Assembly (NCBI GenBank): GCA_963703955.1
Contig: CAVPGK010000011.1
Location: 224,001-288,000 of the forward strand
Reading direction: 5' to 3'
DNA length: 64,000 bases
DNA from: Nitrospirota bacterium
GTDB taxonomy: Bacteria; Nitrospirota; Nitrospiria; Nitrospirales; Nitrospiraceae
Below the pieces are notes generated by a model. It was not told the DNA's origin and searched no databases. It saw nothing but the letters and a program-made list of their open reading frames with translations. Shown here piece by piece: positions 1-64,000 of this stretch; position 1 is the stretch's first letter; every line of letters begins with the position of its first letter. The translations under genes and the position numbers were made by a program.

Positions 1-1
1 C

Positions 2-664
2 CGACCTGCTAACGCAAGAAATGTGTACCTCTTGATTGGTTCCGAACGAGGGTTTTGCGGGGAGTTCAATGAGGTCCTGCTGGAGACGTTAGAAAGCCAT
101 CTGGAACAGCTGTCCGATACCAATCCTATCCTGATTACTGTCGGACTCAAGCTTGCGGTCAAACTGGCAGGCAATGCGCGCGTTGCTGCCTCCCTTGAGG
201 GACCAACTGTCGCTGAAGAGGTCCAACCAATTCTCATCCGCTTAATGGATACTCTCAGCGAAACGCAAGCCAAGCATAAGGCCTTTGGTCCCTTGACCCT
301 GACTGTGTTGTCTCACCATGTACACGAGCACGGAAGTGCGGTGCAGATTTTCCAGCCATTCGAAGCGTCTAGGCAGGAGCCCATTCGATTTCCCTCCCCG
401 CCTCTCTTGAATCTGGAGCCGCTCGCGTTTTGGGCTGAGCTGGTCGATCACTACCTTTTTGCGGTCCTTCATGAGCTGTTCTACAGCTCGCTCATGGCCG
501 AAAATCACCGTCGGTTCCAACACATGGATACTGCTATCCAGCGTATGGAGACAGAGCTGTCGGATTTGGCACGGAAGCGCAACATCCTCCACCAGGAAGA
601 GATTACTGAGGAAATTGAAGTGATTATGCTGAGTGTGGAAGCCCTCAAAAAAGCCCAACCATAG
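2..664 (+). CDS. atpG: F0F1 ATP synthase gamma subunit (alternative/N-type-like), 5'-truncated by window edge
   Basis: Motifs GSERGFCGEFN and SLMAENHRRFQHMD...HQEEITEEIEVI match the gamma subunit; the frame is open to the window start. Confidence 0.9.
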   Translation, partial: RPANARNVYLLIGSERGFCGEFNEVLLETLESHLEQLSDTNPILITVGLKLAVKLAGNARVAASLEGPTVAEEVQPILIRLMDTLSETQAKHKAFGPLTLTVLSHHVHEHGSAVQIFQPFEASRQEPIRFPSPPLLNLEPLAFWAELVDHYLFAVLHELFYSSLMAENHRRFQHMDTAIQRMETELSDLARKRNILHQEEITEEIEVIMLSVEALKKAQP

Positions 665-854
665 CCGGTCGTGGCTGTCGAAAAGACAAAGAGCCTCGTC
701 CATGGATTTGGCGGACAGACACATGCCTCAGACGATCTTAAGAGTCTTGGTCGGTTCACAGGCGCATGGGCTTGCGGGCGCTAACCGTGGAAGATTCTGC
801 AATACTGTCATTCCCAGATTCGATAGGCTGGCGTCACGGAAAGGAGACCGGGTA

Positions 855-1217
855 ATGAAAAAGACTGCGGTTGTCGCCGGTGTTTTGGGTATCATGCTCT
901 GCAGTGCGTGGGTCACCGCGCAAGGAGAAGGAGGACGGATCCGGATCGGGCAGGCCATCTACGAGGAACACTGCGCGCGCTGCCATGGCGAGACGGGCAA
1001 GGGAGACGGTCCTGACGCCATCACCTTGATCGTGCCGCCCGCGAATTTCCACACGGCGCGGTCCCGTTCCAAGACCGATTTCGAATTATTGACGACCATT
1101 GCGTATGGGATCGCCTTCAGCCCCATGCATGGATGGCAGGGCCGGATCACCGATGACGAGATGTTGGAGGTGGTCAGCTACATTCGGACGCTCGCGCCGT
1201 TCTACCCATCTCTCTGA
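855..1217 (+). CDS. Periplasmic monoheme cytochrome c
   Basis: RBS aaggag, signal peptide MKKTAVVAGVLG, CARCH heme motif, distal Met (SPMHGW); paralog of 16241-16603. Confidence 0.9.
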   Translation: MKKTAVVAGVLGIMLCSAWVTAQGEGGRIRIGQAIYEEHCARCHGETGKGDGPDAITLIVPPANFHTARSRSKTDFELLTTIAYGIAFSPMHGWQGRITDDEMLEVVSYIRTLAPFYPSL

Positions 1218-1287
1218 CTTGTTCCGGACGATCAAGTGGCTGACTCGACCGACTCTCCCGCGTCGTAAACTAGTGCCGCCTGATTTC

Positions 1288-2511
1288 ATGCATGGCCAAC
1301 GACCAACCCAGAGGCTCGTCTGGATCCTGGTGCTTTGGATACTTGGGAATATCGGGTCGGCCTCGGCACACGCGACCGATCTGCAGGACGCGCAACCCGA
1401 TCTCGAGGTCTTCGTCCGGACGGGTTGCCCTCACTGTTCCGCCGCCAAACTCTTTCTCAAAGACCTCCATCGTGAGCGGCCCGGCCTTCGCCTCGTCATC
1501 CATGACATTGGAAAAGACACTACTGCCCTTGCAAGGTTGAGCACACTGGCTACACAGCACGGTGTGCGTGTAATGGGGGTCCCTGCCTTTCATCTGCGCG
1601 GCGTGTTGATCATCGGCTACGCCGGCGCCGACACAACCGGCGCCTCTATCAAGGCCTTGTTGGACAGACCGATGACAAGCCCGGGAAAGCCGATGCCAGA
1701 AGGAGCGTGTGGTCCGGAAACAGCCACTCCGTGCGGCCAAGCCTTTGATCGCGCAGGGCCGGACACCGATGTTATTACGATTCCGTTCTTCGGTCGTGTC
1801 AGTGCGCGCGAGCTAGGCCTGCCGGCTTTCACGATCGCCATCGGGCTCCTGGACGGCTTCAATCCATGTGCCATGTGGGTGCTTTTGTTCTTGCTCTCGC
1901 TCCTAGCCAACCTCCACGACCGGTGGAAAATGGCGGTCGTCGCCGGAACGTTCGTGGCCATGAGCGGCTTGGTGTATTTTGCCTTCATGGCAGCTTGGCT
2001 CAACATCTTTCTCCTCATCGGCTTGTCCAGGGTAACGCAGGTGACGCTCGGCGGGATCGCCGGTCTCATCGGTGCTCTAAACGTCAAAGATTTTTTTGCC
2101 TACAAACGGGGCATCTCCCTCTCGATTCCCGACTCAGTCAAGCCGGGACTGTATGCACAGATACGTCGCGTGCTGCAGGCCGAGCATCTCCCCGGCGCGC
2201 TTATAAGCGTCATCGTGTTGGCTGCGCTCGTCAACCTCGTTGAACTGCTCTGTACGGCTGGATTCCCAGCGATCTACACTCAGATCCTTACTCAGCGGCA
2301 CCTGCCGCAATGGGAATACTATGGCTATCTCGGACTCTACAATCTGGCCTATGTGCTTGACGATAGTCTCATGGTGACGATTGCAGTGGTGACACTGGGA
2401 CAGCGGAAGCTCCAGGAACACGAAGGTCGCTGGCTCAAACTTGTGAGCGGGACGGTCATGTTGGGACTGAGTCTCATCTTGATCGCCGGACCCGAGTGGC
2501 TGACCAGGTAA
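1288..2511 (+). CDS. Glutaredoxin/NrdH-like domain fused to DsbD/CcdA-like membrane domain
   Basis: Signal-like N-terminus, CPHC motif, VPAF cis-Pro loop, then multi-TM region with DGFNPC and ELLCTAG conserved cysteines. Confidence 0.8.
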   Translation: MHGQRPTQRLVWILVLWILGNIGSASAHATDLQDAQPDLEVFVRTGCPHCSAAKLFLKDLHRERPGLRLVIHDIGKDTTALARLSTLATQHGVRVMGVPAFHLRGVLIIGYAGADTTGASIKALLDRPMTSPGKPMPEGACGPETATPCGQAFDRAGPDTDVITIPFFGRVSARELGLPAFTIAIGLLDGFNPCAMWVLLFLLSLLANLHDRWKMAVVAGTFVAMSGLVYFAFMAAWLNIFLLIGLSRVTQVTLGGIAGLIGALNVKDFFAYKRGISLSIPDSVKPGLYAQIRRVLQAEHLPGALISVIVLAALVNLVELLCTAGFPAIYTQILTQRHLPQWEYYGYLGLYNLAYVLDDSLMVTIAVVTLGQRKLQEHEGRWLKLVSGTVMLGLSLILIAGPEWLTR

Positions 2512-2570
2512 GATATCGAGCCGACCTGTGGGGATGGAGAAGTCGGATGGCTTGAACGAGAGGAGTGAAT

Positions 2571-3747
2571 ATGAAGTGGTCATTGACGGCAGGAATTCTG
2601 GTCGCCTCTCTACTGATCACTATGCCCGCCGATACGGGGGCGGACGATCAAGATCAGAGGACGGAGATCGGACCTCTTCGAAGGCATGTGATCGTGCCTG
2701 CTGGGCAGGTCATCAACCGTGATTATTTTGCGTTCGGCGAGATCGTCGAAATCTCAGGGACGGTGAACGGGGATGTCTATGCGGCCGGCGCTCACGTTGT
2801 CGTCGACGGCACCGTCAACGGGGATCTGTTGGCGGCGGGCGGAACGGTGACGATCTCGGGAACTGTGGCGCATGATGCGAGAGTGGCAGGAGGACAGGTC
2901 ACCATCAGCGGTCAGATCGGCGGGAATATGACTGTGGGGAGCGGCCATGTCGAACTGACGCCATCTGCCGTCATCCGAGGCAGCGCGGTCGCCGGGGGCG
3001 GCCATGTCGAACTGGCAGCTCCGGTCGAGCGCGATGTGAAAATCGGCGCCGGCACCGTGATCGTCTCGAATCGCATCGGAGGAAACATGACGGCCGCTGC
3101 TGGAACGATTCGTCTCACTTCAAAAGCGGTGGTCGCCGGCAATCTGATCTACTGGACTCACAACCTCGTCTCGATCGATGACCAGGCGAGCGTGCGGGGA
3201 AAGACTATTCGGCGCGAAATCCCCGAAGATGTCATGGGATCAATCCAGAACCTACTCGCCATCTTTGCCGGCTTAAAACTGGCGGTCACCGCGGCAAGTT
3301 TCGTGTCCACCCTCATTCTTGGGTTACTCCTTTTTCGGTTTTACCCGATCTCCACCCAGCAGGCTCTGGCCGCACCTCGCGGAGGAGCCGTTCACCTCGT
3401 TCGGCTTGGGAATGCTTGCGCTGATTCTCATTCCACTCATCGCGGGGTTGCTGGCCGTGACCGTCATCGGGCTTCCTCTCATGGTCATCCTGTTGGCTTG
3501 GTCCCTCATTGCCTTGTACCTGTCTCGCATCTTTGTCATCGCCTTCGCCAGCCAGAGGATCTTCAGATGGATGGGCGTCGGAGACGGTTGGACTTTTTTC
3601 TTCGGGCTCCTACTCTACTCTCTTCTGACGTTGGTCCCCATTCTTGGGCCCGTGGTGACGGTTCTGGCGATCGTATTTGGGCTGGGAGCGATTCTTCTTG
3701 CAAAGAAAGAGATCTACCGAGCTGCCAGGGCCGAGGGGTTGACCTAA
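2571..3747 (+). pseudogene. Polymer-forming (bactofilin-like beta-helix) membrane protein with one frameshift near 3370
   Basis: Signal peptide and G-x-V-x-G-D repeats in ORF 2565-3785; the hydrophobic C-terminal TM part continues in the 3319-3747 frame (LAEEPFTSFGLG...); may be a sequencing error. Confidence 0.7.
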
Positions 3748-4048
3748 CCTCGCATGATTCGAGAACAGGGCCAGATACGGGCTGACGATTACTTCAATAA
3801 GTCATCGCATGTTCATACATCTATACATTTATACATTAGCTCTCATCCTAACCCAGACCACTTCAGACCCTCGTAGGTCGCACCCCACTGCTTCACTCCA
3901 CGTCCCCCAACCGCAGGACGCAAGCGCGCTCCAAGCCTTCGTTCACTGGCCTCCGCTCCGTCCGTCGCCTTGGCCGCATGAAACCGTAGGTTGGTCTATA
4001 GGTAACTCGCAGACAACGTCGAGCGCGGGGCAAGAGCGTGCATTTTGA

Positions 4049-4076
4049 TTGACGATCAGCCCGGATGACCTATACT
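4049..4076 (+). promoter_or_regulatory. Sigma70-like promoter
   Basis: TTGACG-N16-TATACT upstream of the ATPase at 4155. Confidence 0.55.
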
Positions 4077-4154
4077 TGAGGTGCAATCTCGATTATCTCA
4101 GCAAGGGGAAAACCTGCCCGCTATCGCTAACGACCCCTCCTCTTCACAGAAGCC

Positions 4155-5906
4155 ATGCCGAAAACTCTAAGAAAAACAACGGAGCTGGGCGCGTTCGATT
4201 ATCTGTTGGCCACAAACCAGATCACGCAGGCCGACCTCAACGACGCGGTTGTCGAGGCATCCAGAGGGCGGGCAGATCTCGAAGCGCTCCTCATCGAGAA
4301 GTACAACATTCCCAAAGGCGAACTTGGAGCCTCGCTGAGCCAGTTCTATCAATGCCCTTACATTGGGTACAACGAGCGCATGCTCCCCGACCTTGAGCTA
4401 TTGAAGAACCTGAGCGTGGACTATCTCAAAAAGAATTGTTGGATCCCCCTCAAACGTGAACACAAGATCCTCGATATTCTCATCGACGACCCCCATGACA
4501 TCGACAAGGGCATGGATATCCGGAGGGCGTTTCCCGGCCTGAGCATTCGGTTCGCGGTCGGCCTGCGCCGCGACATTCTCAAGTTCCTGGTGGCAGCCAC
4601 GGGCCATGAGGACGGCTCCTCCATTACCGAGATTCTCGGCGAGCTGGTCAATGAGGCTCAGCAGGATCAACCGCTGGATATCGCCAACGGACCGATCGAT
4701 GAGAACGACAGCGCCATTGTCCGTCTGGCCAACCAGATCATTGCGGATGCGTACCGGCTTGACGTCTCAGATATACACATCGAGCCCTATTCCGACAAGA
4801 AGGAAACGGTCGTCCGCTTCCGGGTGGACGGGACCTGTTTCAAGTACATGACGATCCCTGCAAGCTACCGGCGCGCCATCGTCTCCCGGCTTAAGATCAT
4901 GGCCAACCTCGATATAGCTGAACGTCGCAAGCCGCAGGACGGCAAGATCAGGTATAAGCTCGGCCGGGACAATGAGGTCGAGCTTCGAGTGGCCACGATT
5001 CCGACCGCCGGGCACAACGAGGACGTGGCCATGCGAGTCTTGACGGCCAAGGAACCGATGCCTCTTGAAGCGATGGAGTTTTCCCGACGGAGCCTTGAGC
5101 TACTCAAGCGGGTCGTTGAGAAGCCGTACGGCATTATCTTGTGCGTGGGACCGACTGGTTCCGGCAAGACGACAACCTTGCACGCCCTGCTGAACTCGAT
5201 CAACACGGATGAACGGAAGATTTGGACCGCTGAAGATCCGATTGAGATCACGCAGGATGGTCTCCGCCAGGTCCAGGTCCACCCGAAAATCGGGTTCACC
5301 TTCGCCGCAGCCCTGCGCGCCTTCCTGCGGGCCGATCCTGACGTGATCATGATCGGGGAGATGCGCGACAAGGAAACCGCCGACATTGCGATTGAAGCTT
5401 CGCTCACCGGTCATCTGGTGCTCAGCACGCTGCATACGAACAGTTCGGTTGAGACCGTCACACGCCTCTTGGATCTGGGGTGTGATTCCTTCAACTTCGC
5501 CGACGCGATGTTGGGCATCATCGCCAAGCGGCTGTGTAAGCGAATATGCCAGTCATGCAAGGAACCCTACCAGCCGTCGAAGCAGGAGTATGAGGAGTTG
5601 GTTCACGGGTATGGGGCTGAATATTGGAAGAGGACGGGGATCGAATACGACACCGACTTGAAACTGTACCGAGGGAAAGGCTGCGAGGCGTGCAATCATG
5701 CGGGATATAAGGGCCGGATCGCCTTGCACGAGATCCTGCTCGGCACAGAGGAAATGAAAACCATGATCCAAGCCAATGCCCGGACTAAGGCCCTGTTCAA
5801 GCAGGCTCTCGACGACGGCATGACTACCCTGGTTCAGGACGGGATCGAGAAGGTACTGCAGGGCCACACGACCTACAAACAGGTCAAGTCGGTGGCCATC
5901 AAGTGA
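4155..5906 (+). CDS. GspE/PulE/PilB family secretion/pilus assembly ATPase
   Basis: SDIHIEP, ERRKPQDG, Walker A GPTGSGKTT, LRADPDVIMIGEMRD, HLVLSTLHTN, two CxxC pairs. Confidence 0.95.
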   Translation: MPKTLRKTTELGAFDYLLATNQITQADLNDAVVEASRGRADLEALLIEKYNIPKGELGASLSQFYQCPYIGYNERMLPDLELLKNLSVDYLKKNCWIPLKREHKILDILIDDPHDIDKGMDIRRAFPGLSIRFAVGLRRDILKFLVAATGHEDGSSITEILGELVNEAQQDQPLDIANGPIDENDSAIVRLANQIIADAYRLDVSDIHIEPYSDKKETVVRFRVDGTCFKYMTIPASYRRAIVSRLKIMANLDIAERRKPQDGKIRYKLGRDNEVELRVATIPTAGHNEDVAMRVLTAKEPMPLEAMEFSRRSLELLKRVVEKPYGIILCVGPTGSGKTTTLHALLNSINTDERKIWTAEDPIEITQDGLRQVQVHPKIGFTFAAALRAFLRADPDVIMIGEMRDKETADIAIEASLTGHLVLSTLHTNSSVETVTRLLDLGCDSFNFADAMLGIIAKRLCKRICQSCKEPYQPSKQEYEELVHGYGAEYWKRTGIEYDTDLKLYRGKGCEACNHAGYKGRIALHEILLGTEEMKTMIQANARTKALFKQALDDGMTTLVQDGIEKVLQGHTTYKQVKSVAIK

Positions 5907-5953
5907 CCCTCGTTCCCAACCTCCTCTCGCCTGGGTCGGGCGCCTTGGAAACA

Positions 5954-6277
5954 TCACCCATTGGTGAGTCCCGCCTCGAGCCCTTTGGCTGCCTGACGGA
6001 GTCGTTCCTGAGCTTCAGGCTTGAGACGGATAAATTCAACGCCGAATTTCTGATCAGTACGCCAGCGAACCGCAGCCAACTCCACCTCGACCGGCAAGCC
6101 CTCATCGGACAAGTGAATGGAGAGGGACACATAGGCCCCTTTCGTGACGCTGATCTCACTGCCCAACGCACAACCTTCCTTCGAGAGGTTGAAGACTATT
6201 CCTTCGCCGGTAAAGTGATCTCCTGAAAAAGACACAGGGAGTTGCACGGCAAAGCGAGGGTACTTGCGTAACTCCAT
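5954..6277 (-). CDS. Stand-alone PilZ domain protein
   Basis: RKYPR (RxxxR) and NLSKEG (NxSxxG) c-di-GMP motifs, FGVEF. Confidence 0.85.
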   Translation of the reverse strand: MELRKYPRFAVQLPVSFSGDHFTGEGIVFNLSKEGCALGSEISVTKGAYVSLSIHLSDEGLPVEVELAAVRWRTDQKFGVEFIRLKPEAQERLRQAAKGLEAGLTNG

Positions 6278-6526
6278 CTGGTCCTCACTCTTTGTGATGA
6301 ACTGACCGTACTTGACTATCGGACTCGGGCCTGCATGCGGCGGCAAGTCTAGCGCGTGATGTCTCAAAAGGCCAGCCCGAAGGAGGTCTTAAGTCTCTAC
6401 GCCCATGCGCATAAGTTGCCGAATCGTTAGGCTTCTTGACCAGATAGGAAGTGTTGATATCCTGAATAGAGAGCAGGAGTTCGACTTCAAGATTTTGGCT
6501 AGAGCGCAGCCTTCGAAGGAGCCACT

Positions 6527-6832
6527 ATGGACCTCCGAACTTCCCCGCGCATTCCGGTTCAGTGCCCGACTGTTTTTTCAGGGGATCACATTGTCGGAGA
6601 AGGGGTGGTCGTCAACCTCTCGGTGCCTGGCTGTGCAATCAAGACTTCTAAGGTATTACGAAAAGGTGATTACCTCGAACTACGGGTCCTGATTCCTGAT
6701 CAGACCGCCCCCTTGGCAGTTGATCTGGCGAAAGTTCGCTGGGAACACAATGGTCATTTCGGGCTCCAATTCATTCGGATGCGTCCGAGCGACCAACATC
6801 GGCTCGCTCAACTCCTGACAGAATCCTCGTAG
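6527..6832 (+). CDS. Stand-alone PilZ domain protein
   Basis: RTSPR and NLSVPG motifs, FGLQF; paralog of the divergent neighbour. Confidence 0.85.
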   Translation: MDLRTSPRIPVQCPTVFSGDHIVGEGVVVNLSVPGCAIKTSKVLRKGDYLELRVLIPDQTAPLAVDLAKVRWEHNGHFGLQFIRMRPSDQHRLAQLLTESS

Positions 6833-7065
6833 TAGTTCCCTCTTCATGAATCCTGACAAAGGGCTGTCCGACCGGCGTTGACGACGCTGAACGTGAGGCA
6901 GCATCGCGCTGTGTAAGGATGACGGTGCCTGCCAATGCCTCGCAGGCCGTTCTTACTTGATCACCTCTCCCTAACCGTTTCTTTGCATGAGGAGTCAGGA
7001 GAGGCGGTTCGGCTTCGGCGAGCCAGCCAGACGACCGTCAAATCCGCCAAACCGGGGATGGTCTG

Positions 7066-7614
7066 TCATTGGCTCTCCCTCTCCATCGGCATGCCCATTG
7101 ACTCGTGGGAATCCTCTCGATCCATGCCGCCCATCCGCCCGCGCGCGCCCATGGGACCATGCGGGCCGACCATGACCGCCAGCGAAGCTCCGCTCGTACT
7201 GAATGATGGTCCAAATCTCTTCATCCGACAGCACGTACCGAATCCAATCATGCCGGTAGCGGGTGATCCGTTCTTGATGACCCAGAAGATTTCTCCTTCG
7301 GTCCGATGCCGCCAGAACCCATGATGTCGGAAATCCCGCGGCGAGGGGTCCAAGCCCATAGCGGCCGCACCATCGCCTCGTCCGCTCGCTCCATGACAGT
7401 TCGCGCACGTGCCTTTGCCCTGATAGAGGGCTTTGCCTTTTTCGACGATCTCGGATGACTCCGGCAAGGGACTGATTAAGGCGCGGGCCTCCTCGATCCG
7501 ATCAGGGGGCACCCTGGGCGCCATCGGGTGGCGTTCAGCGGCAACCGATGAAGAGGCTGATTCCAATACAAGCGCGAACAGTGCGACAGTCGCATGACCA
7601 CGTATGGTTCTCAT
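7066..7614 (-). pseudogene. Monoheme cytochrome c, paralog of 9308-9904, with two apparent frameshifts
   Basis: CANCH, PRDFRHHGFWRHRTEGEIFWVIKNG; the segment LSDEEIWTIIQYERSF lies in another frame (shifts near 7236 and 7170), then a Gly/Met-rich tail. Confidence 0.75.
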
Positions 7615-7624
7615 CGAAAAGGTC

Positions 7625-7870
7625 CTATGAGGTCGAGCCGACATGGATGGCGACTTTCGGGGGAACCACCAAAGACTGATGCACCGTGCATCCATGTCAA
7701 CTTTCAGCAACTTCTCTTGGTGAGATGGCGCGAGGTCTGTCGGAAGGTGAAGCACAGCTCCACCGCTCCCACCCGATGGGGCTGTTCGGCCATTGTCCAG
7801 CCAACGTCGATCGTGAAACCCGCGGTCGGAATCTGATGCCTGACGGAATAGCCTCTGACTAAGAACCGAC
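7625..7870 (-). pseudogene. OsmC family remnant (5'-truncated, frameshifted)
   Basis: RHQIPTAGFTIDVGWTMAEQPHRVGAV / VLHLPTDLAPSHQEKLLKV / HGCTVHQSLVVPPKV across three frames closely match the C-terminal half of OsmC at 15465-15881. Confidence 0.8.
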
Positions 7871-7985
7871 ACCCTAGCTCGGTCTGTTGTCTCACACGGT
7901 TGCAGCCGGAGGGCCACAACCGCCCGCCCTTTCCGAGACCTTCTCAGGAGGATGATGCATCAAGGAGCCCTGCCCACTCCATGCT

Positions 7986-8549
7986 TCACGAGTGGTCGTC
8001 CTCCGAGTCTGCCCCCTCTGCCGCTCGCACATGGGCCTTGCACGGCTCGGAAGACAGAGGGACTCGCGGTTCGTTCTCTTCCCACTTTCCTGGCCTGGCG
8101 CCGACGGCCTTCAGCAGGCACTCAGCCGTGGCTAGCAATTCCTTGAGCCGACGCCCTGGTTTCGCGCCGAAGCGCTCTCGATCGAAGATCGGCACCTGCA
8201 GGCAGACCTCAGCGCGCCGTCGCCGTTCCGGCGAATAGATCACCCGAGGAACCGGCGGATCTGGATATTCGCACGGCTTGAGAAGATCAAGCGATTGGAA
8301 GAAGACTCGGCAGAGCCGCTGGAGATCCCGCACGATTTCCCGATGCTCCTCGTCATCGCCCGTCGGCAGGTGGTGCGGGTCCTGAAACCCCGCATAGAGA
8401 TTCAACTGAAACCCGATCTGGGCCATCACGCCGGTCCCGTCCATCACGTAAAACGGATCGTGATCGAAGCAGACCTTTCGCATGGCGATCATCTCGCGCA
8501 GTGACGCTTCGTTCAGGAAGGCGCCGTCCACATTCAGCGGAATTGTCAT
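7986..8549 (-). CDS. Hypothetical protein
   Basis: 187-aa ORF with RBS gggag, co-oriented in the operon. Confidence 0.65.
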   Translation of the reverse strand: MTIPLNVDGAFLNEASLREMIAMRKVCFDHDPFYVMDGTGVMAQIGFQLNLYAGFQDPHHLPTGDDEEHREIVRDLQRLCRVFFQSLDLLKPCEYPDPPVPRVIYSPERRRRAEVCLQVPIFDRERFGAKPGRRLKELLATAECLLKAVGARPGKWEENEPRVPLSSEPCKAHVRAAEGADSEDDHS

Positions 8550-8562
8550 CGCCGATCTCCCG

Positions 8563-9057
8563 TCAAAGATTCTTCGCAAGCTTATACTCGAGGTGACACG
8601 CGACGCAGGCCTTCAATACGTTGTCGAGCTTCGGAAGGATCTGCTTGAAGTCCTTCGTCGGCATCACGCGCGCCAACCCTTCCGCCGCCTCATGATGGAC
8701 CATGGCCAAGTCGTGATAGGACGGCGGAAAGTCCTCCGGCTTCTGCCGCAACATGGCCTGTCGGTGCATGAAGAAACCCAAGTGCGTCTCGGTCAATCGT
8801 TGGGCCCTCTCGAAATCCTCCCGACCCAAGGCAGCCACGATCTGCTGCACGGATTCCAAGTGCTGAAGCATGACGGCCCGATGCTCTGTTCTGCTCTCGG
8901 GCGCCAACGGGATTTGCGCTCTGGTGTCGGGTAAGGGAACGGCTCTGGGGAGCCCTTGACCGGAACGGCCGGTTCCTTCCGCGCACCCGTATGCAATGGA
9001 ACCCGCGAGCGCGAGCGACAGGACACCTAAAACCGCCCCCCTGATCCCTTTCCTCAC
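8563..9057 (-). CDS. Class II (c'-type) cytochrome c, possible lipoprotein
   Basis: C-terminal CVACH after a helical region; N-terminal hydrophobic segment ending IAYGC; start uncertain (9057 GTG or 9078). Confidence 0.8.
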   Translation of the reverse strand: MRKGIRGAVLGVLSLALAGSIAYGCAEGTGRSGQGLPRAVPLPDTRAQIPLAPESRTEHRAVMLQHLESVQQIVAALGREDFERAQRLTETHLGFFMHRQAMLRQKPEDFPPSYHDLAMVHHEAAEGLARVMPTKDFKQILPKLDNVLKACVACHLEYKLAKNL

Positions 9058-9067
9058 GATTCCCTCG

Positions 9068-9277
9068 TCATGATGCACGGGCAGTCCCGCAGGTCTTCGT
9101 GCCCGTGACTCGGAAAACCAATTCCCCGTGCAAGCTGAGCGGCATCCCGCTTTCGATGTCCAGCCGATTTTCGGCGCGAGGTTGACTCGTTTCAGCAGAC
9201 ACCAGCAAGGTTCCCGACGTCCAGAGGAACATCCAGCACAACCAGATCCCAGCCAATAGCTTCGCGATGTCCTTCAT
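9068..9277 (-). CDS. Small secreted hypothetical protein (possibly a gene fragment)
   Basis: Signal-peptide-like N-terminus; fills the gap between co-oriented genes. Confidence 0.4.
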   Translation of the reverse strand: MKDIAKLLAGIWLCWMFLWTSGTLLVSAETSQPRAENRLDIESGMPLSLHGELVFRVTGTKTCGTARAS

Positions 9278-9307
9278 CCGATCACCGAGTGGTAATCATG
9301 CCAAGAC

Positions 9308-9904
9308 CTACCGTGTGGCTTCAGGCTTGTCGCAGCACTCGCCTTCGCCTCGACCCATCCCGCCCCTCGCACCATGTGACCCCATCTCACCCATTTCGCT
9401 GCGTGGTGTCATACGGCCCATTCCCTCTCGGGGACCCATTCCACGGCCTGGGCCGCTGTCACCGCCGAAACTGCGCTCGTATTGAATGATCGCCCAGATT
9501 TCATCGTCCGTAAGCATGCCGCCGAACGGAATCATCGCCGTGCCGGCGATGCCATGCTTGATCACCCAGAAAATCTCGCCCTCTGTCCGGTGCCGCCATA
9601 ACCCGTGATGATGAAAATTGCGCGGTGAGGGATCGAGTCCGACCGCTGCTGGACCGTTGCCCATGCCGTCTTTGCCATGGCAGTTGAAACATGTTCCTTT
9701 CCCGCTGTAGAGCGCCTTACCCTTCTCGATGATGTCAGGCGAGTCCACCAGCGGGCTCTTCAAGGCGCGTGCTTCCTCCAGTTTGTCGGTGGGCACCCGC
9801 GGCGGCATCACATGACGCTCCGCCCCGGACAATATGCCAGCGCTGCCGAGCGCAAGCGCACCGACCAGGGCTCCAACCACGACCTGCCATGCGTCGCTTT
9901 TCAT
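9308..9904 (-). CDS. Periplasmic monoheme cytochrome c with Gly/Met-rich tail
   Basis: Signal peptide, CFNCH, PRNF...EIFWVIKHG...AMIPF; ATGA overlap with the upstream gene. Confidence 0.9.
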   Translation of the reverse strand: MKSDAWQVVVGALVGALALGSAGILSGAERHVMPPRVPTDKLEEARALKSPLVDSPDIIEKGKALYSGKGTCFNCHGKDGMGNGPAAVGLDPSPRNFHHHGLWRHRTEGEIFWVIKHGIAGTAMIPFGGMLTDDEIWAIIQYERSFGGDSGPGRGMGPREGMGRMTPRSEMGEMGSHGARGGMGRGEGECCDKPEATR

Positions 9905-10515
9905 CTGATCGCCTGGAGCCAGGCCCGGATATCCGCAATGTCTTGTGCGCTTAGCGCAGCCTCCCAGGGCGGCATGGCGCCACGACCGTGCAGCACGGTG
10001 TCCCAGAACCGGCTCTCGTCGCCCAGGATCGGATTGCCGGCCAGCTTGAGACCCATGCCGCCGCTGGCGCCGCCGCCATGGCACGCCTGACAATTGTGCA
10101 CGTACAGGCCTTCGCCGCGACCCGCCACGCCGGAGGGATGGCCGCCTGCCGCAGCCGCTTCCACCCGCCGTGGCTCCGCCACGGCCCCCGTGTCCCTGAC
10201 CAGCTCCTGATCCGGCGCAGTCGGATGGTAGAGAGCAGACAAGTAACTTACCAGTAGCACCGCCTCCTCCGGCGAGACGTCGGCCCCCCAGTGAATCATC
10301 TTTTGGATCGTTGCCTCCCAGCGATCCCGGTCCAACCGCTGTTGACTGATGAGGTCTGTGCTATGGCAAACGGCGCAGCGGGCCAGGAGCAGGCCTTTGG
10401 CCCTGAGCGCGAGCTTTGCACGATCCTGGCTCGCGTCCTCGGCGTGCCCGATCGCCCACGCCGCGAACACGACCACGCTCACGAACACTACGCGGACTCC
10501 GTCCATTCGTCTCAT
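9901..10515 (-). CDS. Diheme cytochrome c, probable electron acceptor of the sulfite oxidase (SorB-like N domain)
   Basis: CAVCHSTDLISQQRL..W...I.KM..WGA plus a second CQACH domain; ATGA coupling to the Mo enzyme. Confidence 0.85.
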   Translation of the reverse strand: MRRMDGVRVVFVSVVVFAAWAIGHAEDASQDRAKLALRAKGLLLARCAVCHSTDLISQQRLDRDRWEATIQKMIHWGADVSPEEAVLLVSYLSALYHPTAPDQELVRDTGAVAEPRRVEAAAAGGHPSGVAGRGEGLYVHNCQACHGGGASGGMGLKLAGNPILGDESRFWDTVLHGRGAMPPWEAALSAQDIADIRAWLQAIR

Positions 10516-11699
10516 GCCGTCACAGTCACCATCGCGCGGTCCCAGCCGTTCCAGAGAAAGCCGCCCGGATTCCACGGAGACCGTTCGGGCTGCGTGTACC
10601 CCCGGTCATCCGTCGCGCGGCACAGCAGCACATAAGATCCGGGACGCATCGCGCGCCAGTCATATTTCCAGATTCGCCAGGCATAGGGGACATCGTCCCC
10701 CGTCAACCCGGCCCGGGACCAGGTCCGCCCTTCGTCGACCGACACCTCCACTGAGACAATCCGCGCTTCCCCCGTCCACGCGACCCCCTGCACCACGATG
10801 CTGCCGTCCACCGTGTCGCCGTCACGAGGACTCGTGATGAGAGACTTCACGATCATCGTTTCGATGGGTCGCAGGTCCATAGGGTCCACCTGCTCGCCGG
10901 GCTGGACGGGTCGAACCGGATGACGATACGCCGTCTGCATGTAATAGCCGGGAGGCTCTTGGTCGCTGGTCGTCAGATCAGTGAGCCACTTGACGCAGGC
11001 ATCTGCCATCCAGCCCGGCGCGATCAGTCGGAGGGGCGCGCCGTGTAACAGCGGGAGCGGCTCTCCGTTCATCCCAGAGGCCAGGATCGTATCGGGGTGC
11101 AGCGCCTTCTCGAGTGGAATGCTCCGGAGAAAGATTGGGGTGCTGGGATGAACCGGCCGATCCGCGCCGAGCAGATGGAGATGCTTCGCTTTAGTCTGTA
11201 TGCCGGCTTTCGCCAGCACATCGCGCAGCCGCACGCCCGTCCAGAGTGCGTTGCCCACCGCCCCCTTCCGCCACTGAATCCCTCCGGCGCGCGGCTGATA
11301 GAAGGCACGGCCGTTGCCGCTGCATTGCACGACGGCCGTGACGGATACTTCTTCGAATTGTTTGAGATCAAGCAGACTCAAACTGAGCGCACGGTCCACC
11401 AGCCCCCCCACGCTCAGTTTCCAGTGCGCCGGATCGATCCGCTCTAAGGGAGGCGGCCCGAAATGGCTGCGGACGAAAAAGCTGTCGTTCGGGGTGATCC
11501 ACGACGTGAAAGCTTCGACCGGCGTTTCCGCATCGTAGGGACGGCTGACTCTGGGGATCAGCTTGTCGACCACCTCGGCTCTTTCGGCCTGCCCACGCCC
11601 CAGAGAGAGCACCGTGACGGCATAGGCCAGCCCGCCGGCAGCCCATTGCATGAATCGCCGGCGCGAGACGACCCTGTCGTCCTCGCCATCCATGGTCAC
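10512..11699 (-). CDS. Sulfite oxidase family molybdoenzyme (SorA/SoxC-like), Tat exported
   Basis: SRRRFM Tat motif, FFVRSH, QCSGNGR Moco cysteine, HGAPLRLIAPGW..VKWL, C-terminal dimerisation domain (WNPGGFLWN). Confidence 0.92.
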   Translation of the reverse strand: MTMDGEDDRVVSRRRFMQWAAGGLAYAVTVLSLGRGQAERAEVVDKLIPRVSRPYDAETPVEAFTSWITPNDSFFVRSHFGPPPLERIDPAHWKLSVGGLVDRALSLSLLDLKQFEEVSVTAVVQCSGNGRAFYQPRAGGIQWRKGAVGNALWTGVRLRDVLAKAGIQTKAKHLHLLGADRPVHPSTPIFLRSIPLEKALHPDTILASGMNGEPLPLLHGAPLRLIAPGWMADACVKWLTDLTTSDQEPPGYYMQTAYRHPVRPVQPGEQVDPMDLRPIETMIVKSLITSPRDGDTVDGSIVVQGVAWTGEARIVSVEVSVDEGRTWSRAGLTGDDVPYAWRIWKYDWRAMRPGSYVLLCRATDDRGYTQPERSPWNPGGFLWNGWDRAMVTVTA

Positions 11700-13105
11700 T
11701 TGGCGAGTGTCCGGAGATAGTGAATCACCTGCCACACTTCGTCCTCGGACAATCCGGCAAACGGCATCATGCCGGTGCCGGGTGAGCCGTTCTTGATGAC
11801 CCAGAACAATTGGCCATCCTGAATCTCTCTCATCGTCGCACCGCAAGTAAAATTTCGCGGAGGCGGGACTAACGCCGCCCCGATCGGACCGCTACCGTCT
11901 CCTCGCTGTCCGTGACAATTCATACAGGCCAGCGGCTTTGCCGTTTCCATGAAGAGCGTCTTGCCCGCTTGCACATGAGCAGGGGAGGTTGGTAAGGGGT
12001 TTGTCCGGTTCAAGAAATCCGCAGGAGCTTGCTGGGTCGTCCGCGGTTGCGGGCAGACACCGAGGGCGCCGCCAGCTTGGCCCACCGTCGCTTCAGCGAC
12101 ATCTGCACCTTTGAAGGTCTGTCTCAAATAGGCAATGACGTCCGCGACGCCTTGCTGCCCGATCGTCAACCCCCAATAGGGCATGCTGGTGGATTTTCCG
12201 ACCGCGCGCCCGCCATGATTGACCACATTATAAAGATATTCCATCGGCAGCTTGTCGAACGCCATATTGGCGTGCACCGCCGGTTTGGGCTCGAGACCTG
12301 ACGCGGCCGGTCCATCGCCTCTGCCGCTGGCTCCATGGCATTGCGAACAGTATTGCTTGTAGAGCAGCTTGCCCCGATCAACGCTCACATTTTGAAATTC
12401 CTTGCTCGTCCACGGTTCGTAATATTTGAAATCCTTCACGCCCTGCACGGCCAGGAATCCGATGACAGCCCGCAACTGGGGGTCGGTGGCATCCGCCAGG
12501 AACTCCCCACTGTGTGGCGTGAAATCCTGCGGATTCTGCCCGAAGCGGAAGAGCCAGTCCGTGGTGTACCGGCGCCCGGATTCCACCAGGGAGGCACTCT
12601 GCGGCCCGCCGATGACCCTGCCGTTTTCCTCAATGACGTGGCAGCCGATGCAGGCATGGGCTTTATAGGCCTGCCGGCCGAACTCAACTTCGATGGCGCT
12701 TACCTTCGAGACATCGAAGGCTCCTATCCTTACGCGAGGATCCTTGTAATGCTGCTCAAAATAGTCGGCGATGCCTTGGGCCTCCGATGCAGAGACGATT
12801 GGATGTTCGGTCGGCTCCTGGGAAAGATCCCAGCGATACCCTTTCGGGTAGATACGATGTTCTTTGCCCGTCAACCACCCGATCAGCCACGCGCGTTGAT
12901 ATTTACTCCCGGCCCACATGAGATCCGGTGCCTTGAGGTTGAACCGCGACTCCGGAGTGCCTTCAAAGCGATGGCAGGAGGCGCACGTATTCTGGATAAC
13001 CTGTTTCGTCCCCTGCTCATCGCTGCCGAGCAGCATATGTGGGACAGTCACGAGCCATATCGCGAGACCAACAAAGGCACCGATCGCAACCCGTCTCTTC
13101 AACAT
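11696..13105 (-). CDS. Periplasmic tetraheme (multi-domain class I) cytochrome c
   Basis: Signal peptide; CASCH, CIGCH, CSQCH, CMNCH. Confidence 0.9.
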   Translation of the reverse strand: MLKRRVAIGAFVGLAIWLVTVPHMLLGSDEQGTKQVIQNTCASCHRFEGTPESRFNLKAPDLMWAGSKYQRAWLIGWLTGKEHRIYPKGYRWDLSQEPTEHPIVSASEAQGIADYFEQHYKDPRVRIGAFDVSKVSAIEVEFGRQAYKAHACIGCHVIEENGRVIGGPQSASLVESGRRYTTDWLFRFGQNPQDFTPHSGEFLADATDPQLRAVIGFLAVQGVKDFKYYEPWTSKEFQNVSVDRGKLLYKQYCSQCHGASGRGDGPAASGLEPKPAVHANMAFDKLPMEYLYNVVNHGGRAVGKSTSMPYWGLTIGQQGVADVIAYLRQTFKGADVAEATVGQAGGALGVCPQPRTTQQAPADFLNRTNPLPTSPAHVQAGKTLFMETAKPLACMNCHGQRGDGSGPIGAALVPPPRNFTCGATMREIQDGQLFWVIKNGSPGTGMMPFAGLSEDEVWQVIHYLRTLAK

Positions 13106-13213
13106 GAGCTCCTCCTGATTCGCTGATCCGTCGCGGCTCGAAAGCTTGCCACCGCAGTCATATCGGGACGACCCGTATGCGAGACATCGGGTGGATCGTA
13201 TCTCCGTGGTCGC

Positions 13214-14215
13214 TCAAAACCGATACTGTACCCCCAGCGAGACGATTGTGTCGTTGAAGTCCCGCGAAACGTCCGTCGAGGAACGCTGCGTACGCTGGAA
13301 GCTGAGGGTGGCATCCGACGCGTGGGTCAGTGCATACTTCAACTCGGCCAGCCCTTGGTTGGTGAGGTCCTGACGGCCCATATGTGTATCCCCGACCACC
13401 TCACTCGTGAAGGTCTTGCGCAAGTGAAGGTAGACAAGATTCAGTGCAAGCCGCTCAAGGAATCGCACTTCCGCGCCGAACGAGACGAGATTGAGGTAGT
13501 AGGACACATCGTCCTTGATTTCAGGTTGCTCTCGCCCATCAGCCAACCCACGTTCATAGAGGTAGGCAAGCGTGAACGTGATCCAGGAAGCCGGTCGATA
13601 GTCGGCGCGCGGACCGATCGTATAGAAGGTGGTATCGCGTTCGGCGAAGGCCTCGTTATAGAGTCGAACCCCGTAACGGCCAATGAACGTACCGCTCCAG
13701 TTTTGGTTGAATCGTCGCTGGAGTTCAAGTCTCCAGTGATGCGACGTCACCCGTTCCTCTTGAATCGAATTCGTTCCACTCTGGTGCTCGATGTTGGGCC
13801 CCAGAAAGACATTCGGCACATATCGATACCGCAGCAACACCGAGGTATCGGGATTCAGCCACTGCCGGTCCTGAATCAGGTAGTCGCCATGATTGAAGAT
13901 GGGCTTGTCGGTATAAATGAACCCGTGCGCCTCGACAGACATTTCGTTCTTTCCGAGCCAGGGAGAGGATGATTTGATGACCTCCAAGCTCGGCTCCCAT
14001 ACCACATCAGAAGGTTTTCCGAGCGGAACGATCGTGGGTTGGGACGGGTCCTCGTTAAGCGCCAGGCGTCGAGCCGATGAAAACTGAAAGACATCGGTCG
14101 TATAACTCACCCTCTGCTCAGCGACTGCTGACCATTCGGCGCGAGCAGGCCAAGGCCACGCGATCAGAAAAACAGTGGCCGCCATGGCCCATCCTGCCCC
14201 TCGCGTCGCCCCCAT
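13214..14215 (-). CDS. Putative outer-membrane beta-barrel protein
   Basis: Signal peptide (ARA/EW), amphipathic Tyr-rich strands, C-terminal GVQYRF. Confidence 0.75.
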   Translation of the reverse strand: MGATRGAGWAMAATVFLIAWPWPARAEWSAVAEQRVSYTTDVFQFSSARRLALNEDPSQPTIVPLGKPSDVVWEPSLEVIKSSSPWLGKNEMSVEAHGFIYTDKPIFNHGDYLIQDRQWLNPDTSVLLRYRYVPNVFLGPNIEHQSGTNSIQEERVTSHHWRLELQRRFNQNWSGTFIGRYGVRLYNEAFAERDTTFYTIGPRADYRPASWITFTLAYLYERGLADGREQPEIKDDVSYYLNLVSFGAEVRFLERLALNLVYLHLRKTFTSEVVGDTHMGRQDLTNQGLAELKYALTHASDATLSFQRTQRSSTDVSRDFNDTIVSLGVQYRF

Positions 14216-14221
14216 CGTTCA

Positions 14222-14659
14222 TTATTGCCCGAACGCCCGCACATACAAGACTAGGTGCCACGCTTCTTCCTCGGTCAAGATCAACGGAATGAATGAAGCC
14301 ATATCGGTGCCAGGACTTCCGTTCTTCAGAATCCACATCAATTCGCCATCCGTCCTGACCTGTTGCCAGACTTTGTTGGTGAAATCCCTCGGAAGCCTGC
14401 CCCGCAAGCCGGGGATATCGCTCAACCCTTTACCATCGCGGCCGTGACAGGTCGCGCAGAAAGCCTTGCCATGGAACAGCGCCTTCCCCTTCTCGATGTT
14501 CTCTGGACTCGGCGGGATGGGATTGACCCACGTTCTTGCAACCGCTATCTGATCCGTAGGCACACGCGGGATCAGCACCTCGGCATCCGCGCCATAGGAG
14601 GGACACCGAAACCAGCCCACCAACCCGGCCATAATGAACAGCGTCGCTCGTACCATCAT
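14222..14659 (-). CDS. Monoheme cytochrome c
   Basis: CATCH, PRDF..TDGELMWILKNGSPGTDM; same family as 9308-9904. Confidence 0.88.
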   Translation of the reverse strand: MMVRATLFIMAGLVGWFRCPSYGADAEVLIPRVPTDQIAVARTWVNPIPPSPENIEKGKALFHGKAFCATCHGRDGKGLSDIPGLRGRLPRDFTNKVWQQVRTDGELMWILKNGSPGTDMASFIPLILTEEEAWHLVLYVRAFGQ

Positions 14660-14767
14660 CACGTCGAATGCAACGTTGGGTAGCAAAAGCAATGGGCGGG
14701 CGCAAGACCCGCACCCATTGCCTCCCGTTCGATCCTATTCTTTACTGCTCGTTTCTCCCTCTCACCC

Positions 14768-15289
14768 CTATTTCTCTGCGTGCCCGGGAAATTGGTGCCC
14801 AAGCGACTGAGGGAAAGAGACCGAGCCATCGGGGAACTCCAGACCCTTTTGCCAGAGGTGGTAGATGACGCCGTCAGTTTTGGACGCCGCGTCGGCGATT
14901 TCTTTGGCCTTGTCAGCGGGCTCGAGGACCTGCACACGTCCGGTCGCGATCTCAACCTTGTGATCGTGGAAATACCGATGCCACTGAATGGGAGAGAGTT
15001 TCCTGGTAAGGTCCTTTGCCACGAAGTATTCAATTCCGATCAGCGCCGCCTTAGGATCAGTGGATTCGAAGAGCAGGCACTGGAGAATCTTATCTGAAAT
15101 CCCCTTGCAATAATGGTGGTACGGCCCGCCAACCGTGCCATCTGGATGAAGGTGTGGGGCCTGCACATGGATGTCATACCCGGTTGCCGGAGAAGCCGGC
15201 TCAGCGCCAACCGCCGGCATGACCATGAATGCCCACATCACGAAACTCACGATACCGAGTAGCCCACTACGATGAAGAGTCGATTCCAT
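14768..15289 (-). CDS. Secreted DUF1264 (OBAP-like) protein
   Basis: HHYCK...QCLLFES...LIGIEY...HDH..E motifs; signal peptide; RBS ggagg. Confidence 0.8.
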   Translation of the reverse strand: MESTLHRSGLLGIVSFVMWAFMVMPAVGAEPASPATGYDIHVQAPHLHPDGTVGGPYHHYCKGISDKILQCLLFESTDPKAALIGIEYFVAKDLTRKLSPIQWHRYFHDHKVEIATGRVQVLEPADKAKEIADAASKTDGVIYHLWQKGLEFPDGSVSFPQSLGHQFPGHAEK

Positions 15290-15464
15290 GTCTGCCTCCT
15301 AATTGATAGAGTGAGGTTCACGATGATGAGCTTTCGAGCTGGTTCTGCACCGCTCCGCTCACCATTCTGACTCTTAGAGACACGTCGCATCGTAAGGATT
15401 CAAGTACTGTCCGACCTCGAAGTCCAAAGGAGCGCATCGGCGAGTTGAGACCTCTGCATTGGGG

Positions 15465-15881
15465 TCACGAACGTGGCTCCACACCCTTTCCTGCAAATAC
15501 CGACAGATCCACTTCGGGTGGGACGGCCAGTGTCTGATGGACGGTACAGCCGTTGGCCACTTTCAACAGCCGGTCCTTCAATTCCTGTGTCAGCTCGGAA
15601 GGCAGATGAACAACCACTTTTACCGCACCGACGCGATGGGGCTGCTCAGCCATGGACCACTCCGCGTCAATTGTTAGCCCCTCGCTGGGAATCTTGTGGC
15701 GCGCGCAGTAACGCCCCACGAAATACCCGACGCAACTCGCCAGCGACCCGACGAAGAGTTCCACCGGGCTCATCCCCGTATCGGCGCCACCTTCATCCGT
15801 CGGTTGATCCGTCACCACGGTGTGCGCACCGCTGGTGACGTCAAAGCGGGTCCCGCCTCGAAATGCAACTGTGAGATTCAT
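15465..15881 (-). CDS. OsmC family protein
   Basis: TDQP..GG.DTGMSPVELFVGSLASC and the second Cys in GCTVHQTL. Confidence 0.9.
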   Translation of the reverse strand: MNLTVAFRGGTRFDVTSGAHTVVTDQPTDEGGADTGMSPVELFVGSLASCVGYFVGRYCARHKIPSEGLTIDAEWSMAEQPHRVGAVKVVVHLPSELTQELKDRLLKVANGCTVHQTLAVPPEVDLSVFAGKGVEPRS

Positions 15882-15942
15882 GGTGGCACCTTCCGCGTTA
15901 TCAGTTTGTTCACTTTCCTCCACGACTGGATGCCTAATTCGT

Positions 15943-16063
15943 GCGCTTCAGGCCTTAACATGCAACTGGTCAGATCGTTCAGTTCTTTGCCGTTCAAAAG
16001 ATCCGGGCCAACTGTGTCGCCTCACCATGAATCCGATGATACCCGGCACAGCCTCCTTTGGCT
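15943..16063 (-). pseudogene. Decayed cytochrome c fragment
   Basis: Minus strand reads AKGGCAGYHRIHGE, then after a frameshift DTVGPDLLNGKELNDLTSCML; CxxCH appears mutated to CxxYH. Confidence 0.5.
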
Positions 16064-16240
16064 CCTGCGCGAGGCTCCTAAGTGGCCTCCTAAAAGTCTT
16101 GTCGCATTAATCACGATCAAGCACACAGCGATGCTGATTGTAATGAAGGCGCCAATCTTGGCAGTGGCCTCAGGGGAAGTGAAGAACAGGCCCGGCTTCT
16201 CACATACCCCCTGACGAAACCGGCAGCTTTTTTCAAGCTC

Positions 16241-16603
16241 CTATCCAACAGGTTTGAACGGAGCCTCCATCCGAATATAAGAAAGGACATCTCGGATGTC
16301 CTGCTCGCTCAAGACGTCACGAAACCCGTGCATCGGCGTAAACATGACCCCATGCGCGATGGTGATGAACATCTCCCAATCGCTCTTCGTGCGTGAGCTC
16401 AAGGACTGCAGGTCAGCCGGGGGGACGGTCAAGAATTTTGCCTCCGGCCCTCTCCCATCCAGCTTCTGTCCATGGCACCGCAGACAGAGTTGCTCATAAA
16501 CAGCCTGCCCGTGCTTTGGGTTGCCGGAGCGATTCTGAGCGATTGCCAAGGAAGCGCAGAGAATGACAAACAACGCAACTGCGACGGAAATATGTCGTGT
16601 CAT
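16241..16603 (-). CDS. Periplasmic monoheme cytochrome c
   Basis: Signal peptide, CLRCH, TPMHGF; paralog of 855-1217. Confidence 0.9.
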   Translation of the reverse strand: MTRHISVAVALFVILCASLAIAQNRSGNPKHGQAVYEQLCLRCHGQKLDGRGPEAKFLTVPPADLQSLSSRTKSDWEMFITIAHGVMFTPMHGFRDVLSEQDIRDVLSYIRMEAPFKPVG

Positions 16604-16727
16604 GGACTCGCCTCCATGAGGACTAGCTCAACCCATTCGCTTTCGTTGGTAGGCAAGAATCTGTCGGCCATCCACCTCCGACTCGATCCCTACTCTCTCG
16701 TATGAATTCGCTTGCGATCCTTAGCGC

Positions 16728-17975
16728 TCAAGCTTGCTGTTCCAGCTTCGCGATTCCGAGCGCTTTCAGAATCGCTTTCTCGTAATAGGGCTCGCTGACG
16801 CCTCGTTTCATCTTATGCAGAAAATATTTTTCCAGGCCGATTTTGGCGAGGTGCACCCACTTTCCCTTCTTCGCCCACGTAACATTCCGTGGAGCCATTT
16901 GCGGAAGCGCGACGAAGGCCACTCCTGTGTCCCCCATATCAGCCAGGCAAATGGCATTCCAGGTCGCCGTGTCGCGCTTCGGGTTGTTCTCAATATCGGC
17001 CTTGATGTTGTGCACCGTGGCCGAGACCATTGATTCGATCATGTACCCCGTCTTGGGCGCGCCCGTCGGAATCGGCGTTTGCTCCACCGGCGGGATAGCC
17101 ACGCAGACTCCCACCGCGTAAATGTTCTTGTATTTCGGATTGGCTTGGTAGGAGTCAATATTCACAAACCCCTTGGGATTGCAGAGCCCCGGCGTTCCGG
17201 CGACTGCGTCCACGCCCGCAAAGGGCGGGATAAACATGGAGTAGCGAAAGGAGATATCCTGCCCGTCCTCCAGCATCAACTTGCCGGGCTGCACTTCTTT
17301 GATCGCGACGTTCGTGAAGGGTTTGATCGAGTGCTCGGCGAATTCATCCTCCATGAGCCGGCGCGATTTGCCGACGCCCGCCAGTCCCATGTGGCCGATG
17401 TAGGGCTCCGGCGTCACGAAATAGATCGGCACTTTGCGCCGCAGCTTTCTCTTGCGTAGATCGGCATCCAAAATGAAGGCCATCTCATACGCCGGCCCAA
17501 AGCAGGAGGCGCCTTGTGCCGCGCCGACCACGATGGGGCCCGGATCCTTTAAGAACGCTTGATAGGCGCCCCATGCTTGTTCCGCGTGATCCAGCGTGCA
17601 GACCGACTGCGTGTACCCGCTTGGCCCTAAGCCGCCCACGGCAGGGAAGTTCAATTTTGGCCCTGTCGCGATAATAAGGTAATCGTAAGGCACCTCGCCT
17701 TTCGCGGTGATAACGCGGTTTTGTTCCGGTTCGATCCGTTCTGCTGCCGTGTGAATGAACCCGACGCCCTTCTTTTCGAAGACAGGCCCCAAAGGGAAGC
17801 TGATATCTTTTCGCTTCCTCCACCCCACAGCTACCCATGGATTGGACGGCACGAAGTGAAAATAGTCCACGTTCGAGATCACGGTGACCGAATGTTTCTT
17901 GTCCAACATCGCCCGGCATTCATAGGCTGCGGGGAGGCCTCCGATCGACGCGCCGATGATCGCAATGTGTGCCAT
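16728..17975 (-). CDS. sqr: Sulfide:quinone oxidoreductase (type I-like)
   Basis: FAD-binding N-terminus, FVPSNPW, SVCT, GASCFGPAYE, PKTGYMIESM, AICLADMGD, KWVHLAKIGLEKYF. Confidence 0.93.
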   Translation of the reverse strand: MAHIAIIGASIGGLPAAYECRAMLDKKHSVTVISNVDYFHFVPSNPWVAVGWRKRKDISFPLGPVFEKKGVGFIHTAAERIEPEQNRVITAKGEVPYDYLIIATGPKLNFPAVGGLGPSGYTQSVCTLDHAEQAWGAYQAFLKDPGPIVVGAAQGASCFGPAYEMAFILDADLRKRKLRRKVPIYFVTPEPYIGHMGLAGVGKSRRLMEDEFAEHSIKPFTNVAIKEVQPGKLMLEDGQDISFRYSMFIPPFAGVDAVAGTPGLCNPKGFVNIDSYQANPKYKNIYAVGVCVAIPPVEQTPIPTGAPKTGYMIESMVSATVHNIKADIENNPKRDTATWNAICLADMGDTGVAFVALPQMAPRNVTWAKKGKWVHLAKIGLEKYFLHKMKRGVSEPYYEKAILKALGIAKLEQQA

Positions 17976-18055
17976 TAGTCCTCCAGTACTGAGTTGAACG
18001 AACAAGAGAAACGGCCATGCGGCGATGAGCTCAGTTCTCAGTCTGATATATTGCT

Positions 18056-18080
18056 GGCTGAAAGCTGACGGCTGACCGCT
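18056..18080. repeat. Short 7-mer tandem repeats (GCTGAnn)
   Basis: ggctgaaa gctgacg gctgaccgct; related units recur at 18336-18380 on the other side of the DUF2892 gene. Confidence 0.45.
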
Positions 18081-18084
18081 CTCT

Positions 18085-18303
18085 CTATGCCTTCCCGGTT
18101 GGCTTCATTTCACACGTGTTGATACCCAACACCTTCCACGCCGGGCAAAAGCCGACGGCGCCGGTCAGGAGCGCGATTGCTCCGACTCCGACCGCCAGCG
18201 CCGCTTGCCAGCCCGTGAGTCCCGCAAACGACCCCAAGAACAGGAAAATCAGGCCCACGACAATTCGAATGCCGCGTTCCATTGCTCCTACATTGCATCG
18301 CAT
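18085..18303 (-). CDS. DUF2892 (YgaP-like) membrane protein
   Basis: NVGAMERGIRIVVG...TGAVGFCPAWKVLGINTC. Confidence 0.9.
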   Translation of the reverse strand: MRCNVGAMERGIRIVVGLIFLFLGSFAGLTGWQAALAVGVGAIALLTGAVGFCPAWKVLGINTCEMKPTGKA

Positions 18304-18483
18304 GGCTCCACCTCCTTATCTGAACGATCAACCCTGCCGTCAGCTTTGAATGAGAAGGCTGACGCTAATGACTGATCGCTTCCTTGGTGACACCATCTTA
18401 GAGTCCAGCTCAATGCAAAGGATTCACCCACCGGACAGAGCCGTGTTCAGTTCGCAACCGGCGCCACCCGGGAAGAGATGACG

Positions 18484-18735
18484 TCAGTCGACTCGCGAGT
18501 GATCTGGACGGTATCGTCCTGCCGACAATCGATAGAGATCATGGCACGTCGTGCATCGGCTGGTGATGCTGGACAGACGATTCGAGACCTGTGGCGGACT
18601 CCACCCTGAACTACCGCATCCGCGAGCGCGTCGAAGTCGCGGTGAACCGACATCCCCATCTGTTTTAAGGCCAAGGGAAGCTTGACCATGATGGCCGGGC
18701 TCACGTCGGCAGCCATGCCCTTGCCTGCTGCGCGC
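18484..18735 (-). pseudogene. Class II cytochrome c C-terminal remnant
   Basis: KLPLALKQMGMSVHRDFDALADAV, frameshift, then LSSITSRCTTCHDLYRL; N-terminus missing. Confidence 0.7.
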
Positions 18736-19188
18736 CCACGCAAACAGCATGGTCGTGCCATAAGCTTTACCTCGAACGACTCATTACCGGCTTATCCGGG
18801 CTTCCGGGCACCGATGATGGGATCTGCGTCGTTCAGCTCGATACCTCTGTTCCCTGTGCGATTAACTCGCCACTCAGCCTAACGCGCCGAAGTGCTTGAA
18901 GTCACAACAGAGCCTCGCGGAGGATGAGCGGGGCCTTCCAACGGATTGGGGAGAAAGTCCACAGTGTCGATGTGGACCTCAGCGCAGGATGCCACATACA
19001 AGACACCGGACAGCATGCAAGGCAACGGCCGGGGTGGTTCGATCCTCCAGCCTGATGTCCAGCCTCCAAGGTTCCCTTGTCTTCCCCAAAAGCAGAGGTC
19101 ATAGAACTCCCGACCAAGAGGACGGCCAACGCGGCGGCGATGACCATCCCTCGCTCACGTCATAACCCATGGACACGAGGATGAACGT

Positions 19189-20933
19189 TCACGAATGGTA
19201 GGCTTCGCGAAAGTGTCGGCCGACCATCCGATAGGCATTGTGGAGATACTGAGTGACCATGCGATGAGAATTGAAGAACGCGCTGTTGACGGCGATTGCA
19301 TGCCGCATGATGTCGATAAAGCGGTCGCGGTTCTTGTAAAAACACGGGAGCACTGTATCACCGAGTTTCTCGTACAGCGCCTCTGCATGGCAGGCGTCCA
19401 TTCCAGATTTCGGTTCGAGACAGGCGTCGATCCGATCACCGATCGACCAGCCGGTGACGCCTTCGAGATGGCCCTCGATCCACCATCCGTCCAAGATACT
19501 GAGACTGGGCACGCCGTTGAGCGCCGCTTTCATGCCGCTGGTTCCGGAGGCCTCCATCGGCGGCAACGGGGTATTAAGCCAAACATCAACGCCTGCGCAC
19601 AGCAGCTTGGCCAGCGCCATGTCGTAATTGAGGAGATACGCGATGGCGATACGACCCCGGAGCGCATCACGCATCTCGGTGATACGACGGATAACGTTCT
19701 TGCCGTCCTGGTCCTGAGGATGCGCCTTGCCCGCAAAGACCAATTGAAACGGTCCCGACCGTTCGGCGATGGCCTTCAGTCGTTCGATATCATGAAACAG
19801 GAGGTCCCCCGCTTATAGGCCGTGGCGCGCCGAGCAAAGCCGATGGTCATGACCTTCCAGTCAAACCCGGCATTCGCCTCGTGATTCACGTAATCAATGA
19901 GGACACGTTTGGCCGCCAGATGGGCATCCCAGATTTCCGATCCGGGAATGCTGATCGCGTACCGCAGCGACAACGAGTCGCGCCGCCAATCCGGCAGGTG
20001 CCGGTCATAGAGCGTCTGGAACGATGGCGCCGTCCACGTAACTGCGTGCACGCCGTTGGTGATCGAGTGGATCGGGTAGCCGGGAAACATGCTTTGCGAC
20101 ACCTCGCCATGCCTCATGGCGACGCCATTGATGTACCGAGAAGCGCGCAGCGCCAAGTCCGTCATATTCAATACGGTATTCTGGCCACAGGCTTTGAGCA
20201 GTCGCCAGCGCTGCTCCCCCAGCACCCGCTTGACCAAATCACCCGGAAACTGGTCATGGCCGGCCGGCACCGGCGTGTGAGTCGTAAAGACGCACCGGTC
20301 CCGAATGCCCTCCATAACCTCCGGCGTGACCGCCACGTCGGGCGCACCGGTTCCCAATCGCTCTTCGAGCAGCGCGACGACGAGCAAGGCGGCATGTCCC
20401 TCGTTCATATGAAACCACGGGACGTCCTTATATCCCAGGGCACCCAGCACGCGAACGCCCCCTATGCCGAGCACGCTCTCCTGGCAGAATCGATAAGACT
20501 GGTCTCCGCCGTAGAGCGCGTCGGTGAGCGTCCGGTCCCACGGCGTGTTCTCCTGCAGGTCCGTGTCCAGAAGATACACCGGGATTTCAAATCCCGAGAC
20601 GCCGCGGATGCGATAGCACCAGGCGCGGATGTGCACCGTCCGACCGTCCAGTTCGATGGTCGCCCGGGGCTCCAGAGGTTCGAGAAAATCCTGCGGGACC
20701 CACACCACCGGCTCCTCCGACTGCCACCCGTTCGCGTCCAGTCGCTGATAAAAGTAGCCGCGACGATGCAGGAGCGTCACCGCCACCATCGGGACTTCCA
20801 GGTCGGCGGCCGAGCGGATCGTATCGCCGGCCAGCACGCCGAGCCCGCCCGCGTACGTGGGCACTGAGGGCTCAAGCCCGATCTCCATGGAGAAGTAGGC
20901 AACCAGGGGAGTCTTAATTGAGGAAGCATTCAT
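19189..20933 (-). pseudogene. glgP: Alpha-glucan (glycogen) phosphorylase split by a 1-bp deletion in a G run at ~19806 (probable sequencing error)
   Basis: YFSMEIG..YAGGLGVLAGD, HMNEGH, FTTHTPVPAGHD, FARRATAYKR, then FAGKAHP and EASGTSGMKAALNG in the next frame; adding one G restores KRGDLLFHD. Confidence 0.9.
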
Positions 20934-20948
20934 GGCGGCATGCTCCTG

Positions 20949-21425
20949 TCAACTCAACGTCACTCGAATCCAATCCCCCAGATAGTGCGTGGTAGCGACC
21001 ACGCTGGTCCCGATCAGAAGATGCTCCATGATGACTTTCCACGGTGGGATCCTCTGTGTACGCGCCAGAAAGAAGCTCAACACGGCCAGCAGACAAAGCC
21101 CCCAGACGATACTAATCACAATTGCGGTTGAAAGAGGCAGCAGCAGAACCGGTAGCACGAACGTGAGCGCAAAGCCGAATTTGCTTAAAAACGTTGCGAC
21201 GGTCGATTCCCAGACCTCACCGGTCGTGTTCCTATTTTCTGATTCTTGGGAAATGTGCATGCCCAAGGCATCCGACATGGCATCGGCAACCGCGATCGTT
21301 AAGATCCCGCCAATGACCACAGACTTTGAATGTGTGCTGGAATGCAACCCCACCATGAGGCCCAGAGTCGTGATAACGCCGGATGTCAACCCGAAGCTGA
21401 ATCCTGTCTTGAAGGACTGCTTCAT
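20949..21425 (-). CDS. VIT1/CCC1-like membrane protein
   Basis: FGLTSGVITTLGLMVG...ADAMSDALGMHISQESE. Confidence 0.8.
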   Translation of the reverse strand: MKQSFKTGFSFGLTSGVITTLGLMVGLHSSTHSKSVVIGGILTIAVADAMSDALGMHISQESENRNTTGEVWESTVATFLSKFGFALTFVLPVLLLPLSTAIVISIVWGLCLLAVLSFFLARTQRIPPWKVIMEHLLIGTSVVATTHYLGDWIRVTLS

Positions 21426-21438
21426 GGCAAATGGGCAT

Positions 21439-22611
21439 CTATTCGAACTGTCTTCGGAAGCGCCACATGCCGAAGCCGAACAACGTCCCGCCCAGCAGCG
21501 CCATGGCCAGCATCGGCCTCCAGAGCGTGTCGAGACCTGCACCTTTCAGCAAGATGCCGTGAGTAATCTCGATGAAATACCGAAGCGGAGACAACGCCAT
21601 GAGATGACGAACCCAGGCCGGCATGGCCTCCATCGGTGCCGTGAGGCCCGACAGCAATAACATCGGAGCGACCACAAGCAGCGTCATCATACCCACCTGC
21701 GCTTGATTCCTCGTCAGCGTCGCGGCAGCCAACCCCATGCCGGCGGTTGTGAAGACGAACAGGGCCGTGAGGCCGAAAAACAACACGACGCTTCCCTTGA
21801 TCGGTACCCCGAACACTGGCTGCATGACCCCGAACAGGCCGACCGCCGTGGCGCAGAGAATCACCATCGTCATCGCGAGGACCTTGGAGACCATGATCTG
21901 AAACGGCGTCAAGGGCGAGACCAATAGTTGCTCCACCGTGCCCCGTTCTTTCTCCCGAACCAGGGCTGCCGCAGGAAGCAGAATCGCAAAGATCGTAATC
22001 TGGCGGAGGAGGTGTGAGATCGACTCGAACCAGGTGTCATTCTGGTCCGGGTTGTACCAGACTCGATGGTCGCTCACGATGATCGGCAGGTTCTGTGACG
22101 ACTTCTCAGAGTTCCCGACTCGCGCGAGCGCAGTCTCCTGTCCGAACCGCTCGACGATGCGCGCGGCATAGCCCGCGGCGGAGAGGCCTTGCGGCGAGTT
22201 GGTCGTGTCCACTAGCAATTGCACCTCCGTGGGCTCGCCCGTCATGAGCTGCTCGTGAAAACGTGGCGGGATCTCCAAGACTGCCATCGCCTTGCCCCGG
22301 TCCAGCCAGCGAAGACCTTCTTGAGGATCGGCGATCTCCCCTTCCAGGCGAAAGAAAGGAGCACGGAACTTGTGAATAAGTTCACGCGATGAGAAGCTGT
22401 GGTCGGCATCATAGACCAGGAGACTGGCATTATGCAGTTGCGATTGGATACCGTTCCCTGTGATATACACCGCCAGCGTGAAGGCGTAGACGAGGAACAG
22501 CACGATCGGGACGTCCCGGAACAACTGAAGCATCTCCTTTCGGGTCATGACCACCAAACGACGCCACCAGACGACGGCGCGTTGTGAACCGGGTCGCAGC
22601 ACAGGCTTCAT
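21439..22611 (-). CDS. ABC-2 transporter permease (YbhR/YhhJ-like)
   Basis: KEMLQLFRD, VREKERGTVEQLLVSP, SPLRYF. Confidence 0.9.
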   Translation of the reverse strand: MKPVLRPGSQRAVVWWRRLVVMTRKEMLQLFRDVPIVLFLVYAFTLAVYITGNGIQSQLHNASLLVYDADHSFSSRELIHKFRAPFFRLEGEIADPQEGLRWLDRGKAMAVLEIPPRFHEQLMTGEPTEVQLLVDTTNSPQGLSAAGYAARIVERFGQETALARVGNSEKSSQNLPIIVSDHRVWYNPDQNDTWFESISHLLRQITIFAILLPAAALVREKERGTVEQLLVSPLTPFQIMVSKVLAMTMVILCATAVGLFGVMQPVFGVPIKGSVVLFFGLTALFVFTTAGMGLAAATLTRNQAQVGMMTLLVVAPMLLLSGLTAPMEAMPAWVRHLMALSPLRYFIEITHGILLKGAGLDTLWRPMLAMALLGGTLFGFGMWRFRRQFE

Positions 22612-23762
22612 GATCGTGGCCTTTTCGTAAAGAGCCGATATCCGACGATTTGCAAGACGGCGGCGTACAGGGCCAGGGCTAGCACATCCACCCATAACAC
22701 CTCAGGCCCTACACCTTTCAAAAAGGTTCCGCGGACGATGTTGGTGTAGTACATGCCCGGGAACAGGTGGGCCTGGATCTGCGAGCTGGGGCTCAGGGAG
22801 GAGACGGGAACGATCAGGCCGGAGTACAGGATTGTCGGGACCATGCTGACGACGATTGTGATGATCAGGGCGGCTATCTGAGTGCGAACCAGCAGCGACA
22901 CGAGCAGGCCGATGCCGGTGCTGCTCAGCACGAACACCAACGATGCCAGCAAGAAGAACGGCGGATTTCCCTTGAAGGGCACGCCGAACCACAGGGTGGC
23001 CATGATCCACAGGACCACGGCGTTCACCCAGGAAATCAGCACATAGGGGAGCAGCTTGCCGGCGAGAAATTCGATCCGGGTCACCGTTGAGCTGTAAATG
23101 TTGTAGATGGAGCCGGTCTCCTTCTCTCGGACGATCCCCAGTGCGGTCAGCAAGGGAGACGAGAGCATCAAAGCAAACATCACGAGCGCCGGCACCATGG
23201 ACCAAGTGCTTCGAACCTCTTCGTTGTAGAGATATCGCACCTCGACCCTTATCGGTTGGGCCAACGTCTGAGCCCATTCTCTGGGAATCCCGCGGGTCCT
23301 TGCCATATAGCCCTCGAGCAAGACTCCGCTCAGCGCGCTGTTGATGGCGATCACATAACCCTTGGTGATGTCCGTCCGGAGCGGAAACGTTCCATCAATC
23401 AGGGTCTGGATGCTGACCGGCTGCCCGGCCAGCAGGCGTTCCTCGAATTTCTCGGGAACAATGATGGCGGCCCTGATCTTGCCGCTCTGGAGCATGGCAT
23501 CGGCCTCATTCTCACTTGGCAGATAGCCCTGAAAACTGAAATAGCGCGACTCGAAAAAGCGATATAGATAATCACGGCTCAGGGCACTGCGATCCCGATC
23601 CACCACAGCGAACGGGATGTTCTCCACATCCAGCACAAGCCCGTAGCCGAAGACCACCATCCATAGGATCGGCAGGAGGAAGGCGAGAAGAAAAAACATC
23701 CGGTCCCGAGTAGTCTCTCTCCATTCCTTGGAGGCCACGGCGGCCATCCTTTGGAGATTCAT
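22608..23762 (-). CDS. ABC-2 transporter permease (YbhS-like)
   Basis: KEWRETTRD, IVREKETGSI, GKLLPY. Confidence 0.9.
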   Translation of the reverse strand: MNLQRMAAVASKEWRETTRDRMFFLLAFLLPILWMVVFGYGLVLDVENIPFAVVDRDRSALSRDYLYRFFESRYFSFQGYLPSENEADAMLQSGKIRAAIIVPEKFEERLLAGQPVSIQTLIDGTFPLRTDITKGYVIAINSALSGVLLEGYMARTRGIPREWAQTLAQPIRVEVRYLYNEEVRSTWSMVPALVMFALMLSSPLLTALGIVREKETGSIYNIYSSTVTRIEFLAGKLLPYVLISWVNAVVLWIMATLWFGVPFKGNPPFFLLASLVFVLSSTGIGLLVSLLVRTQIAALIITIVVSMVPTILYSGLIVPVSSLSPSSQIQAHLFPGMYYTNIVRGTFLKGVGPEVLWVDVLALALYAAVLQIVGYRLFTKRPRS

Positions 23763-25756
23763 ACCGCTGCTCCCTTTGCGGCTTCGCGCTCCTCTTGCTC
23801 CAGTGACATAACCCGATATACGAACACGTCCTCAAGGCTGAGAGACCGGGTTCCCACGCAGTCAACAGTGATCCCGACCGACGCGAGCGCGTCCTGAAGT
23901 CTCGCCTCATCACGGGAAGGATCGCGCGAGAGCAGATGGATCTTCGTGCCGAAGAGTGCTGCGCCATCAAAACCGGCTCGAGCCAATTGTCTGAGCGCCT
24001 GTCCCGGTTGATCGGTCACCACCTCCAGCAGATGACCGGCCTGCTGTTCCACCTGTTGCTTCATGTCAGTCGGCGAACCCTCAGCCACAACCCGGCCGGC
24101 ATACATCAGTGCGAGCTGATCGCAGTGTTCGGCTTCACTCATGTAATGCGTCGTGACCAGAATCGCCACCCCCTCCTCCCGCGAGAGTCGAGACAAAATA
24201 TCCCAGAAGTGCCGACGGCCGATCGGATCCACGCCGGAAGTCGGCTCGTCCAGGAACAGCACGCGCGGACGGTGGACCAGGGCGCAGCCCAGCGCCAGGC
24301 GCTGGCGCACGCCCATCGGCAGCCGGCCGGTGAGGTGAGACTCATACCCGCCAAGCCCGGCCATTGCGACGATCCACTTCAGCCGCGCATCGGCCTCCCG
24401 CCTTCCGAGGCCGTAGATGCCGGCGAAGAGCCGAATGTTCTCAACAACCGTGAGGTCGAGGTAAAGCGAGAAGGCTTGGGACATGTATCCGATCCGTTCC
24501 TTGATGACACCTCCGGGTTTGCGCATATCCGCGCCCGCGACCCAGCCTTCACCCACCGTCGGCGGTAGGATGCCGGTGAGCATTTTGATCACCGTCGTTT
24601 TCCCTGCACCGTTGGATCCCAACAGGCCGAAGATCTCTCCTTGTTTGACCTGGAAGCTGACTCGGTCGACCGCCCGAAACGAACCGAAATCACGGACGAG
24701 CCCTCTCGCTTCGATCGCCAACCCATCACGATTCAACCTTGCCGACGAGGCAGGAAACACGTCGCCAGCCTCCTTGGGGCGGCCCTGACGAAGCAAGAGC
24801 GCCACGAACACATCTTCGAGTTCCGGGTCATCCACGCGGGCATCGCCCACCGTGATGTCGCCGAGACCGGCCGCAACGCGTTGCTTCGCCGTGGTATGCT
24901 CTATTTCTTCCGTGAAGACATGGATGAGCGGCCCCATCGCCTCGACCTGGGTAAACACTTTCTTTAATCTGGTGAGCGCTTCGAGCTGCGGGGATGCGTG
25001 GAAGGTCACCACGCTGCCCGGGACCAGTGTCTGCACTTCCGACGGCGTGCCGGAGACGAGAACACGTCCGTTCGACAAGAACGAAAGCCGATGGAAACGC
25101 GACGCTTCGTCCATGTAGGCGGTGGACACTAATGCCGTCATCCCGCGTTCCTGCACAAGCTCAGTCAGAATGGCCCAGAAGTCTCGACGAGACACCGGAT
25201 CGACCCCCGTGGTGGGTTCGTCCAGAATCGCCAGTTCCGGTTCGTGAATCAGCGTGCAGATCAGTCCGAGCTTCTGCTTCATGCCGCCGGAGAGGTGTTT
25301 CATGGGACGATCCCGAAACCGATCGAGGCGGGTCATAGCCAAGAGGCGGGCTTTGCGGTCAGCCAGGTCTCGTTCGGGCACGAGCCGCAGCTGGGCGAAG
25401 AAGTCGACGTTTTCCTCAACCGAGAGCTCGGGATACAGATTGAGGCCGAGCCCTTGCGGCAGAAATCCAATACGGTGCTTGATCCGCTCGGCAGCCGGCT
25501 CCGAGTCGACCTTGACCCCGAAGACCTCGACCGCTCCAGCCTCATAGGACAGTACACCGGCGATCGCCTTCATCATGCTGCTCTTGCCGGCCCCGTCCGG
25601 GCCGATCAGCCCGTAAACCTCACCGCGACGGATTTCCAGAGCGACGCCCGCTAGTGCGACTTGCTTGCGATACCGTTTCTCGAACCCTATGACCCGAATG
25701 AGCGGCTCGCCATGTGTCGGCACAACCTTGTTTCTCAGCGCCGCGGTCGTGTCCAT
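23759..25756 (-). CDS. Dual-domain ABC ATP-binding protein (YbhF/RbbA-like)
   Basis: GPDGAGKS, LSGGMKQKL, LDEPTTGVDP; second NBD GSNGAGKT, LDEPTSGVDP. Confidence 0.92.
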   Translation of the reverse strand: MDTTAALRNKVVPTHGEPLIRVIGFEKRYRKQVALAGVALEIRRGEVYGLIGPDGAGKSSMMKAIAGVLSYEAGAVEVFGVKVDSEPAAERIKHRIGFLPQGLGLNLYPELSVEENVDFFAQLRLVPERDLADRKARLLAMTRLDRFRDRPMKHLSGGMKQKLGLICTLIHEPELAILDEPTTGVDPVSRRDFWAILTELVQERGMTALVSTAYMDEASRFHRLSFLSNGRVLVSGTPSEVQTLVPGSVVTFHASPQLEALTRLKKVFTQVEAMGPLIHVFTEEIEHTTAKQRVAAGLGDITVGDARVDDPELEDVFVALLLRQGRPKEAGDVFPASSARLNRDGLAIEARGLVRDFGSFRAVDRVSFQVKQGEIFGLLGSNGAGKTTVIKMLTGILPPTVGEGWVAGADMRKPGGVIKERIGYMSQAFSLYLDLTVVENIRLFAGIYGLGRREADARLKWIVAMAGLGGYESHLTGRLPMGVRQRLALGCALVHRPRVLFLDEPTSGVDPIGRRHFWDILSRLSREEGVAILVTTHYMSEAEHCDQLALMYAGRVVAEGSPTDMKQQVEQQAGHLLEVVTDQPGQALRQLARAGFDGAALFGTKIHLLSRDPSRDEARLQDALASVGITVDCVGTRSLSLEDVFVYRVMSLEQEEREAAKGAAV

Positions 25757-26844
25757 GCAACATCCTCTCGCCATCGAATCACGGCATCGGCTGGCAATCC
25801 CGGGGTCAGTCGATGGTCTGGGTTGGCACTCAGGTATAACTTCGTCGCATAGATCAGTTTCACCCGCTCGTCGGGCGTCTGGACTTCTTTGGGGGTGAAT
25901 TCCGCCTTCGACGCGATGTAGCGAACCGTCGCCTCAAACGGCTGATCGGGAAAGGCGTCGGTGTGGATGCGGGCCGGTAGGTTCAATCGGATTTTTCCGA
26001 TTTGGATCTCCGGAACATAGACTTTGAGATACAGACGATCCAGATCCACGATCTCAAAAAGTGGCGCACCGGCGGTCACGACTTCACCGACATCCACCAT
26101 TCGCGTCGTAATGGTCCCGTTCGTCGGAGCAAGGATGGTCAGATCAGCCAAAATGCTCTCGGTTTCATTCAAGGCCGCTTCGGCCTGGTCCCGCTGGCGT
26201 TCCAGCGCGACGACCTCATCTTCCTTGGCGCGAATCCGTTTCCACCCCAATTCCGCTTGCGCTAGCTCCTTCGTCGTTTTCGCGAGCGCTGACCCTGTGG
26301 CCGCCACGTCGTTCTTGGCCACCCTCCACCTCGAACGCGCCTGGTCATACTGTTGCCGCGCCACCGCCTGGTCGGGGAGCAGGCGGCGGAATCGCTGCTC
26401 ATCGAGCCGGGCTTCTCGCTCAACCGTCTTCGCCTTCTCCAGCTCCGCCTGCGCCTGATCGACGTGGGACTGAGCCGACTCGATAGCCAGCGGCACCTCG
26501 AGGTTCAACACCGCCAATGCCGTGTGGTCGGCCTGAACTTGTGCCTCAATCGCCTCCCACCCATGCCGCGCCTGATCAACCCTGGCGCGGGCTTGCGTGT
26601 CATCGATCCGTACCATCACCTGGCCTGCGGTAACCGTCGCCCCCTCCCGGACCAAGAGTTCCTGAATCCGTCCAGGGAATTTACTCGCAACGGTGACATG
26701 ATCACCTTCTATACGACCGTTTGCTTGAATCAGTCCTTCTGGCAAACCCCGGTTCCAGACCCAGTGGTCGAGCGCAAAATAGACTCCGGCCACCACAGGC
26801 ACCCCCACCATGGCCAGGAGGACCTGCTTCCTCGGCAACTTCAT
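25735..26844 (-). CDS. HlyD family membrane fusion protein (YbhG-like)
   Basis: NGRIEG..VASK.PGRI, coiled coil, AEFTPKEVQTPDERVKL. Confidence 0.92.
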   Translation of the reverse strand: MKLPRKQVLLAMVGVPVVAGVYFALDHWVWNRGLPEGLIQANGRIEGDHVTVASKFPGRIQELLVREGATVTAGQVMVRIDDTQARARVDQARHGWEAIEAQVQADHTALAVLNLEVPLAIESAQSHVDQAQAELEKAKTVEREARLDEQRFRRLLPDQAVARQQYDQARSRWRVAKNDVAATGSALAKTTKELAQAELGWKRIRAKEDEVVALERQRDQAEAALNETESILADLTILAPTNGTITTRMVDVGEVVTAGAPLFEIVDLDRLYLKVYVPEIQIGKIRLNLPARIHTDAFPDQPFEATVRYIASKAEFTPKEVQTPDERVKLIYATKLYLSANPDHRLTPGLPADAVIRWREDVAWTRPRR

Positions 26845-26988
26845 CAGCTACCTTTTCCAATCTGAAGCACGACACGCCCCTGGACCTCACCTTGACGCAG
26901 CCGCGCATGACACCTTTTCTTCCAACCCTGCACAGATGTTCTGCTCACGACCGACGAACTCCCTGATTGCAAGACAGAGCCCACCACT

Positions 26989-30374
<3,386 letters not shown>

Positions 30375-30378
<4 letters not shown>

Positions 30379-31457
30379 GGGATTGGCGGCGTCGCCACCG
30401 CGTCAAGAATTTGAATGGAGGTCCCGTCCTGGCCTTTGCTCGAATCCGTCAACACGCGTTCGCCGACGTTGAGGCCCGAGAGAATCTCCGCGCTGTTGCC
30501 CACGGTCCGGCCAACCCTGACCAGTCGCAGGCGGGCAACGCGGTCTTCTCCGACCACGAAGACGCCGGTCAACTCCCCCCGTTCGATCATAGCCGACCGC
30601 GGCAGGACGATGGTTTGACTGACGCCCTTGTCCAGCTGAAGCCGACCGAACATCCCACTCTTCAATCCTGCTGTTTGCGGGAGATCGACCTTGACCAGAA
30701 ACGTGTGCGTCTGTGGATCGCCCGCAGGAAGGATTTGGGACACAGTGCCCGGGAGAGACGTTTGACCCAGCGCGTCGATGAGGATCGGAATCTTGTCGCC
30801 GCGCGAAATCAACTTCAAATCACCCTCCGCAACAGTCGCCTCAAGCCTGAGGTGGTGGGGATCTTCAAGCTTCAAGAGCGGCCTCCCCGGAGACGCCAAT
30901 TCACCGATTTCAACCTTTTTCTCTGTGATCACACCCGCGAAAGGCGCCGTGATCACGGTGTAACTCAACTGCGCCGCGGCCGCCTGTTTCTCGGCCTGCG
31001 CCACCCTGAAAGACCTGGTGGCGTCGTCCAATTCCTGTTCGGCAACCGATCCCCGCTCGAGCTTGAATAACTGTTGCATACGGTCCAGGTGCACACGCCT
31101 GTTTTCCACCTCAGCCTCCGCGCGGGCCAGATTCGCACGAAGGTCACGGCTATCGAGAACGATTAGCGTCTGCCCTTTTGAAACGATCGATCCTTCCCGA
31201 ACACGGACCTCCTGGATGGTGCCATGAATCTTGCTGGAGAGCGTGGCCTGCGAGACTGCCGCCACCTGCCCCGTCACTTCCACCCGTACCGGCATCGGAG
31301 TGATCAGGACCTCGACCACCGCGGCTTGCACCACGGGTGGCGTAGGGCCGGAGATCGCGCGGGAGGGCGCCTCTTCCCCAGGCCCGCATCCGGTAACCGA
31401 CAAGAAGGCGATGAGGCCACTCGGAAGAACCTTTCTCCACAATCGTGTCACACTCAT
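30375..31457 (-). CDS. RND periplasmic adaptor (membrane fusion) lipoprotein
   Basis: Lipobox VTGC, lipoyl half-motifs, APFAGVIT, GLKSGMFGR. Confidence 0.92.
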
Positions 31458-31610
31458 AATGCTCTTCGCTTCGTCATGCCAACTCTACCCTCTCCCAGTT
31501 GGGCTAGATGGGGCCGGTCTCTATTGCGCGCATATTTTCACCCCCCGCTCCAGGCGCGGCAAGACGCTTTCTCTCCAGAAGTGGGCACATTCTTATCGTG
31601 TGCGCTGCGC

Positions 31611-31688
31611 GAGGTGCGCGACGCGACGAATGAATAGGGAGCCTCACGTTTGCGTACGCCGGCGAGTCGGCAGTGTCATCGCTGAGGC
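31611..31688. repeat. Interspersed repeat, copy 1
   Basis: gaggtgcgcgacgcgacgaat..aggagcctcacgtttgcgtacgccggcgagtcgg..gcagtgtc aligns with 53289-53368. Confidence 0.8.
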
Positions 31689-31711
31689 TAGCCCCATTCA
31701 GCCCAACTTTC

Positions 31712-31900
31712 TTACTCCTGAACCCCCAGCTTTCTCAACAAGGCCATCATTGGGCACCACCTGGTGAACGCAGATTGGATCAAATTAGCCGCCACAAATG
31801 CCGCCAGGTAGTACCAGTATGGATGGAGGGTCGTGCCAAGAACGAGAGCCAACAGAACGAACCCCCCGGCGATCAGTCGTAACCATTCATGGAGTTTCAT
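31712..31900 (-). CDS. DUF2892 (YgaP-like) membrane protein
   Basis: LRLIAGGFVL...ANLIQSAFTRWCPMMALLRKLG; RBS aaggagg. Confidence 0.9.
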   Translation of the reverse strand: MKLHEWLRLIAGGFVLLALVLGTTLHPYWYYLAAFVAANLIQSAFTRWCPMMALLRKLGVQE

Positions 31901-32159
31901 TCGTACCTCCTTGCGAAAGAATCCGCTTGTATAGAGGCAGGTAAACAGTAAAAGATTCTCTTCCCCTCACTATCTGTGCGATCGGCATACCAGACGGAAA
32001 GAATGCGCCGGGAGAGTGGCAAAATGCGGCAATAACGGAAAGGCTTCTGGGGCACGATGCGTCAGTGTCCTTTAAAAGGATTGGTGGGTTGGATCACCAC
32101 AGCTCGACGATGGATGAAAACGATCATTCGCGGGGTAGAAGAGATCGTGGCCGGTCCTT

Positions 32160-32633
32160 TCATTCCGCCAAGTAGGGTTTCAGCTCCAGGGAGAAGTCCC
32201 GCAAGGCCTGCCCGTCTTGCTCCCATGCCTCCATGAAGGCCGCGAACCTGGCCTTCTCATAGGTTCCGGGCATCCAGGCGCTCACGAACAGATTCCCATC
32301 CGGTGTCCAAAACACCCGTGCGACTCGGGCTCGAGTATTGACAGTATTGAGGACTGCATAGCGAGCTCCTTCCTCGCCGGAACTCCGCTTACCCGGAAAT
32401 CCGGTCTGAAGCAAAATTCCACCCTGCGCCTGGCTCAGAAGGAGATGAATTTTCGAACCATGCCGCGCTCGAATCCCCTGTTCGACCACGTCGCACGTGT
32501 AACCGAGAAATTCGAGGTGGGCGATGATGAGGTCGTTGTTCGTCTCGGCGCGAGCAGCGTCTAATAGGACAACCGTGAAGGTCAGAATAAGGATAACCGC
32601 GCACGCACCTAACGACTTATGCCGGTGGGCCAT
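32160..32633 (-). CDS. Secreted hypothetical protein, YbjN-like fold possible
   Basis: Signal peptide (ARA/ET), LNTVN..ARVARVF..DGNL. Confidence 0.6.
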   Translation of the reverse strand: MAHRHKSLGACAVILILTFTVVLLDAARAETNNDLIIAHLEFLGYTCDVVEQGIRARHGSKIHLLLSQAQGGILLQTGFPGKRSSGEEGARYAVLNTVNTRARVARVFWTPDGNLFVSAWMPGTYEKARFAAFMEAWEQDGQALRDFSLELKPYLAE

Positions 32634-32700
32634 GTCAGCTTTCGTTGACTCAGTCTTGGCTTACTCTCGGACCCACGAGAGCCTCAACCGTTCACCGGAC

Positions 32701-35403
32701 CTACCGCCGGAGAGACACATTCAGTTGGGCTTGTGGAGACACCTGAAGCACGGCCGCGCCTGGCGCAATGTTCACCTGAGGAACAGAGGCACCGGGGCCC
32801 AATGCAAAGGGGGTAAACCCAGCAGGAACCGTCACCGTTCCACCACCCGAAACCCGCAACGTCGGGAAGCCTGGAATGCTCGTGCACCCCGCTGCGCAAA
32901 AATTATTGTTGATGGTCAAGACATTGGCGCCGGGGCCGAACACGCCGAATGCCGTACTCGTCAGATTCAAGACCGAGTTGCCGGCCAGGTTGACCAGGAC
33001 TCCGTTCACGGTCAAGGTGCTCCCATTCGTCAGCGAAAAGAGATGGCCTGTCACGGATGCGCTGGCTCCATTGGCGAGGTTGAAGAGATTGCCGTTGACA
33101 GTCAATCTGCTGGCGTCCAACCGGATCAGAGCGTCGCCGGGAACCAAATTCGCGCTCAGCAGTCCACGACTATTCCCCGGAGCCGCACCGCTGAGATCGG
33201 CAAAATGACCGGTGGTCGTCATCGTACTGTTCACGAGAACGAGGAGAGGCGCCGAAGCTTCCAGGAGCGCGCGGTCCACGGGGAGGACGCCGTTGAGCGC
33301 GCCCGTCGCCCGTATGACGATGGCCGATGTCGCCTGGACGCCGGCGACGCTCGGGTTCGACAATGGTGGATTGCTGTTGATGATTTCAAGGAGAGGCGGG
33401 ACGCCAGGATTTCCCCCGTTTTGGCCGAGTCGGCTCCCAGGGATCGTTTTCGGACCGGTGAGTTGGCTGTCTAACACGCTCAAAAGGCCAATCCTGGTCG
33501 CTGAGGAATCTGGACCGATTGTACTTCCGTCCAGCACCGCCAAGACCCGGTCCGATAATGCCACAAACGCAGGGCGTATGGTGGACGGAGAGTCTCTTTT
33601 CGCAACTACCGCAACAATTGAGCCGTTGACGACCTCCGATTGCCCGGTTTCGATAAAGTATTGGCGAGTAGCGTTAGTCGGTGCTTGTAGCGCCGCGGGG
33701 AGCACCCGATCAAAAGAAGGATTTTCGGAAAAGGCTGCGATCAATGTGGTGTCGTTGAGAACGACGCCGCCCGCCAGTGTGACCGTTCTATTTTCAACTG
33801 TTCCTGCCACGTCGCTTCGAGCGCGCACCACGCTATCTATGAGACTCCGTTCATTGGATGATTTTGCATTCAGGGTTGGATTTTGGAATCCGATGAAATT
33901 GCCACCGGTATTGGTCTCAGTTATGGTGCGGACTACCAGTGAATTGTTAAACGTTTGCGGATCCGGGACACTTCCATTATCCCGAGAGAATTGGAGCAAC
34001 GCCGACTGTGGCTGACTACTGCTGCTGAAAATTTCCGCGTTGTCATTCACAATCTGACCCTGTCGGTTTTGGTTTTGTATGCCCCCAGGCCCAGGAATCT
34101 GCATCGGTAGACCGGTATGAGGCCTTGGGTCCGCCGAGGTCGGTGCGGGAAGAAGAGGACTTGGAGTCACAAAAAGCGTCGACGATGGAGGTACTCCATT
34201 ATGGGGCGCAAGATTGGATGCACCACCATCCACCATTACCAGTTCTGATTTCGCCTGAATGGTGTGTTTGTCGAACACAACCAGCCCGCCGCCTCCTGTC
34301 ACGGAAAAAGGCTTCCCTTCTGCTCCTGTCCCCGTGAGGAATTGAATTGGAAAGGTATCGCTGTCATCGAAAATACCGGTGGCGGTTGTGGTCCTTGGCG
34401 TCAACGTCGCGCCACTGAAGAAAGAGCCCGTCCCGAACAGTGAGGCCGGCGTCACGTTTTGCTGGCTCAGAGTCTGCCCCGCGCCCGTGGTCGAGATAAT
34501 GACCCCGTCCGTGGAAAGAAACGCGCTGGTGGCTGCATTCTCCTTAAGCGGATTCTTGATATCGGTCGGGCCGAGCAAGAGACGTTGCAAGGCCTCCGCT
34601 TGTGTACGCTGCTGGGCCACGAGGTTTTGCATTCCCGCGTCCGGAATACGGGCGTGTGGTTCCGCAGCCGGGAGGGCATACTTGTCTCCCGACGCCGACG
34701 GGATGGGAAAGGGCTTGCCGGCCTGCCCGGCCACTACCTGTACATTCTGCCCGGCTTCGACATTGACCACCGATGCGCCCGGCGCGGATGACCTCAGCTG
34801 AACCGTTCCCTCCATGACTTGAATGGTTTCGACCTGGCCCGGCTGTCCGGGCCCTGTCGCCGCCGGAATCGGCGTGAAGACGACCGGCATCGCATGCGCC
34901 TCCCCGTCGCCCGGCTGTCGCAACGCCTGCCGTTTGCCGGCGATCATGTTGATTCGTATGAGTCCTCCGTGCGTGACCGTCGTCGCCGTCGGGGTGTGCA
35001 CGGTCACTGTACCCTCAGCCCGTGCCACAGCCAGGCGGACTTCTCCCCTCGTCAACTGCAGCACCGTCTGGCCCGGCGACTCGTCCAGAAATTGGAGCGA
35101 GGAATTCTCATCCAGCGTGATTAAGGCGTGTCGGCCTACCAGCACCTCTAGAACACCTCCCGCACCGGTGGTCACTTGGTCGCCGGAGCTGACCCCATCG
35201 TGAAAGCGTAACGGCTGAGCCTCTCTGGTCGTGTCAGCAGGCGACAGCAAAACTTCTCCTCGCAAGCCTGATACAACCGCACGGCGCGGGCTATCCCCTT
35301 TCGCGGCACGCTGGCTTTCCGCCGCCCACAGGCTGGCCGGCCCCAACAGTTGTGTGATCGCCAACAGCATGATTCCGCCATATGATGGTCCGTACGCGTG
35401 CAT
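32701..35403 (-). CDS. Large FecR-domain protein with Gly/Thr/Asn-rich, beta-helix-like passenger
   Basis: N-terminal VSSGDQVTTG..LEV..ITLDENSSL..LTRGEVR..VHTPTAT FecR pattern; C-terminal GNLFNLANG/GHLFSLTNG/GVLVNLAGN repeats. Confidence 0.8.
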   Translation of the reverse strand: MHAYGPSYGGIMLLAITQLLGPASLWAAESQRAAKGDSPRRAVVSGLRGEVLLSPADTTREAQPLRFHDGVSSGDQVTTGAGGVLEVLVGRHALITLDENSSLQFLDESPGQTVLQLTRGEVRLAVARAEGTVTVHTPTATTVTHGGLIRINMIAGKRQALRQPGDGEAHAMPVVFTPIPAATGPGQPGQVETIQVMEGTVQLRSSAPGASVVNVEAGQNVQVVAGQAGKPFPIPSASGDKYALPAAEPHARIPDAGMQNLVAQQRTQAEALQRLLLGPTDIKNPLKENAATSAFLSTDGVIISTTGAGQTLSQQNVTPASLFGTGSFFSGATLTPRTTTATGIFDDSDTFPIQFLTGTGAEGKPFSVTGGGGLVVFDKHTIQAKSELVMVDGGASNLAPHNGVPPSSTLFVTPSPLLPAPTSADPRPHTGLPMQIPGPGGIQNQNRQGQIVNDNAEIFSSSSQPQSALLQFSRDNGSVPDPQTFNNSLVVRTITETNTGGNFIGFQNPTLNAKSSNERSLIDSVVRARSDVAGTVENRTVTLAGGVVLNDTTLIAAFSENPSFDRVLPAALQAPTNATRQYFIETGQSEVVNGSIVAVVAKRDSPSTIRPAFVALSDRVLAVLDGSTIGPDSSATRIGLLSVLDSQLTGPKTIPGSRLGQNGGNPGVPPLLEIINSNPPLSNPSVAGVQATSAIVIRATGALNGVLPVDRALLEASAPLLVLVNSTMTTTGHFADLSGAAPGNSRGLLSANLVPGDALIRLDASRLTVNGNLFNLANGASASVTGHLFSLTNGSTLTVNGVLVNLAGNSVLNLTSTAFGVFGPGANVLTINNNFCAAGCTSIPGFPTLRVSGGGTVTVPAGFTPFALGPGASVPQVNIAPGAAVLQVSPQAQLNVSLRR

Positions 35404-35480
35404 CAGCTACCTCGACGGGAAGTTAAGGGTGAAAGGCCCTCGAATCGCCTGCATCGTCTTTGGGCTCCAGACAAATCGTC

Positions 35481-35509
35481 TTGACACCCAGCAGCCCTGA
35501 AGGTACATA
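35481..35509 (+). promoter_or_regulatory. Sigma70-like promoter
   Basis: TTGACA-N17-TACATA upstream of the TPR-barrel gene. Confidence 0.5.
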
Positions 35510-35586
35510 GTCGCAACCCTTGACATGCAATGGCGAGAAGACTGTTCATGGAACCGATGCCTGATCCGGTCAGGTGACGTGACCGA

Positions 35587-37257
35587 ATGTCCGCGAATGG
35601 AGGAAGGTTGTCACAAACAATATTTGACCGTCAAGTGCTCCTCTGCAAAAGATCACCCCTCGTTGCGATGTTTGTCATCATCCTCGTCATCGCCGTCCTG
35701 TCGCTCACGAACTCCGGGCTGGCCGCACAACGGGCCGAAGCCGACGTCTTGGTAGCCCGTGGGGTTCTCGCCTACGACGACCAACGGTATGATGAAGCGC
35801 TGGAACTCTTTAGGCGAGCGCTCAACCTCGACTCGGAGAATGCTCGCGCCTTGTACTACATCGGGCTGACCCATTCAGCCTTAAAGAAGCCCGAACAGGC
35901 GATTGCCCCACTGGAAAAGGCGAACAAACTTCGTCCCAAAGATGTCGATATCCAATATCAGTTAGGGGTGGCGTATTTCACCGCCGGAAACTACGACCTG
36001 GCCACCCCTTTGCTCGAAGACGTCTATCGGGAGCAACCCGACCGAGAGAATCTTGGGTACTACGTCGGGCTCGGACGGTACCGACAAAAAGAGTACAAGA
36101 AGGCCGCGGACGCTTTTGAAACGGCCAACATCAGTGATCCCGATCTTCGTAATCTCGGGAAGTTCTACAGAGGGCTTTCGCTGGGGGTGCTCGGGCTTTC
36201 GAAAGAGGCCGCAGCCGAACTGACAGACATCCAAAGTGCCCAGACCGTGGACCCATTCGGCCAGGCTGCCGCTCGGATCGGTCAACGACTCGGCACCGCG
36301 CGGCCAGCGGAAGAGGAAAAGCGTTTTCGAGCACAGGTTACCTTGGGCGCATACTACGACGACAACGTGGCCATCAATCCCAATCCGAGCTCTAACCAGG
36401 TCGCCGAGGAGCTCGCGTCTCGCACCACAGCCTCCCCCGGCCTGATGGCCTCCATTCTGGCCGACTACTCCTTCTATCGACGAGGGCCATATGAAGGGAC
36501 CGTCTCGTATTCCTTCTATCAGACCCTCAACCTCAATGACGGACTCGCTCGATTCAATATCTGGGACAACCAATTCAGTTTGAACGGCTTTTACCGCGGG
36601 ACCGTGATGAATCTTCCCTATCAGCTGGCTCCCCAATTTACCTATGACTACTTGTTCCTGAACCTGGACGGATTCTTATCCCGCGTCTCTCCGTCATTTT
36701 CTGCGACTCTCGCTGAACCGAGCTTTACCCTACCGTATGTCGGCAAGGTGGGTAACATGACGACGGCTGTGTTGAGGTATCAGCACAAGGAGTTTTTCCG
36801 GGAGCCCGACGTTCGGTTCCCATCGGAAGCGCGCGATGCGGACAACACGATGTTTGGATTCCTGCACTTGTTTCGATTCGACAACGATCGCTACTTGTTC
36901 AGGCTTGGGTATCAATACGATATCGAAGCTGCGGAAGGCAGTTCCTTTTCCTACAACGGGAACCGATTACAGACCGGCCTGCAGGTAGCCCTTCCGTGGT
37001 ACCAGCTCAGCGTCCGGTACGATTTCGATGTCCATTTCAGGGACTATACGAATATCCAGACATTGTTCGTCGATGATGAGGGCGTTCTCTCCAAGCGCAG
37101 CGATATTGAGCAGAACAATTTGCTGCAGATCATTAAACCGATAGCTCATAATCTGACGCTGACGGCTCAATATCAGCGGCTCCGCAATATTTCGAACATT
37201 CCCGTCTACGATTTCACGAAGAACGTGGTCATGTTTATGGTGACCTGGACCTATTGA
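35587..37257 (+). CDS. TPR-repeat protein with C-terminal outer-membrane beta-barrel (Slam/DUF560-like)
   Basis: Several TPRs, then GAYYDDNV barrel start, aromatic strands, SNIPVYDFTKN, terminal WTY; likely start at 35668. Confidence 0.8.
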   Translation: MSANGGRLSQTIFDRQVLLCKRSPLVAMFVIILVIAVLSLTNSGLAAQRAEADVLVARGVLAYDDQRYDEALELFRRALNLDSENARALYYIGLTHSALKKPEQAIAPLEKANKLRPKDVDIQYQLGVAYFTAGNYDLATPLLEDVYREQPDRENLGYYVGLGRYRQKEYKKAADAFETANISDPDLRNLGKFYRGLSLGVLGLSKEAAAELTDIQSAQTVDPFGQAAARIGQRLGTARPAEEEKRFRAQVTLGAYYDDNVAINPNPSSNQVAEELASRTTASPGLMASILADYSFYRRGPYEGTVSYSFYQTLNLNDGLARFNIWDNQFSLNGFYRGTVMNLPYQLAPQFTYDYLFLNLDGFLSRVSPSFSATLAEPSFTLPYVGKVGNMTTAVLRYQHKEFFREPDVRFPSEARDADNTMFGFLHLFRFDNDRYLFRLGYQYDIEAAEGSSFSYNGNRLQTGLQVALPWYQLSVRYDFDVHFRDYTNIQTLFVDDEGVLSKRSDIEQNNLLQIIKPIAHNLTLTAQYQRLRNISNIPVYDFTKNVVMFMVTWTY

Positions 37258-37321
37258 CCGTCGGCGGCCCGGTCTCGTCATCGGGGGTGCAAAGATCAAG
37301 GGCGGATGGCTGAGATGGCTC

Positions 37322-37846
37322 GTGCTCCTCCCGCTTGCGGTGGGATGCGCGCCGACCTTCCATTGGGTACATGACACTCCCGCCAACCCCTCTTGCGTGC
37401 CTGATCGTCTTCTTTCGTGGGACGATTATCAACAACGATCGGCTCAGGGCAAACGCGGCGCCGAAACCGCAGTTCGTTTTCACCTCGACCAAAGCCAGCC
37501 CCCTCGGATTCATGCAAGATTCGACCCTGATCTTTCATGGGTGAGACCCGAGGTAGTGAACGCCCCGGACACGCGACGATCCGAGCGGCTTCTGCGCCAT
37601 GAGCAGGTCCACTTCGCGATCAGTTGCTTGCTCACGCGCGAAGCGAATCTTGCCCTTCAGACGGGAGGCGATCCGCACGCCATGTTGTCGCTGCTGAACG
37701 CGGTCGCCACACGGATCAACGTGCAATACGACGTGGAAACCAATCATGGCCTCAACGCCGAGCAACAGGAGCTGTGGGAAGAAACGATTGAGGGCCGGTT
37801 AGCCGCCGGGCCTTTGACAAAATCTGCAGGCGCGCAGCGTCATTAG
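37322..37846 (+). CDS. DUF922-like Zn-dependent protease family lipoprotein
   Basis: LAVGC lipobox, LLRHEQVHF, YDVETNHG..QQ..W; start uncertain. Confidence 0.75.
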   Translation: MLLPLAVGCAPTFHWVHDTPANPSCVPDRLLSWDDYQQRSAQGKRGAETAVRFHLDQSQPPRIHARFDPDLSWVRPEVVNAPDTRRSERLLRHEQVHFAISCLLTREANLALQTGGDPHAMLSLLNAVATRINVQYDVETNHGLNAEQQELWEETIEGRLAAGPLTKSAGAQRH

Positions 37847-38058
37847 GTACGGATCGGCCGTTCATGATGCGAGGTCGTCACGGAGGAGTGTAGTCAGGTC
37901 TGGAGAGTCTGCGTTCAGATTTCGACGATGAGGCTGGCTGGCACGGCCCATTGCCTTGCCTAAATCCTGCGAAACGTCGGGGCTCTCAGCGTACAGACAC
38001 CGGGATTGAACTGTGCTTCCACATTCCCCCTTCGGCTGCCATGCGATGCCATACGTTG

Positions 38059-38472
38059 TCAGGAACGGCTGGCCACCTTGTCTTCAGCAGGGCAGTCTCC
38101 CGTTTGCAGCACATAGAACTTCCCGGCAATGCCCAGTGCCTTCCCAACGCTTCGCGAGACGCTGTTGCTTTGACAATAGTCGAACTCGGTCGAGTACACG
38201 GACAAGATGACGTAGTTGTCGCGTTTGGTGCGCTTCATCAATACGGTCAACAGACCGGACGAGTCCGGGCTGGATTCCGGGGAAGAGCCCATTGGGAGGG
38301 ATTGTAGGATAGACGCCAAGAGCGCGTCAGATGAACTCTGGCGTTGTTGAGCGGCAGGGACCAAGATCTGTTCTCGATATTCCGATAGGGCGGGATTCGT
38401 GACACCTAGGACCGATACGAGACTCACGAGGAGCGCGGCTGTGGCCCCCCATATGACGGTTCGCTTCTTCAT
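38059..38472 (-). CDS. Secreted hypothetical protein
   Basis: RBS aggagg, signal peptide MKKRTVIWG. Confidence 0.65.
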   Translation of the reverse strand: MKKRTVIWGATAALLVSLVSVLGVTNPALSEYREQILVPAAQQRQSSSDALLASILQSLPMGSSPESSPDSSGLLTVLMKRTKRDNYVILSVYSTEFDYCQSNSVSRSVGKALGIAGKFYVLQTGDCPAEDKVASRS

Positions 38473-38514
38473 GGCATCCTCCTGTCCTCTGTGGCTCAGT
38501 CAGGTCGGCATGCC

Positions 38515-38529
38515 GCAACTCCTATGCCC
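38515..38529 (-). promoter_or_regulatory. Sigma54 promoter
   Basis: Minus strand GGGCATAGGAGTTGC (GG-N10-GC); TGT-N10-ACA palindrome at 38625-38640 upstream. Confidence 0.65.
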
Positions 38530-38737
38530 GGTAACCCAACTTCCTTGATCAGAAAAAACCCTTATCCCACCGCTGATTAGATCAGAGTTCTCCGGGAATG
38601 GAAAAGAGACGGCAGGATCGGTCTTGTTCAGAATTGAACACCCCAGACAAAGATCACCTGTCAGGATGAACGGGAATCAAGGCTGAGTGAGATCGCGGCG
38701 TCTCCCTCAGATATAACGATAGTAGAATCCAACGCAA

Positions 38738-39598
38738 TTATCCCCCCATCCGCTGTTCCAAACGTTTCAGTGCCTTCATCATCACAGGATCACCGAGTCC
38801 CACTTCACTCAGCGCATCCATGATGTGGAGCCCTTTGGCAGCGACCATCTCTTTGGCTCTGTCGTACTGCTGGCGATTGAATCGTGCGACCGCCGGCTGC
38901 CCGTTGACGATTTGGCAGGCCAGGATCTCTCCGTCCGCTTCCAAGGTGCCTCCCTGCTCGATGAGTTCTTTGGCCTGCGCGATCGTGATCCGATGCAAGG
39001 CGGCAAATTCGCCGACGCCTCCGGTTTCGGCCAGTCGCCCATCGGGCATAATGCAGAGTCGTTTAAAATGGGGAGACCAATCCTTACGGAAATCGATGTA
39101 CTTGATGTCGCCGCCCCTTGCGATTGCGCGATCCAACTTCGAGTAATCGAGCCCCAAGTTCTTCTCCTTCAGGCGGGTCTGTAACTCAGGCGGGAGGGTG
39201 CGATAGAAGACGCGGGACGCCGACTCTTCAAGAGGAAGCCGATAGGAACTGGCGATTTGCTCCGCCTCGGCATATTGCTGGATATCCAGCACCCATGTCT
39301 GTTTTGGCGTGAGGCCGGATGGATCCACGACGCAGGCAAACAGGCCCTGGGTGACGAGCAGTCTCGTTTGGGGATAGGCGTAGATTCCTCCATCGCTGAG
39401 TAAATGAGTCATCGTGTCGAGAGGAATCTCGTAACTTTCCGACAGCACGTGCGCATGCGCCGCCAGATCTTCTTTCTCAGTCATGGCGCACAGCGTGACG
39501 TTCCCAGGCGGATCAAATTCGGAATAGTCTTCGATGAGGTTATACAAGACAGGCCGTTTTTCAGGCGCTGCTATCTTCTTCCTTTTAATTGTATACAT
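38738..39598 (-). CDS. Hypothetical protein with internal duplication
   Basis: 286-aa ORF with two similar segments (GG..FAC..QQYAEA / GG..LAC..QQYDRA). Confidence 0.7.
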   Translation of the reverse strand: MYTIKRKKIAAPEKRPVLYNLIEDYSEFDPPGNVTLCAMTEKEDLAAHAHVLSESYEIPLDTMTHLLSDGGIYAYPQTRLLVTQGLFACVVDPSGLTPKQTWVLDIQQYAEAEQIASSYRLPLEESASRVFYRTLPPELQTRLKEKNLGLDYSKLDRAIARGGDIKYIDFRKDWSPHFKRLCIMPDGRLAETGGVGEFAALHRITIAQAKELIEQGGTLEADGEILACQIVNGQPAVARFNRQQYDRAKEMVAAKGLHIMDALSEVGLGDPVMMKALKRLEQRMGG

Positions 39599-39610
39599 GG
39601 ATAAGAATGC

Positions 39611-41401
39611 TCATACACTACTTGAAGGATGATAGGGTGGGAGCGTGGTCAAGCGCGGATCCTCCACAGGCCCGCCCGTCGTAAAATGATAGAGCGATTG
39701 AAAGGCTGTGTCCGTGAAGCCGAACACCTGATGCACCGGGTCATCAAAGAAACAGCCGATCCCTGTCGCCCGAAGCTCAGCAGCCTCAGCCTCAAGATAG
39801 AGAACCTGGCCGAGTACCCCGGTCTCCCAGAACAGCCGCCGGTAAAACCACGCTCCATACCGGCGCAAGCTCGGCTCGAATTCCGCAATCATTCCCAAGG
39901 AGAAGGCGCTGTCGCCGGCGATCTCTTGATGACAGCTCACCTGGGCCGCAAGCCGCCGTGCATCCCCCACCTCCAGTAGAAACAGCGGGAGATCATCGGG
40001 ACAGGCCGGCGGTTTGGCCCAGACAAAATGCTCATGCATGGCATGACGCAACACATCGCATTTCGTCATGTCACGAACGAGCACGTAGAGCCCTGGCTCC
40101 AACCCTTCTACTCGATGGACAAACAGGGCAAGGTGGATCACCGGATCCCATGGAACCGCATCCCAGGGCATGGGGCGACTCAACAGCGGCCGTTCATGTC
40201 GCGGCAGGACCCGAGACAACATCCCGAAAAAATCCCCGGCTGAGAGACCTGTCTTACCGTCGAAGCCCAGCGCGCTCCGCCGCTGACGAATGATCCGTCC
40301 TGCGACCGGTTTTTCAGGCGAGGCGCCTACGCGATCACTCGCGAGGTCGCGAGTAGCGTCGCTCGGGTTCCCCCGCACACCCAGTTCAACCGCCTCCCGA
40401 TCCGTCGATGGCTTCCACGAAGCCGCCGCGACGACATCAATGATCTCCCACGGATCAGGCGCATCTCGGCTGAGCCGGTTAGCTTTGCCATACCAGGTCG
40501 CGTCGCTGAGGCTCTGAACCGCTTCAGCATGCAGCGACAGCGGGAGCGAACGGAGCTTCTCCACCTTCTCACCTACTGAAACAGAGTGCGACGGCCATAC
40601 CATGGCCACACAGTCGGGGTGCTCCGATTCAGCACCAACAAAGTCTTCGTTGCGGTTGAGCCCCAACAGGTTTGCGAGCAGATCATCTCCGACATCATCC
40701 AGTACAACCATCTGCCATCCCAACGTCGCGGCAGCTATGCGAGCCGTGGCGATGGCATGCCCAACGTCGTGCTGACAATAGCGATAGCCTCGCTCTCCAT
40801 ACTTCCAGGATTCCCGCCAGTGAATCGACGTCAACGCGAACAAGAACGCCTGCGGTGGAAACGGGCTCATGAGGTCACTGAACCAACTTTGTCTATGATC
40901 CGTCCGCCGTTCCAGGGCGTGCTCTTTGGGAGCGTAATGATACAGTCCCGGCGTCGGTCCCAATCCCACAAGCCCGTCGATGAGCAGATACCCCTCAGTG
41001 GGATGCAGATTGCCGCTGGATGGATTGCTTCGGAGGGCCCAGCGCGCGCCTCCCGCTTCTTTCCAGGCCGAGAGCGCAAGGGCATACTCGAAAAAGCGTG
41101 AGATCGTTCGAACCGTTACGGGTTGGCTCGTGATCGACCCCGGACAATAGAGATCATCATACGGCGGCGAAAGCGGGTCGTCTTCGAGCCGCAAGATCGG
41201 CAACGAGATGAGTGGGGCGCCTTCGAATCGTCGAAAGGGATTCGGCTGATTGGCCCAGTCCATGTACCCCAACGATCGGGCATACCGATTGAAATGATGC
41301 TTCGTCTGCTGGTGGTAGCCGATCACCTGCAGGATCGGATCTGGTCCTACCTTCTCCGGCGCTTGCATTATCACTCGGTCTGATCTCTCGCGTGCCCTCA
41401 T
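39611..41401 (-). CDS. SagB/ThcOx family tandem nitroreductase
   Basis: YHQQTKH, LRSNPSSGNLHPTEGY, WRESWKYGERGYRYCQHDVGHA, RQRRSA, TGIGCFFDD. Confidence 0.9.
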   Translation of the reverse strand: MRARERSDRVIMQAPEKVGPDPILQVIGYHQQTKHHFNRYARSLGYMDWANQPNPFRRFEGAPLISLPILRLEDDPLSPPYDDLYCPGSITSQPVTVRTISRFFEYALALSAWKEAGGARWALRSNPSSGNLHPTEGYLLIDGLVGLGPTPGLYHYAPKEHALERRTDHRQSWFSDLMSPFPPQAFLFALTSIHWRESWKYGERGYRYCQHDVGHAIATARIAAATLGWQMVVLDDVGDDLLANLLGLNRNEDFVGAESEHPDCVAMVWPSHSVSVGEKVEKLRSLPLSLHAEAVQSLSDATWYGKANRLSRDAPDPWEIIDVVAAASWKPSTDREAVELGVRGNPSDATRDLASDRVGASPEKPVAGRIIRQRRSALGFDGKTGLSAGDFFGMLSRVLPRHERPLLSRPMPWDAVPWDPVIHLALFVHRVEGLEPGLYVLVRDMTKCDVLRHAMHEHFVWAKPPACPDDLPLFLLEVGDARRLAAQVSCHQEIAGDSAFSLGMIAEFEPSLRRYGAWFYRRLFWETGVLGQVLYLEAEAAELRATGIGCFFDDPVHQVFGFTDTAFQSLYHFTTGGPVEDPRLTTLPPYHPSSSV

Positions 41402-41520
41402 AATGACAACCGTCTTTCCAGTCTACCTGCCGCCCCTGTTGAAAGTAAATCGACCGGCAAGCTAGTTGACCGGAGGCGACGATGCCGGTATTCTCGCAGC
41501 AACCATCTGGGGGAATTCGC

Positions 41521-41940
41521 ATGCGGTTCGACCCTTCGATAGCGGCCCAACACTCGTTCATGCAGACGCAGGTGACCAGAGAACTCGGAGAAGATACGGA
41601 CGCCGCCCAAAAGGCGGAGGACACCTTCTCTTCGACCGCGGGAGAGGAAGCCAAGGCCGCCTACCATCTGTTGCAGCACATGGGAGACCGGTACCCGAAC
41701 GCGAGAGCGTTCCACCAATTCCTGATCTACATCACGTGGCAGCAGGTCACGGAAGAAACCATTCCCACACACTTCAAAAAGGGTCTGCAGCTCTGTGATC
41801 GTTATCTCACCAAATGGAATGTCGACGACGTTCATGGAAGACAGATTCACGAACTCCGCGCTTCATTCCGAGCCGGACTGGGATTGGACCAGGAAGAAGA
41901 CGATGACTTCGCCCAGGACACGTTCAAAGGGGGAGACTGA
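41521..41940 (+). CDS. Hypothetical protein
   Basis: ORF co-oriented with the downstream TPR gene; acidic tail ending KGGD. Confidence 0.65.
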   Translation: MRFDPSIAAQHSFMQTQVTRELGEDTDAAQKAEDTFSSTAGEEAKAAYHLLQHMGDRYPNARAFHQFLIYITWQQVTEETIPTHFKKGLQLCDRYLTKWNVDDVHGRQIHELRASFRAGLGLDQEEDDDFAQDTFKGGD

Positions 41941-41958
41941 GAGCAAGAATTCTCAACG

Positions 41959-42801
41959 ATGGCCGACATGTCGGATGACGACAAACATCGAGCCCGCATT
42001 TTTCTCCATCGCGGCGATCTGCCCCAGGCTCGTCTGTGCTATGAGCGAGCCCTCGACGCCGACCGGGAGTCCGAGGACACGCAGGCCTTGTCGGACACGT
42101 TGGGGAACCTGGGGAATGTCTGCGCCATGATGGGAGACGTGGACACAGCGTCACACTGTTATCGAGAAGTGCTTGAGCTACAGCGTGAGCAACGGAATCA
42201 GGCCGCGATCGGCCAGACCTTGGTCAATCTTGGCAACCTGCACGCGGAGTCCGGGCATGCCGAGCAGGCCCGCGCCTATTATCTGGAGGCTCTGGACATC
42301 CTGGAACCGCTTGACGATCATTGTGCCCTCGGTGTGCTGTACTCCAATCTTGGCCTGCAAGAGGCAACCGCCGCCCGCCTCGATGAGTCAATCCGTTATT
42401 TCACAAAGGCTCTGGAGTTGCACCGGCGTGTCGGCGATGAGAAAAGTCTAGCCGTGACCTATAGTCAGCTGGGCAAGACGTTCCTCCTCGCCGGCAGCCC
42501 CCAGCAGGCGGAACGGTGTTTGAACAATGCGTCCGAGCACTTCATCAAGCTCGGCAATGCGACCGGCGAAGCCGCCGCCCTGCGATTGCTGGCCGATTTG
42601 TATGAGCAACGCGGCGATAATCAATCGGCCCTGTGTTGTCTTGAACGCGCAGTACGGGTCGGCCGGCATTACGATGCGGCTCAGTCCGCGTTTGACCTGG
42701 AGCGCATCGCTCGTTTACGGCCCGGATTGCGCGCCCAAAACCAGCGGGACGCGCAGGCGGATCGGTCCCGAAAGTACGGTGAAAGGCAACAATCGGATTG
42801 A
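41959..42801 (+). CDS. Tetratricopeptide repeat protein
   Basis: Repeated TLGNLG/TLVNLG/YSNLG/YSQLG TPR units. Confidence 0.85.
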   Translation: MADMSDDDKHRARIFLHRGDLPQARLCYERALDADRESEDTQALSDTLGNLGNVCAMMGDVDTASHCYREVLELQREQRNQAAIGQTLVNLGNLHAESGHAEQARAYYLEALDILEPLDDHCALGVLYSNLGLQEATAARLDESIRYFTKALELHRRVGDEKSLAVTYSQLGKTFLLAGSPQQAERCLNNASEHFIKLGNATGEAAALRLLADLYEQRGDNQSALCCLERAVRVGRHYDAAQSAFDLERIARLRPGLRAQNQRDAQADRSRKYGERQQSD

Positions 42802-42820
42802 GTAGGAATCAAGGGTGCCG

Positions 42821-43906
42821 ATGCCGCTGATCTGGTGCTCGATCTCGTCCCATGGCTTCGGACACGCGGCGCAGATCGTTCCCGTCCTGAACGAACTACA
42901 TCGCCGGATTGCGGGGCTCACCATCCTTCTCCGCACCAACGTCCCCGCCCGGTTTTTCAAGGGACGTTTAACTCCGGCTTGGGAGCTTAGTCCAGCCGAG
43001 CAGGATATCGGCTGCGTGCAGCGCGGTCCCTTGCACATCGACCAGAAGGCGACGTGGAATGAGCACATGCGGTTTCATAACAAGTGGGAAAAGCGCCTTC
43101 TCGAGGAAGAGCGTGCGATTCGATCGCGGTCGCCCGATCTCGTATTGTCGAACATCTCCTATCTGGCGATTGAGGCCGCAGATCGAGCGCAAATTCCGTG
43201 TGTCGCCCTCTGCTCTCTCTCATGGGATCGGGTCCTCGAACCCTTCCTGGACTCGACGCAGTCAGAACAGGCCCGAATCCTTGAGGACATGTCGCGATCG
43301 TACCGCCGGGCGCACCTGATGATTCGCCCGATGCCGGGACTGCCTCTGTCCGCCTTTCCGAACATTCGCGACGTCGGTCCCATCGCCGATCCGCTGGCCA
43401 AGGACGGGAACCTCTTACGGGGGCATATTGGCGCATCTGGTGACGAACGAGTGGCGTTGATCGGATTCGGCGGGATTGCTCTGGAAACGTTGCCCTTTGA
43501 TCAACTGGAGGCGATGGCCGGCTATCGGTTCATTGTCAGCGGGCCCGTCCCCGACGGGCACAAGCGCGTCGTTTCGGACATAGGGATTCCTTTGCCATTC
43601 CGCGCCCTGCTCGCCTCCTCCGATCTCGTCGTGACAAAACCCGGCTACAGCACGATCACTGAAACCGTAGCCTCCGCGACTCCTATGGTGTATGTGCGCC
43701 GGTATGATTTTGCGGATGAAAGCAGCCTGGTCGAATACGCCCACCGCTACGGCCGCGCCGTCGAGCTTTCGGCCGAACACTTTGCGACCGGCCGCTGGGA
43801 TCACGCGCTTGATGCCGCATACAATTGTCCTCGGCCTCGTGAATCAGCCCCCCCTCCCACCGGAGCATCGGAAGCAGCTGACATCCTGATGAATTATCTA
43901 CGTTAG
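42821..43906 (+). CDS. GT-B glycosyltransferase-like protein
   Basis: SSHGFGHA, DIGCVQ, LIGFGG, VVTKPGYSTITE. Confidence 0.8.
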   Translation: MPLIWCSISSHGFGHAAQIVPVLNELHRRIAGLTILLRTNVPARFFKGRLTPAWELSPAEQDIGCVQRGPLHIDQKATWNEHMRFHNKWEKRLLEEERAIRSRSPDLVLSNISYLAIEAADRAQIPCVALCSLSWDRVLEPFLDSTQSEQARILEDMSRSYRRAHLMIRPMPGLPLSAFPNIRDVGPIADPLAKDGNLLRGHIGASGDERVALIGFGGIALETLPFDQLEAMAGYRFIVSGPVPDGHKRVVSDIGIPLPFRALLASSDLVVTKPGYSTITETVASATPMVYVRRYDFADESSLVEYAHRYGRAVELSAEHFATGRWDHALDAAYNCPRPRESAPPPTGASEAADILMNYLR

Positions 43907-43917
43907 GCCGCTGCCGT

Positions 43918-44412
43918 TTACATGGCTGCCACGATGTCCTTTTTCATCGGCCCAAGAACACTCAACAGCTCATTCTGTTCGCGTGAGGGGACCTTAAACT
44001 TGTTCAACGTCGCCACCAGGTCACCGACCAAGGCATCAAACTCTTGGCTGGTAATACCCATGCCGGCATGGGTCGTCTTCATATCCCGACCGGTATAGGT
44101 GCACGGGCCGCCGGACGCTGAGCAGATCTGCTCAACTAGGAGAGTCTTTAATCTGGGAATATTGGCATTCGCAAACTTGCCATTGATACGGTTGTCGTTC
44201 GCGACGCGATTGACAAAGTCATCCACGACCGCCGTAATTGCTTCCTTCTTGCCCAGGCGGTCATAGAGTGACGTCGTCACAGCCTTGCCGGCTCCGCCGC
44301 CTGAGGCAGACATGGTACCCTCACTGGCACAGCCCGTTCCCAAGGCCAACAGACCGACGAAAGCCCATCCCCATATGTCTTGATGTCGCACACGCATAGT
44401 GCCCTCGTTCAT
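43918..44412 (-). CDS. glbN: Group I truncated hemoglobin with lipoprotein signal
   Basis: SLYDRLG..AITAVVDDF, GGPCTYTGRDMKTTHAGMGI; N-terminal LALGTGC lipobox. Confidence 0.9.
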   Translation of the reverse strand: MNEGTMRVRHQDIWGWAFVGLLALGTGCASEGTMSASGGGAGKAVTTSLYDRLGKKEAITAVVDDFVNRVANDNRINGKFANANIPRLKTLLVEQICSASGGPCTYTGRDMKTTHAGMGITSQEFDALVGDLVATLNKFKVPSREQNELLSVLGPMKKDIVAAM

Positions 44413-44475
44413 GACGTGACAGATACGGTCACGGAAGTGCCCTTACTTGGTGAGATTTCCTCTCTCCTAGTTGTC

Positions 44476-44503
44476 CCTACGGAAGAAGTCAACGAGTGGA
44501 TGT
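44476..44503 (-). promoter_or_regulatory. ECF sigma promoter for the globin gene
   Basis: Minus strand ACATCC-N16-CGTAGG. Confidence 0.7.
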
Positions 44504-44565
44504 GTCAGGCTCGCGAGCCTGAGCATTCATCTTACCAATGCAACGTGGCAGCGGTGCTCATCAAT

Positions 44566-44593
44566 ACATCCCTTTATCTCGACGGTACGTAGG
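44566..44593 (+). promoter_or_regulatory. ECF sigma autoregulatory promoter
   Basis: Plus strand ACATCC-N16-CGTAGG, identical boxes to the divergent copy. Confidence 0.7.
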
Positions 44594-44637
44594 TATGGTA
44601 TGATGCGCCCGTTCCTCCATCCGGGAGGATCACGCGC

Positions 44638-45225
44638 ATGGAATCAGCCTCGGGACATTCATCAACGGTGATCGATCCGGACCTCTTGGACCTCGTCGCC
44701 AAAGGGGACCGGCGGGCGTTCGGACAGCTCTACGATCAATCTTCACCTTTGCTCTATGCGCTTGCCTTACGCATTCTTGGCGATAAGGAGGAGGCCGAAG
44801 AGCTGCTGCAGGAGGTCTATGCGGAAGTATGGTGCAAGGGTTCCCGGTACGATGCCCGGCGCGGATCGCCTATTGCCTGGCTCGTCACTCTGACACGAAG
44901 CCGCGCGATCGATCGGCTTCGCTCCCGAGCCTCCAAAGGCCGCGGACTGACCGATCCGATCGACAGCACGATCGCGACGACATTGCGGGATCAGGAGCCG
45001 ACCCCGTTTGAGCGGCAGGTGGACGTAGAATTGCGCACGCTGGTCTCCAGGGCTTTGTCCGAGTTGCCGGATGCTCAAAAGGAGGCCCTGGAACTTGCCT
45101 ATTACGAGGGGCTCTCGCATACCGAGATTGCGGCGCGATTGAATCAGCCGGTGGGAACGATCAAGACCCGGATCAAGCTTGGCATGACGAAACTGAAGAC
45201 CTCTCTGCGCTCCTGTTGGGACTAA
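44638..45225 (+). CDS. ECF RNA polymerase sigma factor (SigK-like)
   Basis: AFGQLYD, AEELLQEVY, SRAIDRLR, LAYYEGLSHTEIA..GTIKTRI. Confidence 0.93.
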   Translation: MESASGHSSTVIDPDLLDLVAKGDRRAFGQLYDQSSPLLYALALRILGDKEEAEELLQEVYAEVWCKGSRYDARRGSPIAWLVTLTRSRAIDRLRSRASKGRGLTDPIDSTIATTLRDQEPTPFERQVDVELRTLVSRALSELPDAQKEALELAYYEGLSHTEIAARLNQPVGTIKTRIKLGMTKLKTSLRSCWD

Positions 45226-45226
45226 C

Positions 45227-46234
45227 GTGGGACACGAACAGTTCGAAGAGATCCTCTCTCTCTATGCCATCGGGGCGCTCGACCGCCACGAGCGACAAGC
45301 GATGGAAGCGCACCTGTTGACAGGATGCGCGCCCTGTCACGCCGCGTTGAAGGACTACCATGCGGTGGCCGGAATCCTGCCCTACGGACTTGAGCCCGCT
45401 TCCGTTCCACCCGAATTGAGAAAGCTGACACTCAAGACAGCCTTTGAGAGGGCCGCGCGGCCACATGAAGCCATCATATCTGAGCCGCGCACGGCTGTTT
45501 CGTGGTTTGATCGACTCTTTCCCGCTTCTGCACTCCGGCTGTTCCAGCCGGTCGCGACCATGGCCTTACTGCTCTTGCTGGCGGGCACCGGATTCTACGC
45601 CTGGGTGACTCACTCGCAGATGGCGACGGAGGCGGAACAACGACACCAGGCGGAAACAGCCTTGCAAGAAGCCATGACACGTACGGCCCAGTTGCAACAG
45701 CAGGTCGCCCAGAAAGAGCAGGCCCTTGTCACGATGAAAGAGGAGATCGGGCAGGCCGGCAATGTCGGTGAAATGGAAACGGCGCTGCATGAGCGTCAAA
45801 CCGAGGTGGATCAATTGCGCGCGCAAGTAGCTCAGGCCGACAAGGACACGACCGGCCTGCGGCGCGCCCTTGCGCAGCGTGATGAAATGCTCACCTTCTT
45901 GCGGTCGGCCCACGTCAAGGTCGTCTCGCTTTCCGGATTAGAGAACGCCAAGTCCGCAGGCGCCTTCCTCCTATTCGACCGCGAGACCAAGAAGGCCTTT
46001 TTTTATGCGTTCAACATGCCGGCGCTTCCACCTGGAAAGACCTACCAATTATGGGCCATCGTCGATAAACCCATGAGCGCCGGCGTGTTCACCACTGACG
46101 ATGGTCAAAAAGGCCGATTGATTATCCGAAGCCTTCCGGATTGGTCCCGAATCACCAAGTTCGCAGTCAGTCTGGAGCCAGAAGGAGGACAACCGCAACC
46201 TACCGGCAGCATTTATCTGGCCGGCCAGATTTGA
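45227..46234 (+). CDS. Anti-sigma factor (RskA-like) with zinc-finger N-terminus and long coiled coil
   Basis: YAIGAL..HLLTGCAPC, TM helix, coiled coil, TYQLWAI, FAVSLEPEGG..PTG. Confidence 0.9.
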   Translation: MGHEQFEEILSLYAIGALDRHERQAMEAHLLTGCAPCHAALKDYHAVAGILPYGLEPASVPPELRKLTLKTAFERAARPHEAIISEPRTAVSWFDRLFPASALRLFQPVATMALLLLLAGTGFYAWVTHSQMATEAEQRHQAETALQEAMTRTAQLQQQVAQKEQALVTMKEEIGQAGNVGEMETALHERQTEVDQLRAQVAQADKDTTGLRRALAQRDEMLTFLRSAHVKVVSLSGLENAKSAGAFLLFDRETKKAFFYAFNMPALPPGKTYQLWAIVDKPMSAGVFTTDDGQKGRLIIRSLPDWSRITKFAVSLEPEGGQPQPTGSIYLAGQI

Positions 46235-46330
46235 TCTGCTTTCCCCCATCAGCCGCCTCGCGAGAATTCGCCAAACCCCTATTTCGTTGTTTGCTTGTAT
46301 GTTATGGTACCGAATGTGTGAGAGTTCAGC

Positions 46331-46747
46331 ATGAAACAGGCGGTACAGTCTCTACGGCGTATTCATTCCACGACTCTCCTGGCCGCCCTCAACGGAGTGT
46401 TCGCCTTATGGCTCATTGGCTGCACGGCTCATGAGCCCGTCGTCCGCCACCCGCTAGGCGAAAGGTTGATCGGAAAAAGCAACCAGGAACTCTTGGCCTG
46501 TGCGGGCATCCCCCTTCGGGAAACCAACGTTGGCGATGGTACCGTGCTGAGCTATTATAAAGAGACCTCTATGCTCGCAGAGTCGTTCGTCGGTTCCAAA
46601 GAAAGCAAACCACTGATCCATGGAGGCTGTTGGGCACATGTTATGCTTTCCGACGGTCAAGTGACAGGGGTGGAGTTCAAGCCTGTGCCGGCCCACCTGG
46701 AAACCATCGAACCATGTGAGGAGATTTTCCAATCCTGCGTTCAGTAG
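46331..46747 (+). CDS. Hypothetical lipoprotein
   Basis: LIGC lipobox, LIGKS..ELLACAGIP. Confidence 0.7.
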   Translation: MKQAVQSLRRIHSTTLLAALNGVFALWLIGCTAHEPVVRHPLGERLIGKSNQELLACAGIPLRETNVGDGTVLSYYKETSMLAESFVGSKESKPLIHGGCWAHVMLSDGQVTGVEFKPVPAHLETIEPCEEIFQSCVQ

Positions 46748-46932
46748 CGATAGCGCGCCTTGGTCCTGAAAACGACGGTGGTCAGTCGTAAAACGAGCCG
46801 TCTGAATAGCTCGATCCGCCGATTCACTAGCTCATGGGTCATTGCCTGCCTTCCCTGAACCCTGAACGCCTCCCCTGGCAAAGACTTCGGGGTCTTGATG
46901 CAATCGTAACGTTCTTGTTGTATTGGTGATGC

Positions 46933-47868
46933 ATGTTGGGCCGGAGCTTGACTGAAAACCGTCTGTTCCTGGGGAGCGAGCCGCTTGTCCCCAGTGTGAT
47001 CTGCCTCGTCTTATTCTGGGTCAATCCCGATTTCGGATTGGCTTTGGAGAAGTATGGGCGTCCGCTCCCGTCTCTTGAAGAGCCGGAGTCCGTCGAGCGG
47101 GAAGCAGAAGAGAGCTTATTCGGCGGCTACTTCCTCACTGCGGCTTTCGTGCATAATCCCACATTCGCCGCTCGTCCGGATAATACCGGCTTGGTCGGAC
47201 TTCGATATATGCTTCACCTGGAAACCGACCTGTACAAGCAATACCTCACCTTCTATACCGATCAAAATTTCTTCTCCGATCGGACCAACGGATGGATCAT
47301 ATTAAGCGAATGGGATGCCACGTTTGCCCTGACGGGGCTAATCGATCGCATCGGTTGGCGCATTCAATATGAGCGGGATGCACCGCTCGACAGAAGCGGG
47401 TTGAAACAGATCTACGCCGATGCCCTCCTCACCGGTCGTTTTGTGGCCGCCCAGGATTCTGCATGGTGGCGCCAAACATTCCCTTCGCAGAATCTCACGG
47501 CGTATGCCGGCGGCGGCTGGCTCTTTCATAACCGTAACTACTTTGCGCGCCCTGATAATACAGGAAGGGCCCTGTTCAGGTATGTCGCCCACGCGGACTT
47601 GGACCTCTATAAGAACAAAGTTGTGCTGTATTTCGACACGAATTTCTTCACAGATCGCGAAGCGAGCAATGTATTGAGTCCCACTGAGCTAGATTGGATC
47701 GTCGGGCTTGCGTTCCGCTGGCACGATATGGAGTTCAGCGTGTACCGGGAGCAAGACCTGCCGTTAGACAAGCCGGGCACCCTCATTCAGCAATACGTAG
47801 CGGTTCAGCTCAGGTTCGCCTTTGATGTGCCAAAACGGGCGCTGGAGAAATTCGTAAAAAGACAGTAG
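46933..47868 (+). CDS. Hypothetical exported protein, possible beta-barrel with two-fold internal repeat
   Basis: HNPTFAARPDNTG..RY..H.E.DLYK..FYTDQNFFSDR repeated as HNRNYFARPDNTG..RY..H.D.DLYK..YFDTNFFTDR; start uncertain. Confidence 0.7.
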   Translation: MLGRSLTENRLFLGSEPLVPSVICLVLFWVNPDFGLALEKYGRPLPSLEEPESVEREAEESLFGGYFLTAAFVHNPTFAARPDNTGLVGLRYMLHLETDLYKQYLTFYTDQNFFSDRTNGWIILSEWDATFALTGLIDRIGWRIQYERDAPLDRSGLKQIYADALLTGRFVAAQDSAWWRQTFPSQNLTAYAGGGWLFHNRNYFARPDNTGRALFRYVAHADLDLYKNKVVLYFDTNFFTDREASNVLSPTELDWIVGLAFRWHDMEFSVYREQDLPLDKPGTLIQQYVAVQLRFAFDVPKRALEKFVKRQ

Positions 47869-48000
47869 AGCGGACACCCTGCCAGTGTGAAGCAACCAAC
47901 CTCATGGTCACAAGGGCTTACTCCCGCGCATGGGCTGTGGTAAGATACCGCCCGATTATTAGACTTCGGGCTGATGTCGTATACCAGTAAGCGAGCAACC

Positions 48001-48489
48001 ATGACATTCATTACAGATCGAGACATTGAATTCATGCAGATGGCGCTGGACCAGGCCAGGCTTGCCCCCGCACTCGGCGAGGTGCCGATCGCGGCGGTGA
48101 TCGTCATGGAGGGGAAGGTGTTGGCACAGGTTCACAACTTTCGGGAAGTTCGGCAGGATCCGACAGCCCATGCAGAAGTAGTTGCGATCCGCGAGGTGGC
48201 CAACCGTCTGGGCACGTGGCGACTGACTGGCGCCACCATGTATGTGACCGTCGAGCCGTGCTCGATGTGCGCGGGCGCGATCATCCAGGCCCGCCTTTCA
48301 CGGCTCGTCTTCGGGGCCAAAGATCCTAAAGCTGGCGCCTGCGGCTCAGTCTTCAATCTCCCGAACGAGCGACGCCTGAATCATCGGGTCACGGTATGCG
48401 GCGGCATCTTGGAGCGTGAATGCCAGGACCTGATGCAGACATTCTTTCGAGGCCTACGGGAGGATATCGAGGAGCAGGCCGGGCTTTAG
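48001..48489 (+). CDS. tadA: tRNA adenosine(34) deaminase
   Basis: GEVPIAAV, DPTAHAE, YVTVEPCSMCAGA, FGAKDPKAGACGS, LNH. Confidence 0.95.
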   Translation: MTFITDRDIEFMQMALDQARLAPALGEVPIAAVIVMEGKVLAQVHNFREVRQDPTAHAEVVAIREVANRLGTWRLTGATMYVTVEPCSMCAGAIIQARLSRLVFGAKDPKAGACGSVFNLPNERRLNHRVTVCGGILERECQDLMQTFFRGLREDIEEQAGL

Positions 48490-48562
48490 GGGAGTGGTAG
48501 TCGGACTGCCCTTGCCACGAATTGATATTGAACGTCCGTTCACTAGGGATGACTGACGATAT

Positions 48563-48604
48563 GGAGAGGTGCGAGAGTGGCCGAATCGGGCAGTCTCGAA
48601 AACC
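48563..48604 (+). pseudogene. 5' half of tRNA-Ser(CGA); left attachment site of the island
   Basis: 42 nt matching 53065-53106 at 40 positions, ending just past the anticodon loop. Confidence 0.9.
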
Positions 48605-48720
48605 CGCGCAGCACGGTCGTCAAAGCCCGCAGAAAGTTTACGAATGCCGCATGCATACAGGGGAGAAGCGATGTTGACTCTCTCCCCTGCTTTCCTCCCG
48701 ATTCCCCTGGTTTCCCCACT

Positions 48721-48743
48721 TATTTCACAACGCTTTTCACAAC
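48721..48743 (+). repeat. Tandem TTTCACAAC pair, putative integrase arm-type site (left)
   Basis: TATTTCACAACGCTTTTCACAAC; matches 52963-52985 at 20/23 positions. Confidence 0.65.
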
Positions 48744-48929
48744 AACGTCAAAATACGTATGCTCTACGTGATTGCCTCTTGTGTGAGCCTGGGAGAACGC
48801 CATCAGTACCTACCCCTACCTCATCCGCTGATCGTTCAGCTTGAGCCAACTGTGTGCGCCGGGGAATGAACCGGGGTAAACACCGGAAGCACGGGAACTA
48901 CGTAGTAAAGCGCCGAATGGCCTCGCTCG

Positions 48930-48958
48930 TTGACAACTACTGATAGCGGGAGTACTAT
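48930..48958 (+). promoter_or_regulatory. Near-consensus sigma70 promoter in the island
   Basis: TTGACA-N17-TACTAT, overlapped by the GATAG-N8-CTATC inverted repeat. Confidence 0.75.
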
Positions 48959-49071
48959 CGCATTTAGAAGTTGAATGCTTCGGAGGGTCAGCCTGGAAAG
49001 GCGACCCTGGAATGAACCAGCGCCCTGTGTGGGGCGCGCTTATAAACTCTGTTAGGAGGAGGTTGTACACC

Positions 49072-49566
49072 ATGTCCAATCTATTTTCTCGCCTCGAAGA
49101 CCTCTCAAATCGTCTCAACGCCTCTTCTGATGATGTCAATGAAACAATCAGACGGGTAGAGGCAAAACTCGCCACGTTGCGGCTCGGTGTCGAAGCATGG
49201 CTGCCGGAGCCTCCTCTCAAAACTGACGTCCAGTTTTTTGACGAGCCAGCTGTTGCAGATGTGCTCAAGCCAGGTATGTACGTCGTAAAGGCACGGCTTG
49301 GCTATGCAAAGGTCCGCAACGCTTCCACGCCGAGCGGCAGTTGGTGTCTGGCCATCTCCCGGCATATAGGTGACCTCCCTCACAATGTGGGTATTCACAG
49401 TAATACAGTTCTCCTCGATACGACGCCTCTCCTACAAGCCTCACGTGGCATGCGAATCCTGGCACTCCACAAGATACCGGCGCTATTAGTGGAATTGGAG
49501 CGGTGCGCAAAGGTGTCATTAGATTCGGTGGAAGACGCCAAGAAGGCTGCACAAACCATACTCTAG
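49072..49566 (+). CDS. Hypothetical protein (island)
   Basis: RBS aggagg; N-terminal coiled coil LNASSDDVNETIRRVEAKL..LRLGVEAW. Confidence 0.75.
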   Translation: MSNLFSRLEDLSNRLNASSDDVNETIRRVEAKLATLRLGVEAWLPEPPLKTDVQFFDEPAVADVLKPGMYVVKARLGYAKVRNASTPSGSWCLAISRHIGDLPHNVGIHSNTVLLDTTPLLQASRGMRILALHKIPALLVELERCAKVSLDSVEDAKKAAQTIL

Positions 49567-49653
49567 CGCGACATTTTGTTATGTTGCCCAGCAAAGCAAT
49601 GGATCGGGAACGATCCGCAACTATGATGCCTGTCCGGCATCGAGGGGGAACCC

Positions 49654-50061
49654 ATGGAAGTCCTGTCGGGACCGAAGAATCAAGGTCGGTTTGTCTTCCC
49701 TGAATCCGAGACCTTCGAGCATCATGGTCTCGTTTTTCGCTCTCGCTCAGAAATCAAAATCTTCGATGCACTCGTAAGGCGCCGTGTTCTTTTCTGTCCG
49801 CTCCCCGTAGCGGTCCTCGGTGACGTTGGCGTATATCGTGAGCCGGATTTCCTTGTGTTCCATCGAGGAAGGAGCGGCATTCTGGATGTCCAAGGATCGG
49901 CGTTCCATCCGCCTGAGACCGCCGCCGTTGAGCATGAGAGGCGTCGTCGATTCATCGACCTTGGTATCAATGAATTTGAAATCTACGATGCTGGATCGTG
50001 TTACAACCAGCCGGAGAAGGTTGTGGGAGACTTCCTTAGTCGGCTCGGCAATCGTCGTTGA
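49654..50061 (+). CDS. PD-(D/E)XK-like (DUF559/Vsr-type) nuclease domain protein
   Basis: RSRSE..IFDAL..YREPDFLV...ILDVQG..FH motif order. Confidence 0.65.
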   Translation: MEVLSGPKNQGRFVFPESETFEHHGLVFRSRSEIKIFDALVRRRVLFCPLPVAVLGDVGVYREPDFLVFHRGRSGILDVQGSAFHPPETAAVEHERRRRFIDLGINEFEIYDAGSCYNQPEKVVGDFLSRLGNRR

Positions 50062-50087
50062 GGCTAGTCCCAACAGGAAGGGGCGCC

Positions 50088-50817
50088 ATGCCAAAGAAAG
50101 TTTCCTTCGTCCTTCAGTTCACCCTCTCCGCAGAAGAAAAAAAGTCGTTTATCCAACAGGCGCGGCGAGAAGCTGAACGCGAAGCGCTGACAGTGGAAGG
50201 CGAACCATCTGACGATTGAGACTCGCGGCCGTCACGCTGACGTGCGAAAGGAGGTCAAGGCGGCCCTCGATGAGGGCGTCAAACTACTTGAGGAGCTAGC
50301 CCAGCGGGGAACGCCCGGCCTTCCCGTCGCCGGTCGCGCTAAAACGCTCCGAACGCAATGGTTCGAGTTGGCGCGATATGTCCTGACGGCACGACGTGGC
50401 TGGAAGCTCGACAAAGGTGGGCGAACCTTTAGCAGGCGAAACCCTGACGACGGCACTACCGAAACCCTCGCGCATTCTGCCGTGCGAAACGCGGCCTGGG
50501 TCTACCGGATTACCGAGAAAGCGAACCCCGCCGCCGACGAGATTAGATTTCTCAAAACGCACGCTCCAGGCATCTATCGCCACGCTTTTGTCGAATGGCC
50601 CGAAGTCATCCCTCCGGGGCAAGCATGCCGGTGGCTCGTCTCGACGCCGGAAACAACCTGGAGGACTGCCCCGGGCGGGCGCAGGCTCGTTTTCTGGCGG
50701 CCTCCAGGACGAGACCATTTTTGTGTGAGGGCACGGCATGATCGATCCGTCGAGCGTGTTTCATCGCATAGACCGCGTCATGAGGATCGCCGCGTAGGTG
50801 GGCCTGGAAGGCGCTAG
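50088..50817 (+). pseudogene. Hypothetical protein, probably frameshifted
   Basis: RBS and ATG at 50088 open a short frame (MPKKVSFVLQF...) that runs into the 50242-50817 frame. Confidence 0.35.
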
Positions 50818-50897
50818 GATGAGCCGGACACTATCATCCCCTGAAGCTTGGGTAGGAATCATTCATCCTGAGCTAACTGCGTGCGACGGGGCGGTGG

Positions 50898-51311
50898 TCA
50901 GTTTGAGTCCATCCATGTTATCGCCATGGCCAATGCGGCATTATTCGCCTCTTCCTCACTAGCAAAATGCCTAGTCGCATCATGAATCGGTGTTATGGTT
51001 ACCATGCCTTTAGTGGATGCCCGAATATCGACGGCGGCAATCCATCCAGCTCCAGGGCGGCTTTCATAAGACACAAGGCTAAATTGCCGATTGTTATAAA
51101 TGCGCCATTCATGCATTTTAAGAATCTCCGCGTGCTTCGTCTCCGTCAACTTCATGGTGGCCTTGGCAGCGGCGCGTCGCCGCTGCCAGTTATGCTCAGC
51201 ACAATTTTCGGGCATTGTGACGAACGGGCACATAGCCAAGAGGTCCGACAGTGCATCCCGTAGCCGCTGGACCTTGTCTTGTTCATCGCGCAGTATCACA
51301 AACAGGCTCAT
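50898..51311 (-). CDS. Hypothetical protein (island)
   Basis: RBS ggagg before MSLFVILRDE; C-terminal small domain ending FASEEEANNAALAMAITWMD. Confidence 0.5.
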   Translation of the reverse strand: MSLFVILRDEQDKVQRLRDALSDLLAMCPFVTMPENCAEHNWQRRRAAAKATMKLTETKHAEILKMHEWRIYNNRQFSLVSYESRPGAGWIAAVDIRASTKGMVTITPIHDATRHFASEEEANNAALAMAITWMDSN

Positions 51312-51516
51312 TGATCGACCTCCCGGCGAGGCAGGCTCTTTGGACTGGCCGCCCACCGCGCCCATTGTTTGGCGGCTTCCACCCTATCTCGTGCACAGAG
51401 TGTTTGAAGCCGCATACGCTCATTCATTTTAAGACTTGGCTCCAAGCCGCAGAACGCCTCAGTTGCATACGGCCTTAATCTTGGCAGCCTCTGCTCCTGA
51501 ACGTACCGCGCACTGG

Positions 51517-51786
51517 CTACGCGGCGCGCCTTGGATCGCAAGTGGGTACGCGAGGCGTCAACGCAATCAGGTAATCTCCCTGGGAATGAATCCGCATGGA
51601 GATATCGCCCTGACGGCTTAACCGATCGATTGCGAGAAGCAACTGCGCCCAGTTGGCTTCAGGAAGGGACGCTCCGAATTGATCGAGGGTCTGAGGCCCT
51701 CGCTCTCGTAATTTTCCGAGCACCCATTCCTCGACAGACGGCCCTTGCATGTCGAGAAGTCGTGTCTCGATGGTTGTGGCGCTCAT
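51517..51786 (-). CDS. Small winged-helix-like hypothetical protein
   Basis: RBS ggagg, WAQLLLAIDRLSRQGDI; preceded by a sigma54 promoter. Confidence 0.75.
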   Translation of the reverse strand: MSATTIETRLLDMQGPSVEEWVLGKLRERGPQTLDQFGASLPEANWAQLLLAIDRLSRQGDISMRIHSQGDYLIALTPRVPTCDPRRAA

Positions 51787-51825
51787 GTTTGAACCTCCAT
51801 CGTGGTTAGTATGAAGGTCATGTGA

Positions 51826-51841
51826 AGCAACGAGGGTGCCA
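51826..51841 (-). promoter_or_regulatory. Sigma54 promoter
   Basis: Minus strand TGGCACCCTCGTTGCT, near consensus; TGT-N10-ACA at 51903-51918. Confidence 0.8.
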
Positions 51842-52144
51842 GCGAGATTGTTCTTATCTTTCAGTCAGGAGGAATTGTATGGCGAACCAAATCTGACAAA
51901 TTTGTTGGTAATCGAACAAGATTGAAAGAACCGCTCCGCCTGCCTCCAAGGGGAACTCCTCCCCTCCACCAGGCGAGGCGGGCGCGACCTTTTTTGAGGG
52001 AACCGGCATGATCGATCCATGGACCTATGCGTGGCGGTGGTCATGGTGGGCTTGGTGGCATGGCTGTTGATCGTGGAGCGGCCATGGAAATGGGCGGCGG
52101 TGCAAACGCACCCCGTAAGGTGACCCACGGCGGAAATGGACCTG

Positions 52145-52910
52145 CTATGAGACTGATGAATTAAATGGCTTCTGCATGCAGCGGCGCAGCAATCCTAGGC
52201 CGGCCAAGCCAGGCCCGAGCAATAGCAAGGACGTGGGCTCGGGAATGGGGAAAAAGTCCGCTCTAAATTCTACTGGCCCGCCGTACAGCCCGGTCGTTGC
52301 AGAGCCGTGGAACGTGAGACTGCCTACCCCGTCTCCACCAAACGTATGTGCGAGACCAAACCCACCACCCACGAAACCGACGGGATCAGTAGCGGGACAG
52401 TTCAGCTCGCCGATGCGACACAAAAGGAGTCCACCTAACCCGACGGGGAATTGTACCGTGGCCAATGGTTCGAGGGTCGAGGGAAGTATGACCGGCCCAA
52501 GGGCGCTGACTCCCACGCGAAAGAAGCCAGAGCTGAATGGTCCCAGCGGAAATGGTTCGCCATTCACGATGAAGTTGCCACGGGCCCCTCCCCCCGGGCC
52601 AAGTGGGCCCTGAACCTGCACATTCCATGCAAAGATTGACGCTCCAGGAGGTACCGGTTGCCTTAGACGATCCACCAACTGAGTATCATTCCCACCGGAG
52701 CCTTGGATACCCTCGCCCGAGACGGCAAAACTGGCTAAACCGAATTGCTGGTTGAATATAAAAACCCCTTCGTTGATCGTGAACGAGTCGGCGTAGCTCA
52801 TCGCCGAGGACAGGAGACTCAGGGCACTGATCAGGCAGGAGAGGAAAGGACTCTGGTGGGTGGCCGGATTGTTGTTGAAGTATCCGTTGAGGCACTAGAA
52901 AAAGGCTCAT
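52145..52910 (-). CDS. PEP-CTERM sorting domain protein (5' end frameshifted)
   Basis: C-terminal IPEPTSLLLLGPGLAGLGLLRR; signal peptide FLSCLISALSLLSSAMSYA lies upstream of the ORF-track start at 52801 and links to ATG 52910 via two T-run indels. Confidence 0.8.
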
Positions 52911-52962
52911 CGATTCGGTGCCTTCCAGTATGTTTCTTTGACACCGTAATATGGTGGGTCGC

Positions 52963-52985
52963 TATTTCTCAACTATTTTCACAAC
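52963..52985 (+). repeat. Tandem TTTC(T/A)CAAC pair, putative arm-type site (right)
   Basis: TATTTCTCAACTATTTTCACAAC, same 12-bp spacing as the left site. Confidence 0.65.
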
Positions 52986-53064
52986 GGCACTCGCTAGACT
53001 GCTCTGTAACAAATCTTGCACTTGGCGTCCAAGTTTGCAAAAATACGATGCTTCTGGGAAGAGC

Positions 53065-53154
<90 letters not shown>

Positions 53155-53208
53155 CATCACCTGCTGTATGACTATGAGTGGAGCGGGAATGCGTCATCGA
53201 GTTACACC

Positions 53209-53541
53209 GAGAGGGTGGGATTCGAACGGGGGTTCTGAAGGGGCGCACGGTGACACGAATAAGTGGCACCACGTCTGTGCGCGCCGCCGAGGTGCGCGAG
53301 GCGACGAATAAGGAGCCTCACGTTTGCGCACGCCCGCGAGTCGGTGAGCGGGCAGTGTCTTCGTGAGGCGGCCTGGTTTTTCCCCCCTTCATGGGGAGCA
53401 CGCGAGGGGGTCCGCGACGCGAGCAAGAACGAGCGTCACCCTTGCGGACACCGGCGAGCCGGCAGAGTTTTAGGCCCCCCTCCGCGGAAGCGCGAGAGCG
53501 CAATACCCTCGCGCTACTTCGAATTCCCACCCTCCCCGCTA
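53209..53541. repeat. Structured element bounded by inverted copies of the tRNA 3' end
   Basis: 53209-53227 is the exact reverse complement of tRNA 53129-53147; 53518-53541 is a degenerate direct copy; contains interspersed repeat copy 2 (53289-53368). Confidence 0.8.
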
Positions 53542-53750
53542 TGTGTTTCAAGAGTTGTCGTGAAAGAGCATTCCTTCAAACCCTACTTGTTTGACACGGT
53601 CCCAATGGCCGTTGTCTGCAGAACAAGCTTCTACTATTGGCAAATTGACCGGCACTACCTACACGAATTTCAGTCACATCCTACAGACCGGCGGCTCCGA
53701 GAGGTTTACAATGAATGTGTGTGATAGGTGCAGATCCGAGGAGGTTGATC

Positions 53751-54230
53751 ATGCTGAGAAAGTACATACTGGCTCGACCGAACGAAACACCCCCGTACGC
53801 GGCAGAAATCCCGATTTCCTCTATTGGGACCGTCTTCGTCAGCTCAGAAGAAAAGGACCACCCAATCGATCATGTCTTTGACAGCAATCGGGGCCGTGCA
53901 GCCACACGGTGGATCGCAGGTCAGCCAGGCGAGCAGGCCATCATTGTCGCGTTCGATACCCCACAAACTATTCATCAGGTTCATCTAGAGATTGAGGAGC
54001 ACGAAATCAGTCGCACCCAGGAACTTCAGTTGTCGCTGTCAACTGATTGGGGGGTGACCTACCGGGAACTTCTGCGGCAGGAGTACAATTTTAGCCCGCC
54101 GACCACCACGTTTGAGCAAGAAGACTGGACCATACCGGGACAGCAGGTCACTCATCTCCGGCTGTGGATTAAACCCGATAAGGGCGGCAAGGAATGCCGC
54201 GCCTCTGTGACTTCCCTGGCCCTACGATAG
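53751..54230 (+). CDS. Galactose-binding/discoidin-like domain protein
   Basis: RBS gaggagg; SSEE..HPID..FD...WIA..PGEQ, RTQE, RQEYNFSP, LRLWIKPDKGG. Confidence 0.75.
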   Translation: MLRKYILARPNETPPYAAEIPISSIGTVFVSSEEKDHPIDHVFDSNRGRAATRWIAGQPGEQAIIVAFDTPQTIHQVHLEIEEHEISRTQELQLSLSTDWGVTYRELLRQEYNFSPPTTTFEQEDWTIPGQQVTHLRLWIKPDKGGKECRASVTSLALR

Positions 54231-54517
54231 TCATTGTCATTCACGGGAGGCCGTGAAGTAGGGACTATAGGGGCTGGGGCCCTTCGCTCTGAAGCATTGC
54301 CCCCGAACCGAAAAGCGCCATTGGCCCGCATTAGAACGAACCTGGTCAATGGTGGCTTCGATGCCTGCCGGAATATCATCAAACGCGACGACGCGCGGAC
54401 GGTCACCGCATAGGCGATTTGATCTGAGTCATGGCCCAAGATGCCGAATTTGCAACAGTGTCGACCGGCGAGACGCGCTAATCGACACTTCCTTGGACCT
54501 GGGCTACAGTTGGCGGA

Positions 54518-55057
54518 GTGCATCCACCCACCCACCTCATCCTCTCATGGGTCATGGCCCACGGACTCCCGGAACAACGGGATCGGCGTCTTGTGACATG
54601 GGCGGGTGTTGCCCCCGATCTTGATGGACTCACACTACTGGCCGGAATAGAGGCATACGGCCAGTGGCATCACGTCCTGTCGCATGGGATGCTGACGGCT
54701 GTCCTTGTGGCGGTCTTCTTGACCTTCCTCGCCCGCGATCGGCTGAAAGTCATGCTCCTGTCATTTACGACCTTCCATTTGCATCTCGTCTGCGATCTGC
54801 TGGGGAGCGGTGTGCAGTGGCCGATTCAATATTTTTGGCCGTTCAGTCATACCTTCTATTACACTCCCTACGGGTGGGAACTGGATTCCTGGCACAACAT
54901 CACGATCACGATTCTCGCGATTGGGGTCGCCATTCGGCTGGCCGTGGTCTCAGGGCGATCGTTCGGCGAGGCGTTTCTCCCTGCAGGGATGGACGAGGCG
55001 GTAGTGGAAACGCTGCGCCGCCGATTTCTAGGGGATGAGAAGAAAACGGTGAGCTGA
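54518..55057 (+). CDS. Membrane metal-dependent hydrolase (YdjM-like)
   Basis: THL, APDLDG, HHVLSH, HLHLVCDL, FWPF. Confidence 0.85.
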   Translation: MHPPTHLILSWVMAHGLPEQRDRRLVTWAGVAPDLDGLTLLAGIEAYGQWHHVLSHGMLTAVLVAVFLTFLARDRLKVMLLSFTTFHLHLVCDLLGSGVQWPIQYFWPFSHTFYYTPYGWELDSWHNITITILAIGVAIRLAVVSGRSFGEAFLPAGMDEAVVETLRRRFLGDEKKTVS

Positions 55058-55604
55058 AGAACAGGTTCCCGCTCAGGAACAGCGCGGCTTGAGTAAGCCC
55101 TCCCTCCTCCACTCACTGCCCTCCACTTCGGCATAGAAGCTGATCATCAGGTTAGAAACGCGTAGCATGTGCGCCCCGGTTTTGAAAAGATTCGGACTGC
55201 TGGGGTTTCAGTGTGTGCCGCCTTTGGAGGGAACACGCGGGGCTCCGGTCGCCGTCATTGAGTGATGTTCTTAGCGTCCATGATAACTTGTGTGGCTGTT
55301 CGTGAGTGACGCAATTTCAATGGGTTCTGTGTCATCGGGAAAAGCGCCACCGGGGCAAGGCCGCATGCCGCTCGCTGGCGGAGCGCCCATCTGGGGTCAG
55401 CTTCGCCCCTCGCGCCTGCCCGACCTTTCCGGCGGCCTCCCGCAGGTGCTCATCTTATAGACTGTCTTAGGTCTCGCCATAGCCGCATCCATAATCCTTT
55501 CGGCCTAATACCAGTAATATATTTTTCAGGCCCTCTTGACACTTTCTATCATGGTGCGCATGATACAGGTATTTTGTACTACTCATGCAACGAGGCAATG
55601 CACC

Positions 55605-55968
55605 GTGCGACGCCTCATCGTGCTCTTCCTCCTGCTTCTCAACACCCTCGGGACGACCGCCAGTTGGACGAGTTTCTATTGCTTAGTCCGCATTCCCAAC
55701 TTCATGGTGGATTCCTTAGGGTTTGAAGTGGGAGCGCTCAGGGGTTGTCGCAAGTGGACTATGACTTTCTGCATGGCGATGAGCAAACAACGGCCGTTAG
55801 GGCAGGTGGCAGTTTGCGACGTTTGATTTCATCGATGGGGCGTATGCCGCCACGAGGTTGCGCGTGGATTTCGCCCCGCAACTGCCAGGTGTGCCGGAGC
55901 TGGGGAACCTCGGGCAGCTACTGACGGGTATAGTGGGCCTGAGCCTGTTTCGGCGAAACCTCTACTGA
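55605..55968 (+). pseudogene. Cryptic PEP-CTERM-like small protein with two G-run frameshifts
   Basis: Signal peptide VRRLIVLFLLLLNTLGTTAS and, in another frame, C-terminal VPELGNLGQLLTGIVGLSLFRRNLY*. Confidence 0.6.
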
Positions 55969-55996
55969 TGACAACAGGCGTTATTTGGAGTCAACG

Positions 55997-56236
55997 ATGA
56001 CACTCACAAATCGCGAACGAGACATTATCCAGCTCTTGGCCAAGGGCTTCGTGCAGAAGGAAGTGGCCGATCACCTGCATATCAGTGTGCAAACCGTCAA
56101 GGCGCATCTGACCAACGCCCGCGGGCGGAACGGCGCCCGGACCACTATCGCGCTCGTCATGGCTGCGCGGGAGAGCGGCATGATGGGGCACGGGCTCACG
56201 TGGGCGTGGTCCGGCCTGGGGAATGGCCACTCGTAA
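55997..56236 (+). CDS. Stand-alone LuxR-type HTH protein
   Basis: LTNRERDIIQLLAKG...KEVADHLHISVQTVKAHL. Confidence 0.85.
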   Translation: MTLTNRERDIIQLLAKGFVQKEVADHLHISVQTVKAHLTNARGRNGARTTIALVMAARESGMMGHGLTWAWSGLGNGHS

Positions 56237-56530
56237 AGAAGGTCGCCCCTGAGCCTGTTCGGGGTCTATCAGGACTTCCGCGTCGGCGCTTGCCGTCACA
56301 CCATTGTTCCTGGAAAAAACCTTGATCATCGCGCGAGATTGACTCCGCCCAATTGCTTACAGCAGTAAAGATCGTTCTGAGATTGGTGAATCCCCTGCAT
56401 AGCGTAGCACCGGACCACTCACCCTGCTCGCGGCCGGTGATAGACGCGTTCCGCTCGCTGCCTCTATACTCAGTCAGCGGCTAAGGCAGCCACCGGCTGC
56501 GGCAGACGAACTATCACGCACAATGACGAG

Positions 56531-56761
56531 CTACTTGGCAGGCAAGAGCATGTACAACGTGATTGGGATCACAACGGCCGCCGCCCATGTAACTGGCTTC
56601 TTGTGAAACACATCGTGCACGCCGTAAATGAGAATCGCTGCGATGGTAGCAAAATAGATGAATGCGTTCCCTCGTGAATATCCATGGGACTCTTCCGCCC
56701 AAGCAACACATGGCATGACGACCCACAGCACACTCCACAGACCGGCCACCATTCGTTTCAT
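56531..56761 (-). CDS. Small membrane protein
   Basis: RBS aggagg, signal peptide plus two TM segments. Confidence 0.7.
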   Translation of the reverse strand: MKRMVAGLWSVLWVVMPCVAWAEESHGYSRGNAFIYFATIAAILIYGVHDVFHKKPVTWAAAVVIPITLYMLLPAK

Positions 56762-57146
56762 AGTGTCCTCCTAGGAAAGGGATTTCTTGCCATTACTGTG
56801 AACGTTCCCCCCACTGCCTTCTAAGGCAGTTATCAACGAGGCCAGAAATCGATATGTTTCCTGTCCCTCTACGGGAAAAGCTCGATCGTAGCATGATCCT
56901 CTCGACCGTGGTTGTCAAATAATTTTGGCTTACCGGTCCCGGGCATGAGTCATCACTTAGCTTGGTAGTACCGGCCTCCTCTGTGATCGTGGCGGCCGGA
57001 TAGCAGTGATTCTCCACGTTACCTCTTGCACCAAAGAGCAAGAGACGAAGGCTGAGCAGTTTCTTGACAGCTCTCCATGCCGCTGGCACACTGTCGTTGT
57101 TCGCGTCAAAGTATCGAATCGTGCTCATCACCTAGTAAGGAAGACT

Positions 57147-57557
57147 ATGAGAAACATTCGTGTCGCAACGCAGATACTATCGAAGTCCCGAAGCGGTTCG
57201 CTAAAGACTACGACCGTGCTGGTGATACTCCTCTTTTGTTCGTTTACATTGGGCCCTGGTGACTGGGGTGTCGGGACCAGTTATGCCTCTTCACCCCCAA
57301 GTTCCGGCACACCAGCAGGAGCCGGGCTTCATGCCGCGGCGTGGCTATTGACGCTTCCCTATGGTGCGATCAAGGTGGCGTTTGCACTCGGTGGTGGTAT
57401 TGTCGGGGGCCTCACATATGCGGTGTCGGCAGGAAACGTGAAAGCCGCGCAGTCCGTCTGGGTCCCCAGCATGTATGGGGATTACACAGTCACACCTGAG
57501 CATCTCAGTGGGAAGCAAACACTCCGTTTTATCGGCAAATCGGACAAGGCCTCATAA
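57147..57557 (+). CDS. Hypothetical membrane/secreted protein
   Basis: Hydrophobic N-terminus; LTLPYGAIKVAFALGGGIVGG..GDYTVTPEHL. Confidence 0.7.
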   Translation: MRNIRVATQILSKSRSGSLKTTTVLVILLFCSFTLGPGDWGVGTSYASSPPSSGTPAGAGLHAAAWLLTLPYGAIKVAFALGGGIVGGLTYAVSAGNVKAAQSVWVPSMYGDYTVTPEHLSGKQTLRFIGKSDKAS

Positions 57558-57991
57558 GGCATCTTCCGCGGCGAGGGTAAAGTACCTGCCGCAAGGGTGC
57601 CACCCAAGGATGGGCTACGGCGAAGCCCTCAATAGAAAGAGCCACGCCTAACATGGACGTAGCCCCTTCCTCACATCTCGGCAAGCATAATCACTATTGA
57701 ACCGTTCGTCCTCCCCTCCCGCCCACTGTAACTCAATGCGCAGAAGGACTTGCTCAACTCATCCAGGCGCGTTTCGTATCTAATCGGGTATTTCAACGTC
57801 TCTGTTCCGATAAGACCTTGGGTCTCACATCCGACCCAAAGACTTACCTCGCTCCTGGGCCATCAGGAAAATAATCAATTTCCTGTGAAAAACTTCGTAG
57901 CATGCGAGAGCAGCCCAGGAGGCGATGCGAATGATGAAGGACCGGATATCTAGGCAATCAAGGGCGGATAGGCCATGCTCGCAGTCGCAAA

Positions 57992-59530
57992 CTAATCATG
58001 CTCTCTTTGCTGCTGCCAGGGCATATCCTTCAGTGATAGTGCCTTTCTCAGCTTCAGCATGGCGAGTGTATCTCGTTCGCAGTACTTCAGCAGGGCTTCG
58101 CGGAGACGGAGCTTCTCCACCAGGTCCATTTCTTCGAAGACCATCCGGTAATACGCCCGGGCCGCAAGGCCGCCCTCTCGAATCTCGAGATCATCATAGC
58201 TGAGCGACGGCACAACAGCCGGCAAGACCGACTTGATCGAGAACGATCCCTCGAATGACGGATGATAGTAGTGTTCCCGAATAACCAGAAAGAGATCCCA
58301 GAGCCGGCCCACAACCTGCTGGATCTCTTGTTTCATCGAAGGGAACAGCTCCGCTAATCGTTCGAGGATGGATCGCTCGTAGCCCGAATACACACAGATG
58401 CTGCCTTCCTGACCCAACGACCGCAGGAGTTCGATGACCAGTTCCTCGCGGGCGTCCCTGGGCTCCATGCACAGATGCTCATCATGGCGCACATGTCCGT
58501 CGTCCATCTCAATATGGTTCGACCATTGCGTGGGAATCGTCTGGTAAGGTCGGGTCATCGGAAACTTCGGGACAGCAGGCATGAACGTCTCAAAATCAAG
58601 ATGGTGCACTGGGTAGCGCACGCTTTGCAGCGCTGTCTTCAATCCCTGACCGATCCATTCCACATTGTCCCGCATCCGGCGTTGAGGAATGGACAGACTA
58701 ACACCGGCCGGGATGTCGTCGATTGTTTCGATTCCCTGCTGGAATAAGCGTCGTGACAGGCGATCGTCACCAGGCAGATAGTAGACCCAGCGCTTGGTCT
58801 TGTCTTTGGTGCAATGGTCCCAGAATGGGCAGGCGTACGGTTGATGGCAATGACTGTCCGGCTCAATCTCAGGAGCGCAAGGACGGGCCAACATGGTTTT
58901 CATGTCTCCCAGGCGGGCGACCAGGGCCGGCTGTCTGGCCGCCACTACGGCAGTGAGGTCTTGCAGGGCAAACAGTTGATCGAGATCAGTCTCCCCTCCC
59001 GTAAATACGTATTGAGTGTTGATGCGCATAAGGCAAGATTCGGCCAGAACGACACCCGTTCCTACTAGCACATGGGTCTGGATCGCCAGGTCATCCACGT
59101 ACACCTCTTTGACTTTGGTCGAAGATTTCACCTCAATCAGCCGCCATGTTGCCCCTGCATCCGACGAACCGTTCACCCGCTCGAGAATGTCGACCCGCAC
59201 GAGGACCTGATCAAAGGCAAAGGCCCCTTCAAAGATGGCGGAGACGGTCGGATCCTGGATGAGGTCTTGTGTGTGCTGCAAGGCATCGGCCGCATGTCGA
59301 CGACCGGCCTCTACTAGGACACCGCCTGGAAAACGCCGTCTGGCCAGGGCGCCGATCTCGGTTCCCGCATCCAGGATGGCTTGGGTGGCATCATCCGGCT
59401 CTGAGGCAAGCTCGGGAGCATGAATTTGCAGATAAAGTCGCTTATGGCACTGCAGACCGGACAAGAACTTTGATTTGGATAGCCGGATCGCCGGAGAAGA
59501 AGCCTCTGAGGCCGTTTCAACGCGGATCAT
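57992..59530 (-). CDS. DUF2779 domain protein (PD-(D/E)XK N-domain plus RNase H-like C-domain)
   Basis: LSKSKFLSGLQCHKRLYL, VRVDIL..IEVKSST, Cys cluster, LDFET..P...RPYQ, SFSIKSVLPA, YCERDT. Confidence 0.85.
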   Translation of the reverse strand: MIRVETASEASSPAIRLSKSKFLSGLQCHKRLYLQIHAPELASEPDDATQAILDAGTEIGALARRRFPGGVLVEAGRRHAADALQHTQDLIQDPTVSAIFEGAFAFDQVLVRVDILERVNGSSDAGATWRLIEVKSSTKVKEVYVDDLAIQTHVLVGTGVVLAESCLMRINTQYVFTGGETDLDQLFALQDLTAVVAARQPALVARLGDMKTMLARPCAPEIEPDSHCHQPYACPFWDHCTKDKTKRWVYYLPGDDRLSRRLFQQGIETIDDIPAGVSLSIPQRRMRDNVEWIGQGLKTALQSVRYPVHHLDFETFMPAVPKFPMTRPYQTIPTQWSNHIEMDDGHVRHDEHLCMEPRDAREELVIELLRSLGQEGSICVYSGYERSILERLAELFPSMKQEIQQVVGRLWDLFLVIREHYYHPSFEGSFSIKSVLPAVVPSLSYDDLEIREGGLAARAYYRMVFEEMDLVEKLRLREALLKYCERDTLAMLKLRKALSLKDMPWQQQREHD

Positions 59531-59651
59531 ACTGTGGAGGAAGCCTACACAGGGCGGACGGAAAAGTCCAGAGCACGTCGTGATGCGCGGACGACGGATC
59601 AAGAGAGGTTGACTCACACGCGTTCATCGGGGTGCTACAAACCGGCTGTTG

Positions 59652-61025
59652 TCAGGAGGCGGAGGTGTCAGTCACGTCACTCTCGGCGAGCGGAACCTTG
59701 ACGAACACATACGTCCCTCGCCCCGGACGAGAGCGAACCGATAGTCGTCCCTGCACCGACCGCACCCGTTCCTGCATACTGATGAGTCCGAGTCCCTGTG
59801 GGATATCGGTTGACTTCACGTTAAAGCCGATTCCTGAATCAAAGACCGAGAGTTGCAGAAACCGCTCGCTGCGGGACAGCCTTACGACGACTTGGGAGGC
59901 GCGCGCGTGCTTCACGACGTTTCGAAGCGCCTCTTGGACCACCCGATACAGGCACGAAGAGATATCCTGCGGCAACGAGTCGGGAAGATTTCGCGGGATA
60001 AACATCGCCTTGATACCTTCCCGCTTGGTGAAATCTTCAACGTGCGATTGCAGAGCCACCGCGAGCCCGAGATGGTCGAGGATCGAGGGATGGAGCTGGT
60101 AGGCCAGCCGGCGGACATCATCGGAGATTTGAATGACTTCATTGCGAAGCGACCGAAGTTGCTCCCGGCTTTTGTCCGGAGACTGCGAGATCCGCCGCTC
60201 GAGCGCTTCCACGTTCATGACCAGCACGGCCAGCTTTTGGTTCAGGTCATCGTGGAGGTCGCAGGAAATTCTCCGCCGTTCCTCCTCCTGAACCGTCAGG
60301 AGCTTTCCGGCCAGCCTACGGAGTTCCTCCCGGCTCGCGTGCAGCGCTTCTTGCGCCTCCTTCCTCTCTCCGATTTCCTGCAGAAGCGCCGCATTAACCT
60401 TGGTCAACTCGATCGTCCGTTCCAGAACCCGGTGCTCCAACTCATCGTTCAGTTTGCGGAGCGCCTCTTCCGCAAGCTTGCGCTGAGCGATTTCTTCCTG
60501 CGCATGCGCCAATGCCTGATCTCGGGCTTCGAGAAATCGGTCTTTGAGTTGATTTGCTGCGACGAGTTCTCGCGTGCGTTCGTCTACCAACTGCTCCAAG
60601 GTATCCGCGTGCCGAGCCAGCGCCTCCTTTTGTTCTTCAACCTGTCGTTTGAGCCGGCGGACTTGGATCGCCCGGTTCAGGGAGGCGATAAAATAATCGC
60701 GGTCGATTGGTTTTTGAATAAAGTCATAGGCTCCCCCGCGCAGAGCCTTGACGGCGAGATCATGCTCGCCATGACCGGTAATCAGAAGCGTGGGGGTGTC
60801 GGGACGAAGCGCGCGGAGTTCCCGCAGAAGGACCAGCCCATCCATGCCCGGCATTTTGACGTCACTGACGATCGCATCGTAATCCGTGACGGCAATGTGG
60901 TTCAGGGCGTCTTCTGCCGTGACCGATGTGTCAACCACCACGTCGAACATCTTGGCCCGAACCGTTTCGGGCAGAGCGATCAGCAAAGCTGGATCATCAT
61001 CTACGATTAAGACACGAGCGCTCAT
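59652..61025 (-). CDS. Hybrid receiver - coiled coil - HisKA_3 histidine kinase
   Basis: LIVDDD, SDVKMPGMDG, FIQKP; EEERRRISCDLHD, QEALRNVVKHA, DSGIGF, GLGL. Confidence 0.92.
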   Translation of the reverse strand: MSARVLIVDDDPALLIALPETVRAKMFDVVVDTSVTAEDALNHIAVTDYDAIVSDVKMPGMDGLVLLRELRALRPDTPTLLITGHGEHDLAVKALRGGAYDFIQKPIDRDYFIASLNRAIQVRRLKRQVEEQKEALARHADTLEQLVDERTRELVAANQLKDRFLEARDQALAHAQEEIAQRKLAEEALRKLNDELEHRVLERTIELTKVNAALLQEIGERKEAQEALHASREELRRLAGKLLTVQEEERRRISCDLHDDLNQKLAVLVMNVEALERRISQSPDKSREQLRSLRNEVIQISDDVRRLAYQLHPSILDHLGLAVALQSHVEDFTKREGIKAMFIPRNLPDSLPQDISSCLYRVVQEALRNVVKHARASQVVVRLSRSERFLQLSVFDSGIGFNVKSTDIPQGLGLISMQERVRSVQGRLSVRSRPGRGTYVFVKVPLAESDVTDTSAS

Positions 61026-61125
61026 CTCGCACCTCGGTTACTCTGATCTCACGCATAAAGAGCGAGAGAAGTCGAGATGGGGGCACCAGTTCAATTGATG
61101 CTACGCTAAACGAGGGGAAGGATCA

Positions 61126-62315
61126 CTAGATTTTTTCTGCTGCCCGAACCTCTGGTGAACCCGTTTCCCCTTGGGATTCGAGTGGAAGGTGAATGACGAA
61201 CCGCGCACCCTCACCCTGACGCCAGGGGGAAAGGGCGATGGTGCCTCGGTGCTCTTTGAGAATCCCATAGGTGATGGACAAGCCCAACCCCGTTCCGGCT
61301 CCGACTTCTTTCGTGGTGAAGAACGGATCGAAAATCCGCTGTTCAAGTTCCGGCAGGATGCCGGGCCCCGAGTCTTGGAACGTCAATACAACGGCCCCAT
61401 CTTTCACGAGTGACTGAATGAAGATGGATTTGGCCGGCGATCCGATGACCGCATCGCGCGCGTTGGTGAGGAGGTTGATAAACACCTGTTCCAACTGGAT
61501 GGCATTGCCGTGGACAACCGGGTCCGCGGGGACAGGTCGAGTTGCGTATCAATTTGATGGAGTCGGAACTGCTCCTGGATGAGCGACAGGGCTTGTTTGA
61601 CCACGTGATTGACGGCAACGGAGGCTCGGATGACCGGGGCCGTGCGACCGAACGTTCGAAGATGCGAAATAATCTCGGTCGCCTTGCGTACCTGCTGCAT
61701 GGCGTTCCGCAGGTCTCGCACGATCTGATTCTGATCGAACTGGTTCATCTCGATATGATCGATGACGTTCCCAACGAAGAGCCCGATGTTGTTCAGCGGA
61801 TTGTTGAGCTCATGGGCGACACCCGTTGTGAGTTCGCCAAGCGTCGCCAACTTCCCCGCTTGGACCAGTTGCTGTTGCTTCTCGCGAAGTTCATGTTCGC
61901 GGCGTTGAATTTCCTCCGTCGTCTCACGCAAATTGCCCATGATGTGGATCATCGCCTTGCGGCTCTGTTCGAGACGAGCTTTCGAGATATGGACGTCTTG
62001 GAGAATGTGGAGGAGCGCCCGACGTGAATTGTCGAGCCGCTTGGTCTGGTGAGCCAACAGACCGCGGTCCTTCTCGCGCTCTTCAAGAAGACGGAGCATG
62101 GCCGTACGCTGCTCTGCCAGTTGCTGGTTGGTCGTTTTCAAATCGCTGAGGAGATGCACCAAGGCTTGGCGCCGCTCCTCGCTTTTCTGTACACGTTGCT
62201 GGAGGACGGTCAGCCGATCTCGCAAGCGTCGATTGTCCTGCTCGAGATCCGCTCGACCGCTCTCTTCATCCTCCCGCGAGTCAGGCCATCTCTCAGCTTC
62301 TTGTACCTCACGCAT
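61126..62315 (-). pseudogene. Cytoplasmic NtrB-like histidine kinase, 1-bp deletion near 61530 (probable sequencing error)
   Basis: GKLATLGELTTGVAHELNNPL, then in the next frame QLEQVFINLLTNARDA, DSGPGI, FDPFFTTK, GTGLGL. Confidence 0.88.
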
Positions 62316-62487
62316 TATGAACGAATCCCCTCTCTGGTCTTTCCCCAGACCCCTGGCGCATCTGTCGATCCCCTTTTTCTTTGAGGGATTTGAGCATAGT
62401 GTAGACCAAGCAACGAGCGGGCTCAATCAGACTCCTACCTACAGCGCAGGAGGAAAAAGGATGACAAGCGCCGGCTGATGTGAAGGC

Positions 62488-63840
62488 TCAGGAAGCTGTT
62501 TGTTTCCTGGTTGAAGGACGAGTGTCGTACCCTGGGCCACAGGTCAACTCAATGCGACCAACGCCCTTCACGTTTGCACACAGGTCGCCCAATCCTGGGG
62601 TAATGAGTCGATACGGACCGCCCTGCTGTGGAGGAAGAGGCCCATCCTTCATTTGGTAGACTACAATGCCATAGTCAAGGGCCTGTTGCAGCGTGAGGCT
62701 CGCCGCAAACCGACCGTCGTGCGAATGGAACGTAACATGGTCGGCGCCGATGACGAGCGTAGGAATTTCAAGCAATCCCTTAACGCGAATGCCCTGCCCC
62801 TGCATGCCGGGAAGCAGGGCGCTGACACTCTGCACCTGATGCTCGGCCGGGAGCTTGGCCAGCCCCGCACGGTCCAGTGTGATCGGCCGCAGGACGGCTC
62901 CGTCGATTCTCAAGACCTCCGGGCCATGCCTTTCTCGCCCCGTAATGACCTTGATCATGGCCACCAGGGCCTCATTGACTGGTGTCAGGATGCCGAGTTC
63001 TCGCCCACGCTTCACCACATATCCATTCAACGAATCGATCTCAGTCGGGCGCCCGGCCTTCCAGTCATCATACATAGAGGTATGGATATCCCGAATCTCC
63101 TGAGACCACCGCAGCACCTTGTCGGCCATATCCGCGCCTAGGGGCACGTGGAGCCCCGACGCGACGGACGCGACCTCGCCGACGATCTCATGGATGGTGC
63201 GCAACATTTCGGGATGATCGAGCGCCTTGGAAATACGATCGTCGATGATCACTGTCAGTGGATTGAAGACGCAGTTCCAGCACATCTTTTCCCACTTGCT
63301 ACGGCGGATATCGTCTGAGATCTGGCATGGCAGCCCAGCTTGAGCGAACAGGTTGGCGATTTCTAGGACGCGATGGCTCTTCTCCCCGCTCAGTTCCCCA
63401 ATGGCCGCGGCGCCGCGCTTGTAGTGCTCAATCACGCCGGGCTCGACGATTTTTGAATAGATAAAGGCCACGCCGCCCACCACGCAATTCCGTTTCAGCC
63501 TCGCGAGAATCCGATCCTCCAGATCGACACCGTTTTGGAGTGTCAAGATCACCGTCTGATCGGAGATCACCGGTTCGATCTGATCCATGACTTCATCCAG
63601 GTCGTAGGCCTTCATCGACAGGATGATGAGATTGGGACCGGGCAGATCGCGCGGATCGCCGGCCGCAAGCGGCCTGACCGTGAACGCGCCTTTTGCGCTG
63701 CGGACCGTCAGACCGCGGTCGCGAACAGCTTGGAGCGTCCTCGGCCTCAGCAAGAAGGAAACCCCGGGATGATGTTGAGCGAGATGGGCTCCGAAGAACC
63801 CACCGACAGCGCCCGCACCCACGATCATGATGCTTGTCAT
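62488..63840 (-). CDS. panE: 2-dehydropantoate 2-reductase fused to a C-terminal molybdopterin-oxidoreductase-like domain
   Basis: GAGAVGG, TLQNG, KWEKMCWN..NPL, SMYDD..GRPTEID.LNG; C-terminal LRIDGAV...GPLPPQQGGPYRLI..NVKGV. Confidence 0.88.
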   Translation of the reverse strand: MTSIMIVGAGAVGGFFGAHLAQHHPGVSFLLRPRTLQAVRDRGLTVRSAKGAFTVRPLAAGDPRDLPGPNLIILSMKAYDLDEVMDQIEPVISDQTVILTLQNGVDLEDRILARLKRNCVVGGVAFIYSKIVEPGVIEHYKRGAAAIGELSGEKSHRVLEIANLFAQAGLPCQISDDIRRSKWEKMCWNCVFNPLTVIIDDRISKALDHPEMLRTIHEIVGEVASVASGLHVPLGADMADKVLRWSQEIRDIHTSMYDDWKAGRPTEIDSLNGYVVKRGRELGILTPVNEALVAMIKVITGRERHGPEVLRIDGAVLRPITLDRAGLAKLPAEHQVQSVSALLPGMQGQGIRVKGLLEIPTLVIGADHVTFHSHDGRFAASLTLQQALDYGIVVYQMKDGPLPPQQGGPYRLITPGLGDLCANVKGVGRIELTCGPGYDTRPSTRKQTAS

Positions 63841-64000
63841 TGACCTCTCCGGGAATTCAGCGCGGGGCCGTACTATAGCACGCGTGAACTGCGGCCAAAA
63901 GTCCTGTAGAATCACCGAACGCCAGCGCCATGGCCGACCCCAACCTTCAACAGATCAGAGCACGACTGCGACGCGCCCGAGCGATCGCAGCCCTGACGGG

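Follow-up and report, generated by a model that had tools for sequence, protein, structure and literature searches.

A conserved gene island of Nitrospiraceae in trimmed form, with predicted sulfide- and sulfite-oxidising enzymes

The locus described here is a trimmed copy of a gene island conserved in Nitrospiraceae, and it lies in a 64,000-nucleotide stretch of DNA (the window) whose host is likely a nitrite oxidiser of this family. Gene content and order, conserved catalytic residues and family-wide linkage were established for the island, and its encoded enzymes suggest that it likely oxidises sulfide and sulfite and, in relatives, likely also thiosulfate. We favour, with moderate confidence, the reading that the trimmed island oxidises reduced sulfur by separate enzymes working in parallel under low-oxygen, sulfidic conditions. 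The sulfide:quinone oxidoreductase (SQR) would convert sulfide to polysulfide while reducing quinone, and a SorA-like molybdoenzyme with its SorB-like diheme partner would oxidise periplasmic sulfite, the electrons passing through a tetraheme and small cytochromes to a terminal oxidase. Relatives would turn the quinol back into quinone with a bc complex encoded in the island itself and would use thiosulfate through TsdA, whose electrons would enter the same tetraheme; transport of sulfur compounds across the membrane would fall to TauE or YeeE/YedE. The sulfane sulfur and sulfite pools would have no dedicated joining enzyme, being joined by chemistry or by outside supply; polysulfide is known to autoxidise, and polysulfide and sulfite react to thiosulfate. 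OsmC, DUF2892 and DsrE would act as cysteine-based sinks or carriers guarding the cell from sulfane sulfur and polythionates.

Gene layout of the locus

All 13 genes named in the preliminary description were found, on the minus strand and in the order claimed (Table 1). The translational coupling it proposed for the tetraheme, molybdoenzyme (Mo), diheme and monoheme genes was likewise confirmed, with a 2-nt gap between the tetraheme and Mo genes and ATGA overlaps at the Mo/diheme and diheme/monoheme junctions. A last cytochrome c gene does start at 7614 as described, but its frame changes near 7235 and 7066 marks a stop in the shifted frame. Related contigs in X1 and X3 have one more base near 7235. 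The genes farther upstream are spaced by 108-359 nt, except for the 6 nt between the cytochrome and the barrel, and a single transcript is only putative. The earlier list lacked the 187-aa orphan, the 69-codon ORF, the decayed second osmC and the frameshifted c'-type gene. The orphan had no match in Pfam, NCBIfam or Atlas. The intact c'-type cytochrome has homologs in related loci L006, L007, L011, L013 and L014. The 120-aa monoheme cytochrome has close paralogs at window positions 855-1217 and on contigs C16 and C13. The counterpart of the frameshifted c'-type gene in related locus L018 stands upstream of DUF2892-sqr in genome G023; indels occur in related contigs at 18751, 18788 and 18937 within this gene. 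Fnr-type and Crp-type boxes in the window were not clearly above chance.

Table 1. Features of the locus in window coordinates
Feature	Position	Strand	Basis
c'-type cytochrome gene in pieces (frame changes)	18484..18950, upstream end approximate	-	L018:17386-17856 matched by two pieces at 58% and 56% identity
DUF2892 / YgaP-like two-helix membrane protein, 72 aa, three cysteines	18085..18303	-	PF11127, 71 bits
Sulfide:quinone oxidoreductase, type I-like, 415 aa	16728..17975	-	512 bits to solved SQR 3sz0
Monoheme cytochrome c, 120 aa	16241..16603	-	PF13442, one CxxCH
OsmC-like protein, 138 aa, without signal peptide, three conserved cysteines	15465..15881	-	PF02566
DUF1264 (OBAP family) protein, likely signal peptide, His/Cys-rich	14768..15289	-	PF06884, 64 bits
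Monoheme cytochrome c, cytochrome 579-like	14222..14659	-	NF033864, 102 bits (cut-off 280)
Predicted outer-membrane beta-barrel	13214..14215	-	weak porin-type matches (PF10082, PF13505, TIGR03014), none reaching its cut-off; C-terminal Phe
Tetraheme cytochrome c, 469 aa	11696..13105	-	four CxxCH
Tat-exported sulfite-oxidase-family molybdoenzyme, SorA-like, 393 aa	10512..11693	-	PF00174 and PF03404
Diheme cytochrome c, SorB-like N-terminal domain	9901..10515	-	two CxxCH; NF052246, 46 of 93 bits
Monoheme cytochrome c, cytochrome 579-like, Gly/Met-rich tail	9308..9904	-	NF033864, 117 of 280 bits
69-codon ORF, hydrophobic N-terminus; remnant or small gene	9068..9277	-	no match in 11 related loci
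c'-type cytochrome, C-terminal CxxCH	8563..9057	-	PF01322, 22.6 bits, below cut-off
Orphan ORF, 187 aa	7986..8549	-	positive coding score
Decayed second osmC copy, three frames	7640..7865	-	tblastn 42-63% in three pieces
Cytochrome 579-like gene, frame change near 7235	7066..7614	-	72% to paralog at 9904

The island across the family

Island counts are a hand tally over 150 genomes of the Nitrospira family, which are related to one another and many of them fragmented. Both sqr and the Mo gene occur in 37 of these genomes, sqr only in 16, the Mo gene only in 45 and neither in 52, the two genes having been gained and lost independently across the set. Where both lie on one contig, sqr is upstream of the Mo gene and on the same strand in every case (30/30), at a distance of 3.8-44 kb (11 kb or less in 10 genomes, 15-44 kb in 20), and a second bc complex with a cytochrome b-c fusion stands between them in 26/30. 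TauE follows sqr within 6 kb in 30/53 genomes, the thiosulfate dehydrogenase TsdA (183 bits to 4wqc) lies within 2 kb of osmC in 61/67 and DsrE within 6 kb of osmC in 71/83; a YeeE/YedE pair adjoins TsdA in locus L006, and the order TauE-osmC-DsrE comes after sqr in genome G013. The island also holds a Crp/Fnr regulator, hemerythrins, Usp, Cu/Zn SOD, PPK2 and a 2-oxoacid oxidoreductase, together with non-sulfur genes such as RND, Mla, glycogen phosphorylase, FtsH and acetate kinase.

The accessory set that had been thought unusual is ordinary for the family, being a reduced version of its island. The expectation of a probable nitrifier with a sulfide- and sulfite-directed locus is supported, and relatives add genes unambiguously tied to sulfur, namely TauE, TsdA, DsrE and YeeE/YedE. 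A conserved synteny of sqr with the Mo gene, DUF1264 and osmC stood for the orientation of the first two, but not for DUF1264, which is present in 121/150 genomes but no more than 10 kb from the Mo gene in just 19/80. In the host genome, whose 82% completeness bounds every genome-wide absence, searches for TauE, YeeE, DsrE, TsdA and the second bc complex gave no match, so that no sulfite source is evident there. The reported lack of persulfide dioxygenase, Sox and Dsr genes in the window extends, as far as tested, to this 82% complete genome: SoxB and DsrA stayed below cut-off, and of four metallo-beta-lactamase-fold matches, all outside the window, the best falls far short of the Blh cut-off. 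Persulfide dioxygenase and rhodanese were found neither in the window, their genome matches lying elsewhere, nor among hand-picked ORFs from the islands of seven relatives.

Candidate enzymes and alternative readings

The window SQR is type I-like with predicted sulfide:quinone activity, scoring 512 bits to 3sz0, 381 to 3hyv and 95 to the next family; its C126, C158 and C343 match cysteines in the solved enzyme and are invariant in 17/17 sequences. The Mo enzyme combines a molybdenum domain (PF00174, 186 bits) with a dimerisation domain (PF03404, 59 bits) behind a twin-arginine motif, SRRRF, read from the sequence, and its best solved match is SorA 2blf (263 bits). Its R75, H77, C124, R129 and Y256 align to R55, H57, C104, R109 and Y236 of SorA, in which C104 is the Mo-ligand cysteine and the others are sulfite-site residues. 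These residues are kept in 11/11 aligned family orthologs, and both arginines are missing from two paralogs in the same genome. The diheme gene lies directly downstream in 81/82 family genomes; its product reaches 46 bits against a cut-off of 93 for the SorB model NF052246 and has no match to solved SorB, and its CxxCH motifs and Lys-Met are invariant in 29 aligned sequences. A survey of 201 phylum genomes placed the Mo-enzyme clade (at least 53% identity) in this family alone. We regard the enzyme as likely SorA-like, a predicted sulfite:cytochrome c oxidoreductase, and the tetraheme, present in 97/150 family genomes and about 2.2 kb or less from osmC in 82/106, as a likely shared electron acceptor.

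Other identities for the Mo enzyme did not fit: SorT (246.5 against an NCBIfam cut-off of 570), SoxC or a Sox system (SoxC 210 against 420, best SoxB 59 against 550 in the 82% complete genome) and MsrP (YedY), which scored 41 against 207 and does not fit the dimerisation domain. The shortfall on the SorA, SorT and SoxC models, like the diheme's lack of a match to solved SorB, counts against the favoured reading.

Since the island carries many non-sulfur genes, its linkage may reflect a shared low-oxygen regulon. Taken further, the island would be a general low-oxygen or redox-stress regulon in which SQR is a stand-alone detoxifier, the Mo enzyme and cytochromes serve another substrate (an S- or N-oxide, for example, or a role as reductase) and adjacency means shared regulation only. 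We judge this unlikely, even though the many stress genes agree with it, as do the 15-44 kb between sqr and the Mo gene in 20/30 genomes, the occurrence of the Mo gene without sqr in 45/82, the YedYZ-type reductase label of close homologs in some public annotations and a score below cut-off on the NCBIfam SorA model (325.7 against 600, two orthologs reaching 313 and 325). The complete SorA active-site set with its dimerisation domain, the low MsrP score, the nearly constant SorB-like partner and the packing of TsdA and DsrE around the Mo gene argue against it.

The preliminary description suggested that OsmC, DUF1264 and DUF2892 may link the sulfane sulfur from SQR to the sulfite used by the Mo enzyme. 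DUF2892 would then take up sulfane sulfur from SQR, OsmC (with DsrE in relatives) would oxidise it to sulfite without persulfide dioxygenase, TauE would export the sulfite and the SorA-like enzyme would convert it to sulfate. Such a relay is consistent with osmC being present in 51/53 genomes that carry sqr and preceding the Mo gene by no more than 1.7 kb in 69/80, with the gene order of G013, with clade-specific third cysteines in OsmC and DUF2892 and with the lack of persulfide dioxygenase among the ORFs scanned in seven relatives. The OsmC protein (PF02566, 54 bits against 27.5) has invariant C50 and C112 and shows C59 in all 17 clade members, and the classical peroxiredoxin TIGR03562 is not among its NCBIfam matches at E 0.001, which comprise only TIGR03549 and NF041052, both below cut-off; C3, C53 and C64 of DUF2892 are invariant in 14/14 sequences. 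Nevertheless, we find the relay improbable, and the proposed link is not supported. OsmC adjoins the tetraheme in 17 genomes without a Mo ortholog, and sqr is missing from 14 of these too; DUF2892 immediately precedes sqr in 18/53 genomes, DUF1264 is loosely linked and the two enzymes are often apart. Moreover, OsmC-family chemistry is reductive, TauE is unmatched in the host genome, and no rhodanese, DsrE or TusA fusion appeared in the 27 longer OsmC homologs scanned, of 150 listed. According to extracts of PMC5358917, a DUF2892 gene rises about 10-fold during sulfide oxidation in Azospira and its deletion left the rate unchanged.

DUF1264, with a hydrophobic N-terminus, invariant His, Cys and Glu in 80 aligned sequences and a predicted model of pLDDT 82, is accompanied by the neighbouring cytochrome 579-like gene, a paralog of which stands beside a second DUF1264 on contig C3; together with the barrel they make up a cassette of their own, which is part of the island in some lineages.

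A broader proposal, that many nitrite oxidisers of the Nitrospira family are facultative sulfur chemolithotrophs taking sulfide to sulfate for energy, appears improbable. It would combine SQR, the dedicated bc complex, TsdA and the family-specific SorAB with a new cysteine relay of DUF2892, three-cysteine OsmC and DsrE turning sulfane sulfur into sulfite without persulfide dioxygenase, Sox, Dsr or sHdr.

Least credible to us is that the island is decaying in this genome, its transport, bc, TsdA and DsrE genes lost and the rest no working unit. The last cytochrome, the c'-type gene upstream and a phosphorylase all change frame, which would fit decay, as would the decayed osmC copy and a mosaic locus (the closest Mo relatives, at 77-80%, lack sqr, and the closest sqr, at 93%, comes from a genome that has no Mo gene). 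Against this, the 12 main genes remain intact and retain their catalytic residues, and a likewise split, likely nxrA fragment and one more base at 19803 in a near-identical contig point to assembly indels.

Significance and comparison with known systems

In soils, groundwater and treatment plants, Nitrospira-family bacteria are major nitrite oxidisers, and the island would let them detoxify, or gain energy from, reduced sulfur. Its parts are known; the variant they form here is new and makes an open physiological question testable. The island names enzymes and substrates to test (sulfide, thiosulfate and sulfite), with tetrathionate as predicted product where tsdA is present, and lineages differing in the modules kept offer natural comparisons. 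The island would also give the second bc complex of these organisms a role, as the outlet for quinol from SQR, and would predict that lineages differ in how well they tolerate sulfide. In the portions consulted, bioRxiv 10.1101/138586, PMC12342949 and PMC8115632 note sorAB and sqr separately in Nitrospira genomes, leave function untested and do not mention sorAB-sqr linkage, TsdA, a second bc complex or OsmC; sulfide or sulfite use is still untested according to passages of PMC12342949, PMC8115632 and PMC3578206. Excerpts of PMC12342949 restrict SorAB largely to lineage IV, whereas the Mo clade here occurs in 82/150 family genomes, and that study probably counted another SorAB clade.

With 3sz0, which we take to be the SQR of Acidithiobacillus ferrooxidans, and its type I relatives, the window SQR shares full-length similarity and three catalytic cysteines; it differs in belonging to a nitrifier family, where it is 81-93% conserved from genome to genome and where sqr is linked to a second bc complex and a SorA-like enzyme. 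Compared with 2blf, presumably SorAB of Starkeya novella, the Mo enzyme shares Tat export, both domains, the five active-site equivalents, the lack of a third arginine (G377 at A358) and a cytochrome c gene directly downstream. It differs in W141, where SorA has L121, in a diheme partner whose SorB-like domain is fused to a second cytochrome and in the attached tetraheme and OsmC genes. The SQR-persulfide dioxygenase-rhodanese pathway is known in heterotrophs and the cst operon is staphylococcal; relatives resemble both in that a TauE transporter and small proteins rich in cysteine are encoded next to sqr. Unlike them, the window and the seven scanned islands show no persulfide dioxygenase or rhodanese, the family island has periplasmic TsdA and SorA-like enzymes, and the window is without TauE. 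The TsdA region of Ca. Nitrotoga, proposed for hypoxia in the part of PMC9239080 consulted, shares with the family island tsdA, cytochromes, sulfur-compound transport and a Crp-family regulator in a nitrite oxidiser; it belongs to another phylum, no sqr or SorA-like gene is named in that part, and the window is without the tsdA common to that region and the family island.

Gene content of the cluster and its surroundings

All 13 genes named in the preliminary description (DUF2892, sqr, osmC, DUF1264, outer-membrane barrel, tetraheme, Mo-enzyme, diheme and further cytochrome genes) were recovered from the ORF list and family scans, on the minus strand and in the order claimed. The translational coupling proposed there was likewise borne out, the tetraheme and Mo-enzyme genes lying 2 nt apart, with ATGA overlaps at the Mo/diheme and diheme/monoheme junctions. 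Additional elements had escaped the first reading: a c'-type cytochrome gene, broken, upstream of DUF2892; a decayed further copy of osmC; and two ORFs, one an orphan and one of 69 codons. GC content is 56-64% in the cluster versus 54-61% in the rest of the window. Because gene kinds of the adjoining region recur inside the reduced-sulfur gene island of two relatives (G001 and G054), the Nitrospiraceae island represented here probably reaches upstream to about 32 kb.

Positions of features, in window coordinates unless a contig (C) or a fetched locus (L) is named
Feature	Position	Remark
Alternative F1F0 ATPase gamma subunit gene, then cytochrome c gene	23-1217	cytochrome 43% identical to the one following sqr
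Orphan ORF, 187 aa	7986-8549	starts 13 nt after the c'-type gene; no family match, zero Atlas matches, no match to the one ORF compared
SorA-like Mo-enzyme gene	11693-10512	product Tat-exported
DUF1264 gene	14768-15289	invariant His, Cys and Glu residues
Candidate Fnr-type box	16107-16120	upstream of osmC
RND operon, HlyD, RbbA-like ABC genes, VIT1, split glycogen phosphorylase	18900-31900
Second DUF2892 gene	31712-31900	head of the RND operon
SagB-type dehydrogenase domain protein	39611-41401	farther along the window
Truncated globin	43918-44313	farther along the window
Second DUF1264 copy, this genome (G000)	C3:23877-24380	adjoins a cytochrome paralog
TsdA homolog, example	L051:13012-13926
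Tll0287-family heme protein	L025:1499-2206; L051:14175-14879	within the island of two relatives
2-oxoacid:ferredoxin oxidoreductase, three-gene set	L006:12920-16221; L051:2776-6016	directly downstream of the island
BglII-type restriction endonuclease and DNA methylase	L031:14261-15843	island edge in G021

The last cytochrome gene carries a frame change near 7235, where related contigs (about 90% alike, hence another strain) have one more base; in a near-identical contig the split phosphorylase has an additional base at 19803. Together with a split nxrA-like fragment elsewhere in the genome, these extra bases point to assembly indels; genuine gene decay could also account for the frame changes. 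Scanned with consensus boxes, the window showed four Fnr-type matches, a number also reached in 10 of 100 shuffles, and five Crp-type matches, none of them within the cluster, and predicted promoters and terminators were at chance level. Contigs of the RNA run X6 are 97-100% alike on the DUF2892, sqr, tetraheme, barrel, Mo-enzyme and one cytochrome genes at a depth of 2-7, and were discounted as evidence of expression, a silent-stretch control being absent and DNA carry-over possible.

Distribution and linkage in the Nitrospiraceae

Ten proteins were searched in one set of 150 Nitrospiraceae genomes, kin to one another and partly fragmented, and tallied by hand. Orthologs of the Mo enzyme (threshold >=53%) occur in 82 genomes, including two partial, and those of SQR (>=73%) in 53, including four partial or split and leaving out four genomes that carry only a 34-36% paralog. 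Both genes are found in 37 genomes, sqr only in 16, the Mo gene only in 45 and neither in 52; single-contig genomes are among those with sqr only (G113, G141) and with the Mo gene only (G039, G076, G115, G139, G145). Seven of the 37 have the two genes on separate contigs, and in all 30 same-contig genomes sqr lies upstream on the same strand, at 3.8-44 kb (<=11 kb in 10), in agreement, as far as orientation goes, with the proposed synteny. An early impression that the genes are unlinked, gained from 11 loci with no sqr within 10 kb, was reversed by these whole-genome searches.

In 81 of 82 genomes the gene directly after the Mo gene is the diheme gene, and only two genomes have the latter without any Mo match. 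Among 201 genomes of the phylum, the close Mo-enzyme clade was seen in Nitrospiraceae only; in the family f9, 22 of 44 genomes have a distinct enzyme that is 37-46% alike. Across genera, SQR (81-93%) and the island DsrE (80-99%) are much more conserved than the Mo enzyme (53-80%), which suggests that they are under strong constraint or have spread recently.

Pfam scans of hand-picked ORFs from seven islands (locus L006 and the islands of G001, G013, G021, G023, G036 and G054) revealed a Rieske protein with a cytochrome b-c fusion, TauE, DsrE, TsdA and YeeE/YedE; Cu/Zn SOD, hemerythrin, Tll0287, thioredoxin, PPK2, 2-oxoacid oxidoreductase, Usp and a Crp/Fnr regulator; and RND, ABC, Mla, phosphorylase, FtsH and acetate kinase genes. 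The Tll0287 family has a cyanobacterial link to sqr, for which a literature search gave no confirmation. In 30 of 53 genomes TauE follows sqr downstream at no more than 6 kb, and among the matches listed the b-c fusion stands between sqr and the Mo gene in 26 of 30. TsdA homologs (183 bits to 4wqc) are present in 67 of the 150 genomes and DsrE in 83; 61 of the former have the gene at most 2 kb from osmC, and 71 of the latter have it at most 6 kb away. Many TsdA-bearing genomes have neither sqr nor the Mo enzyme. Neither TauE, the b-c fusion, TsdA, DsrE nor YeeE was found in this 82% complete genome, apart from a weaker cytochrome b match. The reported absence of Sox and Dsr genes holds there as well, SoxB and DsrA being below cut-off, and so does that of a persulfide dioxygenase from the window; the genome's metallo-beta-lactamase folds and rhodaneses lie outside it.

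Probable parallel oxidases rather than a relay

We consider the best explanation, on balance, to be a Nitrospiraceae island whose gene content suggests reduced-sulfur oxidation by separate parallel enzymes. The sequences establish the parts, the residues and the linkage. Functionally, sulfide, thiosulfate and sulfite would each have an entry point of their own, namely SQR, TsdA and the SorA-like pair, acting in parallel. Electrons from SQR would leave via quinol and a bc complex, and those from the other two via the tetraheme and small cytochromes. Polysulfide, sulfite and thiosulfate interconvert chemically, and such exchange may join the oxidases.

The relay put forward earlier, in which OsmC, DUF1264 and DUF2892 would link SQR to the Mo enzyme, is quite improbable. 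Since the modules are gained and lost separately, SQR and the Mo enzyme are unlikely to form an obligatory chain. osmC is present in 106 genomes, including 51 of the 53 with sqr, and in 69 of 80 full-length cases it precedes the Mo gene by <=1.7 kb; the tetraheme gene (97 genomes) stands no more than about 2.2 kb from osmC in 82 of 106. The pair abuts in 17 genomes without a Mo ortholog, 16 with tsdA just upstream and 14 without sqr, and this speaks against OsmC as the link. DUF1264, in at least 121 genomes, has the Mo gene no farther than 10 kb away in only 19 of 80 among the matches listed, and DUF2892 (102 genomes) is directly upstream of sqr in only 18 of 53, elsewhere mostly beside osmC or bc genes; neither pattern supports the proposed partnership.

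The cysteine pair typical of its family is retained in OsmC, together with a third cysteine, and its Atlas search returned OsmC clusters only. Among 150 matches listed, 27 longer homologs contained two PIG-L fusions and one DUF302 fusion, and none to a sulfur carrier. As OsmC tracks the tsdA-tetraheme core more closely than either enzyme and has no signal peptide, a sink in the cytoplasm that takes up sulfane sulfur or polythionates would fit better than a relay. Three cysteines are conserved in DUF2892; according to the accessible text of PMC5358917, a DUF2892 gene of Azospira is induced by sulfide, yet dispensable for the rate. The DUF1264 model (pLDDT 82) had zero Foldseek matches at E 0.001, and its top structural match was a PH domain (Z 4.4, rmsd 3.0, 84 aligned); this search gave no lead to function, and an absent match does not prove a new fold. 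The invariant residues of DUF1264 may form a metal site. Tandem DUF1264 pairs occur in the genus g31.

Host and comparison with known systems

The genome (3.3 Mb) is likely that of a nitrite oxidiser. Contig C15 starts (L080) with a Tat-signalled type II DMSO-reductase alpha fragment that is interrupted, at the contig end, by a frame change. It is likely the N-terminal part of a Nitrospira-type NxrA, an assignment that none of the models scanned gave. No amoA match was found in the 82% complete genome, in a search whose positive control also gave no signal. Plasmid matches were all below 60% identity, and we name no habitat because no sequencing run contained half of the stretch.

The available text of earlier reports notes sqr and sorAB in Nitrospirales separately and leaves their function open (PMC12342949, 10.1101/138586, PMC8115632, PMC3578206, PMC5358917, PMC9239080). 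Since the part of bioRxiv 10.1101/138586 available to us calls sorAB characteristic of canonical Nitrospira, an earlier annotation of the Mo enzyme is probable. The main text of PMC12342949, as distinct from its supplement, does not mention tsdA, and titles and abstract openings, a coverage that excludes subscription papers and supplements, yielded no published description of the island arrangement. Through the island, sulfur oxidation by Nitrospira becomes directly testable. The locus is real, conserved and made of known enzymes, the window being a reduced variant; with no TauE, TsdA or DsrE match in this genome, no source of sulfite is evident here.

The single-copy SQR matches the solved entry 3sz0 with 512 bits, and its C126, C158 and C343 are conserved in all 17 sequences aligned. 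For the Mo enzyme, the scores on SorA (326/600), SorT (246/570), SoxC (210/420) and MsrP (41/207) are all below cut-off, and the first domain of the diheme protein is SorB-like (46/93 on the SorB model, below cut-off). Three further sulfite-oxidase-family genes occur in this genome (L002, L003, L004), the first two lacking both active-site arginines. The top solved match of the Mo enzyme is SorA (2blf, 263 bits), to which R75, H77, C124, R129 and Y256 align as R55, H57, C104, R109 and Y236, and these residues are retained in 11 of 11 family orthologs aligned. Judged by this anatomy the enzyme would work like SorA, yet it is not classed as a SorA member, and it differs from SorA in having W141 for L121 and G377 for A358.
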